Virus record (IMG/VR): IMGVR_UViG_3300042901_002277
DNA from: a virus
Direction: 5' to 3' (one strand)
Length of the DNA: 64,000 bases
The translations under genes were made by a program, and so were the position numbers. The notes beneath the pieces are model-generated. The model saw only the letters and a program-made list of their open reading frames with translations, was not told the DNA's origin and made no database searches. This document shows, one piece after another, positions 1 to 64,000 of this stretch (position 1 is its first letter; each line of letters opens with the position of its first letter).

Positions 1-1
1 A

Positions 2-568
2 ATACATTGGCACTTAGAGCACATAGAAAACGATGTTCCACAGGTTGCTGCTGCTTGGAATATGTTGAAGAATAATGTCTCAAGCCCAAATAATGGCTCT
101 ACTGGTTTTGTTAGTTGTTCCTCCGAGAATCTCTCCACACCAGATGAATATATTGACTTCTTGAATCGGGTGGAAATAAAATGCACCGAAAATACCGGGT
201 GGGAGATGGGATGGGATTCCTCGGATAGAAGGGCCGTGATTACTCACGAGGTGACAGGAAAGAAAATAATTCGCATCTGCCCGCTTGGACACGTTCAGAC
301 GGTTGTGTCATTTGACAGTACAGAACCAACCCGTGAGCATCAAGAAATGATGAACAAAATTAATTGGTGGTTTCTTGAAAAAATATGGAAAGATAAGTCA
401 ATTCAGTTTTGGTGGGAATGGTCTGTTGGTGACCTTGTAATTCCAGATTTAACACAAATGGCTCATGCTGTAAAAACAGGTTTTAAACATAATCAACGAA
501 ATTTTGTTGGGTACTGGGCCTTCGGTGATGGATATGAAAAAAGAATAAAAAATCCACTAAATACCTAA
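2..568 (+). CDS. TauD/TfdA-like 2OG-Fe(II) dioxygenase (5' truncated by window edge)
   Basis: Frame is open from base 2 (IHWHLEHIENDVPQVAAAWN then M62); C-terminal WSVGDLVIPDLTQMAHAV; paralog of 9620..10450. Confidence 0.75.
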   Translation: MHWHLEHIENDVPQVAAAWNMLKNNVSSPNNGSTGFVSCSSENLSTPDEYIDFLNRVEIKCTENTGWEMGWDSSDRRAVITHEVTGKKIIRICPLGHVQTVVSFDSTEPTREHQEMMNKINWWFLEKIWKDKSIQFWWEWSVGDLVIPDLTQMAHAVKTGFKHNQRNFVGYWAFGDGYEKRIKNPLNT

Positions 569-1339
569 CAGTGTTCCAACTGGTACGTACCCGAAATCAA
601 GACCTTCAACTTTTTCAACATCTTTTTTTAAATTAACAAGCCATTTAAAATCTGCATCTTCTTTTCTCATTGAGTCGTAATCAAAGTGCTCTAATCCATG
701 ACAAAACCATGACAGATACGAATACCTGACTCCAGAGGTAACTGGAAGTATCTCGTGTGCACCAATGTACGATGAAGGGTATACTGTCACCGAACCAACT
801 TTACCCTTGTGCGTAATCCCCCATGTTTTAAACTTTAACTCCCCGCCATCGTAGTTATCGTTTAGTGCAACCGTCGTCGTGAGTGTGTTGTATAGCGGGA
901 AAATGTGAAGCGGGTTATAGGTATCCCCATCATATGGAAGCCCACAATCAGAATGTGAACCTATGTACTGCCCGGGTTCATACCTTGCAATATGCCCATT
1001 TGTTCTCCATGTTAATTCAGAAATAGAAACAGGAAAAACTCTTGCGTACAGGACAACGGCAGAGTATATGGCATCGTCAATTAATTTTCTTATTAAATCA
1101 TCCTCTTCTGTCTTGCCATCGTATTGAAAGTTATCAAAGCGTGTAGGTCTGGTATCAACTGAATTTTTTGAAAATTCGTACCCACCCTGATTTAGCTCTA
1201 CTGAATCGTCCACCTCAATGTAGGCCTGCGGACTAGAACCTGCCTCAATTCTTTCCAACCACGCAAGACTCCTCTTGTTATCCAAATCCAGCAATCCGTC
1301 AATAGCTAAAATTCCATTTCCAAGATGACGAACATTCAC
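557..1339 (-). CDS. 2OG-Fe(II) oxygenase, prolyl-4-hydroxylase-like
   Basis: HSD...YDGGEL...GAHEILPVTSGVRYS: HxD..H triad plus 2OG-binding R. Confidence 0.85.
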   Translation of the reverse strand: MNVRHLGNGILAIDGLLDLDNKRSLAWLERIEAGSSPQAYIEVDDSVELNQGGYEFSKNSVDTRPTRFDNFQYDGKTEEDDLIRKLIDDAIYSAVVLYARVFPVSISELTWRTNGHIARYEPGQYIGSHSDCGLPYDGDTYNPLHIFPLYNTLTTTVALNDNYDGGELKFKTWGITHKGKVGSVTVYPSSYIGAHEILPVTSGVRYSYLSWFCHGLEHFDYDSMRKEDADFKWLVNLKKDVEKVEGLDFGYVPVGTLLGI

Positions 1340-2202
1340 GAATGCATGCTTTCGACCAAAGACAGGGCAAGGGCCGGTGCCTTTGCACCAAGTGTTTCCA
1401 AATAATTTTTAAAATCTTTTCGTAAATTCGGCATATAAACGTTTGTTGAAAGATTGGCAATTTGAGGATTTTCTATAGGGTCTATTATTACTTCGTTTAG
1501 TTCAACATTTGGGCTACCGTGGGAGTACCAACCAAGATAGGTGTACCTATTCCCGCTGGTAACCGGTTTCACTTCATGAGCAGCAATGTAATTTGAAGGA
1601 AACATCATTATGTCTCCGGTTTTTGGTTTATATTCGATGTCCAAGTAGTTAAAATAATGCTCTCCACCACTGAAATCTTCGTTTAAATATACGATACAAG
1701 AAATTGTATTCCTTGTAGCAATCTGGTCGGATGGTTCAGGCATGCCATACGTGTAATCGGCACTAGTATCGGAGTGTTGTCCAAGAAAAGTTCCACCATG
1801 TTCTACCGAGTATGAAACAATATGGCCTTTTACCTTCCACCAGACATTCTTGTAGGCAAGTGGAAAAAGAACGAAATACTTTAATAGATATAAATCTTTC
1901 GATTTTTCAATGAAGTGTAGGAAAGTTTTAATTTCTTCATCCTCTACTCCATGTATTCTAGATGCACGTCTTGGCATCTCGTTGACCCCATCTGCGTCAA
2001 AATAGTATCCGCTCCTGTTCAGGAATAAAATTGCCCCTGTCTCCGGGTCAATTGCCTCTGTGTACATTTCTGAACGTTCACGACTAACTTGTTTTTCAGC
2101 AAATGAACAAGCCCATTCAGAATCAAATGTTATTGCATTCTCGAATAAGACCACACCACCACCAAGATGTTTTGCATCGACATCATTGAACAAATAGTTC
2201 AT
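1336..2202 (-). CDS. 2OG-Fe(II) oxygenase, prolyl-4-hydroxylase-like
   Basis: HSD...YLNEDFSGGE...AAHEVKPVTSGNRY. Confidence 0.85.
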   Translation of the reverse strand: MNYLFNDVDAKHLGGGVVLFENAITFDSEWACSFAEKQVSRERSEMYTEAIDPETGAILFLNRSGYYFDADGVNEMPRRASRIHGVEDEEIKTFLHFIEKSKDLYLLKYFVLFPLAYKNVWWKVKGHIVSYSVEHGGTFLGQHSDTSADYTYGMPEPSDQIATRNTISCIVYLNEDFSGGEHYFNYLDIEYKPKTGDIMMFPSNYIAAHEVKPVTSGNRYTYLGWYSHGSPNVELNEVIIDPIENPQIANLSTNVYMPNLRKDFKNYLETLGAKAPALALSLVESMHS

Positions 2203-2897
2203 ACCTTTTCCATAACAATAACCTCTGCTGTCTCCGTATACCTGTCATCTCCCCATTGCCTGACGGTTATAATCTCAACATTTTTTATAATATTTTTATT
2301 GGACATATTACGCACCTCTTCTTCGTATCCCTGTTCAGAGTAAGCCGAGGAATTCACACTAATAATCGCCAAGCCCCCGGACCTCAGCGTGGAAAGTACG
2401 TTTATTATATTCTCTGGCCCAAGATGGAGTTTAGTAAAAACACCTGAGCTCAGAGCTGCATCATATTTATTGTAAAGCTCTTTATTTTCTTCTTTTATGT
2501 TTCCAATAAACAAATTTTCATAAATGGATTCATTCGTTGGCCTAAGAGACTGTCTTGATAATTTTTTAATTTGTTCGAATTTTTCGCTTGTCGTCTTAAT
2601 CATTTCTTCAGAAATATCAATTCCATCAAGGCCGATGTTGGATTGATTTTTTAGCAGATTGATTCCAATTGCTCCAGTTCCGCATCCAATATCAATACAG
2701 TTGGATGAATTCAAATGTTTTAATTTTTGAATAGCTATTTTTACTACATTTTCCGCTAGGGCATAATTTGTTTTATCAATAAAAGCATCATACGATGAAG
2801 CTTGACTATCGTAAAATGCTGCAACGAATTCATCTCCGTCTTCCTGATACATTTCCAGGGCAATGTATAGACTCTCAACTTCGTCCGGTATTTTCAT
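2199..2897 (-). CDS. Class I SAM-dependent methyltransferase
   Basis: DIGCGTG motif I, GIDISEEM, YDAALSSGVF. Confidence 0.85.
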   Translation of the reverse strand: MKIPDEVESLYIALEMYQEDGDEFVAAFYDSQASSYDAFIDKTNYALAENVVKIAIQKLKHLNSSNCIDIGCGTGAIGINLLKNQSNIGLDGIDISEEMIKTTSEKFEQIKKLSRQSLRPTNESIYENLFIGNIKEENKELYNKYDAALSSGVFTKLHLGPENIINVLSTLRSGGLAIISVNSSAYSEQGYEEEVRNMSNKNIIKNVEIITVRQWGDDRYTETAEVIVMEKV

Positions 2898-2902
2898 GGT
2901 AA

Positions 2903-4012
2903 TTAAAATTTATGGATGAATTCCACGAAGTCCTCTTCGGATTCGCCTATATTTTCAAATTCTATAATTCCCATTTCTTCGTACTTTCTCCTCAACCATT
3001 TCCCATTTCTATCCAATAAACCTAACTTTGAAACATTTGGGACTATCTTAGCTGAAAGCATCCTTCTAATCCACGCTTGGGCTGGGTCGTTGAGTAGGTA
3101 TGGGGCTATGTCCTTGGTTTTTACACCCATCTTCTCAAACACTTCCTGCTGAAGCATTCTTTCACCGAGCTTAAGCGTAGCCTCAAATGCAAATTCCTGT
3201 CTCTCCATTATTTCTGAATCTGTCATTTCTGAATATACTTCCCTTAGTGTAAGAACCCCAAAAGATATGTGTCTTGCTTCGTCGGACATTACATTCCTTA
3301 GGAGTTGTTTTAGAAGTGGCTCGGCTGTTAACTCACGCATGTAGGCCATTGATGCCAACCCTAAACCTTCAACCATAATCTGCATCCCGAGATATGTCAT
3401 GTCCCAGCGGCTGTCCGAAATAGTGTCATCAACCAGACTTTGAATATGCCAGTTGAATGGAAGCACCCCACCGAGTTTTTCACTTGCGTACCTTGAAAAA
3501 ACTTCTGTATGCCTGGCCTCGTCCATCACCTGCGTTGATGCATACAACTTTCCGTCGTACCAAGGACATGTCATTGATATTTTTGCAGAGCACATAAGAG
3601 CAGCCTGCTCTCCATGTATAAACTGTGAAATCATCCATCTTCTACTTTGAACGCCGAATTCAAGCCACTCGGATTGCCCCCAGTGCTCAACAGGGCTACC
3701 CTTATAAACAGACATATCCCTACTTGTTCCGAAGTTCATGTAATCTTCGGCTACGGATTTTTCAACATCCACGTCCGTAGACCAGTCAAGGGCGGTTGCA
3801 CCATCCCACTGACTTGACTTTGCCTTTTCGTAAATCTTTTTTAATCCTTCTCTTTGGCGCGAGTAGTCCCATGTGAATATTGAATCAATATTGCTTTGAA
3901 CTATGTGATGAATTTCATTTGGGTCCGAAGATGGGGCGTCAACAATTGCATCAAAATTATAAATTTTTACATTTCCCTTTAAATGGCCAAAAGTATCCTT
4001 TGTTACCGTCAT
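2903..4012 (-). CDS. Ferritin-like diiron enzyme (AurF-like)
   Basis: GEQAA / DEARH / VEGLG / DEARH paired diiron ligands. Confidence 0.8.
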   Translation of the reverse strand: MTVTKDTFGHLKGNVKIYNFDAIVDAPSSDPNEIHHIVQSNIDSIFTWDYSRQREGLKKIYEKAKSSQWDGATALDWSTDVDVEKSVAEDYMNFGTSRDMSVYKGSPVEHWGQSEWLEFGVQSRRWMISQFIHGEQAALMCSAKISMTCPWYDGKLYASTQVMDEARHTEVFSRYASEKLGGVLPFNWHIQSLVDDTISDSRWDMTYLGMQIMVEGLGLASMAYMRELTAEPLLKQLLRNVMSDEARHISFGVLTLREVYSEMTDSEIMERQEFAFEATLKLGERMLQQEVFEKMGVKTKDIAPYLLNDPAQAWIRRMLSAKIVPNVSKLGLLDRNGKWLRRKYEEMGIIEFENIGESEEDFVEFIHKF

Positions 4013-4054
4013 GAAACAATGGTACTACACCACCATGGGGCTTAGTAACCCGAT

Positions 4055-4909
4055 TTATATGTGGTCTTTTTCTCTGGTCCTAAAGTTAAAAAGCTTTTCA
4101 TTTACTCCATTAATGTGCTCATGTTTAGAAGATATGTGCCTATCGTAATCCTCGATTATTGAGGTTAACCACCACTGACCCTCGTTCTTGTAATACTCGT
4201 CCGGGACAATCGGGGATACGCCTTTTTCTTTGTCCTCTGAACCCTGCGCGAACCAGCTCAGATATGAATATCTAGTACCGCGCGTTATCTCATGTATTTC
4301 ATGAGCGCCAAGATATCCGGCTGGCATCAGCAATATGTCACCAGAAGCAGGAGTAATATCTATCCCAAAATACGGGATTGACATATGACCACCAGAAAAT
4401 GAATGCTCTACAGATTCATCATCCGTTGAGTCGTTTATATACACAAGCGCAGAAAGGACGTTTCTTGTTGCATGTTCTGTTTTTGGTATTGCTCCGTACC
4501 TATAGTTAACATCGTTGTCACAATGCAGGCCAAGACTCGCCCCCTCGTCGTAACATAGGACATGACCGGTTGAGCGCCACCACAGACACTGCAGAACTGC
4601 TGGGAATAACTCTATGTATTCAAGAAGGCACTGGTAAACGGCATCGTCGCATTCCCGAAAAAATGGGTGAGTAAGGCTTTGTATTCTAACTGGTGCAGTT
4701 CTCATTGACTCTAGGTCGTAAATAAAATCACCCTTGTTCACTGCATGTGATGCATTTCCGCTGTCATCATAAATAATTGTAAAATTTTCTTTTCTCCAAT
4801 TTTCTTTAATCTCGCTTAGATGCTCTATTAATTCAGCTTTTGGCACATCAAGTACATTTTTGAAGAGCACAGTTCCGCCACCCAGGTGTTCTGCATTGAT
4901 TTTGCTCAT
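4055..4909 (-). CDS. 2OG-Fe(II) oxygenase, prolyl-4-hydroxylase-like
   Basis: HCD...FSGG...GAHEIHEITRGTRYS; paralog of 557 and 1336. Confidence 0.85.
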   Translation of the reverse strand: MSKINAEHLGGGTVLFKNVLDVPKAELIEHLSEIKENWRKENFTIIYDDSGNASHAVNKGDFIYDLESMRTAPVRIQSLTHPFFRECDDAVYQCLLEYIELFPAVLQCLWWRSTGHVLCYDEGASLGLHCDNDVNYRYGAIPKTEHATRNVLSALVYINDSTDDESVEHSFSGGHMSIPYFGIDITPASGDILLMPAGYLGAHEIHEITRGTRYSYLSWFAQGSEDKEKGVSPIVPDEYYKNEGQWWLTSIIEDYDRHISSKHEHINGVNEKLFNFRTREKDHI

Positions 4910-5505
4910 CTTGAGTAAGCGCTCCAGTCCTGGGTTTCCATGCTTGATGGTTTTTCGGGCTTAAAGTTAGCACTAACGACTATTCTTTCTGTGTTTTTGT
5001 TTTGATGTCTATTAGTCATGTGCATTAAGTAAGAATTAAACACCACAAGCCCACCTGTCTCTGGTTTTATTGAAACACTTTTTTCTAAAGTATTGCATGC
5101 ATCAACCATGAATATAAGGTCAGCGCTCCCTTCTGGAGCACTTGGATAATACGCTATTGAGAAAAACTCCTCATCATGCATGTGCGTGTTCGACTTGTGC
5201 GAATGAGCAGCTACGGATTGACCGTAATTTAAAGTCAAAGTCCATATCTCAGAAAGAACCATTTTTACACCAACTATTGAATTAACTGCTTCGCTGAGTG
5301 TGTTTATCAACTTTTCTGATTCTGGCTGTCCAAATGGATATCTTTTATCCTCGTAATATGTGTGGTTTTCTTTGCTTAAGAATTGCTGCCCTATTTCTCC
5401 AGAGCAATCTTTTATTTCTTCTACAAGTTTGTTGTTATTCACATTTTTTATTTTTGTTTTAAAAACATTGACTGTTAGTAAGTTTACTATTTCAGCATTA
5501 CTCAT
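4906..5505 (-). CDS. Putative 2OG-Fe(II) oxygenase (2OG-FeII_Oxy_5-like)
   Basis: HSH...YYP...GLVVFNSYLMHMT...RIVVSANF; start at MSNAE assumed. Confidence 0.75.
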   Translation of the reverse strand: MSNAEIVNLLTVNVFKTKIKNVNNNKLVEEIKDCSGEIGQQFLSKENHTYYEDKRYPFGQPESEKLINTLSEAVNSIVGVKMVLSEIWTLTLNYGQSVAAHSHKSNTHMHDEEFFSIAYYPSAPEGSADLIFMVDACNTLEKSVSIKPETGGLVVFNSYLMHMTNRHQNKNTERIVVSANFKPEKPSSMETQDWSAYSR

Positions 5506-6172
5506 AAAAGAATTCACCAAGTTTTAGTGCTGTTGGCGGGTTGTTCCTATGCCAAACATTGGTAACCATAACTTGTCTAATCCCACTTTTTGCTGGCGTA
5601 GTGCCATGTACAACATGTCCAGCATCGAATATTATTAACCGATTCCCACGATAGGCGATTCGTTCCCTTTCTTCTATCGGTACCAGTAATGCATTGATAT
5701 TCTCCGCCTCAATCGCCATTGGAGTTCCGTCAACAAGAATGGCTTTGTTGTAAATTTCAACAAATCCTCCTTCACTGTTGTCTAATCCATAATAAATTGA
5801 ACCCATAAGCGGTCCACTAAATACTTTTGAGTCGGCATATAAAAAAGTGTCTTCGTCAACATGGACATCTAGGTACTGGCCTGGGAGGTAGGTTCTTGTC
5901 CAGTATTCGATTCCAAGTATCTCTTCTTTATCGCAAGGAAGATTATTCTCCCAAATACCTTGAACCACCCTTTTCCTTGGTGTGTTTGCTGGAGACCTCC
6001 ACCAACCATCCCAGAACATATATGGCGCAAAGCAGCTCGCTTGCTCGTAGTGATATGAATTTAACTCTGATGCAATCCTGTCTTCACTGCCCATTGATTC
6101 TGGATAAAAATCCTTATCCTCGAGCATTTCCTGGTAAGTTTTTGCGTCTATTGCGTTATCTTTAATCAGCAT
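5498..6172 (-). CDS. 2OG-Fe(II) oxygenase
   Basis: EYWTR...HVDED...NRLIIFDAGHVVHGT...R; start at MLIKD assumed. Confidence 0.8.
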   Translation of the reverse strand: MLIKDNAIDAKTYQEMLEDKDFYPESMGSEDRIASELNSYHYEQASCFAPYMFWDGWWRSPANTPRKRVVQGIWENNLPCDKEEILGIEYWTRTYLPGQYLDVHVDEDTFLYADSKVFSGPLMGSIYYGLDNSEGGFVEIYNKAILVDGTPMAIEAENINALLVPIEERERIAYRGNRLIIFDAGHVVHGTTPAKSGIRQVMVTNVWHRNNPPTALKLGEFFYE

Positions 6173-6908
6173 ACTCACCACCCTTTATGACTATTGTCAG
6201 GCCATAGAAAATCGGGATGTGATAAGTCCGACAGTCAGTTCTGGACTTCATTTCCTCATGATACGACCAAACCGGGGATGCATGCGTTTCGTTTTGGTAC
6301 AAAAACGCGCTGTCAGAAGAATTTTGCACAATTAAAATACCGTTGTCGTTCAATCTATCAATGTAAAAATTTGGTCCTGTAAATGGGTTTTCCATATCCT
6401 GAGACCAACCCAGAATCATGTCAAACTTAATGTCCTTATTACTTTCGAGACCGCTCGTCGTTACAACCTCGTAATCAATTGGAGTATTAACTTTTTGAAA
6501 TTTTTCATAGAGTGCTAATTTTTTGTTATTTAAAAAATATATTTTAGATTTAAAAACATCTTGAAACTGTTTCAATTTAAACCTATCAGGACCACCCGAA
6601 AGTGCTAAGACTTTGTGCTTTGGAGATATGTCCATGAGCATCATCACCACAAGAATGGGCATCCACTGAGACTGGCCATACGATTGAGCCAAATTTGGCC
6701 TCGGATAATGGATGACAAATTCGAAATCAGAAGCTCCGCCAGTAGCGATGTTTCTTCTATCTACGCCAATAGTTTCAAATAAGTATTTTGAAATCTCTAC
6801 AGACTCAGGACCGTCTACAAGCGTTGATGTTTCTGCAAAACCACGCCAATCTCCATACCACTTTGTGTAGTCAAACGCTCGGTATGGTGCAAATTGATTA
6901 TCAGCCAT
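6162..6908 (-). CDS. Divergent methyltransferase-like protein
   Basis: Rossmann-like pattern KVLALSGG...KFDMILG...RLNDNGILIV; motif I degenerate. Confidence 0.45.
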   Translation of the reverse strand: MADNQFAPYRAFDYTKWYGDWRGFAETSTLVDGPESVEISKYLFETIGVDRRNIATGGASDFEFVIHYPRPNLAQSYGQSQWMPILVVMMLMDISPKHKVLALSGGPDRFKLKQFQDVFKSKIYFLNNKKLALYEKFQKVNTPIDYEVVTTSGLESNKDIKFDMILGWSQDMENPFTGPNFYIDRLNDNGILIVQNSSDSAFLYQNETHASPVWSYHEEMKSRTDCRTYHIPIFYGLTIVIKGGEYAD

Positions 6909-7194
6909 TTTCTAGAGCCTCGTGAGAAGCGAACTGAACATCAAACCACGAACGTCTAACTGCTCTAGCCAATACTATGTTCTGTTTTTTGATGTATGCC
7001 TGCGAAGCTGAGTTCTCTGTGAATGAGTGTTTGTATACATATCTATCGCGTATTAGGTTCACAAGGTTGTCGATGGTTAAATCGTCGAATTCTTCTTTGC
7101 CGTAGCCGAGTATGTACAGGAGTGATGCAAGGTTCCTGGATGAAATTTCAAAATCTTCATCACTTAAGTATTTTTCAAGTTTTTGACTATTCAT
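6901..7194 (-). CDS. Hypothetical protein
   Basis: Overlaps both neighbours in the operon; start MNSQK. Confidence 0.65.
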   Translation of the reverse strand: MNSQKLEKYLSDEDFEISSRNLASLLYILGYGKEEFDDLTIDNLVNLIRDRYVYKHSFTENSASQAYIKKQNIVLARAVRRSWFDVQFASHEALENG

Positions 7195-7384
7195 TTTCTT
7201 TGTCTTCGTCTTTAAACATTGCCACAAGTTGACACATGATTACTGGATTTCCAGCAACATAATATATCCCCGTAGCAGAGTCCAGCTCAATCACTTCATT
7301 ATCCCAATCAGGTAAATCGGTGATTGATTCACCCTTGCGCCTGCTCATATCAGGATTCTTGATGTCCTCTTCGTTATTCATCAT
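7187..7384 (-). CDS. Small acidic hypothetical protein
   Basis: Overlapping stop/start coupling on both sides. Confidence 0.6.
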   Translation of the reverse strand: MMNNEEDIKNPDMSRRKGESITDLPDWDNEVIELDSATGIYYVAGNPVIMCQLVAMFKDEDKENE

Positions 7385-7619
7385 GATTACCCAATAGTTT
7401 ATTTAGGGCAATTACTTCTTGGCATAGGACGTTGTATGAATCGAACATTGAATCGCCTTCGTTGTGCGGATTCTTTTCCTCTGGGTTAAATGAAGAAACG
7501 TCAATACCCATAATCATTGAAAGCGTTGCTATTGATTTAGACAAAAAAGCAACTGCTTCATTGATTGCAATTTTTTCGTCGTATTGTCCAAGTTTCATGT
7601 CACTCCAGGTTTGGCTCAT
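7374..7619 (-). CDS. Hypothetical protein
   Basis: Coupled ORF; weak similarity to 6901..7194. Confidence 0.65.
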   Translation of the reverse strand: MSQTWSDMKLGQYDEKIAINEAVAFLSKSIATLSMIMGIDVSSFNPEEKNPHNEGDSMFDSYNVLCQEVIALNKLLGNHDE

Positions 7620-8307
7620 TTAGTTTCGGTAACCCAACAAAAGATGGACCAATCTTATTGCCATCAGCGTCCAATCCTGTCCTAATTCCTTTCGTCCATG
7701 TCCATGGGTTATCCCTATTGTTGGTCATTTTTAGTTGTCCATATTTCTGCCTGGCATCCATTAGTTCTGGTTTATCCCATAAGTTTTCCACGATGAATTC
7801 AGTATTTTCATGAATAGAGCTATCGAATATTGAAAAGAACATAAATGGCATTCCAGCACTAAAAGTAACAGGCTCTCCGACCTTGGTAACCATCCAATTC
7901 ATTTGAAACTCATCTGGCCACCAACTACTTGGAATTATTGCACTGAGTGCGGATGCTCCATCAACCACGTAATTCGGAGAACCTCCAATCCATGTTTCGT
8001 ACCCATCTGGTGTTCCAAATGCCCACCCCGTAGAAAACGAAACCATTCCAACTATTCCGCCGTAGGCGATTTGACGACCCTCATATTCACCGCCAGAAAG
8101 AATCGTCGGAACAGTATGCCCGCCATCCCATTGGACGACTACATCTTGTTGAAGTACAAGTTCCCATCCGTAGACATTTGCGAATGTCATTGGCAAACAT
8201 TGATAGGCGTGTTTGTTGTGTGTATTATCCATCCACTCTCGCTTAATACGAGATTGTTTTATTTCAGGTGGATTCTGCGTTGTTCTTGTAAGGGTAAACT
8301 TTGGCAC
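7600..8307 (-). CDS. DUF6065-like protein
   Basis: REWMD...AYQCLPMTFANVYGWEL...WDGG and DEFQMNW pattern recalled for DUF6065. Confidence 0.7.
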   Translation of the reverse strand: MPKFTLTRTTQNPPEIKQSRIKREWMDNTHNKHAYQCLPMTFANVYGWELVLQQDVVVQWDGGHTVPTILSGGEYEGRQIAYGGIVGMVSFSTGWAFGTPDGYETWIGGSPNYVVDGASALSAIIPSSWWPDEFQMNWMVTKVGEPVTFSAGMPFMFFSIFDSSIHENTEFIVENLWDKPELMDARQKYGQLKMTNNRDNPWTWTKGIRTGLDADGNKIGPSFVGLPKLNEPNLE

Positions 8308-8343
8308 GCTAGAAGACTATCATTCGGAAATAGGAAAACATGC

Positions 8344-8991
8344 TCACCCTTGACCATACATATAGTGCTCTGGCTTGTGGGTTCTATCGTTGTAGTCAAA
8401 CATTGTTACTGCTACATACTTTTTCCCACTTATGATTGGCAAGGATGAATGAGCGTAAATAAAAGTTGAAGGGAAAAAAACGATGTCTCCGTATTCGGGT
8501 TTAATCTTAATATCCAAATAAGGAAACCAAAGCTCCCCACCTTCATACTCATCGTTCAAATACATAACTGAGGAAACAGTGCAATTATAAGAAAAACCAT
8601 GGTCGGTGTGGATTCCAAAATGCTGTCCAACGCCGTAACGAACATAATTAATAGATTCCATGAATTCCATATTTATGTTGTATCTGCTTTGATAGTCAGC
8701 CAAACATTCACGGAGTCCGTGATTTGTGTCATCGTAAATACTTTTTATTTCCAAAAACTGCGGGGGGCAATCTTGCAAATGTTCAATTCCCATTTTGCAG
8801 TCCACACAATCCCTGTACTCTGGCATTTTTACAGCGTCACCCACCAATGCGTCCATCCACATATACGGCGGTAAAGAGCTAGTCCCAATTGTGTTTTCCA
8901 AGCGTTCAACCAAATTGAGTTCTTTAGGTAATGCATTTTTGTAAATAATAATGCCCAACTTAGGGTCGCCTACATGTAGTGAGTGCATCAC
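8344..8991 (-). CDS. 2OG-Fe(II) oxygenase, prolyl-4-hydroxylase-like
   Basis: HTDH...YLNDEYEGGEL...FPSTFIYAHSS...K. Confidence 0.85.
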   Translation of the reverse strand: MMHSLHVGDPKLGIIIYKNALPKELNLVERLENTIGTSSLPPYMWMDALVGDAVKMPEYRDCVDCKMGIEHLQDCPPQFLEIKSIYDDTNHGLRECLADYQSRYNINMEFMESINYVRYGVGQHFGIHTDHGFSYNCTVSSVMYLNDEYEGGELWFPYLDIKIKPEYGDIVFFPSTFIYAHSSLPIISGKKYVAVTMFDYNDRTHKPEHYMYGQG

Positions 8992-9623
8992 AGAAACTCC
9001 TCTATCGTATAAAAAGCTGGAGTGGTAAATCTTTCTCCAGATGTAACCATACTAACTCCATGGAGGTAGTTTATGTCTCCTGGGTGAAAAACGGCAAGAC
9101 CAGGTTTTGGTTTAATCACCATATCGTGTTGGGGGTAGTAAAGTTCACCACCAGTAAAATCTTCATTATAATAAAACAATGCATTTATATCGTAATCAGT
9201 AAAAGGGTTGGGCGAACCATCGGGGAGTTGTTTGTCGGCGTGGGGCTCCTGTTGTATGCCGGTAAACCATCTAATTATGCATGGGGGCCTAGTGGACACA
9301 ACACAATTAAACGTCTCGTTTATTACCTTGCCCATCTTCTCGATATAGGAATCAATCAATTCATATATTTCTGGGTTTATTTTCTGTAGAATGTCATAAC
9401 CGCATTGACGGTCGTTCCAATAATTTGCATCGTACAGACATGTTCCGTCCTCTGCGTATATGCTTGTTGGTTCTTGGTTTGACCATTCCTTTATAGACCT
9501 TGCAAATAAATTTATTTTAGAAACATCTTCAGGGTCTATAAAATCTTCTATTACGTGGATATTTTCTTTACTTGAACCAAAAAATCCAGGTTTAACTCCC
9601 CATGGAGATGTGTCGCTGTTCAT
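8988..9623 (-). CDS. 2OG-Fe(II) oxygenase, prolyl-hydroxylase-like
   Basis: HADK...YYNEDFTGGEL...YLHGV...RFT. Confidence 0.85.
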   Translation of the reverse strand: MNSDTSPWGVKPGFFGSSKENIHVIEDFIDPEDVSKINLFARSIKEWSNQEPTSIYAEDGTCLYDANYWNDRQCGYDILQKINPEIYELIDSYIEKMGKVINETFNCVVSTRPPCIIRWFTGIQQEPHADKQLPDGSPNPFTDYDINALFYYNEDFTGGELYYPQHDMVIKPKPGLAVFHPGDINYLHGVSMVTSGERFTTPAFYTIEEFL

Positions 9624-18280: not shown

Positions 18281-21200
18281 GTTTTGCGTATCCAAACATC
18301 AGGCGTATTCGCGTTTAGAGAAAGCGTTGCAGCAGTTGCAAACCCACCCGTTACTGTCACATCTTCACGCCATCCTGTTGAAATAGTCGCAGAAATGTTT
18401 AAGCCTACAGGCATTTGTAAATAACTATTGTTCGCCGAAAAGTAATTGTTGGTTGTTGCTGCAACTTGTGAGTTTTGTGCAAGAAAATACAACCCAGGCG
18501 AAAGGGTGTGGTTTATTGTAATTTCATAAGTGGTAGATGATGCTGTAGCGCTAACAGTTCCAGCATCTAATTCAACTGTGCTGGGTTGCCCATTTGTGCT
18601 GTCATAAATACCGATTCGGACTGTTGCAGTTCCTGAAAATGTTGTACCAGTACGAATTGCAATGCGGTCTAATGTTGTGGACTCTGCAATAAAAAATGGT
18701 ACATAAGCAGTTCTGTTTGCTTGCCAAGTTTGCGTTGAGTTGCTTGACGGTGTTTTGTGATAATAAGTTGAAACCATAGGAACGGCTACACCTAAACCCG
18801 CTGCACCTGTAGCACCAGTAGCACCAGTAGCACCCTCAGCACCAGTAGCACCAGTTGGACCCTGTGCTCCTGTTGAACCAACTATTTCAATCCAGAATGA
18901 GTCATAGTAAACAAAAGTTTTTCCAGTGTCAGACTCATACCAAATTTGACCTGTCACGGGTGACGATGGTGGGGTATCTGAAATTGTTGCCCCACCAGCA
19001 CCAAGGTTGCTGTAGGTGGAGCCGTCGTTTGTAAATTCCCACTTATCGGTTGATTCGTTCCATCTTAAATCAACATTTGCTGATGTGCCGCGCTCAACCT
19101 CGATACCAGCATTGACAGTTGGTGAGCCAGTAACACCGCTGTTTAGAACAACAATGTTGTCCTCAATTGCCAAGGTTTCCGTATTCAGCGTCGTCGTAGT
19201 TCCGTTGACGGTAAGGTTCCCACCCACAACAACATCACCAGTTGTATTGACTTGCGCAAATGTAACAGATGCACTTGTATCTACAGCTTGACCAATGGCA
19301 ATAGTTGCATTTGAGCCTTCGCTAGGGGTGTGAGTAATAGTTACTCCAGTGCCCTGCGTTAGGTCAGATAGATAGTTACCGACAGTATCGGTACCTAGGT
19401 TGATTTGGTCATTAACCCAAAGTGTTCCGTTGTACTTAAGGAAGTCTCCTGATGTTTTATCAACAAGTGAAACATCGTGCATCCACTCAAGGTGGTTGTT
19501 GCCGGGAATAATTCTTATTGCAATTTGACCTGTGGAAGCATGACGAACGGTAATGAATGCAACAGCAAGGTCATGTTGTGGTCTTACATTTGTGAGTTTT
19601 CCATCAACGGTTGGGTGAGCAAAAAGGATGTCACCAGCAGCCCAAGTCTCGTCACCAACCGCAAGCGCACTGGCGGTGCTTCCTCTTGTGTCAAGACCAG
19701 TTAGGGTTCCAAAACTCATCACTTCGCCGTTAACGCCGCTAGATATATTGCTTGTAGCAATGCCCATCGCACGAAGTTCTGAGTTTTCTGTTCCTGTTAC
19801 TTGAAACGGTGCAACATCTATTCTTCCGCTAGGCTCTGCGCCAACAGCACCAACCAAGGTTCCTTTAAGTATGGTTGAGCCAGTATTATTCCTGACAAGG
19901 TATACATCTGGGATGTTGCTGTTTACCCAGTTGGTTCCGTCATACATCAATCCTTGAAATTGAAGCGGAGAAGTAATAACAACATCTGAAATTTCATCAA
20001 GGTTCACACCAGAGTTAACAACGCTTGCGCTGATGGTTATGTCTGTAGTTCCGTTAAAAGAAGCAGAACCGCTTAAGTCTCCACCGAGGGAGATGGTTCG
20101 TGCTGTCTCAAGCGCTGAAGCGGTTGATGCATTACCGATTAACGGAGCTGTTACCGTTGCAAACTGTACAGATGAAGAAGTTTCAACTGCTTGCCCGATT
20201 GCAATTGTAGGACTTGAACCCTCTCCTGGCGTGTGCGTTACTGTAACGCCAGTACCTTGTGTTATGTCTGAAACGAAGTTCCCAGTCGTGTCTGTTCCGA
20301 GTTCAATAGCCCCAAGTGCAGCGATGTCCCCGTATGTGGTGCCGTCGTTCGTGAACTCCCATTGGTCGTTTGTTTCATTCCAGCGAATTAGAACATTTGC
20401 TGAAGTTCCACGCTCAATTTCAATTCCTGAATCGAGCGTTGGGGTTGCTGTAACACCAGAGTTCAGAACGACTATATTGTCTTCAACCAAAAGTGTTTCA
20501 GTGTTTAGAGTCGTGGTGGTTCCATTTACAGTCAGGTCCCCACCGACAACAACATCTCCAGACGTTTCAAGCCTTGCAAATGAAACGGACGAAGAGGTCG
20601 CTACGGCTTGTCCAATTGCGATGGTTGGGCTTGAGCCTTCACCAGGTGTATGAGTTATGGTGACACCAGTTCCAGCAGTCACATCATTGACGTAATTACC
20701 AGTTGTGTCTGTCCCTAATGCAACAGAATTTGGCTGAATTGTTGCAGCAATCGAAACGTTCTGCGAGCCGTCAAAGGATACAGAACCCGACACATCTCCG
20801 GATAATTGAATTATTCTTGCAGTTTCAAGGCTTGAAGCCGCTCCAGAAGATACAAGTCCGTTAACCCATTCTGTTCCGTTATAGACCAGTGCCTCTCCAG
20901 ATATAGGGTTGTCTATGAGTACATCGACGAGCTCATAAAGTTCCTGAACTCCAGAACTTGAATCAGTTACTTGAATCCATGCAGAAGAGTAATAAACATA
21001 CACTTCGAGTTCAAGCGAACTAAACCAGAGGTCGCCTTCTTCTGCCCCAGCTGGAGGCGTGTCGGAAACAGTTAATGAAGCTCCACCTCCACCAGCAGCG
21101 ACTGAAGCGGAAACAAATTTTGTTCCGTTAAATACGAGAGCATCGCCAACTGTTGCGCCAAGCGTGTCAATCTGTGTGCCACCAACATATAAGCCAGCAG

Positions 21201-21411
21201 CCTTGAATGTGTCATCAGTCTTGAGAACTGATTCAGCATCTCGATAGAGATTTGTGTCTCCAGCACCAGCGCCTGCACCCCATGTGATGCGTCCGCCCGC
21301 CTCTACTTTTAATCGAGCAAAAGATTCTTGGTCAAGAAATACAGTAAGACCGTCCGAGCCTGCTGACGACAGGTTTTTAATCGTTACTGGTACTGTAAAT
21401 TTTTGAGCCAT
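18277..21411 (-). CDS. Tail fibre protein with short collagen-like segment
   Basis: Fibre modules shared with 11825 and 16501; (G-X-Y)n GSTGAQGPTGATGAEGATGATGATGAAG. Confidence 0.85.
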   Translation of the reverse strand: MAQKFTVPVTIKNLSSAGSDGLTVFLDQESFARLKVEAGGRITWGAGAGAGDTNLYRDAESVLKTDDTFKAAGLYVGGTQIDTLGATVGDALVFNGTKFVSASVAAGGGGASLTVSDTPPAGAEEGDLWFSSLELEVYVYYSSAWIQVTDSSSGVQELYELVDVLIDNPISGEALVYNGTEWVNGLVSSGAASSLETARIIQLSGDVSGSVSFDGSQNVSIAATIQPNSVALGTDTTGNYVNDVTAGTGVTITHTPGEGSSPTIAIGQAVATSSSVSFARLETSGDVVVGGDLTVNGTTTTLNTETLLVEDNIVVLNSGVTATPTLDSGIEIERGTSANVLIRWNETNDQWEFTNDGTTYGDIAALGAIELGTDTTGNFVSDITQGTGVTVTHTPGEGSSPTIAIGQAVETSSSVQFATVTAPLIGNASTASALETARTISLGGDLSGSASFNGTTDITISASVVNSGVNLDEISDVVITSPLQFQGLMYDGTNWVNSNIPDVYLVRNNTGSTILKGTLVGAVGAEPSGRIDVAPFQVTGTENSELRAMGIATSNISSGVNGEVMSFGTLTGLDTRGSTASALAVGDETWAAGDILFAHPTVDGKLTNVRPQHDLAVAFITVRHASTGQIAIRIIPGNNHLEWMHDVSLVDKTSGDFLKYNGTLWVNDQINLGTDTVGNYLSDLTQGTGVTITHTPSEGSNATIAIGQAVDTSASVTFAQVNTTGDVVVGGNLTVNGTTTTLNTETLAIEDNIVVLNSGVTGSPTVNAGIEVERGTSANVDLRWNESTDKWEFTNDGSTYSNLGAGGATISDTPPSSPVTGQIWYESDTGKTFVYYDSFWIEIVGSTGAQGPTGATGAEGATGATGATGAAGLGVAVPMVSTYYHKTPSSNSTQTWQANRTAYVPFFIAESTTLDRIAIRTGTTFSGTATVRIGIYDSTNGQPSTVELDAGTVSATASSTTYEITINHTLSPGLYFLAQNSQVAATTNNYFSANNSYLQMPVGLNISATISTGWREDVTVTGGFATAATLSLNANTPDVWIRKT

Positions 21412-21455
21412 GACCTCAGTCAATCTCTTGTTTTAACCCCTCAGGGTTGTTTGTT

Positions 21456-23180
21456 TTAGCCTGTTACTACAATAGTGAATTCGTTGGTGTCAACTGAACC
21501 ATTGATTACAACCTGAACGGTGTTCCCGTTCGGACGTGTTACATCTGCAATTACCGTCTCACCAGTTGAGACCTGATAGACCTGAACAATTACATCTGTT
21601 GTCCCAAAGTTGTGTGTAACAGTAGTTGTTGACACACCAAGAGAATGTGCCGTGTTTCCCTGCTTGGCAATTCTTGCAAGAACTGGAGTGCTTGTTGTTC
21701 CTGCTGTAGTCGCGGCAAGATTGGCTCTTGCAGCTGCGGCTGATGTAGCAGCGGTACCACCATTTGCAATGGCAATGGTAGTTCCGTTCCAGGTACCAGT
21801 AGTGATGGTTCCAAGGGTTGTGATGCTGTCATCACCAACATAGGTGCTTGCAGAAACTGCTGCAAGTACTGCACTGTAAGCCTGAACGTTTGTTCCAATT
21901 GTTAGTCCAAGCGTGTCACGCATTGCTGACGAATCAGCGTCATCAAGCAAGTCTCTTGCTGCTGAGGTAAAGTCTGCAACCGCTGCAGTTCCAGAACCAG
22001 TGAAGTATGGAAGCTTGTTGGCGGCAGATGTTAGACCAGCGAGTGCTGCGAGTTCTGCATCATAAGCCTGAACATCAACACCGATTTCAAGGTCAAGAGC
22101 AACTCTTGCATCTGCGGCTGTTGTGGAGTTGGTACCACCATGCTCTATCGGGAGAGCACCAGTTACCGCATCGCCATCAGCAAGGTCCAATGCACCCCAC
22201 GTGGCAGTTCCTGAACCAGCAGAAAGAAGAACTTGACCGGCAGTTGCTGAAGACTTAACAGCAAGGTCATCATTCCCGTCAACATAGATAGTTACATCGT
22301 CATCGTTGACATTGAGGGTGTTGCCAAGTTTTGACATTCCCTCGCCAGCAGTGATTTGTCCAGTTCCTGAGAACTGAACCCAGTTCATTGCATCGGTACC
22401 AACGTTTATTGTTCCGTTGCTTGAGACAACATAACCAGCATCGCCGTTATCTGTTCCTTCTTCCACGAAGGTGAATGTTCCACCAGATACAGTTCCTGTG
22501 TCTGCTGTACCGTTTGCATCAGTTGCTCGTGTTGGCATTCCAGAAGAAGCAACAACATAGATTCCATTTTCCGACGCAGTGCTTTGGTCTTTAACGAGAA
22601 CACGGTCACCAGCAACGAGAGTTACGGTCGTGTCAATTACATCGCCAGCCTCAAGTTGGTTGGCAAGGTTGATTGGACCAGTTGTGGCGGCTCGAACAGA
22701 TGCTTTAACATCAAGACCAGAGCGAGCAGCATCAACATACGCCTTAGTGGCAGCATGGTTCGCATCAGTTGGTGTGCCAAACTTTGCTTGACCTGAGCCA
22801 TCACGAATTACAAGTTTGCTTGCAGTTGCTTCTGAGGTGGCGTCTCCGAGTTTTGAAAAGTCAGAAGCCGACATCAAACCAGCACTTGCAGATGTTGCAA
22901 GGTTTGGCGTGATTGTAATCTGACCACCAGCTTCAGTGATTGTCAATGAGGTAGAGTAAGAGCCACCAGAGACCACACCAGCCTGTTCGCCGGTGCTTGC
23001 GACTACCTTGCGCCATGTGGAAGCAGTGGCGTCATATATTTTGATGACTCCATCAACGCTGTTGAAGTACATTCGACCGTCGAACAGATTAGTGTTCGGG
23101 TCGCTTATAAGAACTTCAAAAGTAGCCTTAATCAGTTGATTTTGATTAAGGTCAATATTTGTTACAAATTTTTGAGCCAT
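21456..23180 (-). CDS. Tail fibre/structural protein
   Basis: HAATKAYVD, DVKASVRAATT, RVLVKDQSTASENGIYV, THNFGTTDV modules. Confidence 0.8.
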   Translation of the reverse strand: MAQKFVTNIDLNQNQLIKATFEVLISDPNTNLFDGRMYFNSVDGVIKIYDATASTWRKVVASTGEQAGVVSGGSYSTSLTITEAGGQITITPNLATSASAGLMSASDFSKLGDATSEATASKLVIRDGSGQAKFGTPTDANHAATKAYVDAARSGLDVKASVRAATTGPINLANQLEAGDVIDTTVTLVAGDRVLVKDQSTASENGIYVVASSGMPTRATDANGTADTGTVSGGTFTFVEEGTDNGDAGYVVSSNGTINVGTDAMNWVQFSGTGQITAGEGMSKLGNTLNVNDDDVTIYVDGNDDLAVKSSATAGQVLLSAGSGTATWGALDLADGDAVTGALPIEHGGTNSTTAADARVALDLEIGVDVQAYDAELAALAGLTSAANKLPYFTGSGTAAVADFTSAARDLLDDADSSAMRDTLGLTIGTNVQAYSAVLAAVSASTYVGDDSITTLGTITTGTWNGTTIAIANGGTAATSAAAARANLAATTAGTTSTPVLARIAKQGNTAHSLGVSTTTVTHNFGTTDVIVQVYQVSTGETVIADVTRPNGNTVQVVINGSVDTNEFTIVVTG

Positions 23181-23190
23181 TTTGTCCGCC

Positions 23191-23502
23191 TTACGTCAGA
23201 TAGGCAAATCCAGAAAAAGCAGACGTGAAGTTCACTTCTACTTCAGAATTACTGTTATATGTTACCTCACCCACGACTACGGTATCTGCAGAATCCACAA
23301 TGGTGATAGAAGGCTTGCCTCCGAGGGTGTGTGTGATAATCCATGTGGTAGACGCGACACCCTGTGCGTGAACGTGTCTTCTTGTGTTTGATGAGCCAGC
23401 ACCAGCAAAACGAACTACAACTTGATTTTGAGCGTCTTGGTTTACTATTACGTTATTCGGTGTGTCTTCTCGAATATTTATCTGATTAGGAACATTGCTC
23501 AT
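23191..23502 (-). CDS. Small structural protein
   Basis: WIITHTLGGKPSITIVDS...FSGFAYL. Confidence 0.65.
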   Translation of the reverse strand: MSNVPNQINIREDTPNNVIVNQDAQNQVVVRFAGAGSSNTRRHVHAQGVASTTWIITHTLGGKPSITIVDSADTVVVGEVTYNSNSEVEVNFTSAFSGFAYLT

Positions 23503-23882
23503 CGAGTAACCTCTGGGATTAGAGTGAATGCACCCTTAACCACCTTTGAAACAAAACCATCATTGTCGATTATCTCGAGGTCGTAGACCCCACTACTGTT
23601 GATTGATGCAGTAACTGAAGCTGACATTGACATCTTTATCAAGTTGGTAGTGTCATTAGTTGGGTTAATTTCTAAACCTAAGTTTTCAGTAGTTAGCGTG
23701 ACTATAGCGGAGGCAGATTCAACAGTTCTTCTTACCTGCATTCTGGCAGTGTAACCAGTTAAGTCAAATTCCTCGTAAGTTTGACCTGTTGGGTCTGTGG
23801 CAAGGTCGGGTTGCTCTAGTTCTAGGATGCGCAAAAATGACGAGCCTTGCTCGCAAGTTATGTTGTAGACACCAGCAATCAT
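23499..23882 (-). CDS. Tail/baseplate-associated structural protein
   Basis: YNITCEQGSSF...DLTGYTARMQVR...GVYDLEI...PEVTR. Confidence 0.7.
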   Translation of the reverse strand: MIAGVYNITCEQGSSFLRILELEQPDLATDPTGQTYEEFDLTGYTARMQVRRTVESASAIVTLTTENLGLEINPTNDTTNLIKMSMSASVTASINSSGVYDLEIIDNDGFVSKVVKGAFTLIPEVTR

Positions 23883-23952
23883 GGGCGCGCTCTCCTAATC
23901 AGACACCTCAAAGATTGTAGATTAGGAAACAGTCTGCTACGAGCAGATATCA

Positions 23953-24168
23953 CTAAATAGCCGAAGCTGAATCCTTGTTTGGACCGACTTTCTTGAGACC
24001 CATGGCCATTGCTATAGAGAGGGCTACTGCGGTCACTCCAACTTTGAGATTGTCCGAAGCCACGAGGCCGTCGAAATCTGCACCAGTAGCCACCCATGCT
24101 GCTAAGTAGGCTTGCAAAAATGTTCTAACAGCTCTCTCTGCTGTATCTTTCAAAAACTTGCTTTCCAT
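23953..24168 (-). CDS. r1t-type holin
   Basis: FLKDTAERAVRTFLQA plus two hydrophobic segments; SD GGGAG before MESKF. Confidence 0.75.
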   Translation of the reverse strand: MESKFLKDTAERAVRTFLQAYLAAWVATGADFDGLVASDNLKVGVTAVALSIAMAMGLKKVGPNKDSASAI

Positions 24169-24248
24169 GTTGTCTCCCAACTTTTTTGGTACAACCAATT
24201 TACCATATTTGCTTTCACGGTCTTTGCTTACCGTGCTAATGTCTTTCC

Positions 24249-25346
24249 GTGGCTCCAAAAAAACGAAAACCGACAATTGGTTATCTAACAAGCGACTGGG
24301 CGTGGGGCACTGAACCACTTCAACCAAACGGCTGTGCGTGGTATAGATGCAAGTTGCCTGCAGACCAATTAAATAAACGTGGCTGGTTTGCAACCGTTGG
24401 GTTCCCTGGTTTTAATCCACAGCGTGGATTTGGAATGGTTGTTCCTGGCGATAAAGCCGTCCATGGTTGGGACATTATTGTTTTTAAGTTACTAATGCAG
24501 CGCGAAGTGCTCGAAGCAATGCCTCTTGCCCAAAAAATGGGCCAGAAAATAGTTGTTGATGTTGATGACTGGTTTGATGGACTAGCTGTAACAAACAGGG
24601 CCTATCAAGCAACAGACCCTAAAACCAACCCAGATAACAACAGGGATATTTACGCTCAGATAATAATGCAGGCTGACGCTGTAATCACTTCAACGCCATT
24701 CCTCTTTGATTATTACGCAGCAAAAAGAGAAAATGTCTTCATGGTTAGAAATGGAATAGACATTGAAAGGTGGAAACCACGTACGCCTCGCACGAATCAC
24801 CGACTCAAGCTTGGATGGGTTGGTGCAACCCCATGGCGCTCAGGTGACCTAGAAACACTTGCACCATTTTTAGGTAGATACCTAGTGAACAGAAAGATAG
24901 GTTTTCATCATTCTGGACATACTGCTGGCTCAGCAATCCCTGCAAACAAACAACTTGGCATACCAGACAGCATAACCAGGACCCTTCCATTGGCTCCTAT
25001 TATGTCGTATCCAAAATTGTTTGAACCAATCGATATTGGAATGGTTCCGTTAAACAACGTTCCATTCAATCATGCAAAATCATTCATTAAAGGCCTTGAA
25101 TACGCTGCTGCTGGAGTTCCTTTTATTTCTTCATATTCACCAGAGTACAAACTCCTTGCCGACCAGGGAATTGGTCGCATTGCATATACTCCAGATGATT
25201 GGGTTTATCATTTAGATGAATTACGTCAAACTCAAATCAGAAGAGACGAGGTTGGACACAATCTTGAAATGCTGCAAAACTTTACAATGGCAAAACGTGG
25301 CGATGACTGGGACGCAACAATGCGTTTCATCCTAGAGAAGATTTAA
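24249..25346 (+). CDS. GT-B glycosyltransferase (GT4-like)
   Basis: DVDD; DIGMVPL..FNHAKSFIKGLEYAAAGVPFISS. Confidence 0.85.
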   Translation: MAPKKRKPTIGYLTSDWAWGTEPLQPNGCAWYRCKLPADQLNKRGWFATVGFPGFNPQRGFGMVVPGDKAVHGWDIIVFKLLMQREVLEAMPLAQKMGQKIVVDVDDWFDGLAVTNRAYQATDPKTNPDNNRDIYAQIIMQADAVITSTPFLFDYYAAKRENVFMVRNGIDIERWKPRTPRTNHRLKLGWVGATPWRSGDLETLAPFLGRYLVNRKIGFHHSGHTAGSAIPANKQLGIPDSITRTLPLAPIMSYPKLFEPIDIGMVPLNNVPFNHAKSFIKGLEYAAAGVPFISSYSPEYKLLADQGIGRIAYTPDDWVYHLDELRQTQIRRDEVGHNLEMLQNFTMAKRGDDWDATMRFILEKI

Positions 25347-25353
25347 GTGTTTT

Positions 25354-26010
25354 ATGCGGGATATTGCTTGGACTTTCGGTTTAATAACCGTATATGAGGA
25401 TAAGGAAAGACTTCGAGAAATAGTCGAAAGTATCCGTTCACTCGCAATTCCAGATTATGAAATACTGCTTGTTGGCGGCGGTGATTCCAGCGGAATCGAA
25501 GGCGTAGATATCGTCAAGATTGATTTTGATGAATCAATAAAACCACGATGGATTACTCGTAAAAAGAACGTTCTTGTTCAAAAGGCGAAATACGACAACA
25601 TAGTTTTAATGCATGATTACCACATCTTTGACTCAAGATGGTACGAAGAATTTAAGACGTTTGGAACAGATTGGGAAATATGTTCTTGCCCTCAATACCT
25701 AATTACCGGTGCACGAAACCCAATGGACTGGTCTCTGTGGGATAAGCCTGGGCACGGTCGAGCATGGTCTCTTGACTATAACGACTGGACGCAGACTGAA
25801 TACATGTACATATCTGGTGGATTCTTCATAATCAAAAAACATGTGATGATTGAAGAACCATTAGATGAATCCCGCGGATGGAACGAAGAAGAAGATGTCG
25901 AATGGTCAATGCGTGTTCGTAATAAATATGTAATGAAATGCAACGGTAACAGCATTGTTCGCCACAACAAGTGGCACCGCCACGCTGGACAAAACCCAAA
26001 TGAAAAGTAA
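25354..26010 (+). CDS. GT-A glycosyltransferase (GT2-like)
   Basis: YEILLVG, KKN..V..AKYDNIVLMHDY, EEDVEWS. Confidence 0.75.
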   Translation: MRDIAWTFGLITVYEDKERLREIVESIRSLAIPDYEILLVGGGDSSGIEGVDIVKIDFDESIKPRWITRKKNVLVQKAKYDNIVLMHDYHIFDSRWYEEFKTFGTDWEICSCPQYLITGARNPMDWSLWDKPGHGRAWSLDYNDWTQTEYMYISGGFFIIKKHVMIEEPLDESRGWNEEEDVEWSMRVRNKYVMKCNGNSIVRHNKWHRHAGQNPNEK

Positions 26011-27373
26011 CTTTCTTGTCATCTTTGACCTTGATGGGGTTTTGATTGAATCTCGCGATGTTCATTACGATTCTTTAAATATTGCTCTTAGTAGAGTTGA
26101 CCCTAAGTACATCATTACTCGGGATGAGCACCTTTCTAGATACGACGGACTTGGCACTACCACAAAACTGAAGATGCTCACTCAAGACAAAGGGTTACCC
26201 GAGTCCAAGCACCAACAGATTTGGGAAGACAAGCAAGTAGCAACCCTGAGAATCCTGTCTGAGTTCCCCAAAAACTATGTCGCAATAGACATCATGCAGA
26301 CGCTGAAGGAGAGAGGGTGGAAGATTGCTGTAGCCAGTAACGCAATCCGTGAAACCGTAATCACCGCCCTTGACGCCATTGGTGTGTTGAAATACGTTGG
26401 ATATATCATGAGCAATGAGGATGTGAAGCACCATAAGCCACACCCTGAGATGTACTGGCAGTGCATTGTTTCCCTTGATGCGACGCCAGCAAACACTATA
26501 ATTATTGAAGATTCTCATATCGGCAGAGAAGGTGCGCTGAGTTCTGGTGCAAATCTCCATGCAATCAAAAACGCGGAAGACTTAAACAAAGAAAGACTGA
26601 TGCGTTTTGTTGACGAAATTGAGACCCGAGGAAAAAGACCTGTTGCATGGAGGAATGAAAAGATGAATGTTTTGATACCAATGGCTGGAGCTGGTTCGCG
26701 CTTTGCTCAGGCAGGATATACGTTTCCGAAACCACTAATTGAGGTCAATGGGAAGCCAATGATTCAGGTGGTAGTTGAGAACCTTAATATCGACGCTCAC
26801 TTTATCTTTCTGGTTCAAAAGGAACACTACGAGAAGTACAACTTGAAGCAGGTTCTTGGACTCATAAAACCTGGCTGTGACATTGTTCTTGTTGACGGAA
26901 TGACGGAAGGTGCGGCTTGCACAACCCTTCTTGCTTCTGGATTAATCGACAACGATGAACCATTGCTGATGGCAAACTCGGACCAAGTTGTTGAGTGGAA
27001 CAGCAATGAGTGTCTTTATGCATTTAGTTCTGAAGACATTGATGGTGGAATACTCACGTTTAAAGCAACTCACCCAAAGTGGTCTTACGCAAAATTGGGC
27101 GAAGATGGGTTTGTTTCTGAAGTTGCCGAGAAGAACCCAATCTCAGACAATGCAACAGTTGGAATCTATTACTGGAAGCATGGTTCCGACTATGTTAAAT
27201 ATGCCAACCAAATGATTGAAAAGGAAATCAGAACCAATAATGAGTTCTATGTTTGCCCTGTGTTCAATGAAGCAATTCAGGACGACAAAAAAATAAGAAT
27301 TAAAGAAGTCCCAAAGATGTGGGGAATTGGGACTCCAGAAGACCTTAACTATTACTTGGAGAACTCAAAATGA
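26000..27373 (+). CDS. HAD phosphatase - sugar nucleotidyltransferase fusion
   Basis: DLDGVL / SN / KPHPE / IEDS HAD motifs, then IPMAGAGSRF...PKPLI...GTPEDL. Confidence 0.85.
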   Translation: MKSNFLVIFDLDGVLIESRDVHYDSLNIALSRVDPKYIITRDEHLSRYDGLGTTTKLKMLTQDKGLPESKHQQIWEDKQVATLRILSEFPKNYVAIDIMQTLKERGWKIAVASNAIRETVITALDAIGVLKYVGYIMSNEDVKHHKPHPEMYWQCIVSLDATPANTIIIEDSHIGREGALSSGANLHAIKNAEDLNKERLMRFVDEIETRGKRPVAWRNEKMNVLIPMAGAGSRFAQAGYTFPKPLIEVNGKPMIQVVVENLNIDAHFIFLVQKEHYEKYNLKQVLGLIKPGCDIVLVDGMTEGAACTTLLASGLIDNDEPLLMANSDQVVEWNSNECLYAFSSEDIDGGILTFKATHPKWSYAKLGEDGFVSEVAEKNPISDNATVGIYYWKHGSDYVKYANQMIEKEIRTNNEFYVCPVFNEAIQDDKKIRIKEVPKMWGIGTPEDLNYYLENSK

Positions 27374-28077
27374 GCAAGAGTAAAAAAGATTATCTAGACA
27401 TGCAGAACTCTTATTACGACGAGTATGCATCGAAGTGGTCGCTTGATTTTAGAGACCCTGTTGTTGGCTCTTACGACGCCCATAATAACTGGTCTGATTA
27501 CGATGAATTCCTATTCAAAGGTTTTGAAACAAACGGTCTTGTCGCCCTTGAATATGGGTGCGGCCCTGGGCGAAATTTGGTAAAGTTCTCTAATCGCTTT
27601 ACGCGGGTCGACGGAATAGATATTTCTCATGTGAATATCGAGAAGGCCAGACTAAACGTAAAAGCAAATAACATTGCTGAGCCGAATCTTTATGTAACGA
27701 GCGGCGACAACCTTTCGGCTATTGCAGACGATGTTTATGATGTGGTATTTGCTGTAATTTGCTTTCAGCATATTTGCGTTCATAAAATTAGATTTGACAT
27801 TTTGACTGATATTTACAGAGTCCTCAAGCCGGGCGGAAAACTCTGTTTTCAGATGGGTTATGGCGGCAAAGGCGAAATCCCAACAGCTGGGTACTATGAC
27901 AATAACTACGACGCTGGCAGCACAAACGGACATTCAGACGTAAGCATCCAGGATGAACAGACGTTATTCGATGACCTTGTCGGAAAAATTGGTTTTACTA
28001 ATTACAAATCAGACATAAGACCAACTGGCCCTGGGGATAATCACAAAAACTGGATATGGGTTCAGGTTGAAAAGTGA
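27370..28077 (+). CDS. Class I SAM-dependent methyltransferase
   Basis: EYGCGPG, GIDIS, YDVVF, RVLKPGG. Confidence 0.85.
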   Translation: MSKSKKDYLDMQNSYYDEYASKWSLDFRDPVVGSYDAHNNWSDYDEFLFKGFETNGLVALEYGCGPGRNLVKFSNRFTRVDGIDISHVNIEKARLNVKANNIAEPNLYVTSGDNLSAIADDVYDVVFAVICFQHICVHKIRFDILTDIYRVLKPGGKLCFQMGYGGKGEIPTAGYYDNNYDAGSTNGHSDVSIQDEQTLFDDLVGKIGFTNYKSDIRPTGPGDNHKNWIWVQVEK

Positions 28078-29348
28078 TTTACATCTCTCACAGAGGCAAT
28101 ACAACAGGACCAAAACCTGAACTTGAGAATCGCCCAGACTATATTGAACAAGCAATTGCAGATGGTTTTGATGTAGAAGTTGATTTGTGGGTTAATGAGT
28201 CTGGTCTATTCCTTGGTCATGACGAACCCCAGTACCAAGTCCCAAAAGAATGGCTAATCGATAGAATCAATCAAATATGGGTGCATTGTAAAAACCCAGA
28301 AGCACTTAGCTTTTCACTGCATTATGAATTGCACTGTTTTTTTCACAATACAGACGATTACACGATTACAAGTAGAGGTTATGTTTGGGCTTATCCTGGA
28401 AAAAAATCAACTTCAAACAAATGCATAAATGTCCTGCCAGAGCGTTCATGGTGGGAAATTGATTCAAGTTGGAAAACAAGATTTTCAGGTGTATGTTCAG
28501 ACTTTGTTGGCGTACTAAATAAACAACAAGTCAAGACGCCTGATTCCCCAGTATTCAAGCCAATCGACTACGAAAAGCATTTTGTAATTGGAACTCCACT
28601 TGTTGCCTGGAAGTGCGATGCCAAAGAGCACCTGAACTGGCTATCTGACAGAGTCGAGATATCTCGCAAGTTCCCAAACGTAAAGTGGTTTTCTGCTTTT
28701 GAAATTGACAATAGAGGGATAGAGCCTTTTGCTGAAGTCATTGAAGCATTACGTGAGGTAAATGGGGATTACTGGACATACTCAATAAACGATATGCAAG
28801 CCAAGGTCGATTCAGGAAATAGATGGATTCGAATAGAGACTGGCAGAAATCTAATTAGGGAATTTGCCCAAAGACACAGGGTCACGAGCGGCCATCACTG
28901 GGGTGAAGATTGTACTGAATTGAATTACGGAGTGGTCAACTATTCAGCTATTCTGTATATAGATTCAGACATGTCTCTCGATAGCAATGCTATAGAAAAA
29001 ATGCTCGAAATAAATAGGCCTTTAGTCGGTGTGGATGTTCCTGCATACTGCCTGTCTGGCCCAATTATTAACGAAAATCCAAGAGTAGAAGAGCATTGGA
29101 ATACTGCTGGTGCACTTCTTGTAAATGCTCCGGCATTTTACGATTTGCCATGGTCTCACAACGCATATCTAAATCTAAGTGACGACCCGACATTCCAATC
29201 TATGGCTGAGAGATTGCTGCGCAGAGAAGGCGCTGAAAATCTTGACACAACATACGGAATGACTTGGGTTAGAAAAGACGTGCAAGCAAAGCATGAAGGC
29301 AAGCTAGTAGCTGTTGAACAAAGGAATATCGCAGATAGAGCTATTTAA
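28074..29348 (+). CDS. GDPD/PI-PLC-like phosphodiesterase fused to a GT-A-like domain
   Basis: MIYISHRGN..EN..GFDVEVD..LGHD..HCKN; C-terminal half GRN...LYIDSD...SDD. Confidence 0.65.
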   Translation: MIYISHRGNTTGPKPELENRPDYIEQAIADGFDVEVDLWVNESGLFLGHDEPQYQVPKEWLIDRINQIWVHCKNPEALSFSLHYELHCFFHNTDDYTITSRGYVWAYPGKKSTSNKCINVLPERSWWEIDSSWKTRFSGVCSDFVGVLNKQQVKTPDSPVFKPIDYEKHFVIGTPLVAWKCDAKEHLNWLSDRVEISRKFPNVKWFSAFEIDNRGIEPFAEVIEALREVNGDYWTYSINDMQAKVDSGNRWIRIETGRNLIREFAQRHRVTSGHHWGEDCTELNYGVVNYSAILYIDSDMSLDSNAIEKMLEINRPLVGVDVPAYCLSGPIINENPRVEEHWNTAGALLVNAPAFYDLPWSHNAYLNLSDDPTFQSMAERLLRREGAENLDTTYGMTWVRKDVQAKHEGKLVAVEQRNIADRAI

Positions 29349-29413
29349 AATTGTTTACTTATATTTAAACTCCAAAAAATGCTAGAATTAGAGGTATTTT
29401 TTCTGGAGGCTAA

Positions 29414-32400
29414 ATGTTCCGTAGGCGCAATCGAATAAGCAAGCCAGCAGTCATCATGGCTGTACCATCAGTTTTTTTCTTGCTTATCTCAATATTTGGC
29501 TTTTCCGCACCTGCTCAAGCAACATTCACCATAAATACACAAATATCCAACGGACAAGCCTTCCTTCAAGGAGAGTTTGCTGAAGTGGGCGTACGAGCGA
29601 ACGGCGCATTTGGCTCAACGAGCGTTCCTTCAGGATTCCACGCAAACCCACCAAACTGTCTTGGCTTCCGTGTTGACCGTGAAATGGACGGATGGGGAGA
29701 AACAACGGACGACGGAGACTACTTCTGTCCGGGCTCACCCTTTGAAGGCTGGCAAATGAAGGTTGCTGGGAGTATTGGCAAAAACGACCACGGTCAAACA
29801 CTTATCGCAGGTGCGGTTTCTGACATTCAAGACTCTGGCTCGTCTCAATGCGTTTCTTGGATTAGTTCCAGCCCATTCAACGGCGTAAGTGTTTCGCAAA
29901 GGTACTGCGTTCCAACGGCAGGGCAAGCGCTTCATACGGACGTGACTCTTACCAACACAACCGAGTCCGCAATTAGTGATGTGTATTTTGGTCGAGGCTT
30001 TGACCCAGACAACGCAACTGGCTCTGGCTCTATGACTTGTGCTGGTGGAACCGTGAGTACATCAATGTTCCAGTCTTGCAACGGTGTAACTGGTCAAGGA
30101 ACAGAAGCACAAGCAACAGCAAGGTGGGGAAATAACGCATTTATTGCTCTTCAGTCATTTGACGCTCGTGCTCGTGTTGCTAGACAAACTGGTGGATTTT
30201 CTTCCCCAGACCCTGCTGACATTTGGAACGCTGGAAACACACTTGCAACTAGCGGAACATATCTTGGCAATGTTGGAGAAATGTATGCCGACGCAGGAAT
30301 ATACGTTGCCCTGAATGTTCCAACACTTGGAGCTGGCTCTTCAACTTCGTTCCGCATTAGCTATGTGCTTTCAGCAGATGGAAACAATGCTCCAGTTCTG
30401 GGCTCGCCAGTTGTAAGCGGTATTGGCCAGACCTCTGCAACTGTTGCTTCAACAGTCAACCCAAAGGGTTTTTCTACTACAGCAGAATTGGTCTACTCAA
30501 CTGACCCGGACTTTGGAACTTCTGACTCTGTCTCAATGGGAACTTTTACTGGTTCTGATGAAGTTGCCATTGACGCAGAGATTACTGGTCTTGACCCAAG
30601 TGAAATCTATTATGCAAAGATTGTTGCAACCAACGAGACTGGTGAAACAGAATCCGCAGTATTTGAATTTGAGACCCTCGCAGCTACTGCGCCAATAGTT
30701 TCATCCGAGGAACCAACAGTAACGGTTGACGATGGCCCTGTGACGCTGTCTGGAACATTAAACCCTAACGGCTTTAGTTCTACAGCTGTATTCCAGTACA
30801 GCACGACAGCTGACTTCTCTGGAACTGTTGTTGACATTCCAGTCTCTGGAACTTTTACTGGAACTTCGCTTTCAACCGTATCAACAGTTGTTGAAGGTTT
30901 GACTGGTTCAACCACATACTACTTCCGTCTGAAAGTTACCAATGATTCAGGTTCAGCATATGGTTCAACACTTTCTTTTGTCCCAGAAGATATTGTTGCA
31001 CCAGTAGGGATAGTTGTAACAAGTCTTGATGATACGACTTCAAGTGGGACTCTTCGTTGGGCAATAGCGCAAGCTAATGCAACTGCTGGCGGGATTTACG
31101 ATGCAATAATTTTTGGTGTTGATGGAACAATAACGCTAACAAGCGCGCTTCCTCAGATAACCCAGAATGTGACAATTACTGGTAACGGCCGAACACAGAC
31201 GATTATTGATGGAAATAATCTGTATCGCCCATTTAATATTGGCTCTGGTAGGTCGCTGACCGTTTCAGACATGACCCTCAAGCAAGGTCAGGCAACAAAC
31301 GGCGGACTTATACTAAATGGTCAAGGAACTGTAATAGCAACGAATATCCGCTTTACTTCAATGTCTGGCGGTTCCGCTGTTTTCAATAACAGCAATAACT
31401 CAACAGCAACATACACAAACTGCACATTTGATTATTTGAATACTGGAATTGCTGGTGACCATGGCGGAACTCCACAACTCCCAACCGGAATAACAACATG
31501 GGCAGACCAAGCTGATTCGGTATTTAGCAATAAGACATACGTAAATAACAGTATTTTCAGTAATAACAATAACGGCATCAGCAATTATCGTTTCACGAAA
31601 GTCATTAACTCACAGTTCACGGATAACGGTTATGCAGCAAACGTAACGGGTTTGAATAGAACGCAAATACTGAACTCCACATTTACGGGAAATGGAATAG
31701 GCGTTTATCACAACTCGTGGATTCCAACTTCTTTCAACATGGGAACAGACAATCGTTTGATTAGTGGAAACACCTTCACCAATAATGGAATTGCTATCTA
31801 TCTTGATGACACCTATAATAATGGCCAAAAGAACCAATCATGGTCAACGGTCACTGGCAACACATGGGACGCTGAAGGTGTCTGGATTCGCTACTACCAG
31901 TACAAAGAAACCACAGCATCACAGAATACAGGAACAAAAACCTATCTAGATGTTTCTTTCACACCGTCGTCGTATGTTGCTGACAGACCAGTTACCTATA
32001 CGGCAACTTCAAGCCCGGGTAATTTTAGTGCCTCCTCCGAAACTTCACCAATTCGCGTAAGTGGATTATCGCAAGACACTCCCTACTCGTTCACAATTCT
32101 TGAGGTGGGTAGTGCTAGACCGTACTGGCAGGGAACAGTATTTGCGCAGAGCGCAAATACTTTCCCTAACACAATTGGTGCGCCATCAAATCTGACCGCA
32201 ACCGATACAGGAACATCAATTCTCCTTGATTGGGACGCACCAGTTGGAGGAGGATACCTTGTTGAAAGATACGCAATTTCGTGGTCTGGAAGTCTCGGTG
32301 GAGGTGGAATCGCTACAGGAAATGTTGGCGGTGCAAATGCGCTAAATACTTCTATTGAAATTCCATACTCTGTTGTCTACTCGTTCGGCGATGCTGGGGA

Positions 32401-33904
32401 AACATTCGCCTTTCACATTCGCTCAGACAACGATACTTACAGTAAGTATTCCGCTAACTCCAACACTTTTTCAATTCAGGTGGGTGCTTCTACAATCACA
32501 ACCGATACAAGCTCTACCACCTCAACCACAATTCCAACTCCAGCCGATTCGACTTCAACTACTTCAACTACTTCAACTACTACAACTACGAGTACTACTA
32601 CAACTACAACTATCCCAGTAGAACCAGAACCGGAACAATCGACAACGACCACACAGCCAGTGGTAGTAGTCGCCCCCGTAGAGCCTGAGCCAGAGACCAC
32701 AATCCCAGAAGACACCACGCCAGCCACAGAAGAGACGCTGCCTGAAGAAACAGAAACAGAAGAGACACTGCCAGAGTCACCAGATGAAACACTGCCATCA
32801 GAAACAGAAACGGAAACAGAATCAGGTCCACTAGATGAGCCTAGTGCCGAAGCTGAAGAAATCCAAGATGCAATTGACGAGCTTCCAGTTGATGCTTCGC
32901 CTGATGAAATAGGGGAAATAGTGGAAGAAGCGCTGATTGGCGCAACTGCCGAGGAAGTGGCTGAAGTTCTTTCCACGATATTTGAGGACGCAACCGATGA
33001 AGAAGTAGTAGCAATTCTTTCAGCAGTCTTTGAAGATGCAACAAGTGAAGATATTGTGGCAATTCTTTCAGAGACTTTCGCTGATGGCGCTACTGACGAA
33101 CAGGTCGCAGCTGTTACAGAAACATTGCTTTCAGACGGAGTCACCGAAGAAGCAGTATCAACACTTATTGACGTTCTTGAAAGCGGAGTAATTGACGAGT
33201 CACAAGTGGAGTCAGTAGTTGATGCAATCCTCCAAGAGGAACTTAATGAAGAAGTGGCTACACAACTTGCTACTAGCGCTGCAATTATTCAGAACATTAC
33301 TGCTGAACAAGCAACGGACATCTTTGAATCCGTGCCTGTAGGAGAATTGTCGGATTCAGAAGGTGCAGAAATTGTTAACGCAGTGCAGGACGCCCCTGTG
33401 GATGTTAAGGAATCATTTGAAGAAGAAATCAACGTATTCGCTGGTGTGTTCGACACCTATGTCCCACTTGATTCAGCCATAGATGTTGGGACAAGAAGAA
33501 GCGTTATTGCGGTAAACTTGGTGACTAGCACAGTGGCTCTTGCCGGTGCTGCTGGTGGATTACCAACCCCTTCATCATCAACTTCAACCCCAAAGCAGGA
33601 TATGGCTGCTCGCAAGCCAGAGGAAGAAGAGGCTGAAGAAGGCGGAGCAATCGAAGGCGAAGGCCCAGATTGGATTAAGCGGATATCTATTTACAAATAC
33701 GAAAACGGAGAAAGAGTTATGGACTGGAAGAATTTCACTAAGAAGTTTGTTTATGGAGTGATGGCATCTGGATTCACTCTTGCTGGAGCCGTGGTGATGT
33801 ATTTCACGCTCTCCGGATTCACTCAACAGGTTGCCCTGTGGGGTACATCAATCGCATTTGCCTGCGCGATGTACTTGCACATGAAAGAACCAGACGGAGA
33901 ATAA
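29414..33904 (+). CDS. Large secreted, C-terminally membrane-anchored protein (FN3-like repeats, beta-helix, Thr- and Glu-rich stalk)
   Basis: Signal peptide ending APAQA; GLTGSTTYYFRL; GTLRWAIAQAN; N-rich beta-helix; poly-Thr; two C-terminal hydrophobic helices. Confidence 0.8.
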   Translation: MFRRRNRISKPAVIMAVPSVFFLLISIFGFSAPAQATFTINTQISNGQAFLQGEFAEVGVRANGAFGSTSVPSGFHANPPNCLGFRVDREMDGWGETTDDGDYFCPGSPFEGWQMKVAGSIGKNDHGQTLIAGAVSDIQDSGSSQCVSWISSSPFNGVSVSQRYCVPTAGQALHTDVTLTNTTESAISDVYFGRGFDPDNATGSGSMTCAGGTVSTSMFQSCNGVTGQGTEAQATARWGNNAFIALQSFDARARVARQTGGFSSPDPADIWNAGNTLATSGTYLGNVGEMYADAGIYVALNVPTLGAGSSTSFRISYVLSADGNNAPVLGSPVVSGIGQTSATVASTVNPKGFSTTAELVYSTDPDFGTSDSVSMGTFTGSDEVAIDAEITGLDPSEIYYAKIVATNETGETESAVFEFETLAATAPIVSSEEPTVTVDDGPVTLSGTLNPNGFSSTAVFQYSTTADFSGTVVDIPVSGTFTGTSLSTVSTVVEGLTGSTTYYFRLKVTNDSGSAYGSTLSFVPEDIVAPVGIVVTSLDDTTSSGTLRWAIAQANATAGGIYDAIIFGVDGTITLTSALPQITQNVTITGNGRTQTIIDGNNLYRPFNIGSGRSLTVSDMTLKQGQATNGGLILNGQGTVIATNIRFTSMSGGSAVFNNSNNSTATYTNCTFDYLNTGIAGDHGGTPQLPTGITTWADQADSVFSNKTYVNNSIFSNNNNGISNYRFTKVINSQFTDNGYAANVTGLNRTQILNSTFTGNGIGVYHNSWIPTSFNMGTDNRLISGNTFTNNGIAIYLDDTYNNGQKNQSWSTVTGNTWDAEGVWIRYYQYKETTASQNTGTKTYLDVSFTPSSYVADRPVTYTATSSPGNFSASSETSPIRVSGLSQDTPYSFTILEVGSARPYWQGTVFAQSANTFPNTIGAPSNLTATDTGTSILLDWDAPVGGGYLVERYAISWSGSLGGGGIATGNVGGANALNTSIEIPYSVVYSFGDAGETFAFHIRSDNDTYSKYSANSNTFSIQVGASTITTDTSSTTSTTIPTPADSTSTTSTTSTTTTTSTTTTTTIPVEPEPEQSTTTTQPVVVVAPVEPEPETTIPEDTTPATEETLPEETETEETLPESPDETLPSETETETESGPLDEPSAEAEEIQDAIDELPVDASPDEIGEIVEEALIGATAEEVAEVLSTIFEDATDEEVVAILSAVFEDATSEDIVAILSETFADGATDEQVAAVTETLLSDGVTEEAVSTLIDVLESGVIDESQVESVVDAILQEELNEEVATQLATSAAIIQNITAEQATDIFESVPVGELSDSEGAEIVNAVQDAPVDVKESFEEEINVFAGVFDTYVPLDSAIDVGTRRSVIAVNLVTSTVALAGAAGGLPTPSSSTSTPKQDMAARKPEEEEAEEGGAIEGEGPDWIKRISIYKYENGERVMDWKNFTKKFVYGVMASGFTLAGAVVMYFTLSGFTQQVALWGTSIAFACAMYLHMKEPDGE

Positions 33905-34000
33905 GTACTTTATTTAGTAACTTATTATTATCCAACTTTTGTTGTAAAATCTTGTAGCGCTATTAGGCGTTTTCGGCGATTTTTATGAAAAGAGTTGACA

Positions 34001-34768
34001 ATGAAAAAGCTTGCTTGGGACTACATCGTCCCCGTAGTTCTCCCAAAAGACCTTAAAGGCATTGAGCCAGGCAAGCTTCCAGCCAATCTCTTGAAGGCAG
34101 TACCCGGTGGTGGGAAGATGCATTGGATTGCCGCATGCGCATGGACCGCGATGGTCGAGAAGGCAAAGGCTGAAGGAGTTGAACTAAAACCGACTTCCAG
34201 CGGCGACACATATCGCGATTACGAGACTCAGAAAAAAGGATTTCTAACCCGCTACACACTTGACCCAGTGGCCGGAACCAGCACTAAGACATTTGAAGGA
34301 AAGACCTGGTATCTCAAGAAGGGTATGGCAATGCTTGCGACACCGGGTAAATCGCAGCATAACCTCGGCTTGGCCGTTGACGTTCATTCAGCGTCAGAGC
34401 CAAAGCGCCTTAACTGGCTAATAGCAAATGTCAAGGAGTTCGGCTTCTCATGGGAAGTAGTTCCAAGCGAACCATGGCATCTCCGATATGTCTCAGGGGA
34501 CAACGCTCCAGCATCAGTGAAGGCATGGATGGAAGCAAACGGAGTGACCGCTCCAGCAGCAGGTGCCCCTGTAACAGCAGCAGGAGCCCGTGGAGAGCAC
34601 ACAGCACTCCAAGAAGCCCTGAAGGCTAAGGGTTTCTATAAGGGCAATGTAGATGGGGCCATGTCTCCAGCATTACAGGAAGCCGTCAAAGCATTCAAAG
34701 TTGCCAACAAGCTTGCAGCAGACTCTGTAGTTGGTCCAAAAGTAAAAGAACTTCTCGGGCTGAAGTAG
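34001..34768 (+). CDS. Endolysin: M15 (VanY-like) peptidase + peptidoglycan-binding domain
   Basis: YR, SQHNLGLAVD (SxHxxGxAxD), EPWH; LQEALKAKGFY..VDG..AVKAF. Confidence 0.85.
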   Translation: MKKLAWDYIVPVVLPKDLKGIEPGKLPANLLKAVPGGGKMHWIAACAWTAMVEKAKAEGVELKPTSSGDTYRDYETQKKGFLTRYTLDPVAGTSTKTFEGKTWYLKKGMAMLATPGKSQHNLGLAVDVHSASEPKRLNWLIANVKEFGFSWEVVPSEPWHLRYVSGDNAPASVKAWMEANGVTAPAAGAPVTAAGARGEHTALQEALKAKGFYKGNVDGAMSPALQEAVKAFKVANKLAADSVVGPKVKELLGLK

Positions 34769-34770
34769 CC

Positions 34771-35019
34771 ATGACCGAAATAATCGTTGCTCTTGTTGGT
34801 GTTATTGGACTTATAGCCGTAACCCTCATCGAAAAAGACCGTCGCTCATCAAAACTGATGTGGGAAGAAAACAAGGCAGACCACAACTACGTTGTCGAGA
34901 AGATTGAAACTCTTGGCAAAAGTCTTGGACGCTCAATTGATAAAACCAATAAATCACTCGACAGGGTAGAAGACAAACTGGACACACACATTCGCGACCA
35001 TGCAATAGGAGACCTCTAA
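34771..35019 (+). CDS. Membrane protein, N-terminal TM + coiled coil (lysis-associated)
   Basis: IIVALVGVIGLIAVTLI; KLDTHIRDH. Confidence 0.65.
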   Translation: MTEIIVALVGVIGLIAVTLIEKDRRSSKLMWEENKADHNYVVEKIETLGKSLGRSIDKTNKSLDRVEDKLDTHIRDHAIGDL

Positions 35020-35252
35020 TGGCAAGTGGAAAGCCAGCTAAAAGAAACGTATCAAACACTGTTGTTTCAACACCAAAAATTGACGATGGCCAAAACGTAC
35101 TTTACGTTGGCGCCGGTAAATCTGTGTTTCATAAATGCCCTGTTTGCAGTAAGTCAACAGGTAAGGGAATGGTCAGAGAATACAAAAACGAGCTTTATTG
35201 CTCACGCGGTTGCGTCATGTCGCATAAGTCAAAAACGGAAGTATCAGCATGA
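35019..35252 (+). CDS. Small Zn-finger-like protein
   Basis: CPVC...YCSRGC; coupled. Confidence 0.6.
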   Translation: MASGKPAKRNVSNTVVSTPKIDDGQNVLYVGAGKSVFHKCPVCSKSTGKGMVREYKNELYCSRGCVMSHKSKTEVSA

Positions 35253-35518
35253 AAAAGGATTTACTGATAAATGTCTCACTTAGAATTCTTGCTACTTTCG
35301 CCGCATCTGGTCTTGGCGTTATCGGTGCAGGAACTATCGCTGGTGTTCCAGTACTCAAGGCTGTCTTCATGGCTGGAATTGGAGGGGTTGCAGTAGTTAT
35401 CGAAGGTCTCTCTAGAGCGTTCCTTGATGATGGGAAGCTTACAGCATCAGAAATAAACGACGTATTCACCAAAGTCGATAAGAAGCCTGCGAAAGCAAAG
35501 GCGAATGAAACGGCTTAG
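35249..35518 (+). CDS. Holin-like 2-TM protein
   Basis: Two hydrophobic segments, DDGKLT..EIN, charged tail. Confidence 0.6.
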   Translation: MKKDLLINVSLRILATFAASGLGVIGAGTIAGVPVLKAVFMAGIGGVAVVIEGLSRAFLDDGKLTASEINDVFTKVDKKPAKAKANETA

Positions 35519-35729
35519 TCTTGTCCTCGTCTCACTTTTTGCTCTTGCTTCTTGTGGTTATGATGGTGCATATAGGTATTCTTGCCAAGACCCTGAAAAC
35601 TGGGGCGCTCCAGAATGTGAGCCACCGATATGCAAGGTAGATGGCGCGTGCACAGAAACGCTGCTTGGATGGGACCCGACAGAGACAACCTTAGAAATTA
35701 CACAAGATACAGGAGATTCAGATGGCTGA
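35505..35729 (+). CDS. Small Cys-rich lipoprotein
   Basis: Lipobox LASC; YRYSCQDPENW..ECEPPIC. Confidence 0.7.
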   Translation: MKRLSLVLVSLFALASCGYDGAYRYSCQDPENWGAPECEPPICKVDGACTETLLGWDPTETTLEITQDTGDSDG

Positions 35730-36417
35730 TAAAAATGGCGACGGGATTGTTTATCATTGTTCAGATTGTGGCGATGACAATGTAAGAATGTACCTTGCAG
35801 GCGGCGATTGGCCAGGTTCGGCCTGTGAAACATGGGGGCTTACCAGTACGGCAATAAGGTACGTTCACGACCACCCTGAGATGAATCACAGACTTGAAGA
35901 CTTGCTCGCTATGGAAATCGCACCAATAATTGCGCCAATAGGCGAATTCATAGAAGAGGGTTATGAAAAAGTAAAAGAAGGCGTGATTGATGCATACCAT
36001 TGGGTGGATGAAAACGGTTGCAACATAGCCGTAACTGCAGCAATCTCTGCTGGGGTTATTGCGTTCTTCACACCGGCACAACCAGAAGGTGCTGCGACAT
36101 CAAGCGCTCTATCGCTGATGGCACAGCCAGTTCTCTATGTTACAGATATGGCGGCAAAAGCGGTGGTGGTAGCAGAGATGAGCAATCTCATAACAGATAC
36201 ATTCTTGTTAATACCATACGTAAGCGACAGTATTGACCGCACACTACTGAACAACATAATCTCAAATTGTTTGGCTAAAAGCTTAGATTCAGCAGCATTA
36301 TGGGCAACACCGGCAGGTGTTGGTATTGCAATTGGCGCGGCATTTGCACCTGTTATTGCAGATTTGATTTGCAAAAAAACCTGTCCCGAAGGATTCACAA
36401 AGGCATTTGGTGCGTAA
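35722..36417 (+). CDS. Membrane-associated hypothetical protein
   Basis: Several hydrophobic helices, Cys pairs. Confidence 0.6.
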   Translation: MADKNGDGIVYHCSDCGDDNVRMYLAGGDWPGSACETWGLTSTAIRYVHDHPEMNHRLEDLLAMEIAPIIAPIGEFIEEGYEKVKEGVIDAYHWVDENGCNIAVTAAISAGVIAFFTPAQPEGAATSSALSLMAQPVLYVTDMAAKAVVVAEMSNLITDTFLLIPYVSDSIDRTLLNNIISNCLAKSLDSAALWATPAGVGIAIGAAFAPVIADLICKKTCPEGFTKAFGA

Positions 36418-36717
36418 ATGATAAATAAACCAAACACCCGTCCAAGACTGACACCAGCGGAACTAGATGCCCGCCTTAAGTTTGTTATTGGCTGCATGCT
36501 TGGATTTGTTCTCCTTATCACAACCGTTGGAGTCCTTTGGGCACTCGTATTCGTGACGCAGCCAATTGGTGCTCAGGCCGAAAATGACAAGATGTTCTTT
36601 GGGGTTCTATCCTCGGTTGCCACATTTATCACCGGAACTTTGGCTGGGTTGATGATTTCAACAGGTCGTAATGCAGAAGACAAAAACGGTAACGGGATTC
36701 CAGACAGCGAAGAGTAA
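36418..36717 (+). CDS. 2-TM membrane protein
   Basis: Two long hydrophobic segments; DKNGNGIPD tail. Confidence 0.7.
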   Translation: MINKPNTRPRLTPAELDARLKFVIGCMLGFVLLITTVGVLWALVFVTQPIGAQAENDKMFFGVLSSVATFITGTLAGLMISTGRNAEDKNGNGIPDSEE

Positions 36718-36728
36718 ATCAATACTAG

Positions 36729-37694
36729 TTAGAAATTTTTTGCAAGGTTTTCAGCTAAGTGCCAATGACCATGAGAGCCAAAGTGTGGTGGCCCGTAACC
36801 TTCAAAACTATTAAATTTAGTATTTACGGTTGATAGAAGCAATTTATCTAACTCTTCTTTTGATGGGACGCCATTCATGTATTTCTTGGGCACATTATAT
36901 CTATCCCAGCCAAAATCAAAACAACCATTTGATTTTTCTTTCAACCAATCACAACATGGTAAATCTTCATGAGTTTGAGAAACTAACCGATAGTCATTTT
37001 TTATTTTGTCATACTCAAAATGATGATAAGAATTAGTAAAATAACCAGCAAGTTCAAAACTTATATATGAATCAAATGTTTCCAAATAAACATCTTCTGA
37101 TAAAGTTTTTTCATTGGTCCACTGCTGCCATACCAGTTTTATTTTAGCGGCTTTGCATATGGATTCCAGCATGCTTAATGCAATAAGACTCTGACTTACT
37201 GACTGCTCTTCATTGAATCCATATTCATTTCCGCTTCCCTTTGAAGTGCAGTCCACACTAACCCCCTTTTCGTTGGGGTGCTCATACCTTAGAAGTTCAG
37301 GAAATGTGCATAGAACTATTTTAGGAGCACCATATATCCTAATATAATTAGAGAGCATTCGCACCTGACGGGCAATACCGCATCCAGCCTTGCCAAGGTT
37401 GACAAAATCATTTACGCCGATTAATTTCGAAACAAAATTTGGCCATGTAAAATCTACCGGAACCCCAACACCCAGGGTATAAGAACAACCAAGCACAATC
37501 ATTTCAGTATTTTCATGAAACTCTTGCGACCTAAAATTATGTTGGTTCATTGTATATGAATATATTGATGGTTGATAGTACTCTTTATACCTATCAATAT
37601 ATGGGCAAATTCGCCCAGTTTTTTTTTCACTAAAAAAAATTCCGTCTAGGGCTTTATGTCTTGCGTTGTTTTCGGGTGTGTATTTTCTTATCAT
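36729..37694 (-). CDS. SGNH/GDSL-like hydrolase or acyltransferase
   Basis: LGCSYTLGVG, NLGKAG, C-terminal HFG..GH. Confidence 0.65.
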   Translation of the reverse strand: MIRKYTPENNARHKALDGIFFSEKKTGRICPYIDRYKEYYQPSIYSYTMNQHNFRSQEFHENTEMIVLGCSYTLGVGVPVDFTWPNFVSKLIGVNDFVNLGKAGCGIARQVRMLSNYIRIYGAPKIVLCTFPELLRYEHPNEKGVSVDCTSKGSGNEYGFNEEQSVSQSLIALSMLESICKAAKIKLVWQQWTNEKTLSEDVYLETFDSYISFELAGYFTNSYHHFEYDKIKNDYRLVSQTHEDLPCCDWLKEKSNGCFDFGWDRYNVPKKYMNGVPSKEELDKLLLSTVNTKFNSFEGYGPPHFGSHGHWHLAENLAKNF

Positions 37695-37711
37695 GGTAAA
37701 TAATATTTAAA

Positions 37712-37801
37712 TTAGTAGGTGTACGTTGACTTTTTTCTAGATTTTTTTCTTATAAACACCCTTATTAGTCTTGTGAACCGTTTTATTTTTTTTTTAATCA
37801 C
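37712..37801 (-). CDS. 29-aa basic micropeptide (missed by ORF track)
   Basis: GTG start, MIKKKIKRFTRLIRVFIRKKSRKKSTYTY; fills the gap between two genes. Confidence 0.5.
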   Translation of the reverse strand: MIKKKIKRFTRLIRVFIRKKSRKKSTYTY

Positions 37802-37805
37802 AATT

Positions 37806-39233
37806 TCATACTATCATAATTTTATGTGTCTTGTTCCAGGCATAAACATCTTCCAAATCGTCAAGAAGGGGTTGCCCCTTTATGTTAAGACTTGTATTTA
37901 GCAATACAGGAATTCCTGTTTTGTTGTTCCATTCAGATAAAAGTCCATAAAGTCCTGGGTGTTGTTTTTTGTTTACCGTTTGAACACGAGATGTTCCGTC
38001 AGCATGAACAACCGCGGGTATTAAGTCTGGTCTTTTACACCTAACCGCATATTGCATATATGGGCTGGCCCTGTCTATTTCGAACCAAGATGAAACATGT
38101 TCTTCAAGGATTACTGGGGCAAAAGGCCTGAATCTTTCTCTCCCCTTAATCCGATTCACTAAGTCTTTTGTTGATTTTTCCCTGGGGTCTGCAAAGATGC
38201 TCCTATTACCCAATGCTCGTGGGCCGAACTCGGCCCTACCTACTGCTACTGGCACTATTTTTTCAGACAAAAGAACACTTAGCGCTTTTTCTACCGGGTA
38301 TTCCCCTGAAATGTTGGTGCCGAGATAAGGTCCATCCCATTCGACGTGACTACCACGAACCGCAACAGCCGCACCGATACTGCTGCCAGCATCGCCCGGG
38401 TTTGGCATTATCCAGATATTTTCAAAAACATCAAACAGGCGGGTATTAGCGGAACAGTTCAGGGCGCACCCACCCATAAATACCAAATTTTTTTTCTTAG
38501 TTTTTTTCTTTGCAAAATTCATAAATTCGACAAGTCTCATCTCATAAACTGCCTGAACCGCTGCGGCTATATGGAATTTGTTTTTTTCTGTCAGCTCAAT
38601 CTGCAAATTTTTAACACCGTAGTGGAAAAAATTGTTTTGCTGGTGTATTGTTGGGAAGAGTTTATTTATCTCAGAAAAGTAAACATTTGAGTCTCCGTAT
38701 GCTGCCATACCCATCATTATGTACTCTTCCTCGTTTGGTTTTAAACCAATATATTGGGTAAAGGCTGAATAAAATAATCCAAAACTAAAAGGGTATCCGT
38801 CGGAATAAACTTTTTTCACCTTATTGCCGCTGGCGGACCAAATTGTTGTTGTTTCGAATTCACCTATTCCGTCTAAAACAACTATCACAGCATCATCAAA
38901 ATTGCTTGTGTAATACCCAGCACAAGCATGAGAGTAGTGATGTTTGAATTTAACTATTTTGGAATTTGGAAAAAATTCAGAGACGCTATCAAATGGATTG
39001 TTGCTTCCACCAAACAGTCTGACCCGCACTTTTTTAGAAAATGGTTTTTCGTAATATGCAATAACATCTGGATTTCCAAATGATAGAGCTTTGTCAATTA
39101 TTTTTCTATTTATATTCCAGTCATTTTTAATTTTACTATAACGTTCTGAGTGTGCAGCAAATAAAATTTTTCCGCTGTCTACAACAGACACTCCAGCATC
39201 GTGCGAGCAAGCGTTTATTCCTAAGATAAGCAT
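37806..39233 (-). CDS. NodU/CmcH-family O-carbamoyltransferase
   Basis: SHDAG, HHYSHA, DGIGE, MGMAAYG, GDAGSSIGAA, EFGPRALGNRSI, RPFAP, HADGTSRVQTV, LNTSLN. Confidence 0.92.
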   Translation of the reverse strand: MLILGINACSHDAGVSVVDSGKILFAAHSERYSKIKNDWNINRKIIDKALSFGNPDVIAYYEKPFSKKVRVRLFGGSNNPFDSVSEFFPNSKIVKFKHHYSHACAGYYTSNFDDAVIVVLDGIGEFETTTIWSASGNKVKKVYSDGYPFSFGLFYSAFTQYIGLKPNEEEYIMMGMAAYGDSNVYFSEINKLFPTIHQQNNFFHYGVKNLQIELTEKNKFHIAAAVQAVYEMRLVEFMNFAKKKTKKKNLVFMGGCALNCSANTRLFDVFENIWIMPNPGDAGSSIGAAVAVRGSHVEWDGPYLGTNISGEYPVEKALSVLLSEKIVPVAVGRAEFGPRALGNRSIFADPREKSTKDLVNRIKGRERFRPFAPVILEEHVSSWFEIDRASPYMQYAVRCKRPDLIPAVVHADGTSRVQTVNKKQHPGLYGLLSEWNNKTGIPVLLNTSLNIKGQPLLDDLEDVYAWNKTHKIMIV

Positions 39234-39248
39234 CTGATAAAAATAACT

Positions 39249-40070
39249 TTAATTTTTGTAAACAAAACCACCATGCCCATTTTTCCCAAAAAATTTAATT
39301 TCATTTTTTGTATCTTGACACAAACTGCCATACCCAAGACCTAGGTCAGAAAACGAAAATGACATATTATCTCTCCTGAAGTCGTTCCAAACCTGCGACC
39401 CATTTAACTCTATAATTTGTTCTTGGTCAAAGAATTCAACAAAATTAACGGCCTCTGGGTTTTTCCTGTATATATCAGCAAATGACTGGGGGCCGGTAAG
39501 TGCGAAGCCAATGAGATTTCTCCCACTTTTAATTTCTTTCAAACATTTATTTTTTACGTTTTCTAAAAGCAATGTGATGAAATAGCCACCAGGTTTTGTT
39601 GCAAAAACCGAATTTGTTATCTCCCTTATAAAATTTTTTCCGTCAATAACTGAATTTGATTTTTCGAGTGTTTCTGAATTATGTTTTTTAAAATCATGAG
39701 TATTTGAGGTTTCTTCATTGCAAAATATATTGGAAGATTCAATAACAAAATCTGCATCCATATTTATAAATGATGATACTGGCTTAATGCATACAGTATC
39801 AATATCTGCATATATCCCACCGTATTTGTATAGACACAGAAGTCTCCAGATATCCGCTTTGGTTATTTCTGAATCAGAAAGTTTAAATATGTTTAACCAC
39901 TCTTTCCCAAAATTGTCAAATATAAAATCTGCAAAGGCAGAATTTGGTACATATTCGTACAAAAAATCTGGATTCTCTACAGACCAAGAAAGGCTTGGTC
40001 CCTGCATATATGCAGGTAAGTCATTTTGAGTTTGGTACTTATGTGTTTGCCATATTTTTTTAGGAATCAT
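39249..40070 (-). CDS. GT32 (OCH1-like) glycosyltransferase
   Basis: MIPKKIWQT; ADIWRLLCLYKYGGIYADID; TGP. Confidence 0.88.
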   Translation of the reverse strand: MIPKKIWQTHKYQTQNDLPAYMQGPSLSWSVENPDFLYEYVPNSAFADFIFDNFGKEWLNIFKLSDSEITKADIWRLLCLYKYGGIYADIDTVCIKPVSSFINMDADFVIESSNIFCNEETSNTHDFKKHNSETLEKSNSVIDGKNFIREITNSVFATKPGGYFITLLLENVKNKCLKEIKSGRNLIGFALTGPQSFADIYRKNPEAVNFVEFFDQEQIIELNGSQVWNDFRRDNMSFSFSDLGLGYGSLCQDTKNEIKFFGKNGHGGFVYKN

Positions 40071-40080
40071 TTATTTCTCT

Positions 40081-40452
40081 CTACCTTATCCAAAAGCCAC
40101 CACAATCCCTCAAAAAAAGATGCGCCAGAATTATCTCGTTTTGTTGCAAAAATATTTTTTGATTTTTCCCCAAAAAATTTGCAATAGATTGTTTATAATC
40201 ATCCAGTTCCACCCTATCGTCACGATATTTTATTAATTGAACGACCATGTGAAGCTTTTCTGAAATGTCTTTACATCGTTCGTGGCTAAATATAATTCCG
40301 CAGTCATTAAGTAACATTTTATTTTTTTCTTCAAAACTAATCGCCTTAATAGACGCTAAAATTTGCAGGAATTCTGGCCATGACCAAATATTCATACGTA
40401 CACAAATACCAAGATGTGAATTTGGGTTTTCCCCAACCATCTCATAAGCCAT
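40081..40452 (-). CDS. Hypothetical protein, paralog of 58476..58994
   Basis: RMNIWSW...FLRDCGGFWI vs RNNVWWW...FLENCGGFQI. Confidence 0.7.
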   Translation of the reverse strand: MAYEMVGENPNSHLGICVRMNIWSWPEFLQILASIKAISFEEKNKMLLNDCGIIFSHERCKDISEKLHMVVQLIKYRDDRVELDDYKQSIANFLGKNQKIFLQQNEIILAHLFLRDCGGFWIR

Positions 40453-40561
40453 AACATAAAGATAGCAGAGCGGATTTCAACGGTTTTTCAATAAAAATCA
40501 AGCAGTCTGGAAATTGATGAAAGTCTCAATTGACTGGTAGCATCCATCCGGGAGGTTTAAT

Positions 40562-40738
40562 ATGCCAGTAAAAGGTGGGTACCAGGCTCGCAAGGACTAT
40601 GAGCGTGAACGCAAAAATCGTAAGCGTATTGAGGCCTATATGAAATTACCCGAGCCAGAACGCTCCAGAAGGCTGGAAGCGAATATTAGGCGCAGAGCAT
40701 ACCAGATGAGATGGACTCAGGAAAAAACAGACTTTTAG
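40562..40738 (+). CDS. 58-aa basic protein (missed by ORF track)
   Basis: GGAGGT SD; MPVKGGYQARKDYERERK...EKTDF. Confidence 0.6.
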   Translation: MPVKGGYQARKDYERERKNRKRIEAYMKLPEPERSRRLEANIRRRAYQMRWTQEKTDF

Positions 40739-40826
40739 TTCATACCCTGTTTATTCCAAAATAGTGGTAATTTCTTTATGTACACGACCTGCTTTGGGAT
40801 TGGCGAGTTTTTTCAGATTTATCCAA

Positions 40827-41162
40827 ATGGCCTCCAACAATAACGCTGACATGCTTTGGCATGATGATGGGCACTCTATAACCCTGCGCATAAACAGGTC
40901 TGAATTGGAAGTTCTTTCTATTACCTGCCCAAAGACCGATGACCGTAAATGCGCCTCCGAAGAACACGACTGTGTTGTTGAGTATTACATTCATCGATTT
41001 GGGATGGAATGCAATGCTGGAGTTTGCCCTGCCGCGGAAAACATACCAATCTGCTGGACGCTTCTCGGAGACCAAAAAAACCTCGACTTAGCGCAAGTCT
41101 GGTTTATGCCAAAAACCGATGACCTTTTCTCGGCATGGCTTATTGCCACTAAAAATATCTAA
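40827..41162 (+). CDS. Cys-rich hypothetical protein
   Basis: Open frame; start MASNN assumed. Confidence 0.6.
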   Translation: MASNNNADMLWHDDGHSITLRINRSELEVLSITCPKTDDRKCASEEHDCVVEYYIHRFGMECNAGVCPAAENIPICWTLLGDQKNLDLAQVWFMPKTDDLFSAWLIATKNI

Positions 41163-41617
41163 AAAGGTTCGTCGTCTTTCTGTTTGGTTGCCGAGGTTTC
41201 TTTCTTTGTCGGCTTCCCAAGTGCTGATATAGCATCAGAAAACTTGCGTATATCAGGGTGTTTTAGAACCTCTTCTTCGTTGACTTTGTAGATATTTTGT
41301 CGGTTCACTTTTGTCTTTGTAATTAACCCTGATGCAATAAGGGTTTTAACAGTTTTGTCAATCATGGTTTCGCTCAAGTCAAGATAAACAGAAATTGCCC
41401 GTTGAGTTAGTTTTGGGTCTTCGCTTAAAACTACGAGAACGCGACCAGCGGTTGACAAAAGACTAATCACGTCGTCGTTGTGGTATCTGAACACCTTCTG
41501 TTTATCGAGGGCTCGCATTACGGCTTCAACAGCGTCCCCTTCTAAATCAGATTGATTGACACCAAGAGCAGCCTGGATGGCTTTTTTTACCTCTTCTGCC
41601 CTATTGTCATTTTTCAT
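41159..41617 (-). CDS. MarR-like winged HTH protein
   Basis: LTQRAISVYLDLSETMIDKTVKTLIASGLI...NRQNIY. Confidence 0.75.
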   Translation of the reverse strand: MKNDNRAEEVKKAIQAALGVNQSDLEGDAVEAVMRALDKQKVFRYHNDDVISLLSTAGRVLVVLSEDPKLTQRAISVYLDLSETMIDKTVKTLIASGLITKTKVNRQNIYKVNEEEVLKHPDIRKFSDAISALGKPTKKETSATKQKDDEPF

Positions 41618-41749
41618 AAAATCTACCTAGGTGTGCCTGTTGTCCAAATCACAATGGTGTAGTATCTCTGTTGGGTCACTGATACCGCACTTGCGGTCTT
41701 AGTGAGCGGAACTCACAAGACCTACAACCTAGGAGATTAGCAGGTAAAT

Positions 41750-42028
41750 ATGCCACTCAAAGACACACTCAAATTAATCGCGGATAAATCCGGAATGGGC
41801 TCGATGTGCAAGTTTGGGAAGATTTATTCCGATATGGACGCAGAGACGAAAGACGCCCTTCGCAGTGCCATGACGAGTAGCGCATCAACAATGGATATCT
41901 GCAGGGCCTTAAACGATGATGGAATCAAAATCCGCAGAGAGTTCTTGGCGGAGAAAAGAAAGTGCTTCTCATCAATTTCAGCAGCATCAAACTGTTGCCT
42001 TAACTCAGAAAGTAACGCACCAAAATGA
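41750..42028 (+). CDS. Hypothetical protein
   Basis: SD-like AGGT; ATGA overlap with phosphoesterase. Confidence 0.65.
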   Translation: MPLKDTLKLIADKSGMGSMCKFGKIYSDMDAETKDALRSAMTSSASTMDICRALNDDGIKIRREFLAEKRKCFSSISAASNCCLNSESNAPK

Positions 42029-43239
42029 CAACAAAAAAGCCAAAATCGAGCATTGCAAAACTAGCTGAAACACAGCGCAAAAACGACTCAAATTCAGCCC
42101 TTGCTGCACAGTTGGCTGATTTGATAATGAAGAACAATATTGACCTTGATGAAATTGGCAATATTCAGAAGGTGTCGATTAGGCACAATATTGGCGCTGA
42201 TAAGAACGGCGTTCCACAAGGCAAGACGACAACAAGCATTCAGTTGTCGCCAAAGTGGGATACTGGTCCAGAATGGCCTTTAATTACGCCAGCTCCAAGG
42301 CCTGCAAAGCAACAACAAAAGTCAAATACAAAACCGAAGTCGATGAAGGGGTGGGAAACTGCTGTAATCGTCCCTGATATACAGTTCGGTTTCTATAAGA
42401 CTGGAGTGGCTCATGATGCACCAATTGCCGCAATTCATGATGATGAGGCCATCTCTGTAGCGCTTCAAGTAATCAAGGATGTAAACCCAGACCAAGTTGT
42501 CATGGTTGGAGACAACCTAGATTTTGCTGAATTTGGCAAATATCTGACGGCCCCAACGTTCAAGCAGATGATTCAGCCAGCAATCGATAGGGCTGCTCAG
42601 TTCCTTGAAGACCTTCGCACCGTTGCTCCAAACGCCAAAATCACATGGATTCAGGGCAATCATGAGAAGCGTCTGCCGATGTATATACAGAACAATGCTG
42701 AAGCCGCTTTCGGAATCACCAGAGGCAAGACCAAGCAAACCTCGCTCCGAGACAACTGGCCAGTGCTATCACTTCCAGTTCTCCTATGGATGGATGACCT
42801 AGACATCCAATATCTATCAGGTTATCCAGAAGCCGCCTACTACCTAAACTCAAATCTACGCGTCGTTCACGGAGACAAAGTGGTTTCAAACGGAAGCACA
42901 ACCAATAAATACCTGAATACAAACTCAGTTTCAGTGATTTATGGTCATATCCATAGAAACGAAATGGCGTTTCAGACCAGAGAAACCGACCAAGGTCCAA
43001 GAACAATCATGGCGGCAAGCCCTGGATGCCTCTGTCGTATCGATGGCGCCGTACCATCAGTTAAATCAGGACTCGACGAGTTCGGCGTACCAATCCTCCA
43101 AGGTGCTGAAAATTGGCAGCAAGGTTTGGGTGTTGTCCAATACCAACCAAAAGGTGTTGGCGGAGAATACTTCAACTACGAGCCAATGTGGATTTTCAAG
43201 GGCAGAGGGGTATTCAGAGGCCAGGAATACGTTGCGTAA
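42025..43239 (+). CDS. Calcineurin-like metallophosphoesterase
   Basis: PDIQ, GDNLD, GNHE, HGD, GHIH. Confidence 0.88.
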   Translation: MTTKKPKSSIAKLAETQRKNDSNSALAAQLADLIMKNNIDLDEIGNIQKVSIRHNIGADKNGVPQGKTTTSIQLSPKWDTGPEWPLITPAPRPAKQQQKSNTKPKSMKGWETAVIVPDIQFGFYKTGVAHDAPIAAIHDDEAISVALQVIKDVNPDQVVMVGDNLDFAEFGKYLTAPTFKQMIQPAIDRAAQFLEDLRTVAPNAKITWIQGNHEKRLPMYIQNNAEAAFGITRGKTKQTSLRDNWPVLSLPVLLWMDDLDIQYLSGYPEAAYYLNSNLRVVHGDKVVSNGSTTNKYLNTNSVSVIYGHIHRNEMAFQTRETDQGPRTIMAASPGCLCRIDGAVPSVKSGLDEFGVPILQGAENWQQGLGVVQYQPKGVGGEYFNYEPMWIFKGRGVFRGQEYVA

Positions 43240-43454
43240 TGGACGAGGAAGAACTTCAGCGCAAGATTATTATCGAAACACTTGAAGAGTGTGTCAAGCT
43301 CGGATTAGTCGAAGTTGTCGGTATTAACGAAGCCGGAGACTGGCTGTATGGTGCAACGGAAAAGGGCAAAGAGGTTCTAAACTCTGCCGAAGGCTACGCT
43401 GCCGCCTATGAAGCAATCCTTGCTATGAGAGAAGACTACGAAGAAGAGGAATAA
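43239..43454 (+). CDS. Small wHTH-like protein
   Basis: TAATG overlap; MDEEELQRK...LGLVE...YGATEKGK. Confidence 0.6.
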   Translation: MDEEELQRKIIIETLEECVKLGLVEVVGINEAGDWLYGATEKGKEVLNSAEGYAAAYEAILAMREDYEEEE

Positions 43455-43459
43455 CCGCC

Positions 43460-44083
43460 ATGACTACAATCATCGGGATACAGGGAGACGGTTTTGCATT
43501 CGCATGCGTTGACTCCCAGATTTCCGATGTTGACGACAATGGTTATGCCACGCAGATAGCAACCCTTAGAGAGTCTTCGTCAAAGTTGAGCTACAACGGC
43601 AGGTATTTGCTTGGAGCGGCAGGAGATGTAAGGGCAATAAATATCCTTCATCATGCCTTCAACCCCCCAATATGTCAACCGACTTTAAAGGGAAAGAAGC
43701 TAGACCAATTTGTTACAGTTAAATTTATCCCAGCCTTAAGAGAGTGCTTCGAGACTCACGGCTACAACTCGCCACAAAATGAGAATTCGGAGCATGTCGC
43801 AGAACATGGTTCGGTCATTTTCATGGCAATCAATGGCGTGATATATGTAATCGACGGAGACTACTCATGGATGTCAGATATGAATGGGGTGTATGCGATT
43901 GGGACTGGCGCGCAATATGCGCTAGGGGCGCTGCATGTCCTGATGCCAAAGACCAAGATGACTATGGCTGTCGCCAAGAAGATTGGAATCAAAGCCATAG
44001 CAACTGCCGCCAGGTTTGACCCATACACCGGCGCGCCGTATCACTCATTTACTACTGGTTCCGAGAAGAAGCCAAGACCTTAA
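43460..44083 (+). CDS. Ntn-hydrolase, proteasome beta-subunit/HslV-like protease
   Basis: N-terminal (M)TTIIG, DSQ, K, GAAGD, AIGTGAQYALG, DPYTG. Confidence 0.8.
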   Translation: MTTIIGIQGDGFAFACVDSQISDVDDNGYATQIATLRESSSKLSYNGRYLLGAAGDVRAINILHHAFNPPICQPTLKGKKLDQFVTVKFIPALRECFETHGYNSPQNENSEHVAEHGSVIFMAINGVIYVIDGDYSWMSDMNGVYAIGTGAQYALGALHVLMPKTKMTMAVAKKIGIKAIATAARFDPYTGAPYHSFTTGSEKKPRP

Positions 44084-44486
44084 CACAGGCTTTACAACTC
44101 CTATTAGGGCGTCCATTAACCATACGGACCCTAGTGTTCTCTTCAGTGAACTCATGACCGCGTAGACAATGAGTCTTAAGCGCCGAAGGATTTTTCCCTT
44201 TTTCGACAGCCATTACGGCCATATCCCTCTCACTAACAGCCAGCAAGTGCTCAGGGTTGATACACCCACTGTTATGACAAGACCGATAGACCTTTAGACC
44301 ATCAGGGATATCACCGTTAAACATAAGGTAGGAAACCCTAGAGGCATGCATGGATACCCCTTGCCACATGAACTGGGGATACTCATTGATAATCTCACCG
44401 TTTAGTTTGGTGAAGTACCAACAACCATCTGTCTTTTTAATTCGTTTTTTAAACACTGTATGGATAGATTTATCCGAAGTTTTCAC
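44052..44486 (-). CDS. HNH endonuclease with C-terminal THC..GH domain
   Basis: GCWYF, ASRVSY, SCHNSGCINPEHL; THCLRGHEFTEENTR..CKAC. Confidence 0.75.
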   Translation of the reverse strand: MKTSDKSIHTVFKKRIKKTDGCWYFTKLNGEIINEYPQFMWQGVSMHASRVSYLMFNGDIPDGLKVYRSCHNSGCINPEHLLAVSERDMAVMAVEKGKNPSALKTHCLRGHEFTEENTRVRMVNGRPNRSCKACVKVLASSRNQ

Positions 44487-44489
44487 CGA

Positions 44490-44756
44490 CTAGCTCCGGC
44501 TCCTCATAATTTCTGCTCTTGTCATAGCGTCTCCGAATACGCCACTACTCATAGCTGTCCTCATGCGGCTTCCACTAGGACGCTCATAAGTACTGCTTGC
44601 TGCAGAGCGAGCGCCAATATCTCCAGGCTTACATGTCAAGCATTGCTTGTACTTTCGACCACTTCCTTTATTCAGAATGCGAACATTGTCATCTGAAAGC
44701 TCGTGCCCCAACTTGCAGTGAGTTCGTTCGGCTCGCTCTTTGACCTGTCGTCCCAT
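44490..44756 (-). CDS. Stand-alone THC..GH Zn-binding domain protein
   Basis: THCKLGHELSDDNVR...CLTC; SD GAAGGA before MGRQ. Confidence 0.6.
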   Translation of the reverse strand: MGRQVKERAERTHCKLGHELSDDNVRILNKGSGRKYKQCLTCKPGDIGARSAASSTYERPSGSRMRTAMSSGVFGDAMTRAEIMRSRS

Positions 44757-44972
44757 GTGATTTCCTTCCTTCGTAGGTACGCACAGACTACACAAAGGAG
44801 AGGAACGAAGCAACAATCAGAGGAAACAAACGCCGCTTAATTTGCTGCCACGGGATTAGCAAATGCTAAGTAGTCCACTATACCTAGAGAGGAATAATAG
44901 ATGTGCTTATATAGGGAGACGTAATTAATGAGAACTCAATAAAGGGTTCTTAAGAAAGATTGCCCAATTATA

Positions 44973-45305
44973 ATGCCCAAACAAAAAAAGGTAAATAAAA
45001 GTGCCCAACCTCAACCAATGCCGTATATCCAAAGATTCGACTGGTTTGAACTAGCAGCCTGTAAAAAAAAGACCGAACTAATGTTTCCCAAAGAACATAA
45101 GGACATTACTTACATTGCACAGGCTAGGGCTATATGCAAGAGCTGCCCTGTGAAGGCTCCGTGTCTAGAGTACGCACTAGAGTTTCCACCGGCAGATATG
45201 CATGGTGTATGGGCTGGATTAACCTCAAGGCAGTTAGCAGCAGAGCAAAGACGCAGGGGAGTAAAGCCAACAAGGCCGACCCTTGCACAGATGTGGGGAA
45301 GCTAA
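44973..45305 (+). CDS. whiB: WhiB-family Fe-S transcription factor
   Basis: W..LAAC...FP...ICKSCPVKAPCLEYAL...GVWAG. Confidence 0.92.
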   Translation: MPKQKKVNKSAQPQPMPYIQRFDWFELAACKKKTELMFPKEHKDITYIAQARAICKSCPVKAPCLEYALEFPPADMHGVWAGLTSRQLAAEQRRRGVKPTRPTLAQMWGS

Positions 45306-45407
45306 TGGAAGCAACCATATGCTCCTGTATTAAGAAGAAGATTCTCCCAACACAGCCTGTATGCGGAGAGAAGTTAGACGACTTCGAAGACTAACGAATC
45401 GCTTCGC

Positions 45408-45752
45408 TCAGCCAACTCTTAAATTACAGGTCTTACAGAACTCCATACCTGATATTTCAGTAAGGTCCTGAACGCATTCCTTTTGACCACAAGGCTGGAG
45501 AAGTCTTTCACCAGTGATGTACGAACGGATTACATCGTCAGCAGTGACTTTAGAGTATTGAGAAGGACCAGGCTCAGGGATATTCTTTTCGTTCCGTATG
45601 AACATAAGGGCCGCATAGGTAATCAGTTGATTGACTGAAACCCCTATTTCATCGGCATAGCGAACAATCTCATTCTTTTGAGCACCCGTAACAGAGAGGG
45701 CAATGCCGTACTTGCGGTTAGGGAACTTGGCTAGTTCTCGCTTACGAACCAT
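45408..45752 (-). CDS. RHH-like protein with C-terminal Cys cluster
   Basis: IALSV..AQK..YADEIGVSVNQLI; PCG..C..FCKTC. Confidence 0.55.
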   Translation of the reverse strand: MVRKRELAKFPNRKYGIALSVTGAQKNEIVRYADEIGVSVNQLITYAALMFIRNEKNIPEPGPSQYSKVTADDVIRSYITGERLLQPCGQKECVQDLTEISGMEFCKTCNLRVG

Positions 45753-45909
45753 CCCGAATAACCAAAGCCTTTATATAGTCTGTAAGGGTAAGGTCGACGG
45801 CTTCAGCTTGGGCAATAAGGCGTTCTTTAAATGCCCTATCCACTTTGATGGTTACAGTCGTATTCTCTTTGACTGGGTGGACAACTGGACGCCCCTGATT
45901 CCGTTTCAT
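45742..45909 (-). CDS. 55-aa ribbon-helix-helix protein (missed by ORF track)
   Basis: MKRNQGRP...TVTIKVDRAFKERLIAQAEAVDLTLTDYIKALV. Confidence 0.7.
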   Translation of the reverse strand: MKRNQGRPVVHPVKENTTVTIKVDRAFKERLIAQAEAVDLTLTDYIKALVIRDGS

Positions 45910-45918
45910 AGCCAGATG

Positions 45919-46059
45919 TTAGCGGATAACTAGGTTATGGATGAGCAGGGCTATATAGGTAACAGAAAGAGCACGAATCCAGAAGGAGGCACGGGAATAC
46001 GAGATGACGAAAATAGCCGCCAGCCCTATAAGGAAGAAGGTGTATTGGATGATTGACAT
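45919..46059 (-). CDS. 46-aa membrane protein (missed by ORF track)
   Basis: MSIIQYTFFLIGLAAIFVISY...; SD GAAAGG. Confidence 0.5.
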   Translation of the reverse strand: MSIIQYTFFLIGLAAIFVISYSRASFWIRALSVTYIALLIHNLVIR

Positions 46060-46246
46060 AGGTGACCTTTCAGACTGCGAGGGTAACTAGGAGACGAATT
46101 GCCCACCAGCATAGCCAGAGGTAGACGGAAATACCGGCAATCCAGAGAAAGGAAACGTATGTCCACTTCCAAAAGACTGAAAAAGAGGCAAAAAACTTGC
46201 GCGCGTGCGGGTTTTTCGTTTCAAAATTTTTTTTGTCAGTGCTCAA

Positions 46247-46720
46247 CTACAAATCCTCCTTTTGTATTGCGTACTTGTCTTGCTCTAGCTTCTGGACCAC
46301 CTGCTCATACGTCCGTACGAAGACCTCTCTATCGCCATTGGTGTGCATGTCGTACGAAACTTCCCCTAATTTATTTAGCGTAATTTTTAGGGCCTCATCG
46401 AAAGGGGGTCTTTCTGTTTGGGCACCGGAATGTACCTCTTTTAATATCCCCTGAAAAATACCCCAAGCAGAATAGGCATCTAAAAATGGGGGTATTTTAT
46501 TACGGGTATCTATTGCGGTGCGTCGTACGTCCCCAGGCCTGGGCATGAACTTGGCGTGTGTCGCTAGCTGGATGAAGGCCGACTTGACTTCCTCGTACTC
46601 TAAGTCGCGCAGTAACTCATGCCATGCGCTAAAGGTTGCCTTCTCATCTACTTTCAGTAGCTGTTGGTTGTAGGTGGCGTATGCCTGCCTGACTATCTCG
46701 ACTGTCTGCTCTTTGGTAAT
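46247..46720 (-). CDS. Helicase loader/inhibitor (G39P-like), probable non-AUG start
   Basis: Frame open 58 codons upstream of M46546: ITKEQTVEIVRQAYATY..AWHELLRDLEY..KFMPRPGDVR. Confidence 0.6.
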   Translation of the reverse strand: MTKEQTVEIVRQAYATYNQQLLKVDEKATFSAWHELLRDLEYEEVKSAFIQLATHAKFMPRPGDVRRTAIDTRNKIPPFLDAYSAWGIFQGILKEVHSGAQTERPPFDEALKITLNKLGEVSYDMHTNGDREVFVRTYEQVVQKLEQDKYAIQKEDL

Positions 46721-47133
46721 CAGAATGGTTCCTCGTTTGTGGTGTCGTCTGATACTAGGGCAAGGAAGCGCTCAATGTGCTCTGAGTCTCGCAGGATGAG
46801 TTCTATATCGTTGTACACACGGTTGTTCTTGTTACGGCCCATGTGGAAGTCTGAGCGAGAGCAGCCGACTATAGCGTCCCTACAGGCGTCTAGTCCATAG
46901 TCGTGTATTGCAGCTCCTATAGCTTGTCTGCGCTTCTCATCTAGTACTACGCGCTTCTTATTGAACGTCAGCACCCAGAAGTCGAATACTTCTTTTATTT
47001 GGTTCTGGTCTACAAGTAAGGACTTCTTGTTCTTACTTATTGTTGCAGCACGGGGGCGTTTTTGAGGTCCCCTTTTCTTAGCTGGTTGGGTCATTTCAAA
47101 AAGCCTTTCCACCACCGTAATATTTGAAGACAT
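46720..47133 (-). CDS. Phage replication initiator-like C-terminal domain protein
   Basis: EVFDFW...DEKRRQAI..AI..YG...AI.G...DFHMGRN; SD AGGGGGAG before MSSN. Confidence 0.55.
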   Translation of the reverse strand: MSSNITVVERLFEMTQPAKKRGPQKRPRAATISKNKKSLLVDQNQIKEVFDFWVLTFNKKRVVLDEKRRQAIGAAIHDYGLDACRDAIVGCSRSDFHMGRNKNNRVYNDIELILRDSEHIERFLALVSDDTTNEEPF

Positions 47134-47731
47134 AGTTCTCCCCCTTAAAGATTGAATGTTACAAGTTGTATAGGTGAATCTATAGGCTACGGAGAAACAT
47201 TTTTTCGTGGAAGAATGTTGCGACTCATACTGACTGTGAGTTGTTGATTTGTTCCACGAAACAAACTGAATTGGAACAGAAAAGCTAAGTGTCCCACTTT
47301 GGAAGGGGTACGGGGAAACCTTTTGTTTCCGCAGACCCACCAAATACGCCACAATGTAAGCCCTCTGAAAATTTCAGAAAGTTAATCTAGGTGATTCAGT
47401 TGTAGGCCTACGTATTTCACTGGGAGCTACCCAGCGGCATTTAAGTTAGCAGAGTCTTCCACCACCGTCAACCTCAAAACGAAGATTTTTCAGATTTTTT
47501 TTTCGGCCATCTGGTTTGATTTATCCAGAGCCATCTCGTGACCTGCGCACGGTTCCGCTGCGGGGCTTTAACCTATGATATATTTTACCCTCGATGCCGG
47601 AGGGTCCCCCCTTTCTCCTTCTGGTGTCACTCGACCCCGGGGTTGAGATAAAGCGGGTTAGTAGGTGGCGCGCTTGGTCTCCTCCGGGGTCACTTTTTCC
47701 CGGCCTTTCCACCACCGTCATGTAAAAGAAG

Positions 47732-48259
47732 TTATTTTTTCTTTTTCTTCTTCGGTGTCTGGGGTTTTTCTTCGTTGAAGTCGTCGTCTTCAAACTCATA
47801 TTCCTCTGATGAAATCATCCGTATGTGCTCCATGGCTAACCGGCTGCTCTGCGTGTCAGCTACCTGTTTCCAAAGTTTTCTGGATGGCTTCTTGCTTGAT
47901 ATTTGCACTAGCGCGTACATGCTGGTTTCGAATTCCAGGAGGTCAGCATCTGATTGACTTACGTCCCAGGACGAATACTCATTGAAAACACCTGAAACCA
48001 ATAGCGCGTCTAAAGGAATAGCTGCTGCAGTCATGTTCTGGAACAGCACATAAGGCTGAACTGATTTTGCATCTTCGTCATGCGCGCCGACGATACCCCA
48101 GCCAATAATTTGAAATTTGCGTCTGCAGCTCCTGGGAAAAGTGATTTTTAATTTGCCTTTTCTATCGTCCAGTGCTCCGCCCACGTAGAGAAGATAGGCA
48201 AAAAGCGGAGTTAATTGTGGGGTGAGCTGGAGCTCAGAAGATTCGAAATGGGAAGCCAT
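47732..48259 (-). CDS. Hypothetical protein
   Basis: SD AAGGA before MASHF; acidic then poly-Lys tail. Confidence 0.6.
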   Translation of the reverse strand: MASHFESSELQLTPQLTPLFAYLLYVGGALDDRKGKLKITFPRSCRRKFQIIGWGIVGAHDEDAKSVQPYVLFQNMTAAAIPLDALLVSGVFNEYSSWDVSQSDADLLEFETSMYALVQISSKKPSRKLWKQVADTQSSRLAMEHIRMISSEEYEFEDDDFNEEKPQTPKKKKKK

Positions 48260-48354
48260 AGTAAATTTTCCTTTTTTAGTGTTTTCCCCTCGAGACCAGA
48301 ACGTTCCGTGAATCTGAGCTCGAGGGAAATCTGTGAATTTTTTAACTTTTTTGA

Positions 48355-48975
48355 CTATTCTGCGGCCGGCGCCAGGGGAAGTAAAAACCAATTTCTTTCC
48401 CACATGATGCCGATTGACGCGTAACCGATGACGTCGATGAAGTTATCCACCACCGATTCGTTTTCTGGAGCCCTGCCATCCTGCAGCAGGTTCTCGAGGC
48501 GCGCGACCTTGTCATGCATTCTCACGAGTAGACCGGCGCGACCGAATCGAGCAATGTTATGGTGCCCATAGTCGCGCTGCTTCTTAACAAGAATCTTTGA
48601 TATATCATCAACGTGATATGCAAGCTGCTCATCTATTTCGATAAAGACATTTTTTTTCTCAGCAACAACAGCTGAAGTTCTTCCCAAGATGGCCCAGTAC
48701 TCTGCCGCCACTTTTCCTGGAATTTCTTTCTTCGACTCTGGTCCCATCTCGTCGATTAAATAATCGAGATATTCTCTGACGTCTGACATCCGGTCCCACG
48801 TGTTGAAAGAATGATTAAAAATCTGAAAAACTGCACGGCGTGCTGCGTCGTCCCAGGTAGTGGGAGCTTTGCGCCCGTAGACCCAGTCGACCATTTTGAC
48901 GAGGTCAAGCTGACCATCGGTCATGGTTTCCACCACCGTCGAATTAATAGGGACGTCAAACTTTGTTTGTTGCAT
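48355..48975 (-). CDS. Nmad1/DUF1599-like protein
   Basis: KKQRDYG..N...GLLVRMHDKVARLENL...ESVVDNFIDVIGYA. Confidence 0.75.
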   Translation of the reverse strand: MQQTKFDVPINSTVVETMTDGQLDLVKMVDWVYGRKAPTTWDDAARRAVFQIFNHSFNTWDRMSDVREYLDYLIDEMGPESKKEIPGKVAAEYWAILGRTSAVVAEKKNVFIEIDEQLAYHVDDISKILVKKQRDYGHHNIARFGRAGLLVRMHDKVARLENLLQDGRAPENESVVDNFIDVIGYASIGIMWERNWFLLPLAPAAE

Positions 48976-49403
48976 TACAGGTCCTTCCATGTGGGTGGGT
49001 TCGACTCACACTCTAGCGTAATTTTGTCATTTAGCAACTCCAGGAATTCAACCCATGCTTCATCTTGGAGCCCCGGTGTTAGTTGTTCGATGTAATCGAT
49101 TTGGTCTTGAATGTATTCCTTGGAGAAAGCGGCCAGGATTACATTTGGATTCGAGCACGGAAATAGTACCGGTCCATTCACATTGCCGATTGACGACTCT
49201 GGCACGTGGATTGCTTTTATTGCGTAGGCACCATCAGTAGACACAAATATAACGTTGTGTTCTTTCTGTTCAGTTTCTTCGAGTTCCTCGAGCATTGCTG
49301 CGGCGACGTCATCATTTATTCCTGAGGCTGCCAAGGCTGCAGTTAACTCTTCTTTTCGCTCGAATGGGACTGAAGCTTCAAAGTCATCAAATGGATTTTT
49401 CAA
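48975..49403 (-). CDS. Acidic hypothetical protein
   Basis: TTG start with GGAGGT SD; TAATG coupling. Confidence 0.65.
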   Translation of the reverse strand: MKNPFDDFEASVPFERKEELTAALAASGINDDVAAAMLEELEETEQKEHNVIFVSTDGAYAIKAIHVPESSIGNVNGPVLFPCSNPNVILAAFSKEYIQDQIDYIEQLTPGLQDEAWVEFLELLNDKITLECESNPPTWKDL

Positions 49404-49527
49404 TTACACCTCCATGGGCTGAGCTCATTGTACTCGCGCGCATCCCAGATGTTAAGTTTTGTTGTAATAAATAATTAAATGTCAACTGTTTCCGTGAGGC
49501 AGCGGATGCCGTACTAATCTCTGCTTT

Positions 49528-49899
49528 ATGGATAACACGACAAGATTCAATACCTATGTTAAAGCCCTTTCTCAGTTCGCCGCGCGCGAAGGACATTGCA
49601 ATGTTCCAGCCATCCATACTGAAATTGTTGAAAATAATGATGTCACACTGGGAGCTTGGGTTGGCTATGTTCGCCAGAGACGAAGAAAAAATCAACTTTC
49701 TGAAGAGCGCGCGACTGCCATCCAGGCTGTTTCCGGCTGGCAATGGGGTCCACTGAAGCCTGGTCCTGCTACAGATGCTGATAGAAATTATGAAATTTTG
49801 CAGATGCGCGCAGCCGGTTCTTCGCTCCGCCAAATTGCAGATAAATTTGATTTGAGTCGGCAGCGCGTCCATCAAATTGTTAAAAATATTCAGGTGTAA
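49528..49899 (+). CDS. Helicase-associated (HA) domain + sigma-4-like HTH fusion
   Basis: F..REGHCNVP...LGAWV..VRQ...L..ER...GWQW; SLRQIADKFDLSRQRVHQI. Confidence 0.75.
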   Translation: MDNTTRFNTYVKALSQFAAREGHCNVPAIHTEIVENNDVTLGAWVGYVRQRRRKNQLSEERATAIQAVSGWQWGPLKPGPATDADRNYEILQMRAAGSSLRQIADKFDLSRQRVHQIVKNIQV

Positions 49900-50089
49900 A
49901 CCAGACACCGGGTCGATAGAAAAATTGTCAAAAAAACGATTTTTTTCACCATCGGCGGCCGGCCCAGTCTTCTGAGAAAAGTTATTTTTTTGCGCATCTG
50001 AGCTGCACGTGAAGTGTTCAAAAAAACTGGAAATCTGATATCGCCCAGAACGTGCACACGAGTCAGCCGTCTGGGTATGATTAGAAATC

Positions 50090-50392
50090 ATGAAAAAGAA
50101 ATCCTTTCCACCACCGTCATATAACGAACGACACGGGTACGACCTGTACGACGACACGGAAGACGATGACGACGAATCAAAAAAGAACATTGCTGGCGCG
50201 CTCGCCGTTGGGCTCATTGGGCACGCAGCGACAATACTTTTGTACTCTGTCATCATCAATGGATTGCTTTCAATTGGTCGGGAGTCCCGGGTTTTTGATT
50301 GGCAAATTTCGTTTCGCAATTTAGTGACTGCAGTATTTCTAGTGCAGGCGCTGCGAATTTGGGACAGGGCTATTCGCTCTCGTCAACAATAG
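50090..50392 (+). CDS. Membrane protein
   Basis: Hydrophobic segments; TATGAT 8 nt upstream. Confidence 0.55.
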   Translation: MKKKSFPPPSYNERHGYDLYDDTEDDDDESKKNIAGALAVGLIGHAATILLYSVIINGLLSIGRESRVFDWQISFRNLVTAVFLVQALRIWDRAIRSRQQ

Positions 50393-50687
50393 TTAAACGA
50401 GGCTGTCTGAACCCACTGGTTGGGTGATTGGCTCTGGACATCTCTATGGAGTGAACCATCTCTGTGAGGCTCACCCAAATGCCGTCCAGCGGTAAAGAGA
50501 ATTTAATTCTTTCTTCCTCTGTAAAGCGCGTTGCGTGGCTGAGTCTCGTCCAACCAAGTTCGTTATTCCAGTACATGTCAGGAGCGTCATCATCGTGCTC
50601 GCTGACACTAAGAATTACGAATTCAAGAGGCTTGTCAATCGCCTTGTTCTGAATGAGGGTAAATTTATTCTGCACTGAAAACTCCAT
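50370..50687 (-). CDS. Hypothetical protein
   Basis: MYWNNELGW...ATRFTEEE; SRANHPT. Confidence 0.6.
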   Translation of the reverse strand: MEFSVQNKFTLIQNKAIDKPLEFVILSVSEHDDDAPDMYWNNELGWTRLSHATRFTEEERIKFSLPLDGIWVSLTEMVHSIEMSRANHPTSGFRQPRLTIVDESE

Positions 50688-50853
50688 CGCAGTAGTCCTG
50701 TACTAGTTCTGCAAGTAGACCATCAACAAAGTTTTCTACTCTTCCTTCAATCTCACTACCGATGTTCTTCCATTCTTCATCGGTGAGTGGGCCCTCAATC
50801 CAGTGTTCAACATCTTCTCTAGTAACTGGTTCAAACTTTACTTCTTTTTCCAT
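50665..50853 (-). CDS. Small acidic hypothetical protein
   Basis: Leader ACTACTAACAAGGAG. Confidence 0.65.
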   Translation of the reverse strand: MEKEVKFEPVTREDVEHWIEGPLTDEEWKNIGSEIEGRVENFVDGLLAELVQDYCDGVFSAE

Positions 50854-51009
50854 GACTGCTCCTTGTTAGTAGTTGTTAGTAATTCTATATCGAATTTAGT
50901 GAATCCCCCCAGCGTTGAAAGGAGGGTAAGGACGCTGAAGGGATTACACCTGCGCCGATTAAAGCGCATGTCGTGAGGCAAGCCGACACCTGCCCCACGA
51001 CACTCCTCG

Positions 51010-52548
51010 TTAGATAAGTTCAGTTCCGTTCAGTTCCTTGTATGTTCGTTTAAACATTTCAGGATAGATACTTACTGCCTTATCGCCAGCCTTTAGTTTT
51101 TTCAGTTGGTCAATCGCTTCGTCAACATGAGGCACAACAACGATGTTGTTTTTCTTACAGAAGTTAATGCACTGCATGGCAAGAACTGCTTCATAATTGC
51201 CACCCGCACCGCACACTCCACCGTCAGTAACCCAAAGAATTGGTGACTTAGAAGTTTGCTTCTGCTTCACGCCCCACTCAATTGCAGGGAAGTCAACTCC
51301 GTTGCCATATCCAACACTAGGAAGTTGATTAACCATTTTGCCTTTATGAGAAACAACCCAAAGGTTTGTTGCGTTTGCGTCACCCTTGTCGGTGTACACA
51401 GCCACAGTTGCACCCGGAGCGTTCTCAATGATTTTCGTAAGTTGTTCTCTACTGAATGACATTGAACCACTTCCGTCAATGATTACAACTCCACCAGTGC
51501 CACGAATTACCTTGTCAAAGATTCTCATCTGTGGGTCGGTAATCATTCGGTGCATTCGGCGTGGACGCATTCCCATATTGGAAGCAACACGCTTCTTTCC
51601 CAAGTTGCCTCTTGACAACACTGGCATTGGCATAAACTCAATGTTTAGTTTTTGCCATGACGCAACTCGGTATGTCGCATTGGAACTGGTGATTCCCTTG
51701 TAAGGGTTTCCGTCCTCTTTGCCTTGGTCAGTTGGTTTGATTCCCTTGTTGGAGTGCTTACCAGTACCCTCGTTGGCTTCACCGTCCTCGCCCTCTGCGC
51801 CCTCTGATTCCTCACCGTCTTGACCAAGAGCCTTGCGGAGTTTTGCTTCCTCACGCTCTCTACGAGCCTTTTCTTTTTCCTCTGCTATCTGCTCGGGTGA
51901 CTTTGCGCAAAGACGGTCAACCCATTCAGCCAGTCGTTCTGTGTGAACGAATCCCAAAGGGAATAGACCGCTAGTTGGGTCAACTTTTGTTGAGGCAAGG
52001 TTGGAGTACTTGTCAGCCTTTTTCATTTCCTTGACTGCTCGCTTGGAGATATCAAGAAGTATCGCACCCCACTCTCGTTTGTGTCTGCGGATTCCGTTTA
52101 GCAATAGTTTGTTGGACGCAGTGCCAGCAGTAGCAACTGCCATTTGCACAGCACCAGCCCAATCCTCTGTCGCACCAAGTCGTTCACCGTCAGCCGTTTC
52201 ACCACCGTCTGCAAGGTCGTTCTTAACATCAAACCCTGCCTTTTGGCAAAGATAGTTAACACGCAATTCCTCAACAACAACCATTGATTCTTGTGTTGCA
52301 ATTTTGCGTTCAATCCATTTCGACCAATCATCAGCAGGCGATACTTTTGCGTGAACCATTTCATGCGCACGAATCGCCCGAGCGAGTGAATCATCGTCAG
52401 TAGGAACTTTCATTTCCCTTGTAACGATGTTGGTGCAAGGTTCGCCACGAATTGCACGAACCTCGCCCACCGTCCACACGCCACCGTCCACATCGTTGCG
52501 TGAAAGGAACTCGGGTTCAGCCGAGATACGCTTTTTTACAGTTTTCAT
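51010..52548 (-). CDS. HExxH + VWA (MIDAS) protein, partner of MoxR ATPase
   Basis: RAHEMVH; acidic linker; IIDGSGSMS; VTDG. Confidence 0.8.
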   Translation of the reverse strand: MKTVKKRISAEPEFLSRNDVDGGVWTVGEVRAIRGEPCTNIVTREMKVPTDDDSLARAIRAHEMVHAKVSPADDWSKWIERKIATQESMVVVEELRVNYLCQKAGFDVKNDLADGGETADGERLGATEDWAGAVQMAVATAGTASNKLLLNGIRRHKREWGAILLDISKRAVKEMKKADKYSNLASTKVDPTSGLFPLGFVHTERLAEWVDRLCAKSPEQIAEEKEKARREREEAKLRKALGQDGEESEGAEGEDGEANEGTGKHSNKGIKPTDQGKEDGNPYKGITSSNATYRVASWQKLNIEFMPMPVLSRGNLGKKRVASNMGMRPRRMHRMITDPQMRIFDKVIRGTGGVVIIDGSGSMSFSREQLTKIIENAPGATVAVYTDKGDANATNLWVVSHKGKMVNQLPSVGYGNGVDFPAIEWGVKQKQTSKSPILWVTDGGVCGAGGNYEAVLAMQCINFCKKNNIVVVPHVDEAIDQLKKLKAGDKAVSIYPEMFKRTYKELNGTELI

Positions 52549-53270
52549 TTTGACAACTTCTCAATCGCAATAGCGTCAAGAATTGACTGCGCCCTGTCAC
52601 CGAATGTCAACTGGCTTGCTCGCTCGTCACCAAGACCCTTGCGGAGTTGGTCGTAAGCGATGAATGCTCGCAGTGAGATACGGCGTTCGCCAGCGTCAGC
52701 CATACGAACTGCGAACTGGCGCAATTCAGGTGAGAGACGAAGCAGAGCGCTCGGGTGTGGTTCGTTGATACGAATCTTGATTGGGAATCGGTCAGTGAGA
52801 GCCGTTGGCAATTCGCCCATGTTCTCAACATTGGTGGTCATGATTGCAGAGAAGCCTGCATTGGGACGGTGAACCCGACCAGTGTCAGGGTGTTCAAAGG
52901 AAGCCGATTCAGGTGAATCCAACATCGCCAAGAGCGTTGCATAAACATCGCCCGAAGCCTTGTCAATTTCGTCCACGATTAAGCGACCGCCCTTAATGCC
53001 GTTGCCTGCCCAAGCCTTTAAAGCCGAACCGTCAAGCCACTTAGTGCCACCCTTACCGTCAGGTAGGAATGTTCCAGTAACATCCATGTTGGTCATGTCC
53101 TCTGTGCAGACCAATCGGAATGCTCCTGCTTCAACATCGCCGATGTTCATTCCAGCGTATGTCTTGCCGATACCCGAAGGTCCAAAAAGGATTACTCGGT
53201 CAACACCGTTGTTGAGAGCGTCCTCTAGGTCTTGCCAGCACTGTGGCAGTTTGGTTTGTGTAGTAGTCAT
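52545..53270 (-). CDS. MoxR/CobS-like AAA+ ATPase
   Basis: GPSGIGKT, LIVDEID, MTTN, ALTDRF. Confidence 0.88.
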   Translation of the reverse strand: MTTTQTKLPQCWQDLEDALNNGVDRVILFGPSGIGKTYAGMNIGDVEAGAFRLVCTEDMTNMDVTGTFLPDGKGGTKWLDGSALKAWAGNGIKGGRLIVDEIDKASGDVYATLLAMLDSPESASFEHPDTGRVHRPNAGFSAIMTTNVENMGELPTALTDRFPIKIRINEPHPSALLRLSPELRQFAVRMADAGERRISLRAFIAYDQLRKGLGDERASQLTFGDRAQSILDAIAIEKLSK

Positions 53271-53306
53271 TTTTCCCTCCTTAAGGGTGTTTGTTTAGTT
53301 GTGTCT

Positions 53307-53336
53307 ATCGTACATCACGGAATACCAAATTTCCAA
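53307..53336 (-). promoter_or_regulatory. Repeated promoter 1 (-10 TACGAT)
   Basis: TTGGAA ATTTGGTATTCCGTGATG TACGAT. Confidence 0.8.
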
Positions 53337-53364
53337 AATCACTTGACACCGTGAGGCAGTAGTT

Positions 53365-53394
53365 ACTCTACATCATGCGATACCAAATTTCCAA
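53365..53394 (-). promoter_or_regulatory. Repeated promoter 2 (-10 TAGAGT), tandem with 1
   Basis: TTGGAA ATTTGGTATCGCATGATG TAGAGT. Confidence 0.8.
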
Positions 53395-53541
53395 AATCGC
53401 TAGACACTCACATTACCTATAGAGCAATTTTTTGATTTTCTTGCAGGGGTGTAACAGAGTTTCCCCGGGGCTATGGCTCTCGATTGTTAGGCTGACCTAA
53501 CACCTGTTGCCGGGGCTTAAGAAAAATGAATGAACCGGGAG

Positions 53542-53724
53542 CTAGTTGCAACCACAGCAGGCTGAGCAAAAGACAACTTCGCCATGCTCGGTGCAGTCAG
53601 CGCGGCGCGACTCACAAATAATGCAATTTTCTGCAGACATGGCAGCCTGCGCACGACGCTCCGCCTTTTTCTCTCCACGGTTCTTGCCTATCTTGTAGAC
53701 AACATAGCCACCGAGCAAACCCAT
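53542..53724 (-). CDS. Small Cys-rich protein
   Basis: CIIC...FCSACCGC; coupled. Confidence 0.55.
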   Translation of the reverse strand: MGLLGGYVVYKIGKNRGEKKAERRAQAAMSAENCIICESRRADCTEHGEVVFCSACCGCN

Positions 53725-53858
53725 TAAAGGTCGCGCCTACTTTTGTATTTTCTTTCAGCACTGATGTCGTCCCACAATAGAAGGACTGCGCCAGCGACTG
53801 CGATGATACAGACACTCATGATGATGATGTAACCAGCCACCAGTATCCCCTGAAGCAT
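53724..53858 (-). CDS. 44-aa membrane protein (missed by ORF track)
   Basis: MLQGILVAGYIIIMSVCIIAVAGAVLLLW...; TAATG overlaps on both sides. Confidence 0.6.
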   Translation of the reverse strand: MLQGILVAGYIIIMSVCIIAVAGAVLLLWDDISAERKYKSRRDL

Positions 53859-54022
53859 TAGATACCCGACTTCCTATTAGCCTCGTCTTTTGGCTGTTTG
53901 CTTCTTTCTGCCCAACAATTCGGACAGAAGTATGCGTTATCTATTACATCAGTAAAGCCATCTGTCGTAGTGTCATCATTGCAATCAAAACACTCAATTC
54001 CTATTTGGTTGCTGACGGTCAT
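53858..54022 (-). CDS. 54-aa Zn-ribbon protein (missed by ORF track)
   Basis: MTVSNQIGIECFDC...FCPNC; ATGA and TAATG overlaps. Confidence 0.6.
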   Translation of the reverse strand: MTVSNQIGIECFDCNDDTTTDGFTDVIDNAYFCPNCWAERSKQPKDEANRKSGI

Positions 54023-54522
54023 TTCATTTCCCTATCAGCCTTGGCGTCTCGGACTTCCCATAGACCCTTCTTTATCTTTCTGAAGGTAGGAGACTCCTGA
54101 ACATACTTCAGGGTGGTCGGGTAGGAGAATCCACACTGCTCCATGAGTTGTTCCGTGGTGTACTGCTCAAAGTGGTGCTGGTTAGCCCATTTCAGGAAGG
54201 CGTCCCACTTGTCAGCACGCTTCTCTGTCTTGATTTCATCTACGACAGACTCCTCATCTACCTGAATACCGCAGTATTCGCTTGATACATCCGCGATTAC
54301 AGCGTCAGGGAGCGAGTAGGAGAGCATGGTACGGATAGGACTGCCCTTTGCTCCGTCACGATTCCACACTTGGAGAACATGTAACGCCCTTGTGTAGTCA
54401 CTGATACCTTGGGAGACTTCCCGTGGCACGGCGAACTTGTCCCCGAACTCGTCAATGGCTTCAGCCCAACGAGAGTTGTGGATATCGGTAATGAATGATT
54501 CGGTTATTGACTTTTTCAACAT
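54019..54522 (-). CDS. Hypothetical protein with C-terminal wHTH-like segment
   Basis: Own promoter, SD GAAAGGA; TTEQLME.CGFSYPT..K. Confidence 0.65.
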   Translation of the reverse strand: MLKKSITESFITDIHNSRWAEAIDEFGDKFAVPREVSQGISDYTRALHVLQVWNRDGAKGSPIRTMLSYSLPDAVIADVSSEYCGIQVDEESVVDEIKTEKRADKWDAFLKWANQHHFEQYTTEQLMEQCGFSYPTTLKYVQESPTFRKIKKGLWEVRDAKADREMK

Positions 54523-54546
54523 AGTAGATACTTCCTTTCATCACCT

Positions 54547-54576
54547 ATCCTACAACAGGCGATACCAAATTTCCAA
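54547..54576 (-). promoter_or_regulatory. Repeated promoter 3 (-10 TAGGAT)
   Basis: TTGGAA ATTTGGTATCGCCTGTTG TAGGAT. Confidence 0.8.
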
Positions 54577-54741
54577 AATGAGGGTCTTCCCCCACCGTCA
54601 ATAAGGGATGGCCCCCCGGAGGTCGTCCAATTTTTTGATTTTTTTGAATATTTCAGCTGTTTTTTGAATACTCTATTTGAATACAACCAGGCCCTTCGGC
54701 CGAACAGTGCTACTACCCACTATCCGGCCCGAGCCCCGGTT

Positions 54742-55020
54742 TTACCCTTTTGTTTTTTCGAAAGATTTGTTCCAGGTGTGCGTGTAGTAGTAACTTGCGG
54801 TCGTCTTAAGCTTTCCCTCGATGTGAAATTTAACTCGAAGGTATTCAATAGCCGCCGCTACCTCTTCATCGGTGAAGTCATTATCTGTGTCGTTGCCCCA
54901 GTAACCATTTAAAAAATCGCTTTTTGCTGTATCAACAGCATCTTCACCGGTTGTGGACAGCGTGTAGTAATTCTCCTCAAGAATCTCTGCAATCTGCGCA
55001 AGGACATCCATGTCAATCAT
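54742..55020 (-). CDS. Hypothetical protein
   Basis: Coupled ORF. Confidence 0.6.
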   Translation of the reverse strand: MIDMDVLAQIAEILEENYYTLSTTGEDAVDTAKSDFLNGYWGNDTDNDFTDEEVAAAIEYLRVKFHIEGKLKTTASYYYTHTWNKSFEKTKG

Positions 55021-55430
55021 TGCTTCTCACTTTTCAACATCGTGTACAGGTCGTCTATGACGCCACCAATACTTTCCTCAACTTCAGTGTTGATGTTCTC
55101 TTCAATTGTTTCTTCTATCTTTGCTAATCCAGCAACAAAACCATCCCAAAGGTCATCAAGCATTTCGTGTTCTTCAGGGGTGAATTTCGGACCCATAGGG
55201 ATATTCCTTATCTCTACTTCTCCATCGCTCATGAGTTCCATGAGTTCATCTGGAGCAAGAGCCTGACGACGCCTTTCTGAAAAGATTCGTCCGTCTTTAT
55301 CAAAAAGTCCAGTACTCATTCTGCGATTAGCGTCCTTGAATACTGAGATTGCCTCGATGATGAGTGTTATCTCTTCAAGGGTGAATCTTTTTTTACTCAT
55401 TGAAGCGGTTACTCTTTTTTTCCTAGCCAT
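55017..55430 (-). CDS. Hypothetical protein
   Basis: Coupled ORF. Confidence 0.65.
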   Translation of the reverse strand: MARKKRVTASMSKKRFTLEEITLIIEAISVFKDANRRMSTGLFDKDGRIFSERRRQALAPDELMELMSDGEVEIRNIPMGPKFTPEEHEMLDDLWDGFVAGLAKIEETIEENINTEVEESIGGVIDDLYTMLKSEKQ

Positions 55431-55648
55431 TACAAGGTCCTTCCTGAGAACTCAAACCATTCATCATAGGTCATGCCAATAGTTCCGACAAACTCTGCAT
55501 TCTCATAGAAGTCCATGATAAAGCCCTCATGAGTGATTCCAATGTTGATGAACTTGGCGTTGACCTCGTCATAGCCACTCGTAAAAACGGTTACATCCTT
55601 GCGTGAATGCTGATTGACATCAAATGTCATCTTCTCATTGTCGCTCAC
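55430..55648 (-). CDS. Hypothetical protein
   Basis: Coupled ORF. Confidence 0.6.
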   Translation of the reverse strand: MSDNEKMTFDVNQHSRKDVTVFTSGYDEVNAKFINIGITHEGFIMDFYENAEFVGTIGMTYDEWFEFSGRTL

Positions 55649-56052
55649 TTGTCACCTGCCTCGTCCAGTCGTCGCTTGATGTTGACCATCTCAGCCAAGT
55701 ACTCATCAAATGACATTTGGAATGGGAACTCAATACCATCAACAATGTTTGAGAACAGGATGTTTCTGTTTTGCATTTGTTGCCAAAGGTCAAGGAATTT
55801 GTAGCCAGCACTCAGGTACTGGTCAAACGCTGTGAGCCACTCTTCAGCGATACCTACAGATACCCAAGAGTCCTCACCTTCTACCAAGGAGAGCGAACTG
55901 CCGTTATCCCAATCAACACCGATACACATAGCGCCAGCATTATCGTACGGCTCCCGTGTAACGGTCCCTAGGTCACCCTTGCGAATCCGTGTGTACGGGT
56001 CGTTAGTGCGGACCAATTTGATTCTTTCTCCGACAAGTGTCTTATTCATCAT
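55645..56052 (-). CDS. DUF4314-like protein
   Basis: GERIKLV..NDPY..I..GDLGTV...V.WDNGSSLSLV.GED. Confidence 0.75.
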   Translation of the reverse strand: MMNKTLVGERIKLVRTNDPYTRIRKGDLGTVTREPYDNAGAMCIGVDWDNGSSLSLVEGEDSWVSVGIAEEWLTAFDQYLSAGYKFLDLWQQMQNRNILFSNIVDGIEFPFQMSFDEYLAEMVNIKRRLDEAGDK

Positions 56053-56077
56053 TCTCTCCTTAGTAGTAGTTGAGTAC

Positions 56078-56107
56078 ATCCTAGTACGCCCGATACCAAA
56101 TTTCCAA
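56078..56107 (-). promoter_or_regulatory. Repeated promoter 4 (-10 TAGGAT)
   Basis: TTGGAA ATTTGGTATCGGGCGTAC TAGGAT. Confidence 0.8.
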
Positions 56108-56110
56108 AAT

Positions 56111-56329
56111 CTAGATTCCCTCTAGAACATCGGAAGGCTTCACCTTGAGTGCTCCGCAGAGCAGGATGAGTGACTGAAGGCTCGGTGAGAAGTGTCCGTT
56201 TTCAATCCGGTTGATGGTCTTGCGCTCGAGCCCCGCCTTCTTTGCCAACGCATCTTGCGAGAGTTCTCGCTCAATACGCAACTTACGAAGTCGTGCGCTA
56301 ACCCGTTGTTCTTTCTTTTGGGTATTCAT
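56111..56329 (-). CDS. XRE-family HTH regulator
   Basis: LRKLRIERELSQDALAKKAGLERKTINRIENG..SPSL. Confidence 0.9.
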   Translation of the reverse strand: MNTQKKEQRVSARLRKLRIERELSQDALAKKAGLERKTINRIENGHFSPSLQSLILLCGALKVKPSDVLEGI

Positions 56330-56359
56330 GTTTTCTCCTTGTTAGGTGTTTGGTTTATT

Positions 56360-57025
56360 TCAGTTTGCACTGAAAATCTGTTGTGCGGTCATGGCTGTAT
56401 CCATGCCTTCTGCAATCTCAAATGTGAGAGCGTCTTTCCATTCCGAATACTTTTCGTCAAAGTTCTCGTCGTCGTCGTCGTATTCAGGTTGCCCCTGCAT
56501 TTCGTGTTCACCTTCTGAAACAATCTCGCCTTTGTGAAAGACCATGTACCCAGCAAAGAAATCTGCTTCCTCTGTGAAGTGCATGCCAAACACAAGTTCA
56601 GGGAATTGTTCGGAGATGTTCTTCATAAGACCAACCGCAGGGCTCCAAGCACTTTCCCAATACAGCGTTATTGAGTTGCTGTTCTCGTCAAATGTGTCCT
56701 CGTCAAAATCAACACGGCAAGCACCCCATTTGGTGTCCCAGTTCGCATTCGCCCAGTCGTACCAGTCCTTGTGACCGTACTTAGCGAGATTTGACTCTTG
56801 TTGCTTGCGGTGTTCTTCTGCCTTCTCTTCACCAACATATCCTGAAACTGTTTCGTGCAGTTCTGTTGGAATTGGGAATAGTTGGTTCATGTCCCATTCT
56901 GTTCTGTTCCATTCAGGAATTGCTTTCCACTCTTCAGTTTGCTCAATGCGAATAGCCTCAATGAACCGCTTCAGTTCCTTGTTGCTTCCACGAACTTCTC
57001 CGTATTGGTTGCACCAGTTAGGCAT
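56360..57025 (-). CDS. DUF1281/YubB ferredoxin-like protein
   Basis: MPNWC, WYDWANANWDTKW, ESAWSP. Confidence 0.75.
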   Translation of the reverse strand: MPNWCNQYGEVRGSNKELKRFIEAIRIEQTEEWKAIPEWNRTEWDMNQLFPIPTELHETVSGYVGEEKAEEHRKQQESNLAKYGHKDWYDWANANWDTKWGACRVDFDEDTFDENSNSITLYWESAWSPAVGLMKNISEQFPELVFGMHFTEEADFFAGYMVFHKGEIVSEGEHEMQGQPEYDDDDENFDEKYSEWKDALTFEIAEGMDTAMTAQQIFSAN

Positions 57026-57057
57026 TATTTTCTCCCTTTGTAGTAGTAGGTGATGTA

Positions 57058-57087
57058 ACTATACAGGTACAGATACCAAATTTCCAA
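57058..57087 (-). promoter_or_regulatory. Repeated promoter 5 (-10 TATAGT)
   Basis: TTGGAA ATTTGGTATCTGTACCTG TATAGT. Confidence 0.8.
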
Positions 57088-57088
57088 A

Positions 57089-57586
57089 TTAGTACCATGC
57101 GTCAGACCCGTTGCATTCATTGGCGACCCAGCGCAACCACCAAATGGCGTACTTGACTTCCTTGTCCAAGTTCTCCCCGTCTTTGGTTACGGTTCCCATT
57201 TCTGTCATACGGTTTTCCATGTCGTCTGCTAGAGCGAGGCAGGATGATGGTGACTTATATGTACCATCCTCGTTGTCGCCGTAGAACGAATACTCAAAGT
57301 CAGGCAGTTCCAGTGCTTCTATTAGATAGTTGCCGTACTTCCCTCTGTACCAGCAGTCCGTTCCGAATATGCCAGTAACGCTTCCGTCTTGCAAATCAGT
57401 CTTTGACAGGGAGATGAGGTAGGGGCATTTGCCTTCTGCCTGCGTTGCTCTGCAGTCAATTCGTTTTTCAGATAATCCTGTTTCTTCGTCAACAATGGCT
57501 ACGCCGTCTTTGTCAAGAATGTCAACTTTTACAGCAGTGCCAAGACGCTCGCAGGCGTATCGGTGTGGGATGTTGTCTAAGCCCAT
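57089..57586 (-). CDS. Hypothetical protein
   Basis: Own promoter, SD AAGGAG. Confidence 0.7.
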   Translation of the reverse strand: MGLDNIPHRYACERLGTAVKVDILDKDGVAIVDEETGLSEKRIDCRATQAEGKCPYLISLSKTDLQDGSVTGIFGTDCWYRGKYGNYLIEALELPDFEYSFYGDNEDGTYKSPSSCLALADDMENRMTEMGTVTKDGENLDKEVKYAIWWLRWVANECNGSDAWY

Positions 57587-57614
57587 GTGAACTCCTTAGT
57601 AGTAGGTGAGTACC

Positions 57615-57644
57615 ACTATAGCGACCGAGATACCAAATTTCCAA
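57615..57644 (-). promoter_or_regulatory. Repeated promoter 6 (-10 TATAGT)
   Basis: TTGGAA ATTTGGTATCTCGGTCGC TATAGT. Confidence 0.8.
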
Positions 57645-57731
57645 ACTCTTCCACCACCGTCATGATAATGGGTAATACTTGACTCAATCTGAATTATGTG
57701 GTACAGCAGACCGGTGGGTGGCCCGAACCGG

Positions 57732-57745
57732 CGAACACATGTTCG
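57732..57745. promoter_or_regulatory. SOS (LexA) box-like palindrome
   Basis: CGAACACATGTTCG = CGAAC-N4-GTTCG. Confidence 0.65.
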
Positions 57746-57797
57746 CTCAGCCCCGGTGCTCATTGTGGCGGCCCGGCCGCCGGGGCTCTATGGTCAA

Positions 57798-58121
57798 TTA
57801 TTCGTCGTGAGCAATTACCAGGTTGCCGCCAACGATTTGCCAGCCGTCGTCATGAGTGTTCCAAACAAACGATAAAGCTTCTTTTATTCCATCTAGGTAA
57901 TAGAACACATCATCATCTAGAACACCGAAGTCGTCCCACTGTAGATAGACAGGGTCTTTACTGAATGATAAGTAGTAATGCAACAATTCACCCTCATCAA
58001 CCCAGTACACCTGTGCGTCCATGCCAACCAGCACGCCCTCTTCAGCGATTACATATTTCAGGTAATCCTTCAACAATTTCAGAGTAATAAGCGTCTTTCT
58101 AATCGTTGCTCTAATCATCAC
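57798..58121 (-). CDS. Hypothetical protein
   Basis: GTGA overlap with upstream gene. Confidence 0.6.
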   Translation of the reverse strand: MMIRATIRKTLITLKLLKDYLKYVIAEEGVLVGMDAQVYWVDEGELLHYYLSFSKDPVYLQWDDFGVLDDDVFYYLDGIKEALSFVWNTHDDGWQIVGGNLVIAHDE

Positions 58122-58438
58122 GCGCTCACTACATCTATGAGTTGCACGAATGAATCCAGTGGCTCTGCTTCATCAGGATACGCCCTCATGGCGTCGTCTA
58201 GGAACATTTGGTAAGCACCCAAGTCGTCACCTCTGAAGTAGTGATTCGCTCCACCATCTCCATAGTTCTCTACACGGCATGCAATAATTCCTTTTCTTAG
58301 AATTTGTGCCATCCAAGTAATTCCTCTTGAAGTCTCCATCTCTTGGATTACCTTGAAGTCGTACAGGCTTGCGATGTCGTCCACCGCAGGCTCTGTCACA
58401 AATAATTTCAGTGAGGGTGGAAGTGTTGAGTAAAGCAT
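58118..58438 (-). CDS. Hypothetical protein
   Basis: Leader ACTACTAACAAGGAG; VENYGDGGAN. Confidence 0.65.
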   Translation of the reverse strand: MLYSTLPPSLKLFVTEPAVDDIASLYDFKVIQEMETSRGITWMAQILRKGIIACRVENYGDGGANHYFRGDDLGAYQMFLDDAMRAYPDEAEPLDSFVQLIDVVSA

Positions 58439-58475
58439 GATTTCTCCTTGTTAGTAGTTGTTTGAATTCTAGTCG

Positions 58476-58994
58476 TCAGCAGATTTGGAATCCACCGCAG
58501 TTCTCTAGGAACTCTGCGAACCGCTTGACATTCTCCACATCAAACGGATAAGCGGACAGCCACGATTCCCTAGTGCCAATTCCATCACAGGCATTGCACC
58601 AGCCATGAGTGCGACCAGTAAGAATCTGCGCCTCGGGTGAGAGTTCTTTAGTAGGCATTCCCATTTCCACGCCGACCTCATCATTGCGAATGCCAGTGCA
58701 CTCACAGAGGTTGCATGCTTCACGGGGAAGCGAGGAACGCCATTCGTTGTAGGTCTGTGCGTACTTTTCTACCGTGCCATTTTCAAGGTCTATCTTGAGT
58801 GACCAAGCCAATGATTCAGCCAGTGCGTCGTCTAGCCCGTCACCGTCGTTTGAGTGCCACGATTCGCAACCGCTAGCAATGTCGTCATAGTTGGTGCAGA
58901 TAAAGTCTGCCAGTGGACGCCACCACCACACATTGTTGCGGAAGTATTCGCCCTTTTCATTCTTTGGCTTTACGCCATAGACATCCATACCCAT
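58476..58994 (-). CDS. Hypothetical protein with DnaJ-like CxxCxxxG Zn insertion
   Basis: CNLCECTG...CNACDGIG; own promoter. Confidence 0.7.
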   Translation of the reverse strand: MGMDVYGVKPKNEKGEYFRNNVWWWRPLADFICTNYDDIASGCESWHSNDGDGLDDALAESLAWSLKIDLENGTVEKYAQTYNEWRSSLPREACNLCECTGIRNDEVGVEMGMPTKELSPEAQILTGRTHGWCNACDGIGTRESWLSAYPFDVENVKRFAEFLENCGGFQIC

Positions 58995-59030
58995 TTTCTT
59001 GCTCCTTGTTAGTAGTAGTTAGGTGACTGA

Positions 59031-59060
59031 ATCTTACAATACTGAATACCAAATTTCCAA
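59031..59060 (-). promoter_or_regulatory. Repeated promoter 7 (-10 TAAGAT)
   Basis: TTGGAA ATTTGGTATTCAGTATTG TAAGAT. Confidence 0.8.
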
Positions 59061-59087
59061 AATCGAGAAGAGCCCCGCGCTCTCCCT

Positions 59088-59555
59088 TTACGCCTCAACC
59101 TTGTCAAACGGGCACTCGGCTACTTGACCGAATACAGCCTCGTACAGGTCACGCCCGTCTTGCCATTCACTCCAGTCTCCATCTGACGAGATACGGACAC
59201 AAGAGCCGTAGATTTCTTTCGCCCGAATGAGTATCGCAGTAACTACAGCGTCATACGGTTTCTGTGCAGTCTTGCAAAAATCAAAGATTTCAGGCTCATC
59301 TTTACGCCATTCAACTTGAGTTGGCAGTGCCTTCCAAGTAAAGGTTTCGTGAGACATATCATCTATGCCGTTGAAACTGAACTCTCCCTCTGTGAACTGT
59401 GGTTGAGTTTCGTTCTCTCCACTCCAGTCGCCAAGTTTTATGCCAATGCTCTGTGCGTGTTCGCAAATAGCCTTAGCGTCTAGTGCGAGTTTGCCGTACA
59501 TATAGGCAGACCCAGCGTTCTTTCGTGGTCGGTAGTTGTAATGCGTGTAACCCAT
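59088..59555 (-). CDS. Phage hypothetical protein (MGYTHY...FCKT..KPYD type)
   Basis: Own promoter and GAAAGG SD. Confidence 0.7.
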   Translation of the reverse strand: MGYTHYNYRPRKNAGSAYMYGKLALDAKAICEHAQSIGIKLGDWSGENETQPQFTEGEFSFNGIDDMSHETFTWKALPTQVEWRKDEPEIFDFCKTAQKPYDAVVTAILIRAKEIYGSCVRISSDGDWSEWQDGRDLYEAVFGQVAECPFDKVEA

Positions 59556-59585
59556 AGTTAGTGCCTTTCGTTAGTAGGTAGTAGT

Positions 59586-59615
59586 ACCTTAGCAGACCCA
59601 ATATCAGATTTCCAA
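59586..59615 (-). promoter_or_regulatory. Repeated promoter 8, variant (-10 TAAGGT)
   Basis: TTGGAA ATCTGATATTGGGTCTGC TAAGGT; overlaps upstream stop codon. Confidence 0.7.
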
Positions 59616-59807
59616 TTTTTTCTGTTCGTAGACCATGAACTCACCATCACTGTCACGGCTGATTCCAGTCACCCACATAGAGCGACCAATCTGCCCGTAG
59701 TCCTCTATTGCGTTCTGAACTTCCTCTACGGCAACGCCACAGCACTCGCTGTCGTTTTCAGCTTGCACATCAAGCGTCACCATTACTGTTACTCGGTAGG
59801 TGTTCAT
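59604..59807 (-). CDS. Hypothetical protein
   Basis: Coupled; 3' end overlaps the next promoter motif. Confidence 0.6.
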   Translation of the reverse strand: MNTYRVTVMVTLDVQAENDSECCGVAVEEVQNAIEDYGQIGRSMWVTGISRDSDGEFMVYEQKKLEI

Positions 59808-60094
59808 TAGTAGTTACTCCAATCGTAGTTGTCGTTTTTGTGTGCGATTTCCTCGGAACATACTCCGATTACTTTTAGCGTTTCGCCGTCAATGACACGG
59901 CTACATTTCTCACAAAGATAGGTATCGCCGTCCCATTCTCCGTTGAGTGTTGGCGAGACAATCTCTCCAGTCTTTAGGCAAGAGTAAAAGCCCTCGTAGT
60001 TTGGTTGGTTGCCACATAGACACTGAAACCAATCAGTAGTTCCACCTATGTACTCCTCGTACAGTCGGTTATTCATACTCAACCTCTGTTCCAT
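59807..60094 (-). CDS. Zn-ribbon-like hypothetical protein
   Basis: CLCGN...YLCEKC; true start may be MNNRL. Confidence 0.6.
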   Translation of the reverse strand: MEQRLSMNNRLYEEYIGGTTDWFQCLCGNQPNYEGFYSCLKTGEIVSPTLNGEWDGDTYLCEKCSRVIDGETLKVIGVCSEEIAHKNDNYDWSNY

Positions 60095-60314
60095 AGTCGT
60101 GTATGCATTCGCTGTCGTACTCCTCTGCGTGGTCTTCCATTGTGCGGAAGTGGCAATTCTCGTTTATCCACTCATAGCGAGCGTCAGCGTCCCACTCATT
60201 CCACTCAAACGGAAGTTCCATTCCTTGTGGCATGTCGTAGTACTTGTAACGGGTGTACTTGACAAGCATGTGCTCATCAACGGTAACGGCAAAGCGTGTA
60301 GGTGTAGTAGTCAT
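60069..60314 (-). CDS. Hypothetical protein, leaderless
   Basis: ATG (MTTTP) 6 nt after -10 TACTAT; ORF-track extension runs through the promoter. Confidence 0.65.
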   Translation of the reverse strand: MTTTPTRFAVTVDEHMLVKYTRYKYYDMPQGMELPFEWNEWDADARYEWINENCHFRTMEDHAEEYDSECIHDYGTEVEYE

Positions 60315-60320
60315 GAGTAC

Positions 60321-60350
60321 ATAGTAGTACGCTGGATACCAAATTTCCAA
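60321..60350 (-). promoter_or_regulatory. Repeated promoter 9 (-10 TACTAT), leaderless
   Basis: TTGGAA ATTTGGTATCCAGCGTAC TACTAT GTACTC ATG. Confidence 0.8.
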
Positions 60351-60651
60351 AGTGCTTTCCGCCACCGTCAAGATAATAGAGGCTTATGGATATCTGTTGG
60401 CGATTTTTTTGCTCGCTCCGATTATTGCAAATATTTTTATTTTCTTGCAACTTTCTGGGAATTTTCTGGCTAGCCCCGCACGGCGTTCTGGCCGCACCGA
60501 GGCCGGGGCTCTTGGGGAAAATAGCTACCTTGTTATTTAGGTATCCATCAGATAACCGCTATTACCACAACCTGGGCAGTGTTCGGTATCTAATCTAATT
60601 TCTAATTGCTCTTCAGTGCTTACTGTTTCGCACCAATTACAGATAATCGTT

Positions 60652-60885
60652 TCAGGCGTTTTCATTAGTTGCCCACCGATTTTCGCTGTCATAGAAGCAA
60701 GTGTTACATACGAAGCCGTCTAGGTCGTTATCCCAGACTGGCTCACTCCCAAAGGTGCGTACGGTCATCTCCATTCCGCATGAGTCGCAATTAGCCCTAT
60801 CGCCACGAATATGAATTACGCCGTGTACGAGTGGCAGTGAGTTGATTTTTTCGATATATGCCTCGCTCATGTCGGTCACTCCCAA
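60652..60885 (-). CDS. Zn-ribbon-like protein
   Basis: CDSC...CNTC. Confidence 0.55.
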   Translation of the reverse strand: MGVTDMSEAYIEKINSLPLVHGVIHIRGDRANCDSCGMEMTVRTFGSEPVWDNDLDGFVCNTCFYDSENRWATNENA

Positions 60886-61145
60886 GCCCTATTGAGCAGT
60901 ATCCCTGCGAATGGGTTGGGGTACTTCACCTCGTCATTTAGCCAACGCTCACTATCGGAGTGTTGAGTTTCGCAGTCTCGGAATGTCTCAGTGGCGAACG
61001 CCTTGTCATCTTTCATGAGGCGCACCAGCAATTTACCAGTGCCGTCTTCCCAGACATCTAGTTGGTAGGTAGCGTCAATGCCACCGAACGGACCAGCTTG
61101 CTCACCGAATACGGATAATTTATGAGTCATCGTTACAGTGCTCAT
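60876..61145 (-). CDS. Hypothetical protein
   Basis: TAATG coupling. Confidence 0.6.
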   Translation of the reverse strand: MSTVTMTHKLSVFGEQAGPFGGIDATYQLDVWEDGTGKLLVRLMKDDKAFATETFRDCETQHSDSERWLNDEVKYPNPFAGILLNRAWE

Positions 61146-61435
61146 TACTTACCACCCCTTTCGGAGTAGTAAGCAACGGCTTCGGTCAGTGTGGTGCAGT
61201 AGTCACCGCTATAGCGCTCCCAGCCACTAGGGCGAGCCACAACGGTCCATACGGCGAACTTGTGGAATGGATTAGTTGGGTTATAGCAGACCGTAATCCA
61301 TGAAGCGTACGAGTCACCAATTTCACGGTCATTCTTTTTCGTGAGTGCCAAGACGGTTATTTCAGTGGCGATTACTTCGCCAAGTTTTAGTTCAGCGAAT
61401 GTTAGGTCCACTGAATTGTCGGTTAGTAGGTACAA
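61145..61435 (-). CDS. Hypothetical protein
   Basis: TTG start after GAAAGGG SD downstream of the promoter. Confidence 0.6.
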   Translation of the reverse strand: MYLLTDNSVDLTFAELKLGEVIATEITVLALTKKNDREIGDSYASWITVCYNPTNPFHKFAVWTVVARPSGWERYSGDYCTTLTEAVAYYSERGGK

Positions 61436-61464
61436 GGTATTCCCTTTCGTAGTAGTTGGGATAG

Positions 61465-61494
61465 ACACTACAACACCGAATACCAAATTTCCAA
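61465..61494 (-). promoter_or_regulatory. Repeated promoter 10 (-10 TAGTGT)
   Basis: TTGGAA ATTTGGTATTCGGTGTTG TAGTGT. Confidence 0.8.
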
Positions 61495-61626
61495 AATTAT
61501 TGAGAGCCCCGCAGCACTAGATGCTGGGGTGTGCGGCGGGGCTTTTCGCACGCATAAAGGAAGCCCTGCCCACCAGTTACGGCAGACAGGGCTTCGGTTG
61601 TTCGTAGGGGTGAAAGGGGTAAAGCC

Positions 61627-62067
61627 CTAGAACAAATCCATTACTGCTTCGGCAAGTGCGCCACGAGCATTACCGTCATCGGTAATTGTCTCATCAGGCG
61701 TATCAGAGAAGCGCATAACGCTGGCACAACCGTCTTTGCTGGCGAACACCACTAGGCGTACACGCCTGCGTTCAGGGTGTTGCGATGGTGGTACTTGGTC
61801 ATCATCGCTTTGCCCCTCAACAATAGGTGAAGCCCAACCGCAAGTAAGTACTGCGATGTAATCGCTTACCTTTGCTACGGCTCGGCTGTCATCGCTATTT
61901 AGCAAGTCATAAACATCGCCGTGTTCACCTGCTAGAACAAGTGCCACTCTGCCGTCATCGGTTTCGTTGATAGAAAAGAACATTGCCTGCTTTAGGTCAA
62001 AGTCCCCGTTTAGTTCGTCAGATATTGCCTTTTCGGCTGTCTCTGCCTTATGTAGTAAATCGCTCAT
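61627..62067 (-). CDS. Hypothetical protein
   Basis: MSDLL start after GAAAGGA; PSQHPERRRVRL. Confidence 0.7.
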   Translation of the reverse strand: MSDLLHKAETAEKAISDELNGDFDLKQAMFFSINETDDGRVALVLAGEHGDVYDLLNSDDSRAVAKVSDYIAVLTCGWASPIVEGQSDDDQVPPSQHPERRRVRLVVFASKDGCASVMRFSDTPDETITDDGNARGALAEAVMDLF

Positions 62068-62110
62068 CGGTAGTTCCTTTCGGTAGTAGTTGATTAGATA
62101 AGCACCACTC

Positions 62111-62140
62111 ACATTACTACCCCCGATACCAAATTTCCAA
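62111..62140 (-). promoter_or_regulatory. Repeated promoter 11 (-10 TAATGT)
   Basis: TTGGAA ATTTGGTATCGGGGGTAG TAATGT. Confidence 0.8.
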
Positions 62141-62341
62141 AATACGGGTAGCCCATACAAGAGCCCCGCTGAACTAATCTCTTGGGGTGAACGAACTAGA
62201 GCAAGCGAGAAGCCGGGGCTTATCAAAAAGAATTGCCGAGTTTGATATCGAGTTGTACAACCTTTGGGTACAGATAAGAGCCGTAGAGGAAAGTAACGCC
62301 GAGTTCACTGCCGACAATTTACGCAAGAGTTTCAGGGTAAT

Positions 62342-62380
62342 AAAAAGAGAGGGCTAGAGATTTCTCTCTAACCCCCTCTC
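62342..62380 (-). terminator. Intrinsic terminator
   Basis: GAGAGGGGGTTAGAGA-GAAA-TCTCTAGCCCTCTC-TTTTT after the 62396 stop. Confidence 0.7.
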
Positions 62381-62395
62381 GGTAGGTGGATAGGA

Positions 62396-62794
62396 CTAGA
62401 CCGCTTCGGCGGTTTCGGTAACTGCGCCTTCGGCAAGGTCACGGATAACGATACGGGTGTAAGCCGTTGGCTTCACACACGCAGTTTCCACTTCCTCACT
62501 GATATCGCCAGCCTTACGAGCCTTATCAAAAGCCTTCGGCTCAACGGCAGTCTTGGTGACTGCGCCGAACACTTTGGCATTGACAAGTTCTGAAAGTGTT
62601 GCGACATCAAAGTTGCGACGAATTGCCTCAACAAGTTGGACACACTTGTCGTTCGCTTCCCAAGAGTTCACGCCTGCTTCGGCGTACGCTTCGGAAAGCA
62701 ATTCCTTCGCAACAGCGACGGCTTTCTCGGCAGAAGCGAGAGCCTCAACGGCACTCACATACTGGCGAGCAACGGCAGAAAGTTGCTTAGACAT
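62396..62794 (-). CDS. Hypothetical protein
   Basis: Own promoter, SD AGGGGGTG, downstream terminator. Confidence 0.7.
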   Translation of the reverse strand: MSKQLSAVARQYVSAVEALASAEKAVAVAKELLSEAYAEAGVNSWEANDKCVQLVEAIRRNFDVATLSELVNAKVFGAVTKTAVEPKAFDKARKAGDISEEVETACVKPTAYTRIVIRDLAEGAVTETAEAV

Positions 62795-62833
62795 ATTTAT
62801 TCACCCCCTTAGGTGTCTGTAGTAGTTGATACC

Positions 62834-62863
62834 ACTATACACCCCACGATACCAAATTTCCAA
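62834..62863 (-). promoter_or_regulatory. Repeated promoter 12 (-10 TATAGT)
   Basis: TTGGAA ATTTGGTATCGTGGGGTG TATAGT. Confidence 0.8.
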
Positions 62864-62935
62864 AATCGCTTGACGCCATACAGAGCCCCGCCCTTGCCAT
62901 TGCTTGGTTGAGTTGCGGGGCTGTGAACGTGCGCG

Positions 62936-62967
62936 AAAAAAAGAGGGGCAGGTTTCCCCACCCCTCT
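62936..62967 (-). terminator. Intrinsic terminator
   Basis: AGAGGGGTGGG-GAAA-CCTGCCCCTCT-TTTTTT after the 62992 stop. Confidence 0.75.
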
Positions 62968-62991
62968 CTCCTTTTCAGTAGCCAGTTGTGA

Positions 62992-63423
62992 CTAGAGGTA
63001 CTCCGACACCGACTTGAGAGTAGATGCGTTCACATACTCCTGCTCGGTCATCTTGAGGACACGGATTGCCTGCTTGATTTCCGTTGTCTCGCGCTCGTAC
63101 CTGTGGTCAGGATACGCCTCAGGGCATTGAGGTTCTGTCGGAAGTGCCGTCTTTGGCAACTCCATAGTGACTTGGAACTCCGCTGTCTTGCTCTTTGAGT
63201 TGTTGCTGGAACTGCTGTACCAACGGTTACGGCTTGCGTCAGTCACTACGCCTTTGCTCTTGACGAGTTTGAGGATAGCCAAGTTGTAGGCTTCCTTTGC
63301 TTTCTCGTAGAGAGCCTGCTCTTTTTCTTGATTGGCAAAACGCTGTTCACGCTCGGTCAATGCTTTCTCTAGTGATGAGATGAGCGTACTCACTTTCACC
63401 TTTACGGATATGGACTTACTCAT
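62992..63423 (-). CDS. Hypothetical protein
   Basis: Own promoter, downstream terminator. Confidence 0.7.
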   Translation of the reverse strand: MSKSISVKVKVSTLISSLEKALTEREQRFANQEKEQALYEKAKEAYNLAILKLVKSKGVVTDASRNRWYSSSSNNSKSKTAEFQVTMELPKTALPTEPQCPEAYPDHRYERETTEIKQAIRVLKMTEQEYVNASTLKSVSEYL

Positions 63424-63463
63424 TATGCCCTGCCTTTCGTAGTAGTTGATTGGGGCACTAATG

Positions 63464-63493
63464 ACATTACTACACCCGATACCAGATTTCCAA
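63464..63493 (-). promoter_or_regulatory. Repeated promoter 13 (-10 TAATGT)
   Basis: TTGGAA ATCTGGTATCGGGTGTAG TAATGT. Confidence 0.78.
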
Positions 63494-63589
63494 AGCCCTT
63501 TCCGCCACCGTCACCTAAAGACGGATACTTGACAAACCACCTCGCACCTGCTAGTGCACCGATTTTTTTCGGCGATTTTTTTGGTGGGG

Positions 63590-63603
63590 CGAACATATGT
63601 TCG
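63590..63603. promoter_or_regulatory. SOS (LexA) box-like palindrome
   Basis: CGAACATATGTTCG. Confidence 0.7.
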
Positions 63604-63642
63604 GTCAGCCCCGCAGTACCAGTAGCGAAGCGGGGCTCTGTG

Positions 63643-64000: not shown

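Follow-up and report, generated by a model that had tools for sequence, protein, structure and literature searches.

The block at the head of the repeated promoters described here is lineage-specific, and this is the main new result of the analysis. At least ten different blocks were found among 34 related contigs. Each is uniform in its genome, is repeated 3-30 times there, and stands at a fixed distance to a TAnnnT hexamer, and phages that are 91-97% identical in the adjacent 512-aa protein still bear different blocks. The stretch of DNA analyzed (the window, 64,000 nucleotides) is contained in G000, a complete phage genome of 160,449 bp with a G+C content of only 45%. The sequence supports reading the array as a promoter array, its activity, start sites and timing being predicted from it. 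Our best explanation, which we regard as probable though far from certain, is that this array belongs to a strictly lytic phage of 160 kb with an actinobacterial host and is read by a lineage-specific phage factor, and that the block also serves as an occasional crossover point.

Architecture of the array

A search for the motif TTGGAAATYTGRTAT that allowed up to 2 mismatches returned 13 matches in the window, located between 53322 and 63493 and without exception on the minus strand, with a chance expectation of 0.9; 14 matches were reached in 0 of 100 shuffles. The identical 15-mer TTGGAAATTTGGTAT is present in 11 of these copies, while the other two carry the variants TTGGAAATCTGATAT (at 59615) and TTGGAAATCTGGTAT (at 63493). 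In 13/13 copies TAnnnT starts exactly 9 nt past the 15-mer and 18 nt past TTGGAA. The first-pass annotation had described 13 co-oriented copies, 11 of them identical, with a fixed TAnnnT behind a freely varying 9-nt spacer, and all of this was borne out. Two points are corrected: the copies lie on the minus strand of the window, and the 10.2-kb array that it delimited does not end at the window edge but continues to 28 kb in G000.

The genome-wide motif search that it had called for revealed 33 co-oriented copies over 78864-107226 of G000 and two more on the opposite strand, at 87322 and 83565; on either strand the distance to the -10 is unchanged. The array comprises about 36 copies in 28 kb, and the 13 copies of the window are its last (distal) third. 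In a logo of the 33 genome copies the block (-3 to +15) has sharp borders and holds 1.4-2.1 bit per position, whereas the 9-nt spacer holds 0.1-0.8 bit per position; within one genome 15-18 bases are invariant. In the genomes searched, the block was found nowhere away from the array promoters and never without a -10. The copies head units of 1-4 small ORFs, as had been annotated, and the cassette genes are ORFans. Each unit would be a self-contained cassette made of an optional hairpin, a two-part promoter, no leader or a short one, and 1-4 of these small genes.

The promoters of the window

All promoters of the window are read from the minus strand. Promoter 1 (63464..63493) consists of the block TTGGAAATCTGGTAT at 63493-63479 and the -10 TAATGT at 63469-63464, with a 143-aa ORF (62992-63423) downstream. 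Promoter 2 (62834..62863, -10 TATAGT) precedes a 132-aa ORF (62396-62794), behind which lie a canonical hairpin and T-run (62380-62345). Promoter 3 (62111..62140, -10 TAATGT) precedes an ORF with its ATG near 62066 and its end at 61627, and promoter 4 (61465..61494, -10 TAGTGT) heads four small ORFs from 61435 down to 60537. Downstream of promoter 5 (60321..60350, -10 TACTAT) are three ORFs from 60314 down to 59604; the first of them has its ATG (60314) 6 nt past the -10, which predicts a leaderless transcript.

The first-pass annotation had observed that the motif abuts or overlaps the preceding stop codon at three places, and this holds for promoters 6, 9 and 10. The variant block TTGGAAATCTGATAT of promoter 6 (59586..59615, -10 TAAGGT) also encodes the final codons and the TGA stop, at 59604, of the gene 59604-59807 (...KKLEI*); at this site the relative G002 has two motif copies, 31 nt apart. 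Promoter 9 (57058..57087, -10 TATAGT) begins 1 nt past the preceding stop codon (57089-57091) and drives, by its position, genes for a 221-aa DUF1281_C protein (56360-57025) and a 72-aa XRE-type HTH protein (56111-56329). Promoter 10 (56078..56107, -10 TAGGAT) begins 3 nt past the stop codon at 56111-56113 and heads four ORFs from 56079 down to 54742; in the relative G004 an additional 279-nt gene lies directly upstream of this block.

Promoter 7 (59031..59060, -10 TAAGAT) heads three ORFs from 58994 down to 57798, promoter 8 (57615..57644, -10 TATAGT) a 165-aa ORF (57089-57586), and promoter 11 (54547..54576, -10 TAGGAT) four ORFs from 54522 down to 53542. Promoters 12 and 13 (53307..53394) are tandem duplicates that have similar flanks and lie at a distance of 58 nt, and the pair is kept in relatives. 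They head a long operon that starts with genes for an AAA_5 ATPase (52545-53270) and the 512-aa protein (51010-52548).

Hairpins and leader elements

A GC hairpin of the type AGCCCCG-loop-CGGGGCT is located upstream of about half of the copies. The terminator-like example upstream of promoter 2 lies at 62884..62922 on the minus strand, and further ones are at 63607-63637, 62162-62220, 61505-61543 and 60472-60510. Upstream of promoter 1 the GC hairpin is replaced by the element GACGGTGGYGGA (63501..63512, minus strand), which forms the 3′ arm and loop of a G.U-rich RNA hairpin. Other copies of this element lie in the array at 60358-60369, 57650-57661 and 54588-54599 and beyond it at 50107, 48929, 47708 and 47458, and the element is common to all related lineages. 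Four window copies have the GACGGTGG hairpin, distinct from the GC type, upstream, and several copies adjoin the preceding stop codon without a hairpin. The leader motif AACTACTAC, at 63439..63447 (minus strand) in the first cassette, lies 8-15 nt ahead of the Shine-Dalgarno site. Most window cassettes contain it (62819, 62083, 61449, 59012, 56063 and others), and at 60311 and 53267 it stands right behind the ATG.

Promoter function and host

In G000 and its relatives the first long-ORF start codon has a bimodal spacing from the -10, either 6-7 nt or 24-43 nt. In the latter class the start codon lies behind a Shine-Dalgarno site, GAAAGG or AAGGAG. The leaderless class (5-9 nt) accounts for 3/33 promoters in G000 and 12/19 in the relative G005, and it was found again in seven more relatives. 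The proposal that the copies are promoters is supported computationally by the fixed TAnnnT, the leaderless starts 6-7 nt further on, the orientation towards the genes, and the upstream hairpins. TAnnnT would be an ordinary -10 for the actinobacterial housekeeping sigma factor, with transcription starting about 7 nt further on. The upstream part, from about -39 to -20, would consist of a -35-like TTGnnn and an adjoining box that lies beyond what the host sigma recognizes. By sigma-70 criteria the -35/-10 elements are mediocre, with at least 9/12 matches in only 3/13 copies.

Each of three genomes encodes three WhiB-like proteins above the Pfam cut-off, and because of these genes the host is probably an actinobacterium. 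The earlier assignment to an actinophage is further strengthened by the leaderless architecture and the GAAAGG-type Shine-Dalgarno sites, despite the 45% G+C. No tyrosine (PF00589) or serine (PF00239) recombinase match was found in the three complete genomes.

Selection and concerted change of the block

To judge from the 16 orthologous promoter pairs of G000 and G002, which share a block type and about 85% DNA identity, the block is under purifying selection: its positions are 94-100% identical, as against 38-81% for the spacers of the same pairs. The comparison with G004, another relative of about 85% identity, gave a different pattern. Among 19 orthologous promoters, block positions 4, 9 and 12 were identical in 0%, 16% and 5%, respectively, and the remaining positions in 95-100%. 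The orthologous promoters kept their own spacers, yet show the same three block substitutions. Each genome has one copy of TTGGAAATCTGATAT, a hybrid of block types A and B, and therefore the A and B specificities are not sharply separated. TTGnnn is common to most lineages at the -35 position, while others have no TTG there (e.g. AGAATA, TTCCTG).

Could such uniformity arise in a strong host-polymerase promoter that is homogenized by duplication and gene conversion and drifts between lineages, with no dedicated factor involved? Cassettes do duplicate and recombine at or near the block, and the TTGnnn of most lineages would suit such a promoter. We nevertheless consider this unlikely, because conversion tracts would homogenize the flanks as well, whereas the block has knife-edge borders, inside which it is 94-100% identical and outside which flanks and 9-nt spacer diverge. 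Promoters that retained their own spacers while acquiring the same three substitutions, and lineages that lack the -35 TTG, also speak against it. Region 4 of the sigma-70 family is not known to read bases between -30 and -20, which is where part of the block lies.

A phage-specified trans factor is favored instead because 19 orthologous promoters changed at the same three positions. That this would be a DNA-binding factor specific to the lineage is suggested by a block that is invariant within the genome, selected, different in close relatives, and unexplained by the host sigma. The data suggest that each phage lineage supplies its own factor reading the block, and binding of this factor would couple all cassettes to one switch. 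The dedicated factor proposed in the first-pass annotation is supported indirectly in this way, by a lineage-specific block that changed in concert.

Candidate readers of the block

The same site could be the operator of a phage repressor that shuts off a host-read early set together, either as a temporal shut-off or for superinfection exclusion, in which case the lineage-specific blocks would be immunity-like specificities. Like the Cluster A stoperators (PMC6550527, PMC9283540), the site is asymmetric, about 15 bp long, many-copy, orientation-biased and lineage-specific, and in most lineages the -35-like TTG is placed well enough that the host sigma might suffice for basal activity. Several observations make this a minority reading in our estimate. 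Neither an integrase nor a lysogeny module was found in the three complete genomes, the block, unlike stoperators, always accompanies a -10, and the mediocre -35/-10 elements are better suited to activation. The recognition helix of the array's XRE-type HTH protein is invariant across block types, which counts against a repressor. An activator or sigma appropriation is more likely than a shut-off repressor, although sequence cannot separate an activator from a repressor.

Five HTH or WhiB-type candidates were considered, and their DNA-reading parts are invariant across lineages. A complete sigma factor would need region 2 for -10 recognition and core binding, but Sigma70_r2 (PF04542) had no match at E ≤ 1 anywhere in the genome. 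One candidate lies inside the prohead-protease (head) polyprotein, at 38938-39360 of G000, where a sigma region-4-like module with two HTHs spans 141 residues (polyprotein residues 1965-2106). It is flanked by LSSG and FSSG tags and adjoins the ArdC and MPTase modules of the polyvalent protein. Pfam Sigma70_r4 scored 35-40 bits (cut-off 24.1) on two stretches of the module in three lineages, and 13/13 of its PDB sequence matches were to sigma region 4, with weak E-values of 0.01-0.7. The AlphaFold model has six helices (pLDDT 82), and the top Foldseek rows were mostly sigma factors, although at E 0.03-1. The module has only two region-4-like repeats, in which the helices with the -35-reading signature are KREEVRQAEMR and SREDIRTREQK; TRERVRQIQVE of RpoS aligned to the first repeat.

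The block itself contains two TTGnnnn-like half-sites 8 bp apart (TTGGAAA-T-TTGGTAT). Variation in the module tracks that of the two TTGnnnn half-sites across five lineages, whereas the sister genus has no such module. Because it belongs to a polyprotein that is predicted to be head-packaged and protease-processed, it could act at DNA entry. A tentative and rather long-shot idea is that the module is a virion-delivered reader of the block, with each HTH on one half-site, and that, injected together with the DNA, it would equip the polymerase of the host with a '-35 code' private to the phage from the first second of infection. Lineages that diversify this code would then have early programmes isolated from one another.

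Recombination at the block

The proposed comparison with relatives showed an excess of homology breakpoints at the 5′ edge of the motif. Homology-block boundaries fell within -8..+2 of the motif start in 11/81 cases (13.6%), where 1.6% is expected for uniform positions and 3.9% for non-coding positions, in pooled comparisons that share events. In each comparison, about 6 of 19-20 orthologous promoters lose homology 0-5 nt before the motif. An indel between two motif copies and a tandem promoter duplication were each seen once, and cassette order varies between genomes, with reordered blocks.

These observations, together with the several cassettes that adjoin the block with no spacer, could mean that the repeats are mainly recombination sites for integron-like or PeSL-like exchange and that their promoter look is secondary. 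We regard this as very improbable: every copy has a phased -10 and faces a gene, most boundaries (about 86%) are not at the block, and the three complete genomes contain no recombinase. The earlier suggestion of a recombination platform is retained in part, for the enriched breakpoints and the motif-to-motif indel, although most cassette boundaries lie elsewhere. Its integron-like aspect is not, as nothing resembling attC/attI was seen and the same three genomes encode no tyrosine or serine recombinase. In our preferred explanation of a factor-read promoter array, the block may be a crossover point because it is the sole sequence common to all cassettes. Short-homology crossover there would occasionally lead to gain, loss and reordering of cassettes with no site-specific system.

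Comparison with known systems

Phages of the T7 group have promoter families that are read by their own single-subunit RNA polymerase and lack a sigma-type -10. There, as here, a genome carries about 15-35 near-identical promoters whose sequences vary from one related phage to the next, in the T7 group in step with the reader. Unlike in that group, the phased TAnnnT and the leaderless geometry of the present array point to the host polymerase. The array is also unlike an integron, in which imperfect-palindrome attC sites lie downstream of the cassettes and an IntI-type tyrosine recombinase acts, as the repeats here are promoters that face the cassettes.

In T4 middle promoters a box is read by a phage protein (MotA/AsiA sigma appropriation) and the host polymerase does the rest (PMC2988021). 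The present promoters similarly combine a phage-specific box near -30, in place of a good -35, with a TAnnnT-type -10 for the host sigma; the invariant block extends from about -36 to -21 and TAnnnT occupies -12..-7. Among the Pfam matches obtained for other purposes, none belonged to the MotA or AsiA family. In contrast to the MotA box, the block is longer (15-18 bp), overlaps the -35-like TTG, heads what is apparently the earliest gene class, and diversifies between near relatives, a change not described for the MotA box.

Cluster A stoperators are asymmetric 13-15 bp sites with 20-35 oriented copies per genome that shift with the phage DNA-binding protein, a monomer whose two DNA-reading domains read the asymmetric site (PMC6550527; PMC9283540). 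Here too an actinophage carries an oriented, asymmetric, many-copy site with lineage shifts, and covariation of site and protein was limited to the sigma-4-like module in five lineages. Unlike the present copies, which are -10-phased in a phage without an integrase, stoperators occupy short intergenic gaps of temperate phages, have no phased -10 and repress.

Virion-delivered takeover proteins include T4 Alt and the N4 virion RNA polymerase, and such delivery has been discussed for polyvalent proteins (PMC5512222). The candidate module, part of a polyvalent protein that would be head-packaged and protease-processed, is predicted to be delivered in a similar manner. That survey describes no sigma-like or HTH promoter-reading module, and the word 'sigma' has 0 occurrences in it.

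A parallel in layout is offered by the PeSL (promoter-early stem-loop) elements, which T4-like phages carry as composite terminator/promoter cassettes (Arbiol et al. 2010, PMC2839356; Comeau et al. 2014, PMC4122927). The phage studied here is not related to them, being an actinophage that encodes an HK97-type prohead protease polyprotein; its promoter is not near-consensus sigma-70, and the invariant block reaches 9-12 nt into the spacer and is substituted as a whole from lineage to lineage. In both systems, a hairpin (in about half of our copies) lies just upstream of an early-type promoter, TTGGAA-N18-TAnnnT in all copies here, followed by a Shine-Dalgarno site, a start codon and a small gene, with some of our starts being leaderless. 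Both also have their units repeated among the small ORFans of a hyperplastic region, some copies are degraded or in tandem, and insertions, deletions, replacements and displaced ORFs of close relatives are found at or near the elements.

Predicted promoter array and host

A pattern search of the window with TTGGAAATYTGRTAT gave 13 exact matches, all on the minus strand at 53322-63493, where 0.9 would be expected by chance when two or fewer mismatches are allowed. One identical 15-mer accounts for 11 of the 13 copies, and in-register extraction showed that TAnnnT begins exactly 9 nt past the 15-mer in all 13, while the 9 bases in between vary. The window corresponds, in reverse complement, to 96562-160449 of G000, a complete virus record of 160,449 bp with 127-bp direct terminal repeats and a G+C content of about 45%. 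This genome carries 33 co-oriented copies at 78864-107226 and two more on the opposite strand (87322 and 83565), all with identical TAnnnT spacing, and a whole-genome search found the block nowhere else. The count of 13 and the fixed spacing described in the first-pass annotation were therefore correct, while the strand (minus) and the true extent (33 + 2 copies in G000) had to be revised. The logo of the 33 copies consists of a sharply bounded block of high information from -3 to +15 (aTT TTGGAAATTTGGTAT C), a weakly biased spacer, and a hexamer in which T, A and T each reach 100%. A near-match on the plus strand at 50027 was dismissed as a chance match because it lacks a -10 and shows no conservation in the related genome G002. 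A guide-RNA role was dismissed as well, since a genome search found neither a complement nor an extra copy of the block outside the array. Rfam gave no match in the window, megablast found no near relative among GenBank phages, and tblastn with the tail fibre returned distant, mixed matches only.

The distance from the end of the -10 to the start codon of the first long ORF is bimodal: one group clusters tightly at 6-7 nt and the other spreads over 24-43 nt. Leaderless transcripts have just this geometry, with the start codon 6-7 nt past the TAnnnT hexamer, and in combination with a dominant TAnnnT -10 they are characteristic of Actinobacteria. Distances of 5-9 nt were found for 3 of the 33 promoters in G000 and 12 of 19 in G005, a phage of the sister genus, and occur in seven other relatives. 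The WhiB-like family is essentially restricted to Actinobacteria and their phages, and three or four WhiB-like genes exceed the Pfam cut-off in each of three complete genomes of this phage group; among the control genomes, matches were seen in Corynebacterium only, plus weak ones in Thermus. The Pfam-matched genes of G000 lie at 115260-115619 (-), which is 44943-45302 (+) of the window, at 86273-86605 (-), in an operon under the divergent block-type promoter at 87322, and at 66989-67387 (+). The WhiB-like genes in three genomes and the leaderless geometry bear out the earlier assignment to an actinophage. From the sequence we infer, for activity and timing alike, that the array elements are promoters used by the host polymerase of an actinobacterium. 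Under E. coli sigma-70 criteria the array sites are mediocre, generic sigma-70 and terminator scans gave counts equal to those of shuffled sequence, and the promoter element is not recognisable under E. coli-type rules.

Anatomy of the cassettes

Unit structure was determined using the public gene calls for G000 and our own ORF reading. Twelve units follow the 13 window promoters, the last two promoters being a tandem pair; each unit has one to four small genes, as had been described. The motif had also been said to abut or overlap preceding stop codons, and three window promoters do begin 0-3 nt past one; in the promoter at 59615, the block itself supplies the C-terminal residues and stop codon of the gene ahead of it (59604-59807). 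A GC-rich hairpin of the form AGCCCCG-loop-CGGGGCT, whose T-rich tail is imperfect, precedes about half of the promoters, and four window promoters are preceded instead by a different conserved hairpin of the GGTGGYGG type. Downstream of the promoter is either a leader of 24-43 nt with a GAAAGG or AAGGAG Shine-Dalgarno sequence or a leaderless start. The cargo genes are ORFans: PHROG assigned no function to ten of the larger ones, and the only precomputed Pfam matches are DUF3846, DUF1281_C, DUF4314 and one XRE-type HTH.

Two further elements, the second hairpin and a leader motif, appear to be signals that act at the RNA level, in its processing, stability or translation. The hairpin has the loop (T/A)TGAC and the 3' arm GGTGGYGG(A/G)A, and because its pyrimidine-rich 5' arm pairs largely through G.U, only array-strand RNA can form it. 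Its copies, all on the minus strand, are at 63501-63512, 60358-60369, 57650-57661 and 54588-54599 in the array, and at 50107-50118, 48929-48940, 47708-47719 and 47458-47469 beyond it, between genes where promoters are absent. Sequence conservation of the hairpin extends to all lineages in the two genera; it may act in mRNA processing or stability, or bind a protein. The second element, the leader motif (A)ACTACTA(C/G), is found 8-15 nt ahead of the Shine-Dalgarno sequence in many cassettes (63439-63447, 62819-62827, 62083-62091, 61449-61457, 59012-59020 and 56063-56071), and its octamer follows straight after the ATG of two genes (MTTT...; 60304-60311 and 53260-53267). It is also present in lineages L144, L148, L152, L153 and L160, and may act in translation or bind a regulator.

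Lineage-specific blocks and concerted substitution

Relatives were retrieved through the conserved 512-aa protein encoded just past the array (51010-52548), giving 34 loci with 52-97% identity. The G000 motif is missing from most of these loci, although they are unmasked, and their arrays hold other repeated blocks. Alignment on the -10 showed that each lineage has its own block of 15-20 nt, ending 6-9 nt ahead of TAnnnT. Blocks were typed as A, A', A'', B, D, D' and E and are written with a vertical bar dividing the -35-like hexamer from the remainder: A, TTGGAAATTTGGTATC (G000, L139); A', TTGGAAATTTGGTATTG (G002); B, TTGTAAATCTGATATCG (G004 and five others); D, GGAAATCTGAAGCACC (L140, G009); D', GGAAATCTGAAGTACC (L138); and E, GTAAATCTGATACA (L143). 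The second genus has TTGTCG|GTYARGGGTGGG, TTGTTG|GGTTGGGTAAGCC, TTGTTA|GTCGTCCGTAACG, TTGTAA|GTCGTCCGTAGG, TTGAGA|TAGGTCGGGG, CCTGTTGACCATAG, AGAATATTCTGTCTGTCG and additional types. The block is uniform within a genome (25 of 30 copies are identical in G004), different blocks are found in phages that are 91-97% identical in the adjoining 512-aa protein, and the upstream block has been rewritten at least 10 times among the relatives while the -10 stayed generic.

One locus, L146 (IMGVR_UViG_3300042357_000554), carries a further repeat, CTCTAATAGATAACT, in addition to its own promoter block, TTGGCTAGTCTGTACC. The 22 copies of this repeat in about 10 kb lie both within and beyond the array and are unphased to any -10.

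G000 was compared with G002, a genome about 85% identical to it in DNA and of the same block type. Across their 16 orthologous promoter pairs, per-position identity is 94-100% in the block and 38-81% in the adjacent spacer, and the position right after the block is identical in 25%. The conservation of the block appears to reflect selection, not shared descent. In the comparison of G000 (type A) with G004 (type B), each of 19 orthologous pairs retains a spacer and leader of its own; block positions 4, 9 and 12 differ in 100%, 84% and 95% of these pairs, and all other block positions are 95-100% identical. Gene conversion would have dragged the flanks along, and the flanks were kept individual; drift would not strike the same three positions 19 times. 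The simplest reading is that a trans-acting reader shifted its preference and the sites followed. The intermediate TTGGAAATCTGATAT occurs once in each of these two genomes and is tolerated; the G000 copy is fixed by its coding role, since the stop codon of gene 59604-59807 lies in it.

Candidates for the block reader

A dedicated factor had been proposed in the first-pass annotation. The block being lineage-private with concerted substitutions speaks for such a factor, while most of the DNA-binding candidates failed. Sigma region 4 reads a hexamer, not bases -30 to -20, and the -10-aligned blocks of some lineages have no TTG at -35, so host sigma region 4 cannot be the reader. A complete phage sigma factor was rejected as well, as the Pfam search of G000 found no Sigma70 region 2. 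Four candidate groups were rejected because their DNA-reading parts are the same across differing blocks: a 216-aa protein beside the portal/terminase region (N-terminal HTH identical in A and B), a 133-aa HA + sigma-4-like HTH protein (recognition helix SRQRVHQIV invariant even in G005), a 72-aa XRE HTH protein in the array (56111-56329; unchanged in A, A', B and D, almost unchanged in L160 and L146), and the three WhiB-like proteins (C-terminal tails identical in A and B). The HA + sigma-4-like protein, which is conserved at 123-133 aa with a C-terminal HTH, is encoded at about 49528-49899 (+), antisense to the post-array operon; since its recognition helix is invariant across both genera, it could read an invariant element.

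Another rejected candidate is a 223-aa protein (47732-48403, minus) with a basic N-terminus, a poly-K tail and no Pfam family. It is only 50-66% identical between relatives that are otherwise 90-100% identical, but it diverges as much between two same-block lineages (60%) as between lineages with different blocks and so gives no signal; it is hypervariable even among phages sharing one promoter block. In the second genus, the corresponding position holds a similarly hypervariable pair of ORFs (L154 14594-15332).

The remaining candidate is part of the head polyprotein (3567 aa, prohead-protease type; G000 33043-43743), which has the Pfam domains Peptidase_S78 (residues 30-180), UvrD (1312-1606), ArdC-N (2131-2249), MPTase-PolyVal (2275-2397) and WYL (2700-2751). 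A 141-residue module at residues 1965-2106 (G000 38938-39360; L129:1246-1668), flanked by LSSG and FSSG tags just ahead of the ArdC-N and MPTase modules, consists of two tandem Sigma70_r4 repeats. It scores 35-40 bits against Pfam Sigma70_r4 (cut-off 24.1) in three lineages, and its PDB sequence matches, all weak, are to sigma region 4 in 13 of 13 cases. The predicted structure has six helices (pLDDT 82), the best Foldseek rows are mostly sigma factors (E 0.03-1), and both recognition helices, KREEVRQAEMR and SREDIRTREQK, conform to R-E-x-[IV]-R, the signature of the helix that reads the -35.

It is possible to divide the block into two TTGnnnn-like half-sites with 8-bp spacing: type A gives TTGGAAA-T-TTGGTAT, and type B gives TTGTAAA-T-CTGATAT. 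Five lineages allowed a module to be matched with its block: A, A' (from the sample that also gave G002), A'' (G003, with a module of 56% identity only), B and D (G009). Residue 1 of the HTH1 helix is K/K/R/K where position 4 of half-site 1 is G, and T where it is T. In HTH2, the seventh helix residue is T/N/A when half-site 2 starts with TTGG, and R when it starts with CTGA. Against this role, other helix positions of the module vary between same-block lineages. The same promoter architecture recurs in the sister genus, but tblastn and Pfam (E <= 5) found no module in the giant head proteins of G005, and a custom HMM found none in any G005 ORF. An IMG/VR scan with the alignment gave 15 module loci but only five block lineages, and the scan of a single metagenome gave two short contigs. 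With suggestive covariation from five non-independent lineages, the module is a possible reader of the block, though an unlikely one. In a survey of polyvalent proteins, the injected tools for transcription are virion polymerases and Alt-like enzymes, with no sigma-like module among them (PMC5512222).

Cassette shuffling

BLAST comparison of the array with those of five relatives (G004, G002, G001, L140 and L139) showed many replaced, inserted and reordered segments. Among 81 homology boundaries within the array, pooled over comparisons that share events, 13.6% fall within -8 to +2 of a motif start, compared with 1.6% expected under uniform placement and 3.9% under random placement in non-coding sequence; 43% fall within -60 to +90, against 21%. 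Gapped extension placed the end of homology 0-5 nt 5' of the block in about 6 of 19-20 orthologous pairs per comparison. At site 59615, G000 and G004 have one motif and G002 has two copies 31 nt apart that flank half a hairpin, which is the trace that recombination between two copies leaves. Promoters 12 and 13 (53307-53394, minus) are a tandem duplication of about 45 nt. Counting against crossover, a 279-nt gene found only in G004 ends at a block and has no second copy at its other end. The proposal of a recombination platform thus gains from the boundary enrichment and the 59615 footprint and loses from the G004 gene, while the suggested likeness to an integron fails: three complete genomes contain no tyrosine or serine recombinase.

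Relation to known systems

To our knowledge, how actinophages take over host transcription is largely unexplored. This phage group is a natural experiment in which each genome has dozens of promoters with a generic -10 and rewritten blocks. Three coordinated substitutions at 19 orthologous promoters offer a direct way to approach a promoter-specificity factor, and the question of how the code of an entire regulon can change without collapse. If the reading factors can be found, the blocks would be ready-made orthogonal promoter sets for actinobacteria. The first report of sigma displacement by a mycobacteriophage protein dates from October 2026 (bioRxiv 10.64898/2026.10.05.756390).

The PeSLs of T4-like phages are short conserved regulatory modules that act as occasional homologous crossover points (PMC4122927). 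The cassette layout works alike here and the behaviour of the array at cassette junctions matches, which extends the idea of a regulatory cassette doubling as a crossover point to an unrelated freshwater actinobacterial phage. In architecture the promoter resembles T4 middle promoters, which combine a host -10 with a phage box close to -30. The stoperators of Cluster A mycobacteriophages are likewise many oriented, asymmetric sites that shift with lineage, but the temperate life style that defines that system was not found in this phage; nor was the recombinase that defines the integron. T7-group promoters are likewise uniform within a genome and divergent between phages. By descent, the element belongs to none of the PeSL, T4 middle, stoperator or T7-group families. 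What is new is a putative host-polymerase-type promoter block documented as rewritten between near relatives, with concerted substitutions at orthologous sites, together with a concrete candidate reader, in a phage of freshwater Actinobacteria.
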